In this document: in pieces, positions 1 through 41,843 of the stretch
Layout: each line of letters starts with the position of its first letter
Position numbering within the stretch: position 1 is the first letter of the stretch
Assembly (NCBI GenBank): GCA_902384455.1
Contig: CABMCB010000069.1
Coordinates: 1 to 41,843 of the forward strand
Source: an uncultured archaeon
GTDB taxonomy: Archaea; Altiarchaeota; Altiarchaeia; IMC4; SCGC-AAA252-I15
DNA length: 41,843 nucleotides
Reading direction: 5' to 3'
Notes under the pieces: model-generated
The model's input: only the letters and a program-made list of their open reading frames with translations
The model's database searches: none
Told to the model about the DNA's origin: nothing
Position numbers and translations under genes: made by a program

Positions 1-197
1 ATAGGTGTTGCTCTAATCAGCACGATTGGATGGCCACACCCTGTCGTTGTCCAGATAAGGCCCAAGGAATCACGACACGGTGGAGTGTCGAAGGTTCAAT
101 CCGATAAATAAATAAAAAGTTATACCCAGTAGGTATAATACTTTGATGCACGATGGATATCAAAATTGATAACCTACATGCAACGAAACACATATGA

Positions 198-362
198 TTA
201 TTCGTTCAGACACTTGACCGCCGCATAGTACGCGGTTCTCTTGTGCCGGAGTGCACTTACGATGTGCTCGGCGTTATTCCATGTCCTGAAGTCATCTATC
301 AGGGCGTCAAGTTCTGCTATCCTTGCGTTCAACTTCACCTTTACTCTGTCTATCTTTCTCAT
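198..362 (-). CDS. Small hypothetical protein (54 aa)
   Basis: Start moved to the ATG at 362, which overlaps the stop of the MT-A70 gene (ATGA coupling). Confidence 0.65.
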   Translation of the reverse strand: MRKIDRVKVKLNARIAELDALIDDFRTWNNAEHIVSALRHKRTAYYAAVKCLNE

Positions 363-1018
363 TTCTTTCCCTCCGTCCTCGTCGGTAAAGGACAATCCTG
401 TCCCTCCACGTCGTTTCCGAGCGCGGTCCATCCGGGTCTGCGGTGCCTCGCGAACAGTTCACAATACGGCCCGTCGAGCAGGCGCTCGATGCGGTCGTAT
501 ATCTGGTCCGGCTTTCTCGAGTGCTCCCGGCGTTGAGCCATGATTATCGAGTGTACATCCTTGAACTTGCGCTTCGGCTTGCCCCTGGTCCCGAGCAGAC
601 ACATCTCGGCATTCTGGCGAGTCCAGTAGCCGCACCCCATCGATGCACCGGGCATGGTCTTGTTCATCTTGACCCATGTGAAGGCCACGGTCTTGAACTC
701 GAACCTCCAAGCCTTCATGACATCGAGACCCTGCTGTAGCATGGTGTTGATGACCCACAAGAACAGGACGCTGTCGTCGGTTGCCAGGTCTGCTACCGGC
801 AGGTCCTTGATGTCCTCCAACTCCATACACGGATAGTGCCTCGTGGCCGACTTCTCCGTGCCCTTGGGACTCCAGTTCTTGTAGTGCCAAGGTGGGTCCG
901 CCAACAAGACCCGAAAGCGCTCTTCCATCGAGTCACTTCCGCTTTCTCGACGGTGCATTTCGCGGCTTCTTACCGTGCCCGCTGTGATGTCTTGCCCCGT
1001 TCTTCGATATCCATTCAC
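359..1018 (-). CDS. MT-A70 family N6-adenine methyltransferase
   Basis: Motifs LADPPW, LFLW, FTWVK, GxGYWTRxNxE, REHSRKP, ELFAR. Start is either GTG 1018 (overlaps upstream stop) or ATG 928. Confidence 0.93.
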   Translation of the reverse strand: MNGYRRTGQDITAGTVRSREMHRRESGSDSMEERFRVLLADPPWHYKNWSPKGTEKSATRHYPCMELEDIKDLPVADLATDDSVLFLWVINTMLQQGLDVMKAWRFEFKTVAFTWVKMNKTMPGASMGCGYWTRQNAEMCLLGTRGKPKRKFKDVHSIIMAQRREHSRKPDQIYDRIERLLDGPYCELFARHRRPGWTALGNDVEGQDCPLPTRTEGKK

Positions 1019-1248
1019 CCTTTTGATTCTTGTCCCATCTCTTGCCCCTCATTTTTATCCCTCCGTTTTTCCATGTAATGTTGAAGTATCTTGACTGCGA
1101 GCGCTTCCGGACCGTCGTCGTAGTGATGTTTTATGACGGTCTTGTCGTCGAGTTGATATTCACACATCTCGTGCTTCTCACCTTTGATACGGACGCATCG
1201 AAACTTTCTAATGCTCGTGAAGTTGACCTGTAGGTCCACGATGAACAT
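1015..1248 (-). CDS. Hypothetical protein
   Basis: ORF fits the minus-strand operon, with a GGGAGGG RBS-like sequence upstream. Confidence 0.65.
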   Translation of the reverse strand: MFIVDLQVNFTSIRKFRCVRIKGEKHEMCEYQLDDKTVIKHHYDDGPEALAVKILQHYMEKRRDKNEGQEMGQESKG

Positions 1249-1303
1249 TACCAGTCCCTCCCGTATTGCTTCGATAACCTCACCTGTATCAGGATGGTGC
1301 CTC

Positions 1304-1768
1304 TCACTGGAACATCCCCTTGCTCTTGTCGCGGATGCCGAAGTCGGTCATGGTCCCGCCCACGGTCCTGACCTCCATCCACCCGGTGTCCTCGAGTATC
1401 TTTCCGTCATCGACGAAGATGTTGCGCGACTTACACCAGTCTTCGCTCTCGGTGTAAATTGTGATTGCAGTGTTTCTCTTCGGCGGGATACTCGGGTCCT
1501 TCGTGGACCTCATCTCGACCCACCCGAGGAACACGACCATGACCGCCGCCAGATGGTCCTTGGACTTTTTAACGACTTCTCGTATCATGTTACTAATTAT
1601 CTCGGTATGTGGCATCATCGCCTGAAATATCACGACCTCGGGCACCCCCTTTTTTGTCAGGAGCGTCACGTGAGCCGGGACCATCTTGGTCAGCGCGTAT
1701 TTCTCTTTGATGAGGTCGACTCCCTTGTCGAGTATCGTTTCGATAGTTTTATTATCCACGGCCATCAC
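1304..1768 (-). CDS. Hypothetical protein (154 aa)
   Basis: Protein-like composition; fits the operon. Confidence 0.75.
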   Translation of the reverse strand: MMAVDNKTIETILDKGVDLIKEKYALTKMVPAHVTLLTKKGVPEVVIFQAMMPHTEIISNMIREVVKKSKDHLAAVMVVFLGWVEMRSTKDPSIPPKRNTAITIYTESEDWCKSRNIFVDDGKILEDTGWMEVRTVGGTMTDFGIRDKSKGMFQ

Positions 1769-1775
1769 CTATACG

Positions 1776-1860
1776 CAGGGCACCCGGAAAGGAGGCAGTC
1801 CGAACCGGGCGCCCTGGCCCAATCGTGGGCGTTCATCCTTGTGCAGGATTTGAACCTGCG
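1776..1860 (-). ncRNA. Candidate structured RNA: tRNA T-arm-like hairpin plus a 12-bp hairpin with an anti-RBS loop
   Basis: Minus strand reads GCAGG-TTCAAAT-CCTGC (~1843-1859). Stem 1776-1787/1805-1816 has one mismatch, which is a G-U pair only on the minus strand. Confidence 0.4.
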
Positions 1861-1898
1861 TCATATGTACTTGCTAACTCTTAATGCTTTCGGTGAGA

Positions 1899-2366
1899 TT
1901 ATTCTGGCACCACTGTCATACCGACGAACCCCGGTGACTGCGGCAATTCCACCATGTAGGTCACGCGGACCGAGAATATTCGTCCCGTGTATTGTTCCGT
2001 CGTGGGGTCCCATTCCGCCAGTTGAAGAATGTCGCCTACCTTGTAGCCTCGGTCGTTCTTGCGAACCTCCCAGGTCTTAAAGCGTTCTTTCACCGCTTTG
2101 AAATACTCGGGCCAGCACTTCAGGTTGTGTATATTCGCGTTTTTAGTTTTCAAAGAATCCAGGTATCCGGGTTGTGTTCCGACGAGCCATCCGATGAGCG
2201 CGTCTTGTCGCTCGACCTCGTCGAGCAGTTCGGTCGCAATCTGACCGAGTTCACCTTTTGATGGACTCTGGCTCCTGAAGTTCTTGCGTAGGTCCATCCT
2301 TCCCCTGCATCTGCGAAGCAAACGACTTATCTCCGCCCTGCGCTCCGATGTCATTTTGTCGTCCAT
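1899..2366 (-). CDS. ASCH/PUA-like (DUF3850-type) domain protein
   Basis: C-terminal HNLKCWPEYFKAV..KTWEVRKNDRGYKVGDILQLAEW signature. Start ATG 2366 or 2354. Confidence 0.85.
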   Translation of the reverse strand: MDDKMTSERRAEISRLLRRCRGRMDLRKNFRSQSPSKGELGQIATELLDEVERQDALIGWLVGTQPGYLDSLKTKNANIHNLKCWPEYFKAVKERFKTWEVRKNDRGYKVGDILQLAEWDPTTEQYTGRIFSVRVTYMVELPQSPGFVGMTVVPE

Positions 2367-2911
2367 GTGCTTCCCTCGATTTCGCTTATCAGTTTCTTGA
2401 CCTCTTCGGACTCCAAGATTCTCACGGCCCCGCCCGATGGTCCCCATCTCGTGTCGAGTGTGAAGATGCCCCGCAGGACCGGATATCCCTGCTGATAGTC
2501 TTCCATTATCCCGAAGTGCTTTCTGTCGATGGCCGTCTTCATGACGAACTGGCGGTCGAAGGCCACTCCGAAGTATTCGGTCCCGACTGGGTTCCAGGTC
2601 GGGTCTATGACGTTGCCCTGCTCATCTACGAGCCATGCGTGTTGAAACGGTATCGGGAGCATGGCGTCTGTCGATATCGCGAACCCCTCAACATAGGACC
2701 ACTCCGGGTGCTTCATGAACACCTTGAAAGCGTTCTGGAAGCACTTGCCCAGGGGCAATCTACTGACGCTGAAGGGCCGTTCTTTGGGCACGAAGGACTT
2801 GCCGTTCTGTAGCACGAAGTCTTCGAGACCGTAGTACACGAAGTCTGTCGGCTTCGACTTGGTCTTGTACAACTTGACCACGGCTTTGAGATATTCTTTG
2901 ACAATAGTCAT
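2351..2911 (-). CDS. Papain/transglutaminase-like fold protein (Cys-His-Asp)
   Basis: GKCFQNA ... YVEGFA ... HAWLVD ... VIDPT. ATG 2911 overlaps the upstream stop. Confidence 0.7.
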   Translation of the reverse strand: MTIVKEYLKAVVKLYKTKSKPTDFVYYGLEDFVLQNGKSFVPKERPFSVSRLPLGKCFQNAFKVFMKHPEWSYVEGFAISTDAMLPIPFQHAWLVDEQGNVIDPTWNPVGTEYFGVAFDRQFVMKTAIDRKHFGIMEDYQQGYPVLRGIFTLDTRWGPSGGAVRILESEEVKKLISEIEGSTWTTK

Positions 2912-3576
2912 ATTTTTTCCTCCTTGAGGTGATATGGTGGTGGACCCTTGTATGAGCACTCTTTCACCTCGACGCCGAGCGCTTTCATCCGGGTCTTGAG
3001 TTCTTCGATTTCTTTGTAGAGACCGTTCAGTAAATCCGAGAATGCCTGGTTATAATGGTTGTTATATACTTTGGTCCATGATTCTACGAACCTGTTTCCG
3101 TAGTCTATGACGGTCTGGTCTGAATGAACGTATCGATTGTCCTCTTCTCGATATACTCGTGATATGGTCACGTCCGAATCCCATAAGTATTCTGGAAAGT
3201 TGTTCCAGTCGTGTGTATCTATAAAGGTATGAAACGATGTTATATATCGTTCCATCGCTATCATGTGCTTCGGAGATGGCGCGGCGTTCTTGAAATCAAA
3301 AAATCTCGACATTCCTGCAAAACTGTGAAACCAACCCGTGATGTCTTTCGGAACATTTTTATAATCGAGACGATTATTTGTGGGTCCCGTCGCCGGTCCG
3401 GCGTACATGTCGTATAGTGTTTCTACGACCATCTCGCCGAGTTTGTAGCAAAGTTTCCAGTATTTCCAGCACGAACCTTCTCGGTTGATACGGAACGGGT
3501 GCGTCTTTATTTGTTCATGAAGGTCTCCGAGTTCCTTCCAACGCTCTTCAGGAACATAATAAATTCTCGGTTTCAA
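2908..3576 (-). CDS. Hypothetical protein (222 aa, AT-richer than neighbours)
   Basis: Long ORF, TTG start with a GAGGAGGCA leader. Confidence 0.75.
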   Translation of the reverse strand: MKPRIYYVPEERWKELGDLHEQIKTHPFRINREGSCWKYWKLCYKLGEMVVETLYDMYAGPATGPTNNRLDYKNVPKDITGWFHSFAGMSRFFDFKNAAPSPKHMIAMERYITSFHTFIDTHDWNNFPEYLWDSDVTISRVYREEDNRYVHSDQTVIDYGNRFVESWTKVYNNHYNQAFSDLLNGLYKEIEELKTRMKALGVEVKECSYKGPPPYHLKEEKI

Positions 3577-3591
3577 GTTTATGCCTCCTCG

Positions 3592-3735
3592 TCATAGTTT
3601 ATATTTCATCGGTGGGTTTCCATAGAAGGTGTCGAAGTATACGCGCACTCTATAGCGGCCCTCGTATATTCGCAACCTATCTATGAGGTGGGCACCCTTC
3701 TCGGGAGTCCATCCTACACACCAGTCGTACTGCAT
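3592..3735 (-). CDS. Small hypothetical protein (47 aa, MQYDWCVGW...), not in the ORF track
   Basis: Translated by hand; fills the intergenic gap; GAGGTGA RBS. Confidence 0.55.
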   Translation of the reverse strand: MQYDWCVGWTPEKGAHLIDRLRIYEGRYRVRVYFDTFYGNPPMKYKL

Positions 3736-3738
3736 CGC

Positions 3739-4416
3739 TCACCTCGACGGCTCGATTTCTGCGGGCTTGCCCATCAGCGTGACCCTCATGCGGTCACCGT
3801 AAGTCGCCGGAGTGATTATGACCTCGCTCCTCTTGGCCATGACCACCTTCTCTCGTCCAGGCTCGGAGACCTTCGTATATTTCTCCGACTTATCGGTCTT
3901 GGCATAGATGCCACCGACCTTGGCGACGATGTCGATGATGGTCCATCCGTCGGGCCTGTAGTTGTTGCGGTGATGGTCGCCGAGTTTCAGGCCGCGGTTG
4001 TGATATCCGTGATGTCCAGTCAGGGTGCTCGTAAAGACCTCGACGATTATCCATCCGTCCCTCTGAAGTCCAAGGACCTTGATGTGGTCGAGCATTCTCC
4101 GTTCGTCGCTGTCGAAACACTCTATTATGTTTGCCCTCCGACCAGCGGCTCTCACCACTTCGTCGTGCGGCTTCTCGAGTTCATCGCGCTTTGCATCAAA
4201 GTCTTCGAGGGCGTCCTCGATTTCCTTTTGCATCTTTTCCAGCGACTTCCTCGCCTCATTCCTTTCCATTCGAAGCACGTCGAGTGCTCCCTCGGCGCCG
4301 AGCACGTCCATCTTTCTTTGCTCATCCTCGCGCCGCGTGGCGTCCCGGCTCGTCCGGATGCTGTTCAACTTGGATACCGCTTTTGTTACTTCTTTTTCTA
4401 ACTCCCCGTGTTCCAT
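3739..4416 (-). CDS. Hypothetical protein with N-terminal coiled coil
   Basis: Start moved to MEHGELEK (AAGGGGGCAGG leader); E/K/R-rich heptads. Confidence 0.75.
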   Translation of the reverse strand: MEHGELEKEVTKAVSKLNSIRTSRDATRREDEQRKMDVLGAEGALDVLRMERNEARKSLEKMQKEIEDALEDFDAKRDELEKPHDEVVRAAGRRANIIECFDSDERRMLDHIKVLGLQRDGWIIVEVFTSTLTGHHGYHNRGLKLGDHHRNNYRPDGWTIIDIVAKVGGIYAKTDKSEKYTKVSEPGREKVVMAKRSEVIITPATYGDRMRVTLMGKPAEIEPSR

Positions 4417-4429
4417 ATGTCCTGCCCCC

Positions 4430-4765
4430 TTAATTCTTGAAGTCCTTATCCAATTCCCTCGCGATGTCTGACGCGAACTTGAGCATGACGCTGTAGTGCT
4501 CAGCGGTCTTCGGGTCCTGGTCACCCATCGCGGACCAGTTAACGGTCGCAGGCTCCCACGGAACCGCCTTCTTCCCCGCGCCAAACCCGAGACCTTCCTT
4601 GCATTTCTTCACTGTGACCTGGACTTGGTGGTCTCGAACCTTACCCTTGTTGTCCACGTAGTGAAGAACTGACGATACTGTGAAATACACATCGTGGTCC
4701 GATATGTTCCTGGCGGTCATCGTTATCTTCCCATCTGGTCCATCAAACTCGTGTTGTGTCTGCAT
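4430..4765 (-). CDS. Hypothetical protein (111 aa)
   Basis: AAGGAGGCAG leader; fits the operon. Confidence 0.75.
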   Translation of the reverse strand: MQTQHEFDGPDGKITMTARNISDHDVYFTVSSVLHYVDNKGKVRDHQVQVTVKKCKEGLGFGAGKKAVPWEPATVNWSAMGDQDPKTAEHYSVMLKFASDIARELDKDFKN

Positions 4766-4839
4766 GTTTCTGCCTCCTTACCGGCCCCACAGGGGCCATA
4801 TAGGCCCCTCACGGACTTCAACCGTGAGGGGTGACCGGT

Positions 4840-5673
4840 CTATTCGAGAGGATTGTAGTAGTTGGACATTTCAGCGAGTCTCGCGTTCTCCTCGCGTATG
4901 AAATCCTCAATGCTCTTTTTGACCTTCGGGTCCTCAGTCTTCGTGGCCTCTTCCTTCTTTTTCTCGATGTCCGCGGAGACCTCGGCCTTATGGTCTTCAA
5001 ACTTCTTCTTGACCATGCCAGAGTCCGCCTTCGAGACTACGAGCGCCCACATCTCGGAACCGATGCTCCGGAGGAAGTCCGCATATCGGTCGACTTCGCC
5101 TGCGAAGTCCTTGGGAACGAAGTACACCCCGCCTGTCGGCCTGAGCAGTAACGAGTGCCATTTCTTCAACTTGCGCTGAAGAGCGGTCCTGACATCCACG
5201 TCGTTGTGAACCTTCATCAGGGTCTCATATCGGGTTTTCACATCACCGACAATAGAATCCCACTCCTCGTCGTTTGTGTCGTATTTCTTGCCCGAGACCG
5301 TGCCATCGACGTCGTATGTGAGGACGCCCACATCATCGAAAGCGAAGGGCTTCTCGTCGCCCTTTTTGTATCGCTCCCTGACGACGTGCCTAACCGCCGG
5401 TCGGCCTTCCTCATACCTGACCATATATTTCGTGACCGTGTTGGTCGCGTCGTCGACCCGAATGCGCTGGTCGATAATCCGCGTGGCGACCTTGAAGCAG
5501 TCTGGCGCCCTCGGAGCGTTCAAGAACTCGCTCTCTGGGAGGCCCGCCTCTGTCCACTTCTTCAGAAGAGTCTCTCTGTCCAGTTCAAAAGAGCGGACCG
5601 AGAACCAGGATATCCTTCCGATGCCCTCGGCCTTCCCGTCAACCTTTACTTCACCGATTGGTAGTTCGACCAT
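4840..5673 (-). CDS. Hypothetical mobile-element protein, DUF6744-like
   Basis: GxISWFSV...L..AGLP...P...DCFKVA and LRPTGGVYFVP patterns recalled for this family; AAGGAGGCAGG leader. Confidence 0.6.
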   Translation of the reverse strand: MVELPIGEVKVDGKAEGIGRISWFSVRSFELDRETLLKKWTEAGLPESEFLNAPRAPDCFKVATRIIDQRIRVDDATNTVTKYMVRYEEGRPAVRHVVRERYKKGDEKPFAFDDVGVLTYDVDGTVSGKKYDTNDEEWDSIVGDVKTRYETLMKVHNDVDVRTALQRKLKKWHSLLLRPTGGVYFVPKDFAGEVDRYADFLRSIGSEMWALVVSKADSGMVKKKFEDHKAEVSADIEKKKEEATKTEDPKVKKSIEDFIREENARLAEMSNYYNPLE

Positions 5674-5705
5674 CTTTCCTGCCTCCTTATATTATCAATC
5701 TATCA

Positions 5706-5882
5706 TTATATCTTATTCTTGCGATTCTCGGAGACACCGACCCTCGTTACTGGTTTGTCCCAGTATGGGGAGTTGCACGACGGACAGTGAACAGGTATCG
5801 TGCCCGGTTTTCTCGGCCACCACTTGTGACCACACCGCAGACATTGGAGCATCGTCGCAATCACCCGCTCACCCATCGACAT
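5706..5882 (-). CDS. Zn-ribbon protein (58 aa), not in the ORF track
   Basis: MSMGERVIATMLQCLRCGHKWWPRKPGTIPVHCPSCNSPYWDK: two CxxC pairs; GGAGGCA leader; first gene after the leftward promoter. Confidence 0.85.
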   Translation of the reverse strand: MSMGERVIATMLQCLRCGHKWWPRKPGTIPVHCPSCNSPYWDKPVTRVGVSENRKNKI

Positions 5883-5914
5883 TCGTTGCCTCCATCATCC
5901 TATATGTAGTTGCC

Positions 5915-6049
5915 CCTATATATAGGTTGTGTCGGGTATATATACCTCGAATGCACAGAAATGTGCATCGAGACCGAATTACCAGAAACCGCTCAATGCA
6001 CAAAAATATACATCGGAGGTTTATATACTGGGAGAAACCTATATATAGG
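5915..6049. promoter_or_regulatory. Symmetric divergent archaeal promoter pair with palindromic operators
   Basis: 54-bp imperfect inverted repeat (5915-5968 / 5996-6049, 39/54 matches). Each arm has a TATA-like box (TTTATATA at 6020-6027) and the palindrome CCTATATATAGG. Confidence 0.8.
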
Positions 6050-6099
6050 TCGAGTGATATATACATAGTTGCCAGCAATGGCACAAGGAGGCAGGTAAC

Positions 6100-6729
6100 A
6101 TGGTCACGCAGAAAGAAGTATTAGGAAAGATAGAGAAAGAGATAAAAGAGACTGTAGAGAAGGTCGCACAGGCACAGACCGCCTTCGACCGCGACTTCGG
6201 CGGCATCCAGGAACAGGTCGACCGGGTCGATGCTGAAATCGTCCGCCAGCGCAATTTAGCCAAGCAGATTCGAATCGAGACCGCCAACGCCATCTCGAAC
6301 AATGCCAGCGCCTACGAGCGTGGAGAAACCCACCACGTGTCTCGTGAAGTCTTGGTCACTTTCAACCAAGCAGTTGCCCTAAACGGATGGAAACTCCAGG
6401 GGCACGAGGTCTACAACATAATCCACGGAAGATACCGAGATGTCTGCAACCAAAGGACCGCCGGGATAACCAAAATCGTCGACGCACTCTACGAGCAGAG
6501 GAGCGCCTTGACCACCAAGGAATACGACCAAGCCGTCGGCAACCTAAATTCGCTCAAGAGCGAACTCCGATATATCCAACAGAGATACGACCGCCTGAGC
6601 GACCTGAGCGAATTCCGCCAGTGGGCAAAAAACCACAAGGCCCGCGAAGAAACCGATGCAAGACACGCGCTCTTCGCCAAGGGTCGCGAGAAAGCGAGCG
6701 AGTGGGCCAAGAACAATATCCTGGTGTAG
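6100..6729 (+). CDS. Alpha-helical/coiled-coil hypothetical protein (209 aa)
   Basis: AAGGAGGCAGG leader; first gene after the rightward promoter. Confidence 0.85.
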   Translation: MVTQKEVLGKIEKEIKETVEKVAQAQTAFDRDFGGIQEQVDRVDAEIVRQRNLAKQIRIETANAISNNASAYERGETHHVSREVLVTFNQAVALNGWKLQGHEVYNIIHGRYRDVCNQRTAGITKIVDALYEQRSALTTKEYDQAVGNLNSLKSELRYIQQRYDRLSDLSEFRQWAKNHKAREETDARHALFAKGREKASEWAKNNILV

Positions 6730-6735
6730 ACCAGG

Positions 6736-6785
6736 TGGTCCGTGTCAGGTCTCTCTAACGGGGGTCCGACTCCCCCCACGGACTA
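6736..6785 (+). ncRNA. tRNA-like minihelix (acceptor-like stem plus T-arm, no D or anticodon arm)
   Basis: TGGTCCGTG (6736-6744) pairs with CACGGACTA (6777-6785), directly abutting GGGGG-TCCGACT-CCCCC (6760-6776). Confidence 0.45.
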
Positions 6786-6800
6786 TAAGGAGGTCTGAAA

Positions 6801-6926
6801 ATGCCAAACCAAGAAAGGTGTGATAGGTGTCCGCATAAGGGCACTTGTCAGAAACATTGTCGGACCTGCAATGTCGACACCTGTATGCACGACAACTGTC
6901 CAGTCGACTGCGGGACCGCCAGGTAG
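6801..6926 (+). CDS. Cys-rich microprotein (41 aa, 8 Cys, 3 His), not in the ORF track
   Basis: MPNQERCDRCPHKGTCQKHCRTCNVDTCMHDNCPVDCGTAR; AAGGAGG RBS. Confidence 0.7.
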   Translation: MPNQERCDRCPHKGTCQKHCRTCNVDTCMHDNCPVDCGTAR

Positions 6927-7123
6927 CGCCTCGTGATAACACGAGTGTCGCCTACGAGCCGAAGGCATAGACCTACTGAAAGTCCGACCACAGACAGGAA
7001 ATCCGCGCACCCGACGCACTACAATATCGGTATGGCCAGAAAGTGTGTCCGATGAGGGACGGCAACCCAATTCCCCGTCCCACGGACCTGTGATGTGTGG
7101 TCGAACATAAAGGAGGCAGGAAA

Positions 7124-7534
7124 ATGACAACAAAAGCAGAATGGAAAGACATCGAAAGCATCTTGGGATGCGAAGTGCCGACCATCGTGAAAGAAAGGAG
7201 CGTAGGCTACACGGGCTTTGCTCAGAAGTTCTTCAGTGGCATACCGGTCACTCGAAAGGACTTCTGGAAAGCCGTTGATGGCGGAATGATAAACATCCCA
7301 GACGATGCTCCCTGGGGCAAGGTCAAAGCGAGCGCCTACGAGTCCTTCACGAAGAAATGGCACTTCACCGAGGACCACTACGGCTACCGCCACGACCAAC
7401 CGAAGCGCATCATCGTTCACAAAGACGGAACCACCGAGCACTCGATAAACTGCTTGGGATGTTGCTCCACGAACACCGAGACCATCACCAAGAACTGCGA
7501 GGAGCCGGAGTGTCATTTCTGCAAGAGAGCGTAG
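7124..7534 (+). CDS. Hypothetical protein with Cys-rich C-terminus
   Basis: AAAGGAGGCAGG leader before ATG 7124; CLGCC...C..C..C tail. Confidence 0.8.
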   Translation: MTTKAEWKDIESILGCEVPTIVKERSVGYTGFAQKFFSGIPVTRKDFWKAVDGGMINIPDDAPWGKVKASAYESFTKKWHFTEDHYGYRHDQPKRIIVHKDGTTEHSINCLGCCSTNTETITKNCEEPECHFCKRA

Positions 7535-7557
7535 ACCCACCGATAGGAGACGATAAC

Positions 7558-7695
7558 ATGCACCCAAAGAACAAGCACTGTTTCGGGAAGAAATACTCCA
7601 GACTGGTCAGGTGCGGCGTCAAGTGCCCCGACTGGTGGGAATGCGGACTGACATCTCGAAAGACCGCAACACGCCTCGGCAAGGTGGTGGTCTGA
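7558..7695 (+). CDS. Small Cys-rich basic protein (45 aa)
   Basis: MHPKNKHCFGKKY...CGVKCPDWWECG; AGGAG RBS. Confidence 0.65.
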   Translation: MHPKNKHCFGKKYSRLVRCGVKCPDWWECGLTSRKTATRLGKVVV

Positions 7696-7880
7696 TGATT
7701 TGTCCAGCGACCAAGAAGAACATCTCACCCGAGTATGAGCCTCGATATTGCTCTCATACACCTACGTTCTGCGCCTGTTGCGACATGAAAGACATCGTGA
7801 CCGGCGACCCCTTATCGCCACCAGACCCTCTATCCCCGCGGGACCCGTTAAATCCACCAGACCCGCTCAACTCACGCTAA
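7695..7880 (+). CDS. Small Cys-rich protein with DPL(S/N)Px repeats (61 aa)
   Basis: TGATG coupling to the previous gene; C-terminal DPLSPP-DPLSPR-DPLNPP-DPLNSR. Confidence 0.65.
   Translation: MICPATKKNISPEYEPRYCSHTPTFCACCDMKDIVTGDPLSPPDPLSPRDPLNPPDPLNSR
7806..7877 (+). repeat. 4 x 18-bp degenerate coding tandem repeat
   Basis: GACCCN-led 18-mers; much of the variation is synonymous. Confidence 0.75.
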
Positions 7881-7894
7881 ACAATGCCTCCTCG

Positions 7895-7921
7895 GGGTGC
7901 CCGAAAACGGGCACCCTTTTT
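7895..7921 (+). terminator. Hairpin plus T-tract terminator of the plus-strand cassette
   Basis: GGGTGCCCG-AAAA-CGGGCACCC-TTTTT between convergent genes. Confidence 0.8.
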
Positions 7922-8714
7922 ATTTGTCCGTTCCGGAGACTTCGGCGACCGGGAGTCCGACTACGACCTTGATACTCTCTTTCCATTTTATCTTATTCAC
8001 ATTCTTGAGAGCGTTGTAGAGCACTATGATTTTGTCGTTGGTCTGCGAGCGCTCAACGAGATAATAATACTCCCAGTCCTTCGGCGTGTAGTTCCTCGTG
8101 TCGATGCGCTCCCACATACGATTCATCTTCCCGAGCCAGATAGCGTCGGTGATGTAAGGAGCAATCTTGACAATGACCGAGTAAGGGTCCTCGTCCAGAA
8201 GAGGCTCCATCGAGACCGAAGTCTGATATCCGTGAGTGAATGCGTGTTCCAGACACTTCAGACGCTCATCGAAATCTGGGGCACCCGGCTCCCAGAACTT
8301 GAGCACATCATTCCGAGCAGACCCGATAGTGAACCTGAACAAAATCTGGTCCTTGTAGTTCACAAGTTCTTTGCACAGCGTCTCGATACAGGAGATGTGC
8401 GGCTTCGAGACTATCAGGACCCTGTTGCCAGCAGATAAAATCTTCTTGAGGTAAGGCACGACCTCGAGTATATTCTTCGGCGTTATATCGTGAGACGTAG
8501 GGAACATGATAACTTGGTCCTTCCTCGTCGGATACGACTTCTTGCCCAACTTGTTGTGATTGAACACCGGACAGGTCCACTCAGTCCTGTTCTTCACTTG
8601 CCCATACTTGAGAGCGTTGGCTCGTGCGTAGCAATAGGCACAGTCGTGTTCGCATCCCGTCTGGATGTTCTCTGAAATGTCACTCCATTCCTTCGTCCCC
8701 GATACCATCTTCAT
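7920..8714 (-). CDS. Radical SAM protein (SPL/DUF5131-like)
   Basis: GCEHDCAYCYA CxxxCxxC motif; SMEPLL; ends ..KWKESIK. Confidence 0.88.
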   Translation of the reverse strand: MKMVSGTKEWSDISENIQTGCEHDCAYCYARANALKYGQVKNRTEWTCPVFNHNKLGKKSYPTRKDQVIMFPTSHDITPKNILEVVPYLKKILSAGNRVLIVSKPHISCIETLCKELVNYKDQILFRFTIGSARNDVLKFWEPGAPDFDERLKCLEHAFTHGYQTSVSMEPLLDEDPYSVIVKIAPYITDAIWLGKMNRMWERIDTRNYTPKDWEYYYLVERSQTNDKIIVLYNALKNVNKIKWKESIKVVVGLPVAEVSGTDK

Positions 8715-8717
8715 CCC

Positions 8718-8963
8718 TCATTCGAATTTTTTTGGCGCCGGTTCTATGTCCCAATCATCGGCGTCAGTGATTGTTCTCTTCAGATTAGCACGTGCCGTTT
8801 CCACCGTCTCGCTGAATAGTAGGACAGGGTGGTTCTCGTACCACTGGGTCTTTTCTTCGGGTGTTGTCCCTGGGGGCCATGCGAGGAACGCATTCGACGC
8901 CGTCCACGATTTCTCCGAAGACTCGCACTGCTTTTTTTGACAATTCGAACGCTTTCGCGACAT
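8718..8963 (-). CDS. Possible small protein overlapping the 3' end of the upstream ORF
   Basis: Fills the gap to the radical SAM gene but overlaps 8785-8963 in another frame. Confidence 0.4.
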   Translation of the reverse strand: MSRKRSNCQKKQCESSEKSWTASNAFLAWPPGTTPEEKTQWYENHPVLLFSETVETARANLKRTITDADDWDIEPAPKKFE

Positions 8964-9297
8964 TATTCAATTCCCCCATCGAATAGACTACCGGTATCAA
9001 TAATTCTTTCGCCCGTGTTATCTCGGCCAGTGTTCCCTTACTGTTCTCGAAACCGGGAAGGACCAATACTATATCAGCGACTTCGAGCCATGCCATCGAG
9101 TAGGCGTAGAAGTCTGGCACGGTCAACTTCTCGCCCTCCTGAAGCATGAAGACGAAATGATGGTCAAACCACGGCACGAAGGGCGCGTGTCCGGCCAGCA
9201 GGACCTCGACCCCGGCCCTCATACCCTTCCGGATGTTGTCGAGCACTCCGAGCACATTGTCCGCGCTGTAGGCGCCAGCGATGTAGACCCGCATCAT
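8785..9297 (-). CDS. Nucleoside 2-deoxyribosyltransferase-like protein (DUF4406/DUF1937 type)
   Basis: RVYIAGAYS ... WLEVAD.VLVLPG.ENSKGT.AE...A....IPV; TGATG coupling at 9297. Confidence 0.8.
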   Translation of the reverse strand: MMRVYIAGAYSADNVLGVLDNIRKGMRAGVEVLLAGHAPFVPWFDHHFVFMLQEGEKLTVPDFYAYSMAWLEVADIVLVLPGFENSKGTLAEITRAKELLIPVVYSMGELNNVAKAFELSKKAVRVFGEIVDGVECVPRMAPRDNTRRKDPVVREPPCPTIQRDGGNGTC

Positions 9298-9983
9298 CAG
9301 AACCAATCCTCCGGGACATGCCGAATGACCGGTCGCTCTGACTTCTGGTAGGTGTCGAACGCCTGCCAGAAGAGGTCCGCGGCCCGACCCTCACCCCAGG
9401 CATCGAGCACTTCGACCTTGAGTCCTATCACCGGGTTCATGGCGATGATGACGCATATGGGTTCGTCCCCCCGGAACTTCGGGTCGGACATGAGTGCCCG
9501 TTTGTACGCCACGACCTGAGCGCGGTGATTGTCGAAAATGCCCTTAGAGGTCTTGAAATCTACGACCGCACGTTTACCATCGAAGAGGCCGAGCCAGTCC
9601 ATAGACCCCGCATATAGCAGTTTTCTATGGTAGCATTCTATTTCCAGGGCCTCCGGAGCCATTTTCCTTGCGGCCATGAGCGAATCGAAGAGTTTCATGC
9701 AGTCTTCGACCTTCCGGACGATTTCGGGCGTCAGGCCGCCTTCTAATTCAAGATTCGGTGCCGGGAGACCGTTTGTCTGAGCGAAGTGACAGGCTATCCG
9801 GTAATGAACGAGCGTTCCTGCGGTCGCCGAGTCGTTCAAGACCTTCTCCCAGTTCTCGGTAGTTTGCTTCCATCGAACCAGGCGCGGCTCTTCCGGGATA
9901 TAGTGGTGCAAGAGGGTCGTCACCGAGATGCAATCGTGACCGTCCATCCTGTAGTAACGCTTGCCGTCCTTCATGAATCTCAT
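9297..9983 (-). CDS. PD-(D/E)XK exonuclease (Cas4/lambda-exo-like)
   Basis: SVTTLL, GTLVH, E..YAGSMD, VVDFKTS, QxxAY motifs; start 9983 overlaps the helicase stop. Confidence 0.88.
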   Translation of the reverse strand: MRFMKDGKRYYRMDGHDCISVTTLLHHYIPEEPRLVRWKQTTENWEKVLNDSATAGTLVHYRIACHFAQTNGLPAPNLELEGGLTPEIVRKVEDCMKLFDSLMAARKMAPEALEIECYHRKLLYAGSMDWLGLFDGKRAVVDFKTSKGIFDNHRAQVVAYKRALMSDPKFRGDEPICVIIAMNPVIGLKVEVLDAWGEGRAADLFWQAFDTYQKSERPVIRHVPEDWF

Positions 9984-11533
9984 TCGGCTTCCTCCTTTAG
10001 CGCTCCATATACGGTCTTCAGATGACCGCTCTTGTCTTTGAGGTTTACCCAGTTTGTAGCGACTCCTACAACTTCCCAGTGGTCCGCCCCACATATGGAA
10101 CACACCAGCGGTTCGTTCTCGGCCTTGACGACCGATAACTTGGCGCCTTCTTTTTTAACCACCGTGATATTGGCGTTGTGAGGTGTCTGGGTAACCGTGA
10201 ACGCCTTCTCGGTCTTGTAGACCCACAACCGTTCCCCGGAGTGCTTCATGAGGTGCTTCGCGCCATCCATGAAGTCGATAATCTCGACCGCCTTCTTGTC
10301 TGCGGATATTCGTAGGACTCGGCCTATCAACTGTCGCACAAAGACCTCTGATAGACCGCCACAGGCCATGACCAGAACATCCATTCCTGGTACGTCCACA
10401 CCTTCGCCCAGGAGGTCGCTGATTAGACACCCGCCTTCGCTCTGAAATACGCTTATGGCCTTCGTCCTGACCTTCAGGTTCGTCGTGCCAGATATCCAGA
10501 CCGACTTCGGGATGCTCTTATGTAAGAGTTCGCCATGTCGCAGAATTTTAACGTGGACGTACACGCTTTTCTTTTCGGCCAGCGCGATGTTCACCGCGTC
10601 GATTATTTTCTTATTTCTCACTTCGTTGTCCACTATGTAATCTCGATAGATGTCGGCGTATTTTGCCTTCCTGGCATAGGTCCTGGGCGGAACCTGTAAC
10701 ATCCGAACCGTCGGACGGGCAAGATATCCCTGGTCAATCATGTCCGTGAGTGATATTTTTATAATGTGTTCTCCGAGCGCTCCTGTGATTTTCATGTCAT
10801 GACCGTCGGCCCTGTAAGGAGTCGCCGACAACCCGAAGAGATACTTGCTTCTCGAGTTCATCGCTATGTCGTAGACCAAGTCTGCGGCCACATGATGACA
10901 TTCGTCGATGACTGTGCACCCGAAGTTCTCGAACAACTCCTTCGGCAACTTCGAGACCGTCTGTACCATAGCGACCGTGAGCGGCTTGATGTCCACAACC
11001 CCGTTGCCGACCGTTCCTACTTCGTCCGGCTTGATTCCATAGATGTCACATAGCGACGCTTTCCATTGCTCCATGAGGTCGAGTTTGTGAACGAATATCA
11101 CCGCCGATGTTCCTATCTTCCGTATTATGTCAGCAGATACCAGGGTCTTACCCGTCCCCGTTGGCAGACAGATTATACCCCGCTCCTGTTTGAGCGCTCG
11201 GGTCGAGGTGTCCTTCTGATACGGTCGAAGCGATTTTGACATGCCGGTCTTGTTGTGTATAGCACTGCGTTCGCACACGAACACCGACCGGTCCTCGACC
11301 TTGTATGGTTGCTCGATGACCTCGAGTAAGGTCAAGACCTCGGTCAACATGCCACGAGGGAATGAATGTGAGTAGCGACGATAAAGATGAACAAAACCGT
11401 CCCATTTACCTTCTTTATAGTCTTCACTGTGCTCGAACCCCTTGGGTCGATACATCATGACGGGTTCTATCTGCGATTCGACGATGGCGACCTCTCGGTT
11501 GTCTCCCTTGAGGAAGACCTCGTTGCCCCTCAT
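9980..11533 (-). CDS. SF2 DExH helicase (XPB/UvsW-like) with a C-terminal CxxC element
   Basis: LRPYQ, PTGTGKT, DECHH, GLSATP, EGVDVP, QLIGRVLR. Confidence 0.93.
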   Translation of the reverse strand: MRGNEVFLKGDNREVAIVESQIEPVMMYRPKGFEHSEDYKEGKWDGFVHLYRRYSHSFPRGMLTEVLTLLEVIEQPYKVEDRSVFVCERSAIHNKTGMSKSLRPYQKDTSTRALKQERGIICLPTGTGKTLVSADIIRKIGTSAVIFVHKLDLMEQWKASLCDIYGIKPDEVGTVGNGVVDIKPLTVAMVQTVSKLPKELFENFGCTVIDECHHVAADLVYDIAMNSRSKYLFGLSATPYRADGHDMKITGALGEHIIKISLTDMIDQGYLARPTVRMLQVPPRTYARKAKYADIYRDYIVDNEVRNKKIIDAVNIALAEKKSVYVHVKILRHGELLHKSIPKSVWISGTTNLKVRTKAISVFQSEGGCLISDLLGEGVDVPGMDVLVMACGGLSEVFVRQLIGRVLRISADKKAVEIIDFMDGAKHLMKHSGERLWVYKTEKAFTVTQTPHNANITVVKKEGAKLSVVKAENEPLVCSICGADHWEVVGVATNWVNLKDKSGHLKTVYGALKEEAE

Positions 11534-11544
11534 CTCGAGTATTA

Positions 11545-11703
11545 TCAGGTCGGAAACCCTCCTATCGAAAATTCCGCAAGGACCAAAGCGTCACCCACCG
11601 TGAAACAGTTTAAGAAGTTGAACGCGAATATGACAATATCATTAGCATAAGCATCCTCTTGAAGTGTGATTATTGCATATCGGGCCTCATCCGCATCGTT
11701 CAT
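11545..11703 (-). CDS. Small hypothetical protein (52 aa)
   Basis: ATG 11703 overlaps the upstream stop; fills the gap. Confidence 0.5.
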   Translation of the reverse strand: MNDADEARYAIITLQEDAYANDIVIFAFNFLNCFTVGDALVLAEFSIGGFPT

Positions 11704-12269
11704 TGGAATCTCACCTTCGGTCCCTTGGCCGCCATGCACTTCGTGATGAACTCCGCGACCAGTTTCTTCGGGAGCAGGTTTTGAAGCGCGTTTCGTTGGG
11801 CCTTGCTTAGGGCCTTGCTCAAGGCGAAGGGGTCTTCGATTTCGCCGTCCCGCGTCTTCATGCGCTTCGGGACTTCTGCGGCCCCGTATAGCGCGATGTT
11901 GCGGGTTAGGTCCCTTGCCCGACACACGACCCTGAAGGCGTCTGCGGTCTCAACGATATGAGGGTCTTCGATGGCATAGTTTCCCGCCTCGACAATCAGT
12001 GTCTTCGTCCCCACCCACGACAGACCCGTGATGCGCTTACCACCGCTCGGAAACGAGTAAACCATCGTATCGAGCACGTCGTCGGGCAAGCCGTTCAACT
12101 CGGCCAGTATTTGCTCCTCGTCGGCTCGGTCCATCATTTGATACGGTGTCTGCTCGGGTATCGTTCTGATGACCATTTCGTTTTTGGACGACTCCGACTT
12201 CTTTGTGACCCGCTCATCCTCTTCGGCGAGCAAGCGCTCTACGTCATCATCGCCGTCCTTGTCCCCCAA
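11700..12269 (-). CDS. Putative ssDNA-annealing protein (Rad52/Red-beta-like)
   Basis: GLSWVG, beta-rich core, FALSKALSKAQRNAL helix; lies near the exonuclease and helicase. Confidence 0.5.
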   Translation of the reverse strand: MGDKDGDDDVERLLAEEDERVTKKSESSKNEMVIRTIPEQTPYQMMDRADEEQILAELNGLPDDVLDTMVYSFPSGGKRITGLSWVGTKTLIVEAGNYAIEDPHIVETADAFRVVCRARDLTRNIALYGAAEVPKRMKTRDGEIEDPFALSKALSKAQRNALQNLLPKKLVAEFITKCMAAKGPKVRFQ

Positions 12270-12288
12270 ATTATACCCCCCTTTTTAT

Positions 12289-13605
12289 CTACTGCGGTCC
12301 CTGTGGGGATTGCGCTGGTGGTGCTGTTGGAGCGGGAGTTGCCGCCTTCTGCAACTTCTTGATGTTGGCGTCCACTGAGGCGTCGCTCGGGCCTGTCCCG
12401 TCGCCCCATGTCCAGATGTCCTTGTTGAGTTCGCGAGCGTTCTGGACCGTGACCTTGTCGATGCCTCCGACCGCCCCGGCGGCCTTCTCGACACCCTGCT
12501 TGATGAGTCTGGCCCTCTCTTGAACGCTCAACTTGACCACCGCTGGTGCACCCGCTGGTGCGACCGGCGCGGGAGTCGGTGCTGGTGTTGGCGGCGGTGT
12601 CGCTGGTTGTGCGACCGTCGTTGACGCTGGTGCGACCGTTGCCGGTGCAAGGGTCACGGGCTTTTGCGCTGGCGCGGGTCCGCCTTTGGCGGCCACCTGA
12701 ACGGCCTTCTCGAGTGTTGGTTGATATGCCGGTTCTGGAAGTTGCCAGATTGCTGTAGCGATGATGGTCACGAAGTTGCGACCATCCCTGGACCTCGACT
12801 GCTCCCACTTGCTCATGTAGCCGACCACGAGCACCGCGGCACCCGCGATGTTCATGGCGACCTGTTCGAGGCTCCCGAGGTTGACCCCAGTGATGAGGTC
12901 CGGGAACTCCAGTATAGGCTCCGATATCTTGCGTGGTGTGAGCCTGACCGTGACCATGTTCGCCTTTCCCGCCAGAAGCGAGAACTGAAAGACCGGTTGC
13001 TTGTTGACGACGACCGGGAAGTCGCCTGCGACCTTGCCGTCCTCCCAGAAACTCTCAGGGCGGAAGTTCTCACCGATGATGCCTTTTATGATGACTGGCG
13101 TCTTCAGGTCTTCGACCACGAGGTCGTCGATTGTCTTCGCCTTGGCGAGAACGGCTTCGAGTGTGATTGCCTCCTTGCCGACCACGACCTCACGGACGTT
13201 GCGATTGACGTATTTGGTCTGGCCGTCCTTGCTCGTGCCCTCGGACTCCTCGTAGCGTATCTCCGACCTATAGCCGTGCTTGCCGTTATATGAGCCTTTG
13301 ACGTCGACCTCGGTCAACTTCCCATCCGCCGACATGACGGTGACGAACTGCTTCCAGGACGAGTTTATGTCGTCCCCGGAGTATTCACGCCCGCCAAGCA
13401 CATAGCCGATGATGGTCTTCATCTCGGTCGGCCTTCCGACGCCGTTCCTGGCGTTGCGAATGCGCCTCATAGAGGTCATTTCGCTCCACGACCTACCCTT
13501 AGACGGGTCTGGCGCGTTGTCTCCGTATTCTTTTTCGGAGACCCCTTTCAAACCGTTCTTCTCGCACATATCCTTGAACTGTTGGTAATCCATCTTATCC
13601 ACCAT
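12289..13605 (-). CDS. Putative OB-fold ssDNA-binding protein with Pro/Ala-rich linker
   Basis: Beta-rich segments (VLVVGYMSKW...FVTIIATAIW) and replication context; fold inferred only. Confidence 0.45.
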   Translation of the reverse strand: MVDKMDYQQFKDMCEKNGLKGVSEKEYGDNAPDPSKGRSWSEMTSMRRIRNARNGVGRPTEMKTIIGYVLGGREYSGDDINSSWKQFVTVMSADGKLTEVDVKGSYNGKHGYRSEIRYEESEGTSKDGQTKYVNRNVREVVVGKEAITLEAVLAKAKTIDDLVVEDLKTPVIIKGIIGENFRPESFWEDGKVAGDFPVVVNKQPVFQFSLLAGKANMVTVRLTPRKISEPILEFPDLITGVNLGSLEQVAMNIAGAAVLVVGYMSKWEQSRSRDGRNFVTIIATAIWQLPEPAYQPTLEKAVQVAAKGGPAPAQKPVTLAPATVAPASTTVAQPATPPPTPAPTPAPVAPAGAPAVVKLSVQERARLIKQGVEKAAGAVGGIDKVTVQNARELNKDIWTWGDGTGPSDASVDANIKKLQKAATPAPTAPPAQSPQGPQ

Positions 13606-13608
13606 CCA

Positions 13609-14316
13609 TCATTCGTGAGGCACGTTCATCTTTATCAGTTTGGTGCACCTTATACTGAAGGCGCTCTTGCTGTTGGAATTTTCTATTTTTATTCCTTCGC
13701 CGTCGGCGGGGGTCCTCACGCGAAGCATTATCAGGTCACCGGGCCTCGCTCTTATCTCACGCTCCGCGTTGTATGTGAGCGGATGTCCCCATGTCCTGTA
13801 AGTCCCGGATTCGTTGATTTCCTCAAGCGTTCCTGTCCATATCGTGCCCCTCAACTTGGATTCTTTTTTGTTCCACACTTCGAGGGTCGCTTCTACACCA
13901 TGTCCGTTCGTGGCTTTTCCTTCAAGGTCTGTGAATAATTTTCCTATCATGAAGTGCTCGGCGTTGAACGGCACAAACTGATATTCCAGTCCCTTTAGAA
14001 CACGACATTTAAACACGGTCGTCGTTGTTCCTGGAACACTATCCATGACGGTAACGGCCTTGTTGTCGGATTTTGATGTTATGACGCTCATGAACTTTCT
14101 ATACGTCACCTTTGTTATCCGGTCTACGTAATGATTGCCCACTTCACGACCCGATATCGTGTGATATCGTCCCATGTGCTCAGCGGTCGTGTTGACATAC
14201 TCGCGTATCATGTCAAATATCCTGAACCTTATGGTCCAGACCATGACGGCTATCAGTATCAGCACGACGAAGTTCATCAACAACATCAGCGTTGTTATAG
14301 CGTCCATGTTTTTCAT
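13609..14316 (-). CDS. N-terminally membrane-anchored paralog of the putative major capsid protein
   Basis: Hydrophobic helix at aa ~6-29; C-terminal domain aligns with 36315-36935 (32/58 identical in the core). Confidence 0.85.
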   Translation of the reverse strand: MKNMDAITTLMLLMNFVVLILIAVMVWTIRFRIFDMIREYVNTTAEHMGRYHTISGREVGNHYVDRITKVTYRKFMSVITSKSDNKAVTVMDSVPGTTTTVFKCRVLKGLEYQFVPFNAEHFMIGKLFTDLEGKATNGHGVEATLEVWNKKESKLRGTIWTGTLEEINESGTYRTWGHPLTYNAEREIRARPGDLIMLRVRTPADGEGIKIENSNSKSAFSIRCTKLIKMNVPHE

Positions 14317-14340
14317 CCCCGTGATTCGTGAGTTGTCAAT

Positions 14341-14670
14341 CTATTGTGTTCTCTTAGGGAACTTTTGTGCGGCAAGGGCCGTAGCCTGGTAGGCTCTCTG
14401 TTCCTCATCTTCGTCGAGTATGGCCTCTGGAAGTTCTCCGGCCTCGTCGTTGTCGTTATCGACGAGTGTTGCGAAGACACAGGTCTGTCGCATCTCGGTT
14501 ATCCGACAAACGACCGTGTTCCCGGCCTTCAATTTGTCAGATTCCTTCACGGTCTTCAGGAAGACGACGCAGGAGTAATAGCGTCCAAACCAATCTCCCT
14601 TCGCGCCCTTGCTTTCGAGCCTCAGTTCAATCTTGTCCCCGACTTCCATGTTGAAATGTTTACCCGTCAA
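14341..14670 (-). CDS. Stand-alone TRAM-domain RNA-binding protein with acidic tail
   Basis: VGDKIELRLESKGAKGD..G....VVF....KAGNTVVCRITE......FATLV. Confidence 0.8.
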   Translation of the reverse strand: MTGKHFNMEVGDKIELRLESKGAKGDWFGRYYSCVVFLKTVKESDKLKAGNTVVCRITEMRQTCVFATLVDNDNDEAGELPEAILDEDEEQRAYQATALAAQKFPKRTQ

Positions 14671-14840
14671 TCAGACCCCTCCAATAGAACCTTCATTTTG
14701 ACAAGAACGGTCTGACCGGGATTCAACTTCATGTGTCTCGCCATCCTTCGCGGGATGGTGATTTCGAGCGACTTGTTCACCTTGGAGCCGTTCGTGCGAA
14801 CGACCGCGGTGAACTCCCCAACCGACCCCTCTTGTCCCAT
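14667..14840 (-). CDS. AbrB/SpoVT-like DNA-binding protein (57 aa), not in the ORF track
   Basis: Translated by hand: ...KSLEITIPRRMARHMKLNPGQTVLVKM; stop overlaps the TRAM start. Confidence 0.82.
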   Translation of the reverse strand: MGQEGSVGEFTAVVRTNGSKVNKSLEITIPRRMARHMKLNPGQTVLVKMKVLLEGSD

Positions 14841-14867
14841 TGTCTACCCCTATGCACATTTAATCAT

Positions 14868-16487
14868 TTAATACTTTCGGTCGATTTTCTTGGCACGGTC
14901 CCAGGATGCCAGGAACCACGATGGAATCTCCGACCTGTGACGGCGCACAAGTTCTATGATGCTATCATCGATTATGTAGGTCCTTCCCCAATCCTCTTCC
15001 GACCTTATGATTCGCCCGGACGCCTGGATTATTCTCGTGAGCGCTTGGTCGGTGTACCACCGGTTTCCATCCCGGTAGGACTTTCGGACCTTCACGTAGA
15101 CGTCGCTGAGGTCTGCGTAGGGCGCTTTCCATAGGACGCTGAAACGCGCCAGGTCATCTCTGAGGTCTATACCCTCTTCCATCGCCACGGCCACGAGCAC
15201 CGAGTCTTCGCGCCCGTCTTCGAGCCACTGGTGATAGGCCCTCATCCGGTCCCTGCTCTCGTGGAACACGAGACGATATTCCATGTCGGGCGTCATGTGT
15301 GTGCGAATGTATTCCGCGTGATTGTAGCCAGGAACATGAACGATGCCCCGGAGACCGTCTTCCATCTCGAGTATGACATCCAGCATCTTGATGGCCTCGG
15401 GCCGGACCCGCTCGATGTTCTCGTAGTTCATGCGCCCAACGCCCGCGAAGAAGACCTGATGATTTTCCGGAGGGAAGGTTGATGGCACCTCAATCTTTGT
15501 CCACTGGCGATACTTCAGGCCGATGCTTCCCACGAACAACTCCGGGTCGAGTAGAGTCGCCGATGATATTATGATTTTATCGGCCAGTTCGAACAGGTGG
15601 TGCCCGAAGCGCTCTACCGTCACTGGCTTCAATTCCAGTGTGTTGCAGTCCTTACCCCAGACGTCCTTTTCCTTTCGGAAATAATGGACCCAAAGGTTCT
15701 CCCGTTCTATATCGATTAGCATGTGGTCGATTTTCTGGATGACCGTTTGATAGTAGGTCAGTTTTTTAACCTCGTCGAACGACAGTTCGTTGGACTCGGC
15801 TTTCTCAGCGATGTGATGCAGGTCCTTTCGTGCAACATCCTGCGCGGCCACGACCATGTCGACTGCATCCTCGAAGGTCTCTGGCTCCTTTTTGACATAC
15901 TCGACATCGAAACTGACTGCGTTCCGTAGCCAATCCTCGATGTTGTGTCCCTCGTCTATCACGAGGAGTTCACGCTTTTTCCATTCCGCCTCGTCGCAAT
16001 CTCCGGTGTGGATAGACAACGAGTATGCCGTGGTCGTGAGACAGGTCTGCGCCGCCTGTGCCTGAGACTTCGCTATCTTGTAAGGGCACTCCTGTTTGCA
16101 GGCGTATTTCGTGCTCCTTTGGCAACGACCGTTCGCACAACTTATGTTCCTGTCACACCGTGTGTTAGGCTCACACGAGTAGACTTTTATACACGATGCA
16201 CAATCGTCCAAACAGCGATAGTTGGCACGACCCCGGACGACGCTGAATTTTCCCTTCAGGTGCTTATCGTTGATAATCTGATTAATGAGCAAATGACTCG
16301 GCGTTGTGTAAAAGGCGCTGTCGGCGGCAAGACATAAAGCGAAGTACATCATGGTTTTGCCTGCGCCGGTTGGAGCCTGGGCCAGTATGACCTCATTCCC
16401 GTCATCGAATAGTTTCTCGACGAGTTCTATGGTCTCCTGCTGAAATGGTCGAAACGACGGTGCCGGGAACTTGTCGAGCGCGTTCAT
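14868..16487 (-). CDS. DinG/XPD-family Fe-S SF2 helicase
   Basis: FRPFQ, APTGAGKT, GRANYRC..CPY Cys cluster, DEGHN, SATL, EGID, QASGRIIRS..D.G; start 16487. Confidence 0.92.
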   Translation of the reverse strand: MNALDKFPAPSFRPFQQETIELVEKLFDDGNEVILAQAPTGAGKTMMYFALCLAADSAFYTTPSHLLINQIINDKHLKGKFSVVRGRANYRCLDDCASCIKVYSCEPNTRCDRNISCANGRCQRSTKYACKQECPYKIAKSQAQAAQTCLTTTAYSLSIHTGDCDEAEWKKRELLVIDEGHNIEDWLRNAVSFDVEYVKKEPETFEDAVDMVVAAQDVARKDLHHIAEKAESNELSFDEVKKLTYYQTVIQKIDHMLIDIERENLWVHYFRKEKDVWGKDCNTLELKPVTVERFGHHLFELADKIIISSATLLDPELFVGSIGLKYRQWTKIEVPSTFPPENHQVFFAGVGRMNYENIERVRPEAIKMLDVILEMEDGLRGIVHVPGYNHAEYIRTHMTPDMEYRLVFHESRDRMRAYHQWLEDGREDSVLVAVAMEEGIDLRDDLARFSVLWKAPYADLSDVYVKVRKSYRDGNRWYTDQALTRIIQASGRIIRSEEDWGRTYIIDDSIIELVRRHRSEIPSWFLASWDRAKKIDRKY

Positions 16488-16885
16488 TCTGTGTATCCTA
16501 TCGCGTCTTCGATGTAGACGTGCATTCCTCTGTTCTTGAGTCGCTCTATCAGGATGCCGACCCACACATTGAACACTGGCCCGTGTGGCCGGTAATATCG
16601 GTCCATAGCCCTGGAACATCGAAAGACCATGTGATGAGCGAGTTCGTGGACCATTACCCCGAGAACATCGCGCCGGGTTTTAAGCCTCTTGTGCTTCAGG
16701 TATATTGTTATGACGGTGTCCTTCGCTTTCGCTTCGAGGGTGCACCGGCCCCTGACCCTTCCCTGGAATCGCTTCGATGGTCCGCTCACATCGTAGAATA
16801 TCACGAAGTCGCCGCTCTCTTTCGAGACAATGTCGTGCGCGATTTTATCCAGTCGTCGCGCTGATATCGGGAGATTCTTAATCAT
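16484..16885 (-). CDS. SprT/WLM-like zinc metalloprotease
   Basis: GRC, MVHELAH, HGPVF motifs. Confidence 0.8.
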   Translation of the reverse strand: MIKNLPISARRLDKIAHDIVSKESGDFVIFYDVSGPSKRFQGRVRGRCTLEAKAKDTVITIYLKHKRLKTRRDVLGVMVHELAHHMVFRCSRAMDRYYRPHGPVFNVWVGILIERLKNRGMHVYIEDAIGYTE

Positions 16886-17019
16886 TAAAATCCCTCGAAG
16901 TCACAACTGTTGCATTTGTAGGTGTACGTGCCGTCTGGTTGTCGCGCCAGGATAGAGACGTCCCTGCTGAAGCACTCTGGACATTCTACAACGTCTTTCT
17001 CATCATCGCTCATGTTCAT
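16885..17019 (-). CDS. Small Zn-ribbon protein (44 aa), not in the ORF track
   Basis: MNMSDDEKDVVECPECFS...YKCNSCDFEGF; translationally coupled at both ends. Confidence 0.75.
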   Translation of the reverse strand: MNMSDDEKDVVECPECFSRDVSILARQPDGTYTYKCNSCDFEGF

Positions 17020-19247
17020 CCCTGTCCGAACCCCTCGAGTGAGGTCTTCTTGGTCTCTGGTTTCTTCTCTTCCTTGTCTTCTTCACCCTCTTTCTTCGGG
17101 TGGTGATACTGTATTCCGGACCATCCCGTCTTTCTCATCATTCCCACCGTTCTCTTTTCTTCACGGCATGTTGGCAGGATATGGGTGATGTCACGCCCGA
17201 CCACGAGTTTAGATGGCGCTGGTAGATTGCGGTCCCGGCAATAGGCCACGAACTTCCCGTAGAAGTCCTCCTTGGATATCCATCCATCCGAGTCCGGGTC
17301 GACGCAGTCCATCGCGAACGCCTTCAGTGGATTGCTCATGCGGTCGTACAATTCCCTGACGGCTTCTGCTCCGAATTTGTAGGTGAACTCCCCGGTGGTC
17401 AAGACCCTCTTCAGACCTTCAATCGCCCAGTTGAAGAGTCCCGCTATCTCGTCTTCCGTGGTCAGTTTCTTTTTGAGATTTTTGTCCGCGCTTCCTCCGA
17501 GGAAGGCGTTCGGGAAGTTAACAAGCACCCACCGTCTATAGAAAGCGGTCGAGTCGTCCTTCGTTGCTGGAAGTTTGTTGCACGAGAATATCAGTTTGGC
17601 ATAATTGATAAATTTGAAACCGTCTTTGAATTTTCGCTCGGCGTCGACCGCGTCTTCTCCTACGAGCATCTTAAACTTCCCGGTCGATATCAGTGACTTG
17701 TCCGGAAGGTCCGCGTATATGTTGGCGAGTTTGTCATACAGTCTGCTCGACGCGAACCTGTTGTTATCGAGGTCCACCAGTGGAACACTGGCCACATTCT
17801 CGTCACCGAGGAAGCATCGAATTACATCCATGAGCGTCGACTTCCCATTGGCGCCGTCCCCGATGAACATGAACGCCTTCTGAAGAGGGTTCTCCCTCAG
17901 TAGTGTGTATCCGAACAATTCTTGAACGAGTTCCACTTCATTCGGTTTGACAACCTCTTTTACAAACTTCTTTATCGCGGGAGCATCCTTTGTCTGGTCG
18001 AAGATTATCGGCAACCTCATCGTGTATATTTCTTCAGGGTTGAACGACTCCACCGTCATCTTGTCCATGTCGAATATTCCGTTTCTCAGTGGTATCCTAC
18101 GAGGGTTTCTATTAAATTCTTTTCTATCCGTGTAGGTCCTGACCTTGATGTGCCACACGACCTCGTCGGCGTAATGACTCCCTTTGTCTTTGTCGAGTTC
18201 TACGACGAGGCGTTTGACCAACTGTTCAGCGCCAGTAGCCACGTATATTCCATTACTATAATAATGAAGTTCTTCGTTATCCATAGCGGTCTTGAAGGTG
18301 TATCGTTTCATTATCTCTTCCGCCATAGCGGACTCTTCTTCGAATGGGTCTGCGTCCTTCCGTGGCCGTCCGGGCCTCTTGACCGGCTTCAGACCGTGTT
18401 CCTTGATAGCAGTCTTGACCGCGTCTTTGAATTTATCGCCTCGGAGTCCACCGGGCACCGATTCGTCGCATCTGATTATTCCTTTCATTACCGCGATGAG
18501 CGATAACACACCCCCGCCCGACCCGCACCGATAGCAGTGCCAGACCCCTTTAGTCTGAGACACACTGAAATTTTTACCAGTCGTTGACCCGTGGACCGGA
18601 TGAGGCCCCTGATAAGCATCGCCCGTGATTGTGAATTTGCTCACATCTATAATCTTCAATATATCGAGGTCTTTCAGATTCATGTCCAACTGCTGTGCCT
18701 GTCCATCTTCGAGGTTCTTTGAGCGCTCATCGTCGAATTTTATGAACTCGCCGAGGGCCTGGTGCAACTGCTCCATTTTTACCGACGCCACTTCACGGTC
18801 ACTCTCGACAGTGTACGGATTTCCGCTCGGATGTATAGACGATGGTCCAACGACCTGCGCTCCCACGCCTCGGATGTGACCAAGATTCTCTTTAGGATTG
18901 GTGGCGTCCTGTAACGGTCTTGTCTTCTTGTCACCGTCTGTAATCTTAAAATAATAATGACACCCGCCACCACCGGTCCTGACCGTGTATGTCAACGGGA
19001 GTCCTTCGTCCACGAGGAGACATATCTCGTCCGTGTCCGCATCGACCACAACTATATCCGCGGACCCGCACAGAACCCCATAATTTCCGCCCGACCTGAG
19101 ATGTGTTAGCAACCTCTCATCCGTCGCCAGGTAGTTCTTTGTGTTCTGCCAGTCGTCCTCGAGTGGACGCTTGTCTTTCGTTGCGACTAATATGAATCGC
19201 AATCCGTCTATATTCTTGAGACGGGCCGGTATTTCCGTTTGGCTCAC
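17016..19247 (-). CDS. AEP primase-polymerase + Zn finger + D5/P4-type SF3 helicase
   Basis: NYGV..G..IVVVDAD, TGGGGCHYYF, VVGPSSIHPSG; HPVH..WHCYRC; GDGANGKST, FSCNKLP, AFYRRW. Confidence 0.94.
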   Translation of the reverse strand: MSQTEIPARLKNIDGLRFILVATKDKRPLEDDWQNTKNYLATDERLLTHLRSGGNYGVLCGSADIVVVDADTDEICLLVDEGLPLTYTVRTGGGGCHYYFKITDGDKKTRPLQDATNPKENLGHIRGVGAQVVGPSSIHPSGNPYTVESDREVASVKMEQLHQALGEFIKFDDERSKNLEDGQAQQLDMNLKDLDILKIIDVSKFTITGDAYQGPHPVHGSTTGKNFSVSQTKGVWHCYRCGSGGGVLSLIAVMKGIIRCDESVPGGLRGDKFKDAVKTAIKEHGLKPVKRPGRPRKDADPFEEESAMAEEIMKRYTFKTAMDNEELHYYSNGIYVATGAEQLVKRLVVELDKDKGSHYADEVVWHIKVRTYTDRKEFNRNPRRIPLRNGIFDMDKMTVESFNPEEIYTMRLPIIFDQTKDAPAIKKFVKEVVKPNEVELVQELFGYTLLRENPLQKAFMFIGDGANGKSTLMDVIRCFLGDENVASVPLVDLDNNRFASSRLYDKLANIYADLPDKSLISTGKFKMLVGEDAVDAERKFKDGFKFINYAKLIFSCNKLPATKDDSTAFYRRWVLVNFPNAFLGGSADKNLKKKLTTEDEIAGLFNWAIEGLKRVLTTGEFTYKFGAEAVRELYDRMSNPLKAFAMDCVDPDSDGWISKEDFYGKFVAYCRDRNLPAPSKLVVGRDITHILPTCREEKRTVGMMRKTGWSGIQYHHPKKEGEEDKEEKKPETKKTSLEGFGQG

Positions 19248-19272
19248 AAACGTATCCCCAGTGATGACGTCA

Positions 19273-19533
19273 CTAACCCGTCTGTTGTTCTGTCGTCGAT
19301 GTTCTGGCCTTACGCTCCAACTCCATTTTTATTTCTTGGAGTTCAAGTTCGAGACTGCGTATCAAGTCGTCACCGCACAACTGCGGGTCATAGACGGTGA
19401 AATGATACGCACCGATGAGGATTCTTGCCCTCCGTCCGTCACTACCGCCTTTCACGAGAACCGACTTCATACCATCATCGATGTATAGTTTTCCGTCGGA
19501 TACGCTCTTGTCTTTCTCAACCATCAAAACCAC
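19273..19533 (-). CDS. Hypothetical protein
   Basis: GAGGGG RBS; lies upstream of the primase-helicase. Confidence 0.6.
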   Translation of the reverse strand: MVLMVEKDKSVSDGKLYIDDGMKSVLVKGGSDGRRARILIGAYHFTVYDPQLCGDDLIRSLELELQEIKMELERKARTSTTEQQTG

Positions 19534-19539
19534 GTCCCC

Positions 19540-19935
19540 TCTGTGGTGTCCCTTTGGGTCATTGTTACCCCAATGGTTGACCGAATATTTATATTCTCGC
19601 TTCTGTGGCCTTATGTCATTTCATCCATAAGGGGTGTCACGACTGTCACGAGTTGGGTTTTTTGGAGACACCTGGGGAGATTTGGTTCCGACCGCGATGA
19701 TTTTTCGACAACCCGCTTCGAAAATCTCCAATTCGCTCGGCACCGAAGCCAAAATGTCCGTATTGTCCCGAATGTCACGCACCACCGTTAATCCCCCCTA
19801 TGATTAATTATATTCCCCCTATTCATCCATAATGTACTAATTTCTCGCGCCTGCAATAATTACTGAAGGTGTTCCCTTCCTGACAGTTAGAAGGGGTTAA
19901 ATACATGAAATGACATTATGTCACTTGGTGACATT
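19540..19935. promoter_or_regulatory. Largest intergenic region: divergent promoters and candidate replication origin
   Basis: AT-rich patch ~19790-19865, repeated TGTCA(C)/(G)TGACA sites, TATA-like TTAAATA 19897-19903, near-palindrome TGACATTATGTCA 19911-19923. Confidence 0.5.
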
Positions 19936-20145
19936 ATGGGTGATAAGCCAACATCGTATCGAACAGTGACTAAACATGGTGGGTCCGCGACTTTAACGAT
20001 ACCGGCAAAATTTAAGGTTTCGCCGGGAACACTCGTCGTCATGACGATGGTCAGCGACGATAAATTCGAGGTCGAGATTATCAAGCGTCCCAACTCCGAG
20101 AAGGGTGACGGCACCGACGATAAACTTACACCAGAAGCGGTTTAA
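19936..20145 (+). CDS. AbrB/SpoVT-like transcription regulator
   Basis: RTVTKHGGSATLTIPAKFKVSPGTLV. Start 19936 (alternative 19918). Confidence 0.8.
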   Translation: MGDKPTSYRTVTKHGGSATLTIPAKFKVSPGTLVVMTMVSDDKFEVEIIKRPNSEKGDGTDDKLTPEAV

Positions 20146-20353
20146 TCTCGACGCTCTTCCATCCTATCTGTTTGTAGACACGAGCCTCGGTCATCGCGTC
20201 CATGAAGCAATCGAAGTCGCCGACGTGATGACCTTTTTCACCGTCTGGTGAAATAACCTCTTTAACTGAAACTTCATCATCGCCCTCGAGTAGAAGGTGT
20301 AGCGCCTCGACGCTGGGCGCTCCTTTAAGAACGATGCACCAGTGGTCAACCAT
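20126..20353 (-). CDS. Hypothetical protein
   Basis: Start moved to MVDHW; fits the operon. Confidence 0.55.
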   Translation of the reverse strand: MVDHWCIVLKGAPSVEALHLLLEGDDEVSVKEVISPDGEKGHHVGDFDCFMDAMTEARVYKQIGWKSVEIKPLLV

Positions 20354-20540
20354 CGTCACATGCTCCCATGATACCGTCGTGAAACGCCTTGTAAAGGGCA
20401 AGGCGATACTCCAGGTCTTCTACTTTGTTCTGAAGTTCGAAGATGATACGGTTTCTGGCCTGTATTTCGGAGACTCGACCATTCGTCTCTTTCAGTTGTC
20501 GACGGATAAGTTTCCGATATTTGGGGTGACCGCCGCTCAT
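20346..20540 (-). CDS. Small coiled-coil protein
   Basis: Fits the operon; heptad pattern. Confidence 0.6.
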   Translation of the reverse strand: MSGGHPKYRKLIRRQLKETNGRVSEIQARNRIIFELQNKVEDLEYRLALYKAFHDGIMGACDDG

Positions 20541-20542
20541 GG

Positions 20543-20707
20543 TCAACCCTCTTTCTTAATCCCCTTGTCGTGGCATCGCTGGCGGACGCGGTTGACGCGG
20601 ATGAGGAACTGGCCCGTGTTCAACTCGCCTGAGACGTACTTCCAATAGAAGGTTGCTATAGCCTTCTCGACGTCCTCGACGCTGATGGCCTGGTCCTCGT
20701 GGGACAT
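20543..20707 (-). CDS. Small hypothetical protein (54 aa, MSHEDQAISV...), not in the ORF track
   Basis: Translated by hand; fills the gap exactly; GGAGGG RBS. Confidence 0.6.
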   Translation of the reverse strand: MSHEDQAISVEDVEKAIATFYWKYVSGELNTGQFLIRVNRVRQRCHDKGIKKEG

Positions 20708-21157
20708 TTACTTCCCTCCCGATAGGCGCTTGGCGGCATCGGCCAGGTCGTCGCCGGACAACTCCTTTCTTCGTAGAGCGAGTTGTCCTTTCAAGTCGAG
20801 CAGGAAGGCACGGGCTTCTTCCTTGTCAATCTCGGCCAGAATCTCTTTGACAATAGGCAAGAGGTCTTTGAACTGTAGCAACATCTTCCCCATGTCTTCG
20901 AGAGGCGCCCGGACATCGGACGCCAGTCTCATAAGTTCTTTGAACACATCGTCGAGAGCACTCACGTAGATGGCCAATTTTGCGGTGAACACGAAGATGA
21001 GAGACTCTATACAGACTATTAGAATATAAACAGATGCCGTGAACCAGGCCGGAAGGTCGTGGCCGGTGTCGTAGACATAGAACCCGACGCCCATCGGCGG
21101 TACGACTATAGCAAGCGCCATAAGGAGCACGAGCAGTTTGACCTTCATCGACATCAC
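20708..21157 (-). CDS. Membrane protein (two TM helices plus helical tail)
   Basis: Two hydrophobic segments followed by amphipathic helices. Confidence 0.78.
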   Translation of the reverse strand: MMSMKVKLLVLLMALAIVVPPMGVGFYVYDTGHDLPAWFTASVYILIVCIESLIFVFTAKLAIYVSALDDVFKELMRLASDVRAPLEDMGKMLLQFKDLLPIVKEILAEIDKEEARAFLLDLKGQLALRRKELSGDDLADAAKRLSGGK

Positions 21158-21388
21158 CTATTCTATCAGTCCTTGGTCTCTTGCCGCTTTAGCGACCGCC
21201 TCGAACTGTTTCAAGAGGAGTAGAAAGTTGGCGAAAGGGACCATCGTTGTCACATTATCGATTGTGAGCGCGGCATAGGGTTCGCCTGTGTTGTCGTCCT
21301 TTCCGAAGACGAGCATGGCGTAGGTCTCGTTGCCCTTATCATCACGCACGGTCCCGTCGAAGCATATCTGTTCTGTCACAACAACCAC
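21158..21388 (-). CDS. Hypothetical protein
   Basis: Abuts its neighbours in the operon. Confidence 0.65.
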   Translation of the reverse strand: MVVVTEQICFDGTVRDDKGNETYAMLVFGKDDNTGEPYAALTIDNVTTMVPFANFLLLLKQFEAVAKAARDQGLIE

Positions 21389-21391
21389 CGC

Positions 21392-23269
21392 CTATAGGTT
21401 GTCTCGTCCCGCCCGGTTGTTCGCGTTGGCTCCGGGTAGGAACTCGGGGTGAGCCGCGGTCTTGCCTGCTCTGAGCGCGATGGCGTTCAGGAACCTGCAA
21501 TACCATTCCCGGCCCTTGGGTCCTGTCTGGATGGCGATGTGGTTCTTAAACTCGTCGACCACAGGGGCCAGGTCGAGCAGTTCCTTCGCTTCTTGGACAT
21601 CCTTCTCGGTCATGAGACCCGCCTTGACAGCGGCGGACACGAAGGCGTTGATTTGGTCAGCGGACCATGACGGGAAGGTGCCGAAGTCCTCGAGTATCTG
21701 CTTCAGGTCCGGGCGGGACATCTGCTTATCGAAGCCTTGCTCGGCCACATCGACTAATTTCTTTCGGTCTTCCGGTTTGGTAGCCAGTCCGAGATACAGA
21801 GTGCCTGCGACGGCTTCGGGAGCGGCGGAAGTGTCCCCGTCGGCCCATGCGACGATATAGGACGATACGGTCGTCATCTGTTCGAGGTATTGCTTAAGTT
21901 CGTCTGGAAGTTCTTTCATCGGTATCTCTCCTTGGTTAGCGACCTGCTGGGGTGCTACCGGGGCCTGCGCGGCGGGAGCGTTGCCAGGACAGGTGTCGGC
22001 GTGTGTTAGGAACTTCTCAATGGTCATCTGCTGGCCGCAACCGCATAGGACCAGGGTTCCCGGCGGTGGTGCCTTGGACTGCCGTGGAGGGGCCTGCGGG
22101 GCCGCTGGCGCGGGCGACGGCCTCGGGGCCGCCGGAGTGCCCATCGGCGACGGCGTGGCCGGAGAAGGCCGTGTGGGATAGAATCCTGGGCCTCCCGCTG
22201 GCGGGGCCTGCTGGGCGAGTCGCTGTGCGGCGTCCTGGGCCTGCTTCGCATCGAGGTCGGGTTTCTTGAGCGCCTTGGCAATCTCGGGAAGATACTCCTT
22301 CCCACGGTCCATTACCGTCTCAGCGATTTCCTTGGCGAACTTGAACTTCTTTTCGGACTGCTCGGCATCGAAGCGCTTCAGGGCAAGTTCTGGGGTGTCC
22401 GCGGACCCTCCGAGACCCGTGGCCTGGAAAGTGGCCTTGGCCTGGTTCATCGCTCCAAAGAGCGCGGTAATGGTCGCAAGAGCATTGGCAAGGTCGTTGC
22501 TCTGACCCTGGGATTTCTGGCCCCCGCCCTCGAGTTCGCGCTGGATGGCGTTGGCGGCCAGTTGCATCAACTTCTCGTCGCCGGTCTTCTTCGCCTGCTC
22601 GAAGAGATTGAGCGCTCGTTGAACGGGGTCGACAAGGAACTGACCGAGAGTGGCGCCCTGGGTCTGCGGTGCGCCTACGACGTTGGTCGGCCCGGTGGTG
22701 GTCCCAGCATCAATGGTGAAAGTGTTCACGAGGCGACCGTCGCCGTCTATGACCTGATATTCACCGGCACCCCACGCCAGAAATACTCTCGAAGGAACAT
22801 CATCGGAAGTTCGCGGCTTAAGTTCTGAACTCCAACCTTGAACCTCTTGCGGCAGAACGACCGTGTTCCCGTTGCGGTCGAATTGAGCAACCTTCTTTCG
22901 GAGACGATACGGTGGTCTGTCGCCAGAGTTGTGTTGAGCGGGACGACCCTCGCCGACACTTTCGGTCGGCGTCTGCTGTGGAGCGGTTGCCTGATTGTTC
23001 TCGATGGACCTTATTTTATCCTGCAAGGAGTCCATCTTCTCGCGCATGTCCTTAACGGCTTCAGACTTCGCGCGTTCTGTGTCGTAGTATTTTTGCTTCC
23101 AGAAGGCGGGGTCTTCGTCGGGTGAAGTGGGCGCGGGCGGGCGGCGCGGAGTCGGCTCTGGCTCTTCGTCGTCCTCGGCGTTCTCGTCGTCACGCTCGGC
23201 ATCGACGCCCTCGTCTTCATCGTCATCTTCCACTTCAACGTCCGGGTCCGGTCCCCGTTTCCTTGTCAT
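21392..23269 (-). CDS. Large hypothetical protein (625 aa): acidic N-terminus, coiled coil, Pro/Ala linker, small Zn-binding motif
   Basis: Long ORF; CGCG...H...C motif; GGAGAG RBS. Confidence 0.85.
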   Translation of the reverse strand: MTRKRGPDPDVEVEDDDEDEGVDAERDDENAEDDEEPEPTPRRPPAPTSPDEDPAFWKQKYYDTERAKSEAVKDMREKMDSLQDKIRSIENNQATAPQQTPTESVGEGRPAQHNSGDRPPYRLRKKVAQFDRNGNTVVLPQEVQGWSSELKPRTSDDVPSRVFLAWGAGEYQVIDGDGRLVNTFTIDAGTTTGPTNVVGAPQTQGATLGQFLVDPVQRALNLFEQAKKTGDEKLMQLAANAIQRELEGGGQKSQGQSNDLANALATITALFGAMNQAKATFQATGLGGSADTPELALKRFDAEQSEKKFKFAKEIAETVMDRGKEYLPEIAKALKKPDLDAKQAQDAAQRLAQQAPPAGGPGFYPTRPSPATPSPMGTPAAPRPSPAPAAPQAPPRQSKAPPPGTLVLCGCGQQMTIEKFLTHADTCPGNAPAAQAPVAPQQVANQGEIPMKELPDELKQYLEQMTTVSSYIVAWADGDTSAAPEAVAGTLYLGLATKPEDRKKLVDVAEQGFDKQMSRPDLKQILEDFGTFPSWSADQINAFVSAAVKAGLMTEKDVQEAKELLDLAPVVDEFKNHIAIQTGPKGREWYCRFLNAIALRAGKTAAHPEFLPGANANNRAGRDNL

Positions 23270-23423
23270 GAGTCTCTCCTCCTGGTTTCTTTTTCTTTAA
23301 AATGATAACGACTTCACGACCGACCCAGGCGATAGGGGTATAGACGGCGCCAACATCGCCGTGCTTACCAACGGTACAAGTTTTGGTTGCGTCCCCCTCG
23401 ACTTTGAACTTGGGCATCCCCAT
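23235..23423 (-). CDS. DUF2080-like (AbrB-fold) small protein
   Basis: TVGKHGDVGAVYTPIAWVGREVVII matches the archaeal family pattern; start uncertain. Confidence 0.7.
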   Translation of the reverse strand: MGMPKFKVEGDATKTCTVGKHGDVGAVYTPIAWVGREVVIILKKKKPGGETHDKETGTGPGR

Positions 23424-23473
23424 TCCCCACGAAAGGTCGGTCCCTTTAATTCGATAGGAAGTATATGGCAAGG

Positions 23474-23540
23474 CCGGTATATTAAAGTATCGTCATCAAA
23501 GTTTTAAGTCCTGTGCTTTAACAAAAGGTATATTAACCCG
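23474..23540. promoter_or_regulatory. Divergent promoter at the early/late strand switch
   Basis: GGTATATTAA occurs twice (23476-23485, 23527-23536). The second copy, with an A-rich BRE-like lead, ends ~25 bp before ATG 23562, consistent with a leaderless archaeal mRNA. Confidence 0.6.
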
Positions 23541-23561
23541 GCTTGACAATATAGGGATGCT

Positions 23562-25307
23562 ATGACAGAGTGTGTTGTCTGCTCCAACCCGGCCACCAAC
23601 TATCTCATCAAGTCCGGTGACAGTCTTTGCGCGAGGTGCGTGAAGAACTTCAGGACCCTCGTGAGAATCAACGGGGGGCATGTTGATATGTCCCGGACCG
23701 GTCTGCTGGAAAGATTGAAGAAGATGGCGCACCCGGTGAAGTTTAGAACGGTTCGCCGGTGGAAGGCAAACCCGGTCGTGGTCGCTAATCCAGAAGATGT
23801 TCGTAAAACCCTAAAGAAAACAGGGCGTTCCGTTTTAGGAAGAATTTCCAAAGAACTTCGCGAGATAAGTCCAAACCGTCCGTGCGTCGTATGTGAAAAA
23901 TCGACAAATGTCTATTTTGAAGGAAAACCATACTGCTCGAAACACATGGAAGATATCCGAAAGAAAATTAGTAAACAACACGGTTTAAATCCAATAAAGG
24001 TCAACGGACGTGAAGAACCGAAAATGTACCTGGACGAGGGTCAGGCCAGAGAAATATACGAACAGATGAAGGCCGACGACCCGGACCGTATAGGGAACTT
24101 CGAGGAATGGAAACGGAGCGAGAAGGATATTTACACATTCGAGGTTCCTCCGAGTAATAATCCCACCGGTCCAAAATCTCGGTTTGACCATCACCGACAA
24201 ATACCGCCACAATGTTTTCAAACGATATCGTGGGCAACCGTACCCATCGAGCACACACCATACAAGGGAAAATATCGTGTCAAAGGTGCATTGGCGGTCA
24301 CGGGACGCCTCAAAAAGAAATGTGCAGATAGATGGGGCGAACGGGGCGTTCGTGTCTGGCGCAGGGCGTGGGCAATCCAGTCGATAATGACGCCGAAGAG
24401 CGCTGGAATGCGAACCACAAAGGGCGAGATGGCACTCGAGAACCCAGGGTTCAAACCGACGCTCATGGCCAAAACGATTATCAAAAAGTTCGGGACATCC
24501 TTCAGGGAAATGGAAGATTGGATGTCGAGTCACGGGATGAGCAACAAGTCGGTCGCGAAGGTCTTTAAAAACCCAAAGAAGGGCGCGAAGAAGACCTACA
24601 GAATGGAAGACTTCGATGTCATGGGTCCCGATGAGATAAACGACCCCAGGATAGCGTACATATTTATGTCGAAAGATGGACAGGTGTCGGGAAATCTCTT
24701 TTGGGAAGAAGGAAAACAACCGCATGTGAGGGGTCTTGTGGGGGAAACGGGAACCATAGAATATAAATATCCCATGAACGCTCCCGCCACGATTCCGAAG
24801 GACCCGGTATCTTATCTCGAAGATTTCGTCAAGCGTATAAATCGTGGCTTGTATGAGAACCCTTCGGCGAAGGACATCGAAAAGGAAGCAAAAGAACACC
24901 CGTGGCTCACGAAGTCTGAGGCGCGGCGCGTCGCAGAAGACCATGAGCGACTCGGTGTCAAAAATCCCGAGGAAAAGGATTTCACAAAACCGTTCTGGAC
25001 AAGAAAAGTGACTAAACTGAGCATCCGTACGGTGGGTTTTCAAGACTTATTGCGGGAGGACGGGCGTTTCCTCTATATCACTTTAGACGACGGTTCGGTA
25101 TACAATTTTATAGTTTCCGACCCGAATCTGACGGTGAAACAACTGGCGCAATACAAAGGACAACCGTATGGTGAAATATACAAATTCATAAATTCTTCTG
25201 AAAAGTTTCACACGAAGCACAACCCTCACGTGATACTTCACGAAACCGAGTTGCCGAACCCCGCAGACGACCCGACGGTTTATTATGGCGGCGGACCGGA
25301 GGGGTAA
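23562..25307 (+). CDS. Multidomain protein punctuated by 11 Asn-Pro motifs, with two N-terminal Zn-finger-like units
   Basis: CVVC..CxxC and CVVC..CxxH units; NP motifs separate compact segments; EH..A..A.DH segment resembles DUF5661. Confidence 0.85.
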   Translation: MTECVVCSNPATNYLIKSGDSLCARCVKNFRTLVRINGGHVDMSRTGLLERLKKMAHPVKFRTVRRWKANPVVVANPEDVRKTLKKTGRSVLGRISKELREISPNRPCVVCEKSTNVYFEGKPYCSKHMEDIRKKISKQHGLNPIKVNGREEPKMYLDEGQAREIYEQMKADDPDRIGNFEEWKRSEKDIYTFEVPPSNNPTGPKSRFDHHRQIPPQCFQTISWATVPIEHTPYKGKYRVKGALAVTGRLKKKCADRWGERGVRVWRRAWAIQSIMTPKSAGMRTTKGEMALENPGFKPTLMAKTIIKKFGTSFREMEDWMSSHGMSNKSVAKVFKNPKKGAKKTYRMEDFDVMGPDEINDPRIAYIFMSKDGQVSGNLFWEEGKQPHVRGLVGETGTIEYKYPMNAPATIPKDPVSYLEDFVKRINRGLYENPSAKDIEKEAKEHPWLTKSEARRVAEDHERLGVKNPEEKDFTKPFWTRKVTKLSIRTVGFQDLLREDGRFLYITLDDGSVYNFIVSDPNLTVKQLAQYKGQPYGEIYKFINSSEKFHTKHNPHVILHETELPNPADDPTVYYGGGPEG

Positions 25308-25308
25308 G

Positions 25309-28095
25309 ATGCCCAGACGGAATCCGAGTCTATACGGTGACGCTATAGAAAAGTTCTTGCGCGGGCACGGCGGGTCTGCTACCAACGAAGCGGTCTATAG
25401 GGCGGTGGCGAAAGAACTCAATAAATCAGACAACAACAATTTCCGCGCCACGGTTAGGAATGTCCTACAAAAAGACGGACGGTTCTTTTCGACGCAGAAG
25501 GGTATCTGGAAACTAAAAGACTATAAACCCAGCAAACCGGTGCCAGTGCCGTCGACGCCGACGGGCACATCGAAGATGCCTCTTGATAATATATTACGAG
25601 GAGATATAATTAAAATCGGACCCTACGCGGGAGACGCATATCGATTCGGAGCAGTTCACAGAATCGGTTCCTGGTATGGTGGTAAGAACGCCGATAAGTA
25701 CGCGTCGATAATATGGGCAATCTGGGAGAACAGTATGGATGACGCGAGTAACGCATACATATTATCTACCATTCAAGAACTGAAACCTACGAGAGAGGGC
25801 GGAAAGTTGACCAGCGAAGATTATAACAATTTTCAAGTGGTCAATAAGGTGGGATGGGTCACGCCTAAATATACGACACCCCCACCCGCAGAACCGAAAC
25901 CGGCAGAACCGGCCCCACCACCGACGCCCACACCGGCGGCCCCGCCAACGACTCCACCGCCGCCGACCCCGCCGCAGGGAAGAGATGTCGATATCTACGC
26001 TTCGTGTTATAAGGGTCGTCAGACACGAATCAGAGCGCCGTTACCAGACTATTTCGTGAGTCGAAACCAGACATATAATGAACACTGGTCCACAGACGAA
26101 GATGTTCATATTCTAAAAATTACAATATTCGACGAGACGCAACAGGTCTTTGCTCTTATTCAAAACAAGAACGACGAGATGTGGACCATAGGTATCGACT
26201 TGCTCGATTGTAGCAAGACGCCAGAGCCACCGGCGGAACCGCCCGCGGAGCCGCCGAAGCCGGTAGAACCGCCAAAGCCAGTAGAGCCAGACGAAGTCGT
26301 GGACTACGTCACAAAATCTACACAGCAGGACCCTAAAACAGCAGAAGAAATTGGCGCGATAATAAGCGGTCTGAACAAAAACCACGGCGGAGATATATTT
26401 GAATATATACGCAGACTGATGAACTCTGTCCGACACAGGTTCATGTTTCCACAGAAGACCGACTCGGACGTTTTCTTCTCTGCGTGGTTTATGCGCGACG
26501 GTTCATTGGTGCTCAAAGGTGCTCCCGGAACTGGTAAAACCGTTCTACTCACGCTCACGGCGCTGTCGTTGTCCGGTGCGGACTGGAAGACGGCGGGAAT
26601 CAAGAAACTAAAGCACTGTCTTGAATATCTCGGGGCTAACGACTATTACGGGGTCGCACAACACAACGCCGACAAGGAACCAGAAGACGTGTTCTTTTAC
26701 ACAAACATCGCCATAAACAAAAAGAGCGCACCCGACAAACTCGGCGCGGACGGAAAATTCTACGACGAGGTCGCCAAGTACGATTTCGCCCCGGAGACAC
26801 GTCCTATAGTGAACTGTTTCATCAAACTGCACAACGAGGCAAACAGGGTCGGAGCCAACGTTGCAGATGCGCTTCTCGGCCTACTCAGCGAAAAACGGGT
26901 CGAATATAAGGGAAAGTTCTTCGAAAGTCCCAGAACAACTAAACACCCAGATTGGGACGAGTTCGAAGTCGGTCATCTGAACTTCTTCGACTACAACCCA
27001 CACCTCGATGTAGAGGGTCATGAAATGGACCGGGCACTGCTCGACAGAATTAAAGTTGGGATATTCCTGAGTGGTGGAAACGTCGGTGTCCGATATAAAA
27101 TACTGAGGGGTCGCAGGGACGCGACGAAAGGCATTCCGACCGCCTACTTTGAGGATATACTGAACGGTAGAGTAGACCCGCTTGACCCGAACACGGTCAT
27201 GTCTATATGGGAGATTACAGACCGGGTGTTCATAGACGATGAAGCACTGCGTTGGATATCGTATTTTACAAACCTACCAAATTTCACTATACGAAAATAT
27301 AAATCGTCTTCATATTACAGGGTTACATTCAAGAAAGATGACCTCGGGCAATTGAAACAGGAACTCGAACCGTTTGACACTTACATAGACACGACCATGA
27401 TATCATACCGTCCTGCGAAAGATAACATGGACTCCGCCGCCGGAAAACTGAAATCGGGCGTGAATGTGCTCGATAAGTATTCGGCTATAGATTCTTTGAA
27501 CCGGCCTCTTGGTAGCAGGTCGGAAGAATCGTTGATGGACCTCGTCAAGGCGGTCGTGTTCTACAATTATTGCATGGCACCCCCGGAAGAGCGAAAGAAA
27601 ATGCGTCTCGAGTTCAGGGTCGACGACCCGTCGCTCCCAGACGGTGAACGGGCACAGAAGAGACTCGCCAAGATAGAACAAATCCTCGACTTACTCCCAT
27701 ATGTCCTCGACCACCGTGTCAATTTGGGTGTTGAAAAAGACATACAACAGAATTTCTTAAACTTCGGTCATTTCATATCGTTCTATTTCAAGCCGGTCAT
27801 CTTCAAGGACCCGGAGATGCAACCAATCTGGTTGAAGGCGATGCAAGTGATGGGCGAACTGACATATATAGACCAGAAAGACGATAAGAAAGTCGGCGCC
27901 TATCTGAAGAAATACAAAGATACCAAAACGAAGAGGCCGTCGGTTAGGATATCCGATGCTCGCAAGGTCGAGTTCATCGAGCGCATGGTCGAGAAAATGG
28001 GCAACACCAAAACCGCGGACGAGGTTCTGACCATGTTCAAGGGGGATATATTCCTTAACCAATTTTATCTCATGTCAGGAGCAACGGATGATTAG
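25309..28095 (+). CDS. MoxR-type AAA+ ATPase with N-terminal winged HTH, SH3-like domain and Pro-rich linkers
   Basis: GAPGTGKT; LHNEANR..ADALLGLLSE; NP....G.EMDRALLDR; GSRS; VLDHRV. Start 25309 after a GGAGGGG RBS. Confidence 0.88.
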   Translation: MPRRNPSLYGDAIEKFLRGHGGSATNEAVYRAVAKELNKSDNNNFRATVRNVLQKDGRFFSTQKGIWKLKDYKPSKPVPVPSTPTGTSKMPLDNILRGDIIKIGPYAGDAYRFGAVHRIGSWYGGKNADKYASIIWAIWENSMDDASNAYILSTIQELKPTREGGKLTSEDYNNFQVVNKVGWVTPKYTTPPPAEPKPAEPAPPPTPTPAAPPTTPPPPTPPQGRDVDIYASCYKGRQTRIRAPLPDYFVSRNQTYNEHWSTDEDVHILKITIFDETQQVFALIQNKNDEMWTIGIDLLDCSKTPEPPAEPPAEPPKPVEPPKPVEPDEVVDYVTKSTQQDPKTAEEIGAIISGLNKNHGGDIFEYIRRLMNSVRHRFMFPQKTDSDVFFSAWFMRDGSLVLKGAPGTGKTVLLTLTALSLSGADWKTAGIKKLKHCLEYLGANDYYGVAQHNADKEPEDVFFYTNIAINKKSAPDKLGADGKFYDEVAKYDFAPETRPIVNCFIKLHNEANRVGANVADALLGLLSEKRVEYKGKFFESPRTTKHPDWDEFEVGHLNFFDYNPHLDVEGHEMDRALLDRIKVGIFLSGGNVGVRYKILRGRRDATKGIPTAYFEDILNGRVDPLDPNTVMSIWEITDRVFIDDEALRWISYFTNLPNFTIRKYKSSSYYRVTFKKDDLGQLKQELEPFDTYIDTTMISYRPAKDNMDSAAGKLKSGVNVLDKYSAIDSLNRPLGSRSEESLMDLVKAVVFYNYCMAPPEERKKMRLEFRVDDPSLPDGERAQKRLAKIEQILDLLPYVLDHRVNLGVEKDIQQNFLNFGHFISFYFKPVIFKDPEMQPIWLKAMQVMGELTYIDQKDDKKVGAYLKKYKDTKTKRPSVRISDARKVEFIERMVEKMGNTKTADEVLTMFKGDIFLNQFYLMSGATDD

Positions 28096-28106
28096 GGGGT
28101 CTGACC

Positions 28107-28862
28107 GTGCCGATAACAGCAGAAGAGGCGCGGACGGCCTTTGGAAAAATCATGGCCGCGCATCCGGCTCCGATTAGGATGGTTCTGTTCAAGGACCAGC
28201 ATGAACATATAACAAGCACGGGAGAATCTGTGCCCGCGCCAGCGTACTACACCGCCGGTACGATATATGCGGTTCTGGACAATCTTACTACGGTCGACAT
28301 CATGACCTTCGTGCTCGCGCATGAAGTGGGACACCAATATTTCGACCCAGGAAATATAGTCGTCTCGTATATAGCGAGTTATTTGTATCTCAAAAAGAGC
28401 AACAAGTTGGACAATAGATTGGCATTTCGTCGGATGTCTGGAATACAGAACGGCTATTCCGACGCGGTGGTCAACTGCGTCACGATGTACGACACGGCGT
28501 ACGATAAACAGTTTGGTAAGGGCGCACTCGAGAAAGTCATGGTCGAGGCATATTCGTTGACGTCATCATATATAGACGGTGTAAAAATAGACCCGACAAA
28601 CGCCCTGCGTTTGAAATTCATCAACGCCTTCATGGCAATGTGGTATGTCAGAAACCATGAGCCGGAAGTATACCGAAGCGTCCGAGAAAAAGTCAACAAA
28701 GACCCAACGTTGGCGCGTATTGTAGAACTCGTGGAAAAACTGGCGGTAGAACGAGACCTTGCCGTTCGAGACGTCCAGGCGTATTACGACATCGCCGTTG
28801 AACTGTTCGAGAAGTTCGACCAGGTGGGCGTTATCGATTTTGGGGGGGTAGAAAAACTATGA
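28107..28862 (+). CDS. HExxH zinc metallopeptidase-like protein
   Basis: VLAHEVGH followed by N...DAVVN, the pattern of MoxR/vWA-associated peptidases. Confidence 0.78.
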   Translation: MPITAEEARTAFGKIMAAHPAPIRMVLFKDQHEHITSTGESVPAPAYYTAGTIYAVLDNLTTVDIMTFVLAHEVGHQYFDPGNIVVSYIASYLYLKKSNKLDNRLAFRRMSGIQNGYSDAVVNCVTMYDTAYDKQFGKGALEKVMVEAYSLTSSYIDGVKIDPTNALRLKFINAFMAMWYVRNHEPEVYRSVREKVNKDPTLARIVELVEKLAVERDLAVRDVQAYYDIAVELFEKFDQVGVIDFGGVEKL

Positions 28863-30496
28863 CTCTTCCGAATTTTGAAATATATCGTCCTGGTTCAAAA
28901 TGGAGCATCAGCGACCAAGAATGGGAGTGTATGATGCTTAAACTAATTACTATGTGGGACTCTTACGTTTACGAATATAATAGTTACATCGTATCAAAAG
29001 TTAAGGCGTCGGTTCTTAAAAATATGATTCCTCCGGTTCATTTGTCGAGAAGTAGTCCTGTAAAGACGGAGGGTCGTTGGGCACAAAAGGACGGTCTCGA
29101 CCCGGACGACAGGAGACCGAATTTTGTAAGGAGCCTGACGACATACGGCGACCTGTTTTTCGGGACGCCGATGGGCAAGCACAGAGAGTTCAGAGAAGGC
29201 AGGGGAAGAAAGTTCTCAAAGGCGGGGTCGTTCGTAATATTCTGGGACCTCGACCGAGATATGGACGGCGGGATGCACCCGAGATGTAAGATAAGCAAAC
29301 AATATTTTTACAATTCACTCGCGGCGGTTTACGCACTGACGGAAGAAGCAAAAGAACGCGGGGACCTGTTGACCTTTATAACCATGCCGGGAAGCATAGA
29401 CGGTATCGTACCCGCGCACGACACACCAGAAATGAGAAAGGCGCCGGTCATGCCGATGCTGTTATCGACACCGCCTCTTGACAGAGTCATGCAAATCAAG
29501 GTCAAAAAGGCGCTACAGAGACTACCGTTGAAACACGGACGTCGCGGACCGTCGTATAGAAAAGCCTTCAAGGATTTGAACAATGTGGGTCCGAATTTGG
29601 TGAAGACTTTCGACGAGAGTCGAGACATATTTGAATATGGTCCGAACTATTACGGAAGCGTAGACCCTATGGCGACCGACGGTCTAATCGAGGACGAATG
29701 GAAGGCCGATATACTTGCCAGACTGATAAATCCCATCAGCGAATCTGAAAGGTTTGGAAGGATTTCAAAATATTATTGGTGGATAAACACGGACAGATAC
29801 GATGAAATTCTCGACGAGATATTACACTTCAAATGGGAATATCACGATTCCGCGACATCATTCTGGGCGTGTGTGAGCACGTTGAGGAAACTCTTGCTCG
29901 AAATCAAGCCTGCGAGGCGAGGCGTGTTGATATTGGTTACGTCGCTGGCACATATGTGCTTTTTCTGGCCGGGATATCACTACTACGCTGACATTGCACG
30001 AGACTATGATATGTATATCGTCGATGTAGGCGATGTCAACTGGTCGCAGGTGTTTCGTAGAGAACCAACGTTACAGACCATGAACGGGCCGATGTTTAAT
30101 TATGTCCACGTCAACACTCTCGTGGACATAACGGTATCCCCCCAGGGGTTTAGAAAGTTCGAGAACCTTAGTATTATCGTGTCCAAGAAGTTTGACCCCA
30201 AATCGGAAGTAGAAGTTCATATCAACTTGAACGACGGAGCCAAAACCGCGTCGTATCACAGCGACAACTACCCGACGATAAGCGAACTCCAGGCCGCCGT
30301 ATCGAGAGACTTCCCCGAACTCGCCGTATCAAGGGACACGTCGCCCTCGTACAAAGTCTCGGACATGACTGCAGGCGACCACGTGATTACTTATCCCGAT
30401 GGAATTATATGCCTGTCCGGATATGACCTTGAGAACCTGACGTACAAAATGATGAAGATGATAGGAGGTCACATGAATGGCGTTACCGTCACCTGA
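28859..30496 (+). CDS. vWA-like protein with degenerate MIDAS
   Basis: PNFVRSL lead-in, FVIFWDLDRDM (for hhhhDxSxSM), VLILVTS; follows MoxR and the peptidase. Confidence 0.62.
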   Translation: MTLPNFEIYRPGSKWSISDQEWECMMLKLITMWDSYVYEYNSYIVSKVKASVLKNMIPPVHLSRSSPVKTEGRWAQKDGLDPDDRRPNFVRSLTTYGDLFFGTPMGKHREFREGRGRKFSKAGSFVIFWDLDRDMDGGMHPRCKISKQYFYNSLAAVYALTEEAKERGDLLTFITMPGSIDGIVPAHDTPEMRKAPVMPMLLSTPPLDRVMQIKVKKALQRLPLKHGRRGPSYRKAFKDLNNVGPNLVKTFDESRDIFEYGPNYYGSVDPMATDGLIEDEWKADILARLINPISESERFGRISKYYWWINTDRYDEILDEILHFKWEYHDSATSFWACVSTLRKLLLEIKPARRGVLILVTSLAHMCFFWPGYHYYADIARDYDMYIVDVGDVNWSQVFRREPTLQTMNGPMFNYVHVNTLVDITVSPQGFRKFENLSIIVSKKFDPKSEVEVHINLNDGAKTASYHSDNYPTISELQAAVSRDFPELAVSRDTSPSYKVSDMTAGDHVITYPDGIICLSGYDLENLTYKMMKMIGGHMNGVTVT

Positions 30497-32627
30497 TATG
30501 GATAGCAGGACACTCATATATTCGATAGGAAGTTGGTTCGAACGGGCGGCAATGCAGAACGGGTTTGAGGTGGAGTGGAATAGTTGGAAAGAGACGACAG
30601 CGGGCGGAGGGGATTACGGGGAAGTGAAATGGTTAATATACATGAGAATAAGGATTAGAGAGGGTGGTGTCGCAGGTGCCGGACAGAAATTCATGCGTAA
30701 GCATCAATTTAAATTACTTTCGGACTACGACGAACTGTTTTTCGTGTGTGTTCCTCCGGACCGTCTGAATCAGGAAGTCGTCGGAAATCCTACAGAACTG
30801 ATGACATACAATATCGAGGCGATGAACTCACACCATAGTATCATAATGTCACAAAAGACGGGTCTCACCATCCATCAATTTCCGGTTAACGACTTGAATT
30901 TGATATGCGTGATATTCGACCCGAACACACCCGCGGTCAAATCTATGGATGAATGGGTCACGCAACACCGTTCGGTTTTTCGGTGGGACCCGGCCCCTCC
31001 GAAAGAACCACAAAAACCAGAGGAACCTTCAAAGCCGGAAGAACCGAAGGAGCCGGAAGAGCCTAAAGAACCCGAAGAGCCTAAAGAACCGAAAGAACCT
31101 TCGGAGCCTGACGAATCGGAGGAACCCGAACCAGAAGAAGAGTCTGATGACGCCGAAGGAGAAGACGAAGGTGAAGGCGGAGAAGGCGAGGGCGAAGAGG
31201 GAGACCAGGACGAAGAAGATTCTGAAGAAGACGACGAGTCCGGAGAAGAAGAAAAAGAAGGCGACGGTGACAAAGAAGAAATAAAAGAGGAAGACGCCGA
31301 CAAAGAGGACGAGGCGGACTCGGACGGGGAAGAAGACGGAGCAGGAGACGAGGCGCCCGAACCAGACGAGGAAGGAGAAGACGAGGATGATGGTCGGTCC
31401 GAAGATGGGAAAGAGGACGACGAAGGTGACTCTGAACCGGACGACGACACCGAAGACGAGGAACCCGAGCCGGACAAAGGCGCACAAGATAAAGAAGAGG
31501 ACTCGGAGGACGGCGAAGGTGAGGACACCGACAAAGAACCCGAACCGGACGAAGACCGAGAAAGAGACTATACGGACACAGACGACGAAGAAGACGAAGA
31601 ACAGTCGGATGATGATAAACCAGACGACGAATCCGAACCATCGGAAGAAGAGATGCCCGACATCGAGTCTCAAGAATCGGAAGACGGCGAAGCGCCTTCG
31701 GAAGAACCCGAAGAAGAGGATGTTGAGCAATGGGACGAAGAGGACACCGGCGCTACAGGTACTCCGACGACCACACATCAAAAAGACACTAAACGCGGTC
31801 GCACGACTCCGACAGGAGACTTGACGTATAAAGACATCAAACCGGGAGACCTGGTGTTTGACGATTCGACTAAGAGATATGGTGTGGTCCAAGAAGTAGG
31901 ACCCGGAAAAGACGGACAGGGCGGAGAAACCTGGGTATGGGCCGCGTGGAGGACAAGCGCCGAAGAGGCCGTAGAAGCCAAAAAAGAAGCGCCGAGACCG
32001 CATTCGTCTCGAAGTGCCGTATATCAAATGGCGACGCCGGAGACCGATACCGATAACGAAAACCCTTCGGACGGAAAGGACGTCGATAAGGCCAAGACGG
32101 TCATCGAGAAGTTCACATGGATGCCCGCTAATACGGTCAGGACGGTCAAGATACCGGCGATATCGAAGGTCAATCCCAAGCACAAGAAGGTCGCCAACTG
32201 GAAGACCGCACTGTATCAGTCTGACAAAAAATTGGACAATCCACTCGGATTTACAAAGAATTATTATCACCCGTGGGAAGATGGAGTCCCGCGACAGGTC
32301 TACGAGGTCGACGGTCAATGGCTCGTAGCCTGCGGTCGTTGCATCGTCAAGCCAGAAGGAATCGACGACCTACCGAAGGACAAGCGCGGTATGGGACCCG
32401 TGACCTTCGCGGAAATGGCCGCCGTGCAGACGTGGGCAAGACTCGCATGGAATCTCGGCATGGACCGACCCTGCTCAAAGTGTGGTGGAACACTGCGGTT
32501 CATACCCGAAGTCGGATGGCGTTGCGACAAATGCGAAGGTCGGACATCGAGATACGTCCCGACACGCGGTATGCTCCTGTTCGATAAGGAGCGTAACATC
32601 ATCGTGGCCATCGCAAAGTTAAAATAG
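30477..32627 (+). CDS. Protein with a very long Asp/Glu-rich region, SH3-like domain and C-terminal Zn ribbon
   Basis: ~250-aa D/E-rich tract; CSKCGG...CDKC. Confidence 0.85.
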   Translation: MALPSPDMDSRTLIYSIGSWFERAAMQNGFEVEWNSWKETTAGGGDYGEVKWLIYMRIRIREGGVAGAGQKFMRKHQFKLLSDYDELFFVCVPPDRLNQEVVGNPTELMTYNIEAMNSHHSIIMSQKTGLTIHQFPVNDLNLICVIFDPNTPAVKSMDEWVTQHRSVFRWDPAPPKEPQKPEEPSKPEEPKEPEEPKEPEEPKEPKEPSEPDESEEPEPEEESDDAEGEDEGEGGEGEGEEGDQDEEDSEEDDESGEEEKEGDGDKEEIKEEDADKEDEADSDGEEDGAGDEAPEPDEEGEDEDDGRSEDGKEDDEGDSEPDDDTEDEEPEPDKGAQDKEEDSEDGEGEDTDKEPEPDEDRERDYTDTDDEEDEEQSDDDKPDDESEPSEEEMPDIESQESEDGEAPSEEPEEEDVEQWDEEDTGATGTPTTTHQKDTKRGRTTPTGDLTYKDIKPGDLVFDDSTKRYGVVQEVGPGKDGQGGETWVWAAWRTSAEEAVEAKKEAPRPHSSRSAVYQMATPETDTDNENPSDGKDVDKAKTVIEKFTWMPANTVRTVKIPAISKVNPKHKKVANWKTALYQSDKKLDNPLGFTKNYYHPWEDGVPRQVYEVDGQWLVACGRCIVKPEGIDDLPKDKRGMGPVTFAEMAAVQTWARLAWNLGMDRPCSKCGGTLRFIPEVGWRCDKCEGRTSRYVPTRGMLLFDKERNIIVAIAKLK
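31000..31135 (+). repeat. Coding repeat (EEPKEP-like units)
   Basis: KEPQKPEEPSKPEEPKEPEEPKEPEEPKEPKEPSEP. Confidence 0.8.
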
Positions 32628-32649
32628 GACCCCTGCACAATATACTATC

Positions 32650-33417
32650 ATGGCCGTTTCTGATGGACTGAAGGCCCTGGCGCTCCTGGCGGTAGGGACC
32701 GCTGTAGGTGTTGCTGTGCATTATGGTCTAACTCAAGGAATGGTCAGACATCCGACGATAGAAGCCGTTCCTAAAGGCGCGGTTATACACAAGAACTTCC
32801 CGCCCTGGGCGACGGGGCGACTCGCGGAAGAAATTTTGGGCGATGACATCAAGGCCGCTGTTTATCGCGGTAAGAACGACCCGGATGTGCGCTTGCTGGC
32901 CATCGATATAATCAGGAGTGCGCGGTTGGATGGTCGCCAATATGCGGATGTGGCCGCCGCTATACAGTCGTGGGTCAGGGATAATATTCTCTATGTGTCC
33001 GACCCGGTCAGGACCGAGATATTTCAAGAGGCCAGATACACTTTATTCGTCTCGAAGGCCGGAGATTGTGACGACCAGGCCATCGCCGTGGCCTCGTTGC
33101 TCATGGCAGTCGGGATACCCGCGAAGATAATCCTGCTCTCTATGGACCCGAACTTCAACACCAGGACATCGCGGTTCACTCACGTCTTCGCCGCCGCTGA
33201 AATAAGCGGTAAGGAGATATGGTGTGAGACCATAGTGCCTAATGCCGCTCTGGATTATCGTCACCAACATGGCGGACTCATGCGTATCGATATGTCCACA
33301 CCCGCGTTGCCTGCAAAGAAAGAAATAGAGGCGACTCCGGACGCTATGAATAATCCGTGCCTACCCGTTCCTGGTTTCCAGGGTCTCGCGGACCTTTGCG
33401 GCCTCGCGTGGGCTTAA
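32650..33417 (+). CDS. Transglutaminase-like cysteine enzyme with N-terminal membrane anchor
   Basis: WVRDNILYVSDP, GDCDD (catalytic Cys), HVFA, WCET; hydrophobic N-terminus. Confidence 0.88.
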   Translation: MAVSDGLKALALLAVGTAVGVAVHYGLTQGMVRHPTIEAVPKGAVIHKNFPPWATGRLAEEILGDDIKAAVYRGKNDPDVRLLAIDIIRSARLDGRQYADVAAAIQSWVRDNILYVSDPVRTEIFQEARYTLFVSKAGDCDDQAIAVASLLMAVGIPAKIILLSMDPNFNTRTSRFTHVFAAAEISGKEIWCETIVPNAALDYRHQHGGLMRIDMSTPALPAKKEIEATPDAMNNPCLPVPGFQGLADLCGLAWA

Positions 33418-34383
33418 TTTAAATTCGTCGTCTGTTGTGGACGTCGGGTCGCTATGCCTGTGCTCGGGCCAGACTCGAGGGTCACAGATGATTTTATATC
33501 CGGCCTTGATGATGTCGTAAGCGAAAAAAACATCGCAAGCGTTGTCCATGCCGGGAACGAATCTGAACGTGGTCTTATTGAGCGCCTTACCGTCGATTAA
33601 AATGCAACCGAGCGGACATCCAGCAACCTCGAAGGGAGCGCCCTTTTTCTGATAGAAGCGCATCTCACTCTGGTGATACGCCCGGTAGGTCACGGATGAG
33701 CCACCGGCCCGCCAGTGCGGGACCCGGACAGGTATCCATCCGGTCTTGCCGTCGAGAACCATCGGCATGAGTTGAAAATCGTCTTGGGGTTTCATCAGGT
33801 CGACCGATAATTCTTTCATTATCATCGTGTCTTGGTCCTTTGGTGTGCCCGCGTCGAGATAAAGGATGCCTTCACATTCAAGTTTATCGATGGCTTCTTT
33901 GGTAAGTTTTTTTGTGGTGTAGTCGGTCACGCCGGTCACGGCACCGACCGCTTTACCGAAGAGGCGTTTCCACCATTTGTTCTCGGACTCGTAAGTCTCG
34001 ACAAGTTTCTTGATGTAATCGGGCTTCTCGAGTATCACGTCGCTCTCGACGATGAGAAGCATGTCATGGTTCATGGCCTTCCAGTAGCCTCGGATATAAT
34101 TATAGATGGCCGTGAGACGAATAGTAGGACTGAACCGGTTATCGAAACCAAAGTGCGTCACGACAATGCCGGTCCCTTTCAGTCGGTCGGCAAGTTTGAC
34201 GTAATATTCGACGTCGAGCAGGTCGATTGTATTATCGGCAATAAGAAAGTCTACACTATATCCGTCTGGAATCTCCTGGTCGAGTATTCCATTTAGGAAA
34301 TCCTCCCAGCAATAATCTTTTAATTTATGCGTGGGCGTGGATACCAAGATGGACTTACTCTTCTTTCGACGGGAGGGCCACAT
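33361..34383 (-). CDS. GT-A fold (GT2-like) glycosyltransferase
   Basis: ILVSTPT, LLIVESDV, GCPLGCILI, DVFF....GYKIICDP...H; start placed at 34383. Confidence 0.8.
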   Translation of the reverse strand: MWPSRRKKSKSILVSTPTHKLKDYCWEDFLNGILDQEIPDGYSVDFLIADNTIDLLDVEYYVKLADRLKGTGIVVTHFGFDNRFSPTIRLTAIYNYIRGYWKAMNHDMLLIVESDVILEKPDYIKKLVETYESENKWWKRLFGKAVGAVTGVTDYTTKKLTKEAIDKLECEGILYLDAGTPKDQDTMIMKELSVDLMKPQDDFQLMPMVLDGKTGWIPVRVPHWRAGGSSVTYRAYHQSEMRFYQKKGAPFEVAGCPLGCILIDGKALNKTTFRFVPGMDNACDVFFAYDIIKAGYKIICDPRVWPEHRHSDPTSTTDDEFKLSPREAAKVRETLETRNG

Positions 34384-35020
34384 CTTTAGCACGACCTTCG
34401 GAGAACGAGACAACGGTCCCCATGCCCTTGACCACGGTGACGCTCTTGCTGACATTCCTGGTGGAGCCATTGTAGGACAGGCTTTCCCAGTCGAACGTCT
34501 TCTGGTTGCGCTCCACGTAATCGGACAGGTCTTTCAAGAAGCGCTCGACGTCAGCCACGACCTTGTTGAGAAACAGGTCGGCGGCTTCAGGGTTGTCGAA
34601 GTTCTGTAGAAAGACACTGGACAGGTAGTGAAGGCCGATGTCGTAGGTCATTTTGTCGGCGCTCGCGACAGGCGCGTCGGAGTTGATGGCGTTGCTGATG
34701 TCCGGGAGCGTGAAGTAATCCTCGGGCGTGGGTGTCCCGGCATACTCGTCGCCGTCACTGTCTCCGATAGGCTTGCCCTCGGAATCAGACCGGGTGGACT
34801 GGCGCTTGAACATGAACACCGGGTTGTAGGCGTTCGCAGGCATCGGAAGGTTGCTCTCGGAGATATCGACGAGCATGGCGAACAGTGGCTTCTCGAAGTT
34901 GGTCTTGCCTTTATATTTGTACTTAATCTTCTTCAAGACCTTTAATATAACGTAGAAATTGCCGTCACGCTTCGCTCGCTCCACGGTCTCTATCTTGAAA
35001 GTCTTAATCATCTTGCTCAT
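34355..35020 (-). CDS. Hypothetical protein (221 aa)
   Basis: Long ORF; start moved to MSKMIK. Confidence 0.75.
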   Translation of the reverse strand: MSKMIKTFKIETVERAKRDGNFYVILKVLKKIKYKYKGKTNFEKPLFAMLVDISESNLPMPANAYNPVFMFKRQSTRSDSEGKPIGDSDGDEYAGTPTPEDYFTLPDISNAINSDAPVASADKMTYDIGLHYLSSVFLQNFDNPEAADLFLNKVVADVERFLKDLSDYVERNQKTFDWESLSYNGSTRNVSKSVTVVKGMGTVVSFSEGRAKDVALPSKEE

Positions 35021-35072
35021 TTTTGAATCTCGCTCTTCCCCTCGGTTACCCATATGTTTTCCCCCTTATGGT

Positions 35073-35267
35073 TCAATCTTTCTTAACTATCAACGTACCC
35101 GGTCGTCCACGAGGTTTTTTAACACCGTGCGGTCGATATTTAATTCCTCCAAGTCGACACAAGAGTGCAGTCCACGATTCGACATCACCGGTGTCTGGGT
35201 CTGTCTTTCGCTGTTTATTAAGTTCTTTGACGGCGTATTCTGCTATCCGCAGAGTTGTGCTCGGCAT
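35073..35267 (-). CDS. Ribbon-helix-helix / antitoxin-like DNA-binding protein
   Basis: TTLRI...AVKEL...K....ESW..LL.RL pattern plus basic tail. Confidence 0.6.
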   Translation of the reverse strand: MPSTTLRIAEYAVKELNKQRKTDPDTGDVESWTALLCRLGGIKYRPHGVKKPRGRPGTLIVKKD

Positions 35268-35404
35268 GGATTCATCCCTGTGTCAGGATGTGAACTGATG
35301 GTCGCACCGTGTTCACCGGTAATATACAGATAGTGCACACCTACTATTTATAGATTTTCTAATAATTATGGTATCGCAATAAATCACGCTTGGTGGTGTC
35401 AAAC

Positions 35405-36208
35405 ATGCCAACATTCGACGAAAAATCTATTGTCAGTGCAGAACGCAACCCGAAGATACACAGGCCGGTCTTCCACGGAACGAGGAAGGCAAAGACCTGG
35501 GTGGCGAAGAGGGTCACCGGTGCCAGACGACTGGTCACCAACCCCAAGAAGGCCCTCCTGCCCCCGACGAAGGACCTTGAGCACTTGCCCAAGGCCAACG
35601 TCTACACCGTCGCGTCGACGATTTTTGGCGCGTTCGCAACCGGCGGAACCGGCGCGGGCTTCATGTTCCTCGCCGATGCGGTCGCTGGCCTCGCAAAGGC
35701 CAACACTCAGAGTCCCTTCTACGAGCCAGTCCGTGACGTCGTCCGGCTTGCTGGCGAAGGCATCCTGGGTCTCTCGATATATCCGTTCGCCGCGGCCAAG
35801 ATAACCGGCGACAAGGACATCGGGAAGGCCATGTGGCTCGGCGGCACCATCCTCACAGGCGTCGACCTGGGAGTGACGGTGTTCAAGTACGTCCTCAAGG
35901 GCGTCAACGCTGTCCGCAACAAGTCCATGCCAACCGAGGCACCGGCCCCGACCGCCGCGCAGGCGGGAATGGCCCTGGTCGGCCTCAGTGGACTCGCCGC
36001 ACTGGTCAAGGGCTATGGCACCGTCGCCACGCCCGAGAACAACCAGACGACACCCACCCCGGAGAACCTTGCCGGGATGGACGAACTCGCGCTCCTCGAA
36101 CAGGAGAAGAAGAAGTTCGAGGAACTGTCCGGCATCATGAAGGGTGTCGGCGGAAGCGGGACCCTCGTCGGCGGCGTCAACCAGCGCTCCGGGACCTTGA
36201 CCAGGTAA
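35405..36208 (+). CDS. Putative virion membrane protein (multi-TM) with basic NP-containing N-terminus
   Basis: About three Gly/Ala-rich hydrophobic segments; immediately upstream of the putative MCP. Confidence 0.8.
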   Translation: MPTFDEKSIVSAERNPKIHRPVFHGTRKAKTWVAKRVTGARRLVTNPKKALLPPTKDLEHLPKANVYTVASTIFGAFATGGTGAGFMFLADAVAGLAKANTQSPFYEPVRDVVRLAGEGILGLSIYPFAAAKITGDKDIGKAMWLGGTILTGVDLGVTVFKYVLKGVNAVRNKSMPTEAPAPTAAQAGMALVGLSGLAALVKGYGTVATPENNQTTPTPENLAGMDELALLEQEKKKFEELSGIMKGVGGSGTLVGGVNQRSGTLTR

Positions 36209-36314
36209 GACCTGGTCGGCATCACCAAGGCGTAATTCAGTAATCCCAGTCAACCGCCATACGGCGGATGATATGAACGGGTCAACATACCCGTCGAGTA
36301 GGAGGTCGAAAACT

Positions 36315-36935
36315 ATGTCTCCCCCAAACACGGTCAGGAACCAGTTGCAGGTCTATCGGGCGGCCAACGCTCAGATGGAGAATGCACTGGGCAACCAGGC
36401 ACTTGCCAAGAAGGCGGTCGTGGCTCAACAGATGTCCGACTCACTCTGGACTGACCCTGTAAGCCAGGAGGTTTATCTGAGGTACCCGATAACGTTGACG
36501 AAGAACACCAGCGGTGTGACCACCGCCATCAGCGTTGCGGGCCAGAAGGTAGCCATCTGGTACTACACGGTTACCCAGGGGGTCGAACTCCAGTTCCTCA
36601 TGGACGAGCCTCAGCACTACATCGGTGGCGCGGTCAAGGACAGCGTCTCATCCGATGTGGATGACTACGAGGCCGCTGTCGAGGTCTGGGACCAGTTCGA
36701 GCGCGACTTCAGGGGCACGGTGTGGGTCGGAACCACAACTGAGATAAACGATTCCGCCACCTACAGGCAGAACGGCCACCCCCTGTGCTACAACGGTGAC
36801 AAGGAGGTACGGGCCATAATGGGCGACAAGGTAATGCTCAAGATTACCACGCCGTCCGGTGGGTCCGTTATCAACACCGGCACCAGCACCTTCTCGCTGA
36901 GGGCATACCACCTCATCCTCAAGAGGTCCGGGTAA
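36315..36935 (+). CDS. Putative single-jelly-roll major capsid protein
   Basis: Strong AGGAGGT RBS; beta-strand pattern (IWYYTVxxG, GDKVMLKITTP.G..IN...STFSL) reminiscent of Halopanivirales-type SJR capsid proteins; flanked by hairpins and membrane proteins. CDS certain, function inferred. Confidence 0.6.
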   Translation: MSPPNTVRNQLQVYRAANAQMENALGNQALAKKAVVAQQMSDSLWTDPVSQEVYLRYPITLTKNTSGVTTAISVAGQKVAIWYYTVTQGVELQFLMDEPQHYIGGAVKDSVSSDVDDYEAAVEVWDQFERDFRGTVWVGTTTEINDSATYRQNGHPLCYNGDKEVRAIMGDKVMLKITTPSGGSVINTGTSTFSLRAYHLILKRSG

Positions 36936-37023
36936 GCCTTTAGTCAGGTGCACCAACCCCAGCGCAACCCCAACGGCAACAGAGCGTAGTGGTCTGCTAT
37001 GAAAGACCACACCTTGAACACCT

Positions 37024-37055
37024 CCGCCGGGTCCGTCGCAAGATGGACTCGGCGG
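37024..37055 (+). terminator. 14-bp GNRA-capped hairpin after the putative MCP gene
   Basis: CCGCCGGGTCCGTC-GCAA-GATGGACTCGGCGG with two G-U pairs. Confidence 0.6.
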
Positions 37056-37080
37056 TTGTACTTTACCCAGATGTGAAAGT

Positions 37081-37284
37081 ATGCCTCTCGTGAAGAACCC
37101 GGACCTAATGCAGTTGGGCGCTTTCAGTCTGGCCGACGTCGACCCGACGCCTCCCGCTCCACCGGCGACCACACAAGAGTCGAAACCGAAGATACCCCCG
37201 GAGCGAATAGGGTTCGTTCTCGGCTTCATAACGGGTGTCAGTGTAATAGGCATCCTATGGGCACGAGCATCACTATCCAAATAA
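37081..37284 (+). CDS. Small tail-anchored membrane protein
   Basis: MPLVKNP start, Pro-rich linker, C-terminal TM. Confidence 0.75.
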   Translation: MPLVKNPDLMQLGAFSLADVDPTPPAPPATTQESKPKIPPERIGFVLGFITGVSVIGILWARASLSK

Positions 37285-37291
37285 TTAGAAG

Positions 37292-38395
37292 GTGGACATA
37301 ATGGAAAATATATTCAAGAAAAAGACCCAGGAGACGGAACTGCGTAGCCTCGGGGACTTACACTCCGACCTTGTCAGCGAACGCCCCGTGGCGGTCGAGC
37401 AGACAATGAGCCTCCTGCGCGTCATGTCTCACGATTATCAACTCCCGGAAGTTCTACACAGCATCCGGTCGGAGCCTCCACAGAGGTCCGGTATGGGAAC
37501 CTTGATAGGACGCACCGAGAGGATGGGGTCTCTTTTCAACAGTTACTTCGCGGGATACAGCATCAACAGCGGCACGGGTCCGCAACCAACCGACACTCGC
37601 GGCATGAAGACCAACGACCCAGCGGTCTTCCAGATAACGAAGGGTCACGCCGAAGGTGCCGGTAATGAAGGCGAAGTCTCCCTGAAACATAAGGGTGACA
37701 CGGCGGTCCTCGGAAGCAAAACCTATCCTACAGCATGGAGGGTCATCAGGCGCCACAGGGACAAGGATTGGAAAGGCTCCTGGAACGCATGGACGACCAG
37801 TTGGGACAAGACCTATACGCTGAACCCTGGTGAGACACAGAGCATCGTGTGTGACGAGTCTGACAGCGGGGAAGATGTTGATATCTACATCACGCTCCTA
37901 AGCGTCGGTAAGACACAAGAAGAGGTCGATGTTGTCACAAAGGATAAGGCCGACGCAGACCAGGCTCTCGCCAACGCTAACGCTCAACTCACGGCTCTTA
38001 AGGCGAAAGGTGGCGACACGACAGCGGTCGTTAAACTCGTCACCGCCGCAAAGGACGCCTACGCCAAGGCCGATTATCCAACGGCCACGAGTTCGGCAAA
38101 GCAGGCAACATCAATCGCCATCGACGCAATCGCGCTCATTGACAAGAACGCCCTCGACGCCCAGAAGGCCCAGGTCGTCAACGACCCATCGCTGACCGCT
38201 CAACAGAAGGCGGACATGGTCAAGAACATCGAAGACCAGAAAGCGAAGGTCGACATCAACGCAACAACGGCCAAGGAACAGACTGGTGCCCCGAAGTTCG
38301 TTCTTGGGCTAAACCTCCCGACGGTGATAATCTTCGGGACAATCTTCACAGTCATCGGCGGCATAGTTGCTGTCGTGGCGTCAAAGAAGAAATGA
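37292..38395 (+). CDS. Tail-anchored virion protein (beta domain + helical stalk + TM + KKK)
   Basis: C-terminal hydrophobic helix followed by a basic end. Confidence 0.82.
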   Translation: MDIMENIFKKKTQETELRSLGDLHSDLVSERPVAVEQTMSLLRVMSHDYQLPEVLHSIRSEPPQRSGMGTLIGRTERMGSLFNSYFAGYSINSGTGPQPTDTRGMKTNDPAVFQITKGHAEGAGNEGEVSLKHKGDTAVLGSKTYPTAWRVIRRHRDKDWKGSWNAWTTSWDKTYTLNPGETQSIVCDESDSGEDVDIYITLLSVGKTQEEVDVVTKDKADADQALANANAQLTALKAKGGDTTAVVKLVTAAKDAYAKADYPTATSSAKQATSIAIDAIALIDKNALDAQKAQVVNDPSLTAQQKADMVKNIEDQKAKVDINATTAKEQTGAPKFVLGLNLPTVIIFGTIFTVIGGIVAVVASKKK

Positions 38396-38405
38396 GAGGA
38401 CACAC

Positions 38406-39053
38406 ATGCCCCTGCTAAGAGACTTTCAGAAGTTCGAGTCGTTGGTCAAGGGATTCGGACCAGGGGAAACTCAAGCACTTTTACCGAAGTATATTGAAGG
38501 AAGTTACGCTTACGACCCAATGTCCGGACAGGAATCTGCCACCATCGAGACGAGGCCCGGTCCTAACGGTCAGGTCGCGCACCTTACCCTCAAAGGCGGT
38601 CCGAACGGTGCCAAATTCAGGATAGACAAGTTCGTGGGAAAGATTGGTGACTCCATCCCTGCACAAACTGTCTATATTACTGTACCAGCGAATAAGACGC
38701 AGACCATCGGGACCGGACCGATAAACGAACCGGGAGCATCGACATCATTACCGAAAGGATATCAATGTGCTTACAAGATAAGCCTCGTAGACACGTTTTA
38801 CAAGGCGCCATCGCCGGTAACTCCGACCACACAACCGGCAACAACGGAGTCCAAGCCTAACAACGCGCAACCCCCGGCGTCTGAGCCGACCGCGCTCACG
38901 AACAGCACGACGGCGACTCCGAACACGATGGACAACTTCCGGGCGTTCATGGTCAAAGAATCAATACCGAGAGTTCCCAACTACATCCCAGTCACCATAG
39001 TTATCGGCGGCATCGTAGCCGTCATAGGCGTGGTCGCCACGAGGAAGAAGTGA
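38406..39053 (+). CDS. Tail-anchored virion protein
   Basis: GAGAGGA RBS; P/T linker; IPRVPNYIP-TM-RKK. Confidence 0.82.
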   Translation: MPLLRDFQKFESLVKGFGPGETQALLPKYIEGSYAYDPMSGQESATIETRPGPNGQVAHLTLKGGPNGAKFRIDKFVGKIGDSIPAQTVYITVPANKTQTIGTGPINEPGASTSLPKGYQCAYKISLVDTFYKAPSPVTPTTQPATTESKPNNAQPPASEPTALTNSTTATPNTMDNFRAFMVKESIPRVPNYIPVTIVIGGIVAVIGVVATRKK

Positions 39054-39058
39054 TATAA

Positions 39059-39637
39059 ATGACCCTAACAAAAGGATTTCCAGTGTTAGCAGACTTCGCG
39101 GACCTGTCTGGGAACCTGACCGACCACATCGATAAACCCAACTCTTCATACATACCGGTTCCGGGCAACGGTAACATGGTCGTCCTACAGGCGACACAAC
39201 CGGGAAGCAAAATCGCCACGCCCCGCGACCGCCTGAACCTCTTCGGTGGTCCCAAGGGTATTCGCATCAAGAGACAGGAATTTTCGAAGGCCAGCGAACC
39301 CATCGGCGAACCGGACTACTGGAATGTCCCGCCCAATGGCAGGAATGTTTTTGGCCCGAAAACTGCAACACCGGATGGTCGAAGCACAACTGTCGTACTC
39401 GTCTCTGAGGACCTGACTCCTGTCACGCCAGCGATTACGCCGAAGACCCCAGAGACAACGAAGACTACGCCTCCGACACCGCCGGTCGAGCAGTCAACAG
39501 CGGCTCCGAGTGCGTGGGCACAGTTCAAAGTCATGATGATAAGTCAGGCAATCCCTGGCGTCCCGAACTATGTACCAACGGTGGTTACCGTAGGAGGTAT
39601 CATTGCCGTCGTGGCCTACTTGGCCCTAAAGAAGTAG
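39059..39637 (+). CDS. Tail-anchored virion protein (anchor paralogous to the previous gene)
   Basis: P/T linker; IPGVPNYVP-TM-KK. Confidence 0.82.
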   Translation: MTLTKGFPVLADFADLSGNLTDHIDKPNSSYIPVPGNGNMVVLQATQPGSKIATPRDRLNLFGGPKGIRIKRQEFSKASEPIGEPDYWNVPPNGRNVFGPKTATPDGRSTTVVLVSEDLTPVTPAITPKTPETTKTTPPTPPVEQSTAAPSAWAQFKVMMISQAIPGVPNYVPTVVTVGGIIAVVAYLALKK

Positions 39638-39703
39638 ACTACGGAGCAGTGATATCACCGGTAACCCCATAAGTCCTGCCGCGGCAGGGGTGAAGGTGGA
39701 AGC

Positions 39704-40591
39704 ATGTCGCCTCCGAAGATTTATAAAACACCAGAGCAGATAGAAGAGGAAGAGCGCCTGAAGCAGGAACTTGAGATAGAGAAAGCCAAATTTTCTCAAC
39801 TCGCAAAGGGCGGTACGGCCCGTAGCGATAAGAAGCAGGCGGACAAGGTCAAGAGAGAATTTTCCGACAGCGCTCCACTCAGAGACGCATACGTCCAGGA
39901 CGATGTCGAAGCGATGCAGGGAAAGAGGGCGTTATCGGTCGTTAGTCGTGACCCCGCGTTCCCTACTGGTCACAACAAGAAATACGAGCGCCACGCAACC
40001 ATACCCGGAGGCGTCAAGGAACGACAGGTCCCGATGCGCGGGACTTCAGAAGGCGTTCTCACGAACGACGACCTCACACAATACAGCATCCTTCTGAGCG
40101 GCAACGACTTCGTTGTCGTAAGCGGCGCGGTCGCGGTCGCCATCGTCCCAATCAAGGCACCGACGATGGGCAAACTGGTCCGAGTGCAGATGGCGACAAA
40201 CGTCGCGCTCAACACCCTTGCCGGGATGAAGGGGTGCATCTCGCTCTCACAGAGGTCGGTCATCGCCAGCGCCGCCGGATACGCCGCGTACATAGCAGGC
40301 GGGTTCAGTCAGTTCATCTTCTTGACACAGCAGGCGTTCACACCCAACATCGTCATGGATGTGAGCACCGCACAGGTTCTCTATGACAGAATCCACGAGA
40401 AGCCGATACCCTACGAGAACATGGACGATGCCCCTCCAAGGGCGGCGGGATGGACAGCGGCTCAGGTGGCCAAGAACCAGGCTATCTACCTCATAATCGT
40501 CGTCAACAAGGCCCAGGCGTCGCTTCCGGTCACGAAGTTCCTCGAGTTCACAATCTGGACACAAGAGGTAGTGTCGAACGGTGTCGGTTAG
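39704..40591 (+). CDS. Putative structural protein (charged N-terminus, beta-rich C-domain)
   Basis: Long ORF in the morphogenesis block. Confidence 0.75.
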   Translation: MSPPKIYKTPEQIEEEERLKQELEIEKAKFSQLAKGGTARSDKKQADKVKREFSDSAPLRDAYVQDDVEAMQGKRALSVVSRDPAFPTGHNKKYERHATIPGGVKERQVPMRGTSEGVLTNDDLTQYSILLSGNDFVVVSGAVAVAIVPIKAPTMGKLVRVQMATNVALNTLAGMKGCISLSQRSVIASAAGYAAYIAGGFSQFIFLTQQAFTPNIVMDVSTAQVLYDRIHEKPIPYENMDDAPPRAAGWTAAQVAKNQAIYLIIVVNKAQASLPVTKFLEFTIWTQEVVSNGVG

Positions 40592-40616
40592 ACACTGTTA
40601 TTCGGAGGGATGTAAA

Positions 40617-41240
40617 ATGGAACGACCATCAACGCAAGAAGACGACCTGATTGGGGACCACTCCCTATCCGGCCCACTGAGCGGCTACACGATAGCGGGT
40701 GTGCAGGACATCACGCCGCACACCGGGATATCGACGCAGACCGAGAGTGAGGCCGAGCCAATCATCGCCCTCCCGGCTAACACCAACATCTCGGCTATCA
40801 AAGCCAACTTCACCGGTGGCAACCTCTTAATCCAGTACTGGGACCAGACGCTCAACGCCGGTCTCGGTGACTGGGTGACCGTTGCTACACTTGTCAACGT
40901 CACGAAGGCGAAGGTGACGGCCAAGATGTGCCTCAACGACTCTTCGGCGCCACTGGCGTCCTGGGGCGCTCAGGCGGGCACGGGTGACGCCCTAATCGCC
41001 GGGTGGTATGAACTGAACTCCCAGTCGGGCGTCAACGCAAGGATGATAGGCGCACCACAGAGGATACTGAAGGACAACATTGGGTCGACACCGATGGTCA
41101 TCACCGATGAGGGCACCGTCATAATGCTCGAGTCCTTGCCAATTACAAGGACAGCGGTCCTACAGATAACATCGTCCAAGGCAATGACGGTGTTGCCCGC
41201 GCAGATACCCATCGAAATCAGCGTGGAGGTCCTTGCATAA
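40617..41240 (+). CDS. Putative structural protein (beta-rich; penton/spike candidate)
   Basis: GGAGGG RBS before ATG 40617; function inferred from context only. Confidence 0.7.
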   Translation: MERPSTQEDDLIGDHSLSGPLSGYTIAGVQDITPHTGISTQTESEAEPIIALPANTNISAIKANFTGGNLLIQYWDQTLNAGLGDWVTVATLVNVTKAKVTAKMCLNDSSAPLASWGAQAGTGDALIAGWYELNSQSGVNARMIGAPQRILKDNIGSTPMVITDEGTVIMLESLPITRTAVLQITSSKAMTVLPAQIPIEISVEVLA

Positions 41241-41252
41241 GGAGGTGTCAAT

Positions 41253-41753
41253 ATGTCTGAAATGTCCATAAATCTCAAGACGGGAGCGGTCGATATCATA
41301 GCCATGAAAAAGATGTCCGACGAGAAGTTGGCGGGAATGGCCGAGGCTCTGGGAATCGACCCGAGTAAGTTCGAGACGCAAGAGGCCCTGCTCGAGTGCA
41401 TCCGTGTGGTCACACAAACACACGCGGGCGTGACGGACATCCAGGAGAAGCAGAGGAACATCGATGCCCCTGAAATCGTCGCACTCGAAGAGATAGCCTG
41501 TGAGGCCGAACACCTCATAGACACCGGCGAGACCGACCAACAGGGACGTCCGATTCACAGGTGCAGGCTCCGACCGAACATGACCTGGGTCGGGGACAAC
41601 GGGTGCGTCGACTGTCATCAGATATATGACAAGACAACTCGGGAACAGAGAGACGCCATAATCAAGAAACACGAAGGACAGGAGACCGACAAGGTCGAGG
41701 AATCACCGGTGGGGGTAGCCGTTGACATCTTTAAAGCGTCGAATAAGAAATGA
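41253..41753 (+). CDS. Hypothetical protein with Cys/His motif
   Basis: AAGGAGGT RBS; C..H...HRC...CVDCH. Confidence 0.78.
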   Translation: MSEMSINLKTGAVDIIAMKKMSDEKLAGMAEALGIDPSKFETQEALLECIRVVTQTHAGVTDIQEKQRNIDAPEIVALEEIACEAEHLIDTGETDQQGRPIHRCRLRPNMTWVGDNGCVDCHQIYDKTTREQRDAIIKKHEGQETDKVEESPVGVAVDIFKASNKK

Positions 41754-41843
41754 GGTATTCCCCGTATGGGAAGTCACCAAAGCACGACCGTTCAATTTAA
41801 ATCCTGAACACGAGATAGAGGTGAAAGTTAAAAAACCGCTGGG

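Follow-up and report, generated by a model that had tools for sequence, protein, structure and literature searches.

The window, which is the whole of the DNA analysed here, is a 41.8-kb contig (C69, 41,843 nt) from a 2.41-Mb MAG of 103 contigs. It is joined to two further contigs, C62 and C66, by 127-nt overlaps, giving a 57.5-kb scaffold without terminal overlap. The genes of the window are of the type carried by mobile elements and viruses, and include an MT-A70 methyltransferase, a DUF3850/ASCH protein, two helicases, a primase-polymerase/D5 protein, a radical-SAM protein, an exonuclease and a deoxyribosyltransferase, with a HerA-type ATPase encoded on C62. The nearest relative of this phage-like element sits in a bin titled Zixibacteria, and the host is therefore unsettled, its domain included. 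In the right half (23562-41753) all large plus-strand ORFs are without Pfam or PHROG hits, except for a weak AAA_5 hit and a transglutaminase-like domain; if they are structural genes, they are very divergent. A 716-aa ORF at 30477-32627 on the plus strand has a long, highly acidic Asp/Glu-rich repeat region (~31100-31650) and no family hit. A DNA sequencing run with 8% of the words gave eight short contigs identical to the window within 1-20000, none of them over 1335-3335.

Elsewhere in the MAG, ARAGORN finds 131 tRNA genes, with arrays bearing encoded CCA ends on contigs C4 (~25), C38 (~27) and C59 (~37). C59 (99.9 kb) has identical 127-nt ends and is probably circular, and C4 joins C68; the contigs with tRNA arrays look like large phages, or extrachromosomal elements of another kind, that ended up in one bin with the cellular genome. 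The 16S rRNA match breaks off at C6:1103, where the sequence departs from the conserved 3' region, and the conserved 16S 3' end is located ~880 nt beyond, at C6:206-221, suggesting an insertion or intron in the 16S gene.

A structured spacer inside a leftward operon

A spacer of 130 nt separates the DUF3850/ASCH gene (stop at 1899) from the downstream gene P0001, inside a long leftward operon (Table 1). It contains a GC-rich element of ~95 nt (1776-1859), which is not a free-standing gene, and it folds into three adjacent hairpins, H1, H2 and H3, the last being the third stem-loop of the element. A reading of the sequence alone (hereafter the sequence-only reading) had proposed a minus-strand hairpin at 1776-1816 with a 12-bp stem, one G-U pair and a loop antisense to the leaders of early genes, and the stem and loop were confirmed on that strand when the folding was computed. 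H3 consists of the arm CAGGGCGCCCGG, the loop UUCGGACUGCCUCCUUU and the arm CCGGGUGCCCUG. Folded as 53 nt it reaches -31.8 kcal/mol, with z of about -3.8 (-3.7 to -3.9), a value equalled by none of 200 shuffles. ViennaRNA adds an inner 3-bp helix, GGA:UCC, with high predicted probability, so that the apical loop left is CUGCC. Throughout the 2.41 Mb of the MAG there are 38 strand-instances of strong hairpins (a stem of at least 10, at least seven G-C pairs and at most one G-U) with loops of at least 10 nt, and CCTCC is found in the loop only in H3. The idea of a MAG family of hairpins with anti-SD loops was accordingly rejected, the hairpin scan having found no further members. A reading of H3 as a CRISPR repeat was also rejected: a crude scan for repeats turned up no arrays in the MAG, and H3 is a single-copy sequence in that genome.

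Table 1. Positions of the hairpins, genes, control region and boxes in the window
Feature	Position	Strand	Remarks
P0001, downstream gene	1304..1768	minus	orphan by sequence; likely start GTG 1759 behind SD AGGUGAU
Open frame of 31 codons through H1-H3	1769..1864	minus	without SD, without coding signal; TAG abuts GTG/ATG of next gene
H3 hairpin	1776..1816	minus	12-bp stem (one G-U); 17-nt loop, the complement of the RBS box
H2 small hairpin, GCCCA CGAU UGGGC	1817..1830	minus	hairpin of other sequence at the same place in L013
H1 hairpin, GCAGG UUCAAAU CCUGC	1843..1859	minus	T-arm-like; kept in L013 and L014 with changed stems
DUF3850/ASCH-domain protein, upstream gene	1899..2447	minus	ASCH gene also precedes the element in L013
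Variant box GAGGAGGCAT	3581..3590	minus	before TTG 3576; with the preceding C, 11-nt complement of 7884-7894
Near-box AAGGGGGCAG	4422..4431	minus	before ATG 4416
RBS box AAGGAGGCAG	4770..4779	minus	gene starting at 4765
RBS box AAGGAGGCAG	5679..5688	minus	DUF6744 gene starting at 5673 (4840-5673)
Divergent control region	5900..6080		palindromic TATATA-type boxes between two box-bearing operons; layout also in L013 and L014
RBS box AAGGAGGCAG	6085..6094	plus	gene starting at 6100
RBS box AAAGGAGGCAG	7109..7119	plus	gene starting at 7124; 11-nt loop match
Second anti-RBS motif AUGCCUCCUCG	7884..7921	plus	directly before a terminator hairpin and T5 run

Neither end of a separate small transcript is apparent at the spacer. 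No sigma-70-like site occurs on the minus strand at 1816-1900, and inspection of the spacer by eye for TATA-type boxes found none. The terminator scan gave no terminator-like site at or after the hairpin on the minus strand, nor did it pick up H3 itself as an intrinsic terminator, and no T-run follows H3 on either strand. Between 5.9 kb and 0.1 kb the only minus-strand runs of five or more T are at 3298-3303, inside a gene, and at 114-118, the end of the operon. Given that no promoter-like box or T-run is nearby, the simplest view is that the hairpin belongs to a long leftward transcript, together with the leaders of the genes at 5673 and 4765.

The protein encoded by P0001 retrieved only itself in a search among 5.8 billion proteins. 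In its fold (Atlas model) it is similar to hypothetical proteins from tailed phages, the lambda Ea47 domain among them, with TM of 0.70-0.77. Searches of viral contigs with the P0001, P0002, primase and DUF6744 proteins found nothing, and the other matches of P0002 have only the DUF3850 domain in common with it.

Part of the spacer resembles tRNA. The 19 nt at 1841-1859 (minus strand) exactly match the T-arm of a tRNA-Met gene from C68, and a tRNA-Ser from C38 matches over 18 nt. The presence of a tRNA or tRNA-like gene was rejected, with no genes found by ARAGORN in the window and H1 scoring 15.2 bits against a tRNA gathering score of 29. An attP site or tRNA remnant was rejected also, as no integrase is encoded on the contigs of the scaffold, the T-arm identity ends after 19-21 nt and H1 is not T-loop-like in L013, a related contig described below. 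The operon has a second structured intercistronic spacer at 4766-4839 (minus strand; z -3.4, equalled by none of 200 shuffles). It contains a 10-bp hairpin at 4805-4831 and another in which the first AGG of the gene 4765 RBS box pairs with CCU.

Ribosome-binding boxes of the early genes and their complements

The sequence-only reading held that the loop is complementary over 10-11 nt to the leaders of the genes starting at 4765, 5673, 6100 and 7124, and exact counting of matches bears this out. The 10-mer AAGGAGGCAG has five copies in the window, one in the H3 loop (1789-1798, on the plus strand) and four in RBSs, where it stands 4-5 nt before the ATGs at 4765 and 5673 (minus) and 6100 and 7124 (plus); for gene 7124 the loop match extends to 11 nt. 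When one mismatch is allowed there are 10 matches, compared with 1.96 +/- 1.30 expected, and none of 100 shuffles reaches 10. The near-matches that had been proposed at 3576, 4416 and 5882 are likewise RBSs, namely GAGGAGGCAT (TTG 3576), AAGGGGGCAG (ATG 4416) and GGAGGCAA (ATG 5882). The complementarity described in the sequence-only reading is real and non-random. The boxes of genes 6100 and 7124 head a rightward cassette, which departs from the same divergent control region as the leftward operon.

The divergent control region of the window (5900-6080) contains several palindromic TATATA-type boxes (CCTATATATAGG, GGTATATATACC), and its layout is kept in L013 (9430-9620) and in a second related contig, L014 (9920-9985). 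A similar box located ~25 nt before the ATG at 23563 suggests a leaderless or short-leader start there.

A 21-mer of the loop is predicted to bind the four leaders at -19.5 to -21.1 kcal/mol, compared with -12.0 to -12.4 kcal/mol for the 16S tail of the binned MAG, so that the loop would bind 7-9 kcal/mol tighter. Gains computed with RNAcofold were disregarded, as loop-target pairing lies beyond its model. The H3 loop and the 3' tail of the 16S gene of the binned MAG have CCUCCUUUC in common, while the loop bases that give specificity (CUG) are not 16S-like.

A plus-strand box at the hairpin might instead be the RBS of a real plus-strand gene, an outcome that the sequence-only reading had named as fatal to its proposal. 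No start codon occurs in the 25 nt after AAAGGAGGCAG at the hairpin, and none follows the opposite-strand box in either the window or L013. The long plus-strand ORF at 1184-2080 has no Pfam hit and a codon score of -0.17, indicating no coding signal, against +0.52 for the minus-strand gene at 1304-1768. With no start codon following and codon statistics that favour the minus strand, the box at the hairpin does not appear to be an RBS in the window.

A second candidate site had been reported towards the end of the plus-strand cassette, and TGCCTCCT does lie at 7885-7892, directly before a terminator-like hairpin (7894-7917) and its T5 run. The stretch 7884-7894 forms an 11-nt complement of the leader of gene 3576. 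This site and the 3' arm of H3 have GGGUGCCC in common, and the MAG has just two occurrences of the combined motif. The 7885 site has no clear counterpart in L013. That contig has a terminator-like hairpin at 7873-7914 (minus strand), which ends its divergent cassette and has a 16-nt loop with CCACCUUUC, followed by a T5 run; CCACCUUUC is not a complement of the RBS box of L013.

Relatives of the element and the covariation of loop and box

Relatives were retrieved through an alignment of DUF6744 homologues (45-55% identity) in metagenome and genome collections, giving four near ones: L013 (the same as the L037 contig, 48.8 kb), L014 (26 kb), L012 and L015. L012 was left out as too short, and L015 because its gene lies at the contig end, with the leader and upstream DNA missing. 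The element is carried by three genomes only, those of the window, L013 and L014. L013 has homologues of P0001, of the gene at 2351-2911, of the radical-SAM protein, of the exonuclease, of a helicase and of one more gene. An alignment of the window and L013 elements over H1-H3 has a mean column identity of 78% and 59 invariant columns out of 107, whereas the flanking P0001 homologues are 29% identical and the ASCH genes of the two give no tblastn hit at 1e-3. L014 carries a more diverged, still alignable copy.

The arms of H3 differ in sequence between the genomes and yet pair (12 of 12 positions in the window, 13 of 15 in L013 and 9 of 9 in L014). The window and L013 both begin the loop with UUCGGA and both have the inner GGA:UCC helix, and the variable bases that give specificity are located in the apical loop left by this conserved helix. 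Against shuffles H3 is not significant in the GC-rich relatives, with z of -0.95 in L013 (36 of 200) and -0.78 in L014 (44 of 200). RNAalifold on a MAFFT pairwise alignment does not recover H3, the 3' arm being misaligned, and predicts 18 pairs with one compensatory change. The motif is on the same strand as its neighbouring genes in all three genomes, at distances from the DUF6744 leader of ~3.9 kb downstream (window), 2 kb downstream (L013) and 1 kb upstream (L014).

Beyond these genomes the element was not encountered. No close relatives at the DNA level were found in phages or in 60 GTDB relatives, and the exact hairpin pattern is absent from the collections of metagenome contigs and viral contigs. 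DUF6744 itself gave nothing in phages (tblastn) or in 60 other genomes of the phylum of the MAG; among 285 genomes of the Zixibacteria phylum, only one (G061) has a DUF6744 relative. Neither of two distant DUF6744 relatives (L147 and L148, 27-30% identity) has an SD-covering complement within 10 kb. A degenerate pattern of the element matched 90 loci in viral contigs, and the 80 that were fetched had no flanking stem but for L072, where a 9-pair run flanks the match and was judged to be chance. A further match to the degenerate pattern, L020, lies in coding-looking DNA without a hairpin and was discarded.

Each of the three genomes has its own version of loop and box. In the window the box AAGGAGGCAG serves four RBSs, AGGAGGCAG occurs five times (the four RBSs and the loop) and the element reads CUGCCUCCUU. 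In L013 the box AAAAGGAGGCGA heads three genes beside that contig's own TATATA control region, the DUF6744 gene among them; AGGAGGCGA occurs four times, in these three RBSs and in the H3 loop, and the element reads UUCGCCUCCU. In L014 the DUF6744 leader is GUGAGGCGGAUAAG, the element is AUCCGCCUC and GAGGCGGAT occurs twice, once in each. Beside the CCUCC/SD core the extensions of loop and box therefore form the pairs CUG/CAG in the window, UUCG/CGAA in L013 and AUCCG/CGGAU in L014, and each element mirrors the leader extension of its own DUF6744 gene (CAG, CGAA and CGGAU), the covariation in related genomes that the sequence-only reading had proposed to look for. Chance 9-mer matches are common genome-wide (~15 in the window for a 45-nt query), and the significance of the matches hence rests on their fixed register beside the SD/anti-SD core; the chance of that register is roughly 4^-3, 4^-4 and 4^-5 for the window, L013 and L014, as our own estimate and not a formal test.

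The covariation supports a functional link between loop and RBS box, which would most simply be RNA-RNA pairing that masks the RBSs of early genes. It thereby upholds one half of the original proposal of a viral anti-RBS sRNA. The other half, that of a separate or processed sRNA, found no support: inspection by eye showed no promoter-like box, no T-run terminator lies next to the hairpin, and the element is intercistronic in a long operon.

Candidate mechanism, alternatives and known systems

The interpretation that we put forward, at roughly even chances, is that gene-strand RNA of the element masks the extended RBS boxes of early genes by base-pairing with them, using the apical loop of H3. 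Transcription of the element would take place in the distal part of the long operon that runs leftward in an uncultured phage-like element. The H3 loop carries the complement of a private extended RBS box, made up of the SD core and 3-5 genome-specific bases; the genes that come first on either side of the divergent early control region use this box, DUF6744 above all. Once the distal operon was transcribed, the loop could pair with the boxes and block binding of the 30S subunit, and the duplex of loop and box may also become the target of a double-strand RNase. The outcome would be a delayed brake on the translation of early genes. Pairing might take place within one long transcript or in trans after cleavage.

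The position of the element admits of another reading, which we consider unlikely, in which it is a structured intercistronic or coding tail that serves translational coupling. The stems would then derive from Gly-rich followed by Pro-rich codons, with CCUCC standing for Pro-Pro, any masking of an SD would be local only, and the match to distant RBSs would be functionless. In both L013 and L014 the element does lie inside an open frame that continues from the upstream ORF, and these two share the peptide GSDS..PPPP(P)AP with synonymous, third-position differences only (GGT TCG GAT TCG and GGA TCT GAT TCT), which suggests selection on the peptide; a run of Gly-rich codons followed by Pro-rich ones would also tend to give an inverted repeat. 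The frame through the element ends at or beside the downstream start in all three genomes, with TAG immediately before GTGATG in the window, a like stop-start junction (TAG-C-GTGATG) in L014 and, in L013, a TGA placed 8 nt beyond the next gene's ATG. The L014 motif can pair with the adjacent RBS GGGAGGCG, and in longer context it prefers this pairing with the RBS of the next gene. A helix in the window, UCACC (1892-1896) with GGUGA (1765-1769), can mask the next start with a probability of 0.05-0.78 according to context, and the spacer at 4766-4839 provides a second structured example in the same operon. What coupling leaves unexplained is why the bases beside CCUCC track the DUF6744 leader of each genome. 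Moreover, the frame through the element in L013 has a codon score of -0.35, compared with 0.3-0.7 for real genes, and the homologous stretch of the window is distributed among three frames, with stops, and lacks a coding signal, yet it keeps the best stem of all, a perfect 12 bp.

The remaining alternatives fare worse. That the box is an operator at the DNA level, bound in either orientation by an early-gene DNA-binding regulator for which the hairpin copy is merely another site, appears improbable: several early genes have their boxes just downstream of TATA-like control boxes, and co-evolution with one protein would likewise yield one shared extension per genome, but the H3 copy is far from any promoter-like region, the box always comes with a full SD at SD spacing, and arms that differ between genomes and stay complementary indicate a single-strand structure. 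It is very improbable that the opposite strand is the active one, with a small antisense transcript displaying the RBS box in its loop as a decoy for the 30S subunit or for a box-binding repressor. In L013, where two A-C mismatches interrupt H3 on the gene strand, this hairpin gains 9 kcal/mol in stability on the opposite strand (-39.4 compared with -30.4 kcal/mol), and a TATA-like TTTTATTAT lies ~20 nt upstream of H3 on the plus strand of the window. Against this, the G-U pair in H3 of the window and the three G-U pairs in H1 and H2 of L013 favour the gene strand, on which the whole element is also slightly more stable in both genomes; L013 does not keep the candidate plus-strand TATA at the corresponding distance, and no terminator follows on that strand. 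Hardly credible, finally, is an inverted remnant of an RBS module, arisen by chance or left as a relic, that has no present function. Such a remnant would suit the orphan status of P0001 by sequence search and a region showing signs of frame decay relative to L013, but not an element conserved across genomes whose proteins share 29-53% identity, with independent matching changes in three of them.

Masking of early-gene RBSs by the H3 loop has its closest analogue in the C4 antisense RNA of phages P1 and P7. C4 is described as having three stem-loops and being cut from a larger transcript, with loops that pair with target mRNA, one of which partly occludes an RBS, and a difference of a few nucleotides in RNA and target sets the specificity of P1 versus P7 (PMC5320573). 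Compared with that description, the element would be C4-like in its working and not a member: it too is predicted to have three hairpins in an operon transcript, and it has an RBS-complementary loop and covariation of loop and target between relatives, but only the H3 loop of the three hairpins has a recognised target, its targets would be several genes located to either side of a divergent control region, and in the relatives it overlaps an open frame. In line with this, no Rfam family has a hit at gathering score in the window, and the C4 family (RF01695) gives no hit at E<=10 in window 1650-1950, L013 11850-12300 or L014 8800-9100.

In the icaR mRNA of Staphylococcus aureus, a downstream C-rich anti-SD motif is reported to pair with the SD, block initiation and make a substrate for RNase III (PMC3868564). 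The element shares the C-rich anti-SD motif and the principle of SD masking with this account. Unlike the icaR motif, it lies outside the 3' UTR of the target gene itself (2-4 kb downstream in a polycistronic operon, with other genes between, or 1 kb upstream in L014), matches several RBSs and is displayed in a hairpin loop. An archaeal parallel comes from Methanosarcina mazei, where sRNA154 is reported to mask the glnA2 RBS with an anti-RBS loop, and sRNA41 to mask RBSs within polycistronic mRNAs (PMC5867862). A loop with anti-RBS sequence and the masking of RBSs are common to these and the element. As described there, sRNA154 and sRNA41 are independent intergenic genes for cellular sRNAs, whereas the element is phage-like, is without a visible promoter-like box or T-run and has a host of unsettled domain. 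A literature search aimed at the element found no description of it.

Judged from the comparison of sequences, the element would be the founder of a putative new family within a known class of regulators, with comparative support that is unusually good for a singleton locus. A more ambitious and rather doubtful extension is that of a master anti-RBS riboregulator in an operon, in which a 3-5-nt address on the side of the SD would define the early genes and a single loop, transcribed later, would silence the set. It is no less tentative that address and loop would, on such a scheme, co-evolve in each phage lineage.

What is known of how phages shut off the translation of their early genes comes mostly from protein repressors and a few antisense RNAs in model phages. 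If the master riboregulator were real and the host were the binned archaeon, this would be a virus-encoded translational riboregulator in archaea. The three natural pairs of loop and box are ready-made specificity swaps. Should the masking model hold, extended, genome-specific RBS boxes shared among genes would be a possible signature of riboregulators in metagenomic phages.

Follow-up and report, generated by a model that had tools for sequence, protein, structure and literature searches.

Why should a single gene of an uncultured virus-like element place a proline behind so many of its asparagines? The window analysed here, a contig stretch of 41,843 nt, contains an ORF (23562-25307, plus strand) whose 581-aa product holds 27 Asn and 40 Pro. 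An initial annotation had noted that 11 of these 27 Asn are followed by Pro, where roughly 2 would be expected, and the count agreed exactly, contexts included (SNP, ANP, ANP, LNP, NNP, ENP, KNP, ENP, KNP, HNP and PNP; residues 9, 70, 76, 143, 200, 294, 337, 433, 468, 554 and 566): composition predicts 1.86 Asn-Pro (NP) pairs and none of 20,000 shuffles reached 11. No other dipeptide of the protein comes near NP in over-representation (z 6.7; the runner-up, MS, has 3.2). Pro follows 41% of the Asn in this gene and 6.8% of those in the assembly outside the contig, and its NP excess is the highest of any among the 1,787 ORFs of 200 aa or longer in the 2.41-Mb assembly.

One possible explanation is that the excess reflects chance, a linker composition rich in Asn and Pro, or a scar of recombination at the DNA level. 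Linkers are generally Pro-rich and the assembly outside this contig has a mild NP excess of its own (observed/expected 1.35); against this stand the shuffles, in which 11 pairs never arose, and the retention of the pattern among proteins of 25-50% identity. Both codons vary at the NP sites, AAC or AAT being followed by CCG, CCA, CCC or CCT, so the signal lies at the protein level and a DNA-level motif was rejected. Linker composition was rejected on the order of the two residues. Together, 13 family members contain 124 NP pairs where 20.6 are expected, whereas PN is depleted (14) where NP is enriched six-fold; N-x-P occurs 22 times, DP 21 (27.4 expected) and SP 19 (29.7 expected). The effect is thus order-specific and not compositional, which leaves an origin by chance, composition or scar hardly credible.

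The excess is shared by homologues. NP is enriched individually in 11 of the 15 homologues of at least 250 aa (at most 1 in 2,000 shuffles each) and, pooled over the 15, occurs 111 times against 20.9 expected; these proteins share kinship, and the binomial and shuffle figures overstate their independence. The 28 homologues below 250 aa show no enrichment (15 against 9.0 expected). Four long homologues (P0016, P0024, P0034 and P0044) contain the same modules without an NP excess, so that module fusion does not need NP; in the other 11 of 15, module boundaries are marked by NP as a short conserved motif. Successive NP pairs in the family are spaced by a median of 49 aa. For a cleavage signal, two residues would be a very small recognition site, and the positions flanking the 124 sites show weak preferences, Glu being the second most frequent residue before Asn (19 of 124).

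Three longer motifs were tried at these sites and rejected: the 2A-type NPGP (0 of 124), NPTH (0) and NP|P, as for Pro-Pro endopeptidases (10). A 2A-like ribosomal skipping of one peptide bond would also yield separate products from one ORF; 2A sequences end in NPGP, the frequent Glu just before Asn would suit them, and the host may be an archaeon whose translation factors resemble those of eukaryotes. However, with NPGP absent from the 124 sites, NPG at five of them, no conserved upstream peptide and no 2A activity known in prokaryotes, we consider skipping extremely unlikely.

Where do the NP pairs lie in the protein? An AlphaFold model built from a 39-sequence alignment (mean pLDDT 72.5; the single-sequence model, at 39.5, was uninformative) shows about eight small modules separated by low-confidence linkers (Table 1). 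Nine of the 11 NP lie within 3 residues of a linker with pLDDT below 50, a zone to which 31.7% of residues belong (binomial 9e-4), and all 11 are in loops between secondary-structure elements. NP70 and NP76 are in or at the edge of the low-pLDDT segment 59-75, and a helix begins at P77. The gene had been called polyprotein-like, with NP between unrelated domain-sized segments, and the nine pairs in or beside linkers, together with modules that recur as stand-alone proteins, bear this description out. NP9 lies inside a folded zinc ribbon; at the aligned place NP is present in P0008 and absent in P0004 and P0006, and NP9 is probably not a joint.

Table 1. Features of the NP gene and of neighbouring genes discussed in the text (window positions; residue numbers refer to the 581-aa protein unless another protein is named).
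Feature	Position	Strand	Remarks
NP-jointed modular protein	23562..25307	+	Two zinc-ribbon modules, acidic helical module, A, B, D, C, F, short tail
NP9	23586..23591	+	Inside N-terminal zinc ribbon (CVVCSNP); pLDDT ~85, 49 residues from any low-confidence segment
Double joint NP70 + NP76 (KANPVVVANPED)	23769..23792	+	First zinc-ribbon module / second module
Joint NP143	23988..23993	+	Opens low-pLDDT segment 143-156
Joint NP200	24159..24164	+	Directly upstream of module A
Module A, aa 201-294	24162..24443	+	Basic (+13), beta-rich, pLDDT 85-97
Joint NP294 (ALENP)	24441..24446	+	Conserved after module A; 2 residues from low-pLDDT segment 297-314
Joint NP337	24570..24575	+	Module B / module D; inside low-pLDDT segment 330-341
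Module D, aa 338-433	24573..24860	+	Alpha/beta domain that elsewhere makes up a complete protein family by itself; pLDDT 95-98
Joint NP433	24858..24863	+	Module D / module C; loop between helix 416-428 and helix 436-445
Joint NP468	24963..24968	+	Module C (35-aa helical hairpin) / module F; inside low-pLDDT segment 464-475
NP554 + NP566	25221..25262	+	C-terminal tail; inside low-pLDDT segment 549-567
MoxR-like (AAA_5) ATPase, 936 aa	25285..28095	+	Pfam AAA_5 1.4e-4, just over the cut-off
HExxH protein	28107..28862	+	Candidate zinc peptidase; conserved in the block
Conserved 545-aa protein	28859..30496	+	Orthologues in L003 and L008 at 38-39% identity
Acidic protein	30477..32627	+	Its NP529 (32061-32066) precedes a conserved C-terminal domain
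Transglutaminase-like Cys enzyme, membrane-anchored	32650..33417	+	Candidate peptidase; Pfam Transglut_core 7e-10
Divergent neighbour, 625 aa, unknown function	21392..23269	-	Conserved; anchors the position of the NP gene, which its orthologues immediately precede in L003, L007 and L008
SprT-like zinc metallopeptidase	16484..16885	-	Further candidate peptidase; Pfam SprT-like 4.7e-7

The joints around module A, the family's most conserved module, are themselves conserved. At the place of NP200 the pair is invariant in 10 of 10 multi-module sequences (alignment A2), and the equivalent of NP294 reads ALEN or AMEN followed by P in P0003-P0007 and P0013. Module C is flanked by NP on both sides in P0003 as well (241-275). 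Searches of Pfam, PHROG and NCBIfam assigned the window protein to no family, Foldseek of the alignment-based model against PDB and BFVD gave nothing at E of 1e-3 or below, and the ESM Atlas held no match of 0.9 or more for modules D and A. Among relatives of the protein the families found were zinc ribbons, KOW, DUF6908, a weak Rubrerythrin and two to three PHROGs of unknown function, and a search with P0004 returned P0005 and P0006 as its sole matches.

Homologues shuffle their modules at these joints, as had been anticipated: the window protein runs A-B-D-C, P0002 A-B-C-D-E and P0003 Zn-A-B-C-E, with NP retained at the joints. Of 591 BLASTP block ends, 249 are no more than 6 residues away from an N|P joint, where the null gives 111 ± 24 (maximum 199 in 2,000); after clustering, 71 of 201 are, where it gives 38.5 ± 5.4. 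The joints also match the termini of proteins that exist alone. When 13 stand-alone proteins of at most 125 aa are projected onto module D, the medians of their termini are 340 and 432, and nine of the 13 start within 6 residues of 338 and 12 end within 6 residues of 433; at the latter joint the window protein reads RGLYEN|P and the stand-alone proteins end in RGEY. In P0002 and P0003, the match between module E and phrog_3543 begins at profile position 9-10, which is 2-3 residues past the joint. Module A occurs by itself as proteins of 60-90 aa in metagenomic and IMG/VR contigs, and in alignment A2 the joint Pro before module A corresponds to residue 2 (MP...) of stand-alone P0025 and P0037 and to an internal MP in P0021. 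By pattern match, MP stands at the module start in about 16 of 28 stand-alone module A ORFs from the fetched loci; the raw count of 17 includes a truncated ORF (L011) with MP elsewhere, and 16 is the safer figure.

What, then, would the dipeptide do? The gene may encode a bead-on-a-string polyprotein that is cut between Asn and Pro by a peptidase system of the element itself, a reading that we prefer to its rivals and judge about equally likely to be right or wrong. About eight independently folding modules would be fused in frame, with Asn-Pro at nearly every joint; processing would free single modules, and each of these would begin with Pro, like the stand-alone versions once the start Met is removed.

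The main rival reading holds that NP is never cut and serves as structural punctuation, an Asx-Pro turn or cap that insulates the folding of each module within one long multidomain chain. Asn-Pro favours turns, all 11 pairs are in loops, a helix starts at the Pro or at most 3 residues beyond it for NP76 and NP433, and the Pro belongs to the conserved start of module A, stand-alone proteins included. Yet the commoner capping residues are not enriched before Pro (DP 0.77, SP 0.64, TP 1.4), Asn alone being so (5.1-fold), and only two of the 11 sites precede a helix directly; on these grounds general helix capping was rejected. Moreover, Met takes the place of Asn in the stand-alone proteins, so that Asn is not needed for the fold, and uncleaved punctuation leaves unexplained an NP that follows a non-conserved leader in 12 of 20 homologues of the AAA protein. 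We regard it as rather unlikely, if still deserving of serious attention.

The chain might also break without a peptidase, the Asn side chain attacking its own carbonyl in the chemistry of asparagine lyases, which is favoured before Pro, and the modules being released slowly. Uncatalysed Asn cleavage is slow, and the known lyases need folded surroundings for their Asn, whereas the joints here are in low-confidence linkers; NPTH is absent from the 124 sites, and Pfam and Foldseek found no similarity to lyase families N6 or N7. On the other side, the lack of a flanking consensus fits a chemistry that needs the dipeptide only, and self-cleavage at Asn|Pro is documented in FlhB/YscU (Asn|Pro-Thr-His), as is cutting of reovirus mu1 at Asn42, in the family descriptions of PMC3207474. 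We consider spontaneous breakage improbable. A comparably low probability attaches to the proposal that NP is a docking motif which binds the ATPase, the capsid interior or a packaging factor and loads cargo without any cut: its repetition in disordered linkers and its presence at the N-terminus of the ATPase family would suit such a role, but two residues without flanking consensus are too weak for specific binding, and docking gives no account of NP at the termini of stand-alone homologues or of Met replacing Asn.

If the polyprotein is cut, which peptidase would be responsible? Most likely one of the element's own, and the first candidate is the block downstream of the NP gene, with its MoxR-like AAA+ ATPase, HExxH protein and membrane-anchored transglutaminase-like Cys enzyme. 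The suggestion that the Cys enzyme and the HExxH protein share an operon was sound to the extent that both lie in one conserved gene block. The NP gene has positional orthologues in L003, L008 and L007, and its position is fixed, with the AAA, HExxH, 545-aa, acidic and transglutaminase-like genes alongside in the window, L003 and L008. The MoxR-type ATPase and transglutaminase-like genes are linked in 3 of 3 genomic contexts, a number so small that the co-occurrence of the NP gene with any one peptidase is weakly sampled. That a frameshift joins the NP gene to the gene of the ATPase was rejected, the offsets differing between loci (+1 in the window, +2 in L003, +1 without overlap in L008).

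The HExxH protein keeps H72, E73, H76, Q77, D80, P81 and G82 invariant in three orthologues; it has no match in Pfam, PHROG or NCBIfam and no significant one in PDB sequence searches, the best being aminopeptidase N at E ~1 around the HExxH. The transglutaminase-like protein has an N-terminal hydrophobic helix and, in all three orthologues, GDCDD, a downstream His and WxETI, as for an intact Cys-His-acid triad. The strand of its gene differs between relatives, which counts against the cleavage reading. PDB sequence and profile searches found nothing significant for the AAA protein and, like Pfam, PHROG and NCBIfam, no family for the 545-aa protein; Pfam, NCBIfam and PDB sequence searches detected no vWA domain in the 545-aa or the acidic protein. 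Further candidate peptidases on the element are the SprT-like protein and a JAB protein, for which NCBIfam gave a sub-threshold desampylase-like match only.

Does the signal extend beyond the polyprotein? The initial annotation had proposed that NP is shared with late proteins. The sites are there, but counts per ORF are mostly at chance: 2 against 3.37 expected in the AAA protein, 2 against 0.65 in the membrane protein 35390-36208 (p 0.13), 1 against 0.15 in 37081-37284 (p 0.15), 4 against 1.43 in the acidic protein (p 0.049) and 1 against 0.47 in the transglutaminase-like protein (p 0.37). Of the element's 51 ORFs, 4 have NP within the first 20 residues; elsewhere in the genome 130 of 2,275 do (Fisher p 0.34), and a general NP tag on late proteins is not seen. 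Conservation holds at two places. Among 20 AAA homologues, 12 carry NP no later than residue 15, where 0.9 would be expected, with leaders that cannot be aligned; in the window ATPase it occupies residues 13-14 (25321-25326), after a non-conserved leader. In the acidic protein, NP529 falls in an aligned column with NP in 3 of 3 orthologues (W529, L003 790 and L008 455), the sequence upstream being unalignable. The C-terminal NP of the transglutaminase-like protein, present in 1 of 3 orthologues, is not conserved, and 35390-36208 and 37081-37284 have no orthologues in the fetched relatives.

NP also occurs inside folded parts, as in the zinc ribbon at residue 9 and in the invariant FFDYNPHLD of the AAA core, positions at which cleavage would not be expected. 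The primase has 6 NP against 1.38 expected (p 0.002), not at its Pfam domain borders, and we treat this excess as unrelated to the joint signal. The signal at the joints would probably also trim the short N-terminal leader off the ATPase and separate the C-terminal domain of the acidic protein. We tentatively propose, at somewhat under an even chance, a virus-wide Asn|Pro code in which the MoxR-like unfoldase, with the transglutaminase-like or the HExxH peptidase, would cut a rapidly reshuffled polyprotein into at least eight small proteins with N-terminal Pro and trim the leader of its own ATPase.

In which host would this take place? The element carries PrimPol-D5, helicases and a HerA-like ATPase and has no cellular housekeeping genes. 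It may be an archaeal virus, since the window is binned with an archaeal MAG; its closest relative, however, is binned with a bacterial Zixibacteria MAG, and neither phylum holds further copies, the 545-aa gene turning up in a single genome of each, out of 61 for the archaeal phylum and 285 for the Zixibacteria phylum. A bacterial origin of the assembly, raised by a 16S gene on a 2.9-kb contig, was rejected on account of an archaeal rpoB in the assembly. The contig is the tetranucleotide outlier among the 36 contigs of at least 20 kb, and no spacer-like matches were found between it and the rest of the assembly. Neither the NP protein nor the alignments of the 545-aa and AAA proteins found relatives in IMG/VR, stand-alone module A alone being present there; with core genes lacking relatives in IMG/VR, virus-like elements of this group are missed by standard viral catalogues.

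Were NP a cut site, the mature proteome of this whole group of uncultured elements could be predicted from a rule of two residues, and small accessory proteins would be exchangeable as cassettes inside one gene, new modules being added by insertion between two NP joints. The peptidase would cut before Pro and after Asn, a rare specificity, new to viral proteases and useful in biotechnology, and a prokaryotic DNA virus-like element would for the first time show polyprotein maturation of this kind. Even if the chain stays uncut, a strictly conserved dipeptide at shuffled domain joints is an unusual rule of protein architecture.

How does this arrangement compare with known systems? Among the papers listed on polyproteins of phages and of archaeal and other dsDNA prokaryotic viruses, and on Asn-Pro cleavage, none describes such a motif, judging by titles and abstract openings. 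The 2A 'StopGo' peptides, D(V/I)ExNPGP, likewise use punctuation containing NP to separate the products of one ORF, a separation that is a candidate here, and they differ in the NPGP and the conserved upstream peptide that the 124 sites lack. African swine fever virus pp220 and pp62 are cut at Gly-Gly-X, and T4 gp21 and phiKZ gp175 cut after Glu. As would be the case here, several virion or internal proteins mature in those viruses from precursors cut at a motif of two to three residues; the present motif is another one, it is found in a prokaryotic element with no homologous protease detected, and its modules are shuffled between close relatives.

Asparagine peptide lyases offer a chemical parallel. 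The Asn|Pro bond that would be cut here is the one cut in FlhB/YscU (family N6), and in reovirus mu1 (N7) cutting at Asn matures a viral capsid protein, as these families are presented by Rawlings, Barrett and Bateman (2011; PMC3207474). Unlike N6 and N7, which have one site in a dedicated fold, the NP family has many sites per chain in flexible linkers, and it shows neither sequence nor fold similarity to them (no Pfam match; no Foldseek match at E of 1e-3 or below; NPTH at 0 of 124 sites).

For the gene block, a close counterpart is the prokaryotic operons with MoxR, vWA and transglutaminase-like (YebA-like) proteins, for which Zhang and Aravind (2012; PMC3495828) predicted a role as ATP-dependent peptidase systems close to the membrane; in their proposal, a functional prediction itself, substrates are unfolded by the ATPase and then cut by the transglutaminase-like domain. 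Here, too, one conserved block combines a MoxR-type AAA+ ATPase with a transglutaminase-like Cys enzyme linked to the membrane. The system differs from the operons outlined there in being on a virus-like element beside an obvious candidate substrate, in a transglutaminase-like protein with one predicted N-terminal helix in place of eight, and in an extra HExxH protein; since the 545-aa protein gave no vWA match, the fit to that scheme is incomplete.

The polyvalent proteins of phages and conjugative elements (Iyer, Burroughs, Anand, de Souza and Aravind 2017; PMC5512222) are a close counterpart of the NP gene itself. They join 2-15 unrelated domains in one polypeptide, for which processing by associated peptidases was proposed, and the NP gene similarly packs several unrelated domains into one polypeptide of a mobile element. 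Modules A and D also occur alone and the order differs between relatives, again as outlined for polyvalent proteins, and stand-alone module A genes adjoin DarB-like methylase-helicase-zeta-toxin giants in L013 and L014 (2 of the 5 loci annotated) and a ParB-like protein and an endolysin in L010. Hallmark domains (methylase-helicase dyad, MPTase, ParB-like) and Pfam LPD families were sought, and none occurs in the window protein or in nine multi-module relatives, although the supplementary domain lists of that paper may hold these modules. The two DarB-like giants, unlike the NP family, are not rich in NP, with 4 pairs in one (2.8 expected) and 8 in the other (4.5 expected). What sets the NP family apart from polyvalent proteins, as far as PMC5512222 describes them, is the very small size of its modules (49 aa in the median from NP to NP) and the fixed dipeptide at their joints.

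Asn-Pro (NP) is very probably a selected, order-specific marker of the joints between modules in a protein family represented in the window by the product of the NP gene. This protein (581 aa, of which 27 are Asn and 40 Pro) carries NP 11 times, at residues 9, 70, 76, 143, 200, 294, 337, 433, 468, 554 and 566. The initial annotation had counted the same 11 of 27 Asn followed by Pro, in flanking contexts that match ours exactly, and its estimate of about two expected by composition agrees with the 1.86 computed here. Such a number was reached in 0 of 5,000 and 0 of 20,000 shuffles of the protein, in which NP is the most over-represented dipeptide (z 6.7; runner-up z 3.2). By NP excess the ORF ranks first among the 1,787 ORFs with 200 aa or more in the whole assembly, Pro following 41% of its Asn versus 6.8% elsewhere in the genome. 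Because the codons used for NP vary (AAC or AAT, then CCG, CCA, CCC or CCT), selection acts on the peptide and not on a DNA word.

How widely is this bias shared? A word-indexed search with the window protein returned two homologues, and HMMER run exhaustively against 1.84 billion representatives (E ≤0.001) gave 44 proteins including the query. Individual NP enrichment (at most 1 in 2,000 shuffles) is seen in 11 of the 15 homologues that reach 250 aa (P0002-P0009, P0013, P0031 and P0040), the other four (P0016, P0024, P0034 and P0044) showing none. Pooled, these 15 contain 111 NP versus 20.9 expected, and the 28 homologues below 250 aa contain 15 versus 9.0. In an NP-rich pool of 13 proteins (the query, the 11 enriched homologues and the orthologue from the related locus L008), NP occurs 124 times versus 20.6 expected, PN 14 times and N-x-P 22 times, and other residues before Pro give DP 21 (27.4 expected), SP 19 (29.7) and QP 10 (14.2). 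The bias thus depends on residue order and is specific for Asn, which rules out an Asn/Pro-rich linker composition as its cause. The positions on either side show only weak preferences, for Lys, Glu or Ala next to the Asn and for Lys, Ala or Glu next to the Pro.

Pairwise alignments indicate that the blocks common to the window protein, P0002 and P0003 are bounded by NP on both sides and that their order differs, being A-B-D-C in the window protein, A-B-C-D-E in P0002 and Zn-A-B-C-E in P0003. Internal BLASTP block ends fall within 6 residues of an Asn-Pro joint in 249 of 591 cases, versus 111 ± 24 (maximum 199 in 2,000) for randomly placed joints; clustering leaves 71 of 201 versus 38.5 ± 5.4. 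Successive NPs are separated by a median of 49 aa (interquartile range 32-86). In an AlphaFold model of the window protein (39-sequence alignment, mean pLDDT 72.5), modules A (pLDDT 85-97) and D (95-98) are confidently predicted, and 9 of the 11 NPs are no more than 3 residues away from a segment with pLDDT <50 (31.7% of residues qualify; binomial 9e-4). NP433 is situated in the loop joining two confident modules, and NP9, placed by the model within a zinc ribbon, is probably not a joint. By this placement, 10 of the 11 sites escape the objection that the initial annotation had named, NP sites inside folded domains. Its view that NP falls between domain-sized segments is supported, and so is the shuffling of domains at NP that it proposed to look for in homologues.

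Several modules also exist as free proteins. Module D (residues 338-433) corresponds to 13 stand-alone proteins no longer than 125 aa, whose projected termini have medians of 340 and 432; nine of the 13 begin and 12 end within 6 residues of the joints, and their C-terminal end reads ...RGEY where the query reads ...RGLYEN/P (the slash marking the joint). NP stands before module A (201-294) in all 10 multi-module sequences of the alignment. The Pro of this joint is residue 2, after the start Met, in stand-alone P0025 and P0037, and in P0021 it is preceded by an internal Met. Among stand-alone module A ORFs of the fetched loci, MP at the module start is found in 16 of 28 as the safer figure (the script gave 17, from which we discounted L011, a truncated ORF with MP at another position) and in 14 of 28 the MP is at residue 1 of the ORF as called (script figure); in the others the N-terminus is shorter, M[TS]xxKYKRHR. 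Met before Pro is removed as a rule, so a cut between Asn and Pro would leave the module with the N-terminus of its free protein. In P0002 and P0003, the match of module E to phrog_3543 starts at profile position 9-10, projecting 2-3 residues past a joint, and DUF6908 in P0013 projects 7-8 residues past one. As a counter-case, NPs 680 and 692 of P0013 lie inside its phrog_6353 match.

Is NP a signal in the rest of the element? All the NPs that the initial annotation listed in other proteins are present, and the N-terminal one of the AAA protein and one site of the acidic protein are conserved, but the counts per ORF are at chance. Since, in addition, NP within the first 20 residues is not enriched across the element (4 of 51 ORFs on contigs C62, C69 and C66 versus 130 of 2,275 elsewhere in the genome, p 0.34), the proposed general NP tag on late proteins is not supported, and the C-terminal NP of the transglutaminase-like protein is kept in only one of three orthologues. 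In the AAA protein, NP stands at residues 13, 7 and 14 of the orthologues from the window, L003 (the closest related locus) and L008, after leaders that cannot be aligned. We extended the comparison to 20 proteins (19 further homologues, the N-terminally truncated fragment P0053 dropped, hits P0064-P0075 not part of the set). NP lies within the first 15 residues in 12 of 20 versus 0.9 expected, a binomial of 6e-12 that overstates independence as the proteins are related; it is the commonest dipeptide there (12, next 6) and still present down to 25-30% identity. Whole AAA homologues are not clearly NP-rich (1-7 NP versus 1.5-5.2 expected per protein). In all three orthologues of the acidic protein, NP opens a conserved C-terminal domain; in two of the three it also occurs near the N-terminus.

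Cleavage between Asn and Pro would be the best single explanation, and on sequence grounds we give it an even chance, because the stand-alone termini correspond to the joints, a leader followed by NP begins the ATPase and candidate peptidases are encoded next to the NP gene. The main rival, which we consider rather unlikely, is that NP is a turn or linker motif that stays uncleaved. An invariant NP within the AAA core, FFDYNPHLD, means that the dipeptide also occurs in folded, presumably uncut places; the Asn-specific and order-specific nature of the bias is evidence against ordinary helix capping.

Some observations concern neighbouring proteins. The NPs of the PrimPol-D5 primase are mostly inside Pfam domains and not at their borders. 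Two AAA homologues, P0046 and P0059, contain an intein with a LAGLIDADG endonuclease in the ATPase core. Over about 270 aa of the acidic protein, nearly every residue is Asp, Glu, Pro, Lys or Gly; the corresponding part of the L003 orthologue is a Gly/Asp-rich stretch, and the L008 orthologue has neither. A domain in the middle of the acidic protein is similar to a portion of the AAA protein's N-terminal region.

Features of the window, related loci and the assembly, with NP counts (window coordinates unless a locus or contig is named)
Feature	Location (strand)	NP observed	NP expected	p	Remark
NP gene	23562-25307 (+)	11	1.86		
pLDDT <50 segments of its product	residues 59-75, 91-100, 143-156, 188-198, 297-314, 330-341, 464-475, 493-498, 549-567, 569-581				
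AAA_5 ATPase	25285-28095	2	3.37		
HExxH protein	28107-28862				
545-aa protein	28859-30496				
Acidic protein	30477-32627	4	1.43	0.049	
Acidic-protein orthologue	L003 16405-19326				
Transglutaminase-like protein	32650-33417	1	0.47	0.37	
35390 ORF		2	0.65	0.13	
37081 ORF		1	0.15	0.15	
PrimPol-D5 primase	17016-19247 (-)	6	1.38	0.002	
Early-region genes	359-1018, 1899-2447, 4840-5673, 7920-8714, 16484-16885 (all -)				
Intergenic region	5915-6067				58-nt imperfect inverted repeat; two CCTATATATAGG-type words 123 nt apart
Three consecutive proteins	37292-38395, 38367-39053, 39059-39637				Each ends in a hydrophobic helix, then KK or KKK; Thr/Pro-rich stalks before the C-terminal helix in the last two
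DarB-like methylase-helicase giants	L013 12177-17117, L014 10938-16916				C-terminal Zeta-toxin-type kinase domain; 0.7-2 kb downstream of stand-alone module A gene
~980-aa proteins (IMG/VR contigs)	L004 10586-13549, L005 10896-13838				After stand-alone module A gene; signal-like N-terminus, very many N-x-S/T sequons, C-terminal membrane helices
SSU rRNA / rpoB	G000 contig C6 (L002 790-2424) and C18				

The window is an entire contig, and its ends (1-127 and 41717-41843) overlap contigs C62 (7.7 kb; L044) and C66 (8.2 kb; L045) by exactly 127 bases, and the element is therefore at least 57.5 kb long; neither a terminal repeat nor cellular genes were seen in it. Its genes encode an MT-A70 methylase, a radical-SAM protein, two helicases, the primase and a SprT-like metallopeptidase, the early region encoding the methylase, a DUF3850/ASCH protein, DUF6744, the radical-SAM protein and the metallopeptidase. 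C62 carries a HerA-type (HerA/DUF87) ATPase and a JAB peptidase (Prok-JAB, weakly desampylase-like), and C66 an ORF that begins MTNWLHWTENP, exceeds 2,472 aa and runs off the contig. The intergenic region of the table is possibly an origin or a divergent promoter region, and the three consecutive proteins look like tail-anchored envelope or membrane proteins.

The assembly is archaeal, a label that belongs to the assembly and does not fix the host domain of the element. Its rpoB, a split gene, scores 976.6 bits with the archaeal model, above a cut-off passed only by the four archaeal controls, and 203.6 bits with the bacterial one. The sole SSU rRNA, which neighbours a group II intron on a 2.9-kb contig, is bacterial by its scores (1,242 versus 853 bits), and this contig is probably a contaminant of the archaeal bin. 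Within its bin, the window contig is the outlier in tetranucleotide composition, and spacer-like matches were not seen. The closest relative, L003, comes from a MAG titled Zixibacteria with a bacterial rpoB (1,855.7 bits); among 61 genomes of the archaeal phylum and 285 of the other phylum (that of L003), the 545-aa gene occurs in one each, and a distant AAA homologue carries the name of a Thorarchaeota MAG.

In the three syntenic elements compared (window, L003 and L008), and partly in the related locus L007, the NP gene always lies between a divergent 625-aa gene and the AAA_5/HExxH/545-aa/acidic/transglutaminase-like block. The NP genes of P0006 and P0004 probably neighbour those of AAA homologues P0045 and P0048, judging solely from equal contig sizes (11,875 and 14,167). 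Two proteins of the block are candidate peptidases: the transglutaminase-like protein, which has an N-terminal hydrophobic helix and whose three orthologues all retain GDCDD, a His and an acidic residue, and the HExxH protein, in which H72, E73, H76, Q77, D80, P81 and G82 are conserved. No module of the window protein or its relatives matched a family of known function, and fold searches with the whole AlphaFold model gave no match. Module A is strongly basic (+13).

How does this arrangement compare with known systems? Titles and abstract openings of the papers returned by our literature searches, the supplements of the polyvalent-protein paper aside, contain no description of such an NP motif. 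The block downstream of the NP gene resembles the operons of MoxR, vWA and transglutaminase-like proteins proposed to be ATP-dependent, membrane-proximal peptidase systems (PMC3495828); sequence searches with its 545-aa and acidic proteins gave no vWA match. As a free gene, module A neighbours the DarB-like methylase-helicase-zeta-toxin giants in L013 and L014, and in L010 a ParB-like gene and an endolysin are close to it, such neighbours occurring in 3 of 5 annotated loci and not in L015 or L022. The modules may be small accessory or internal proteins delivered with the DNA, the setting of free module A in L010, L013 and L014 being the gene neighbourhood described for polyvalent and co-injected anti-restriction proteins (PMC5512222).
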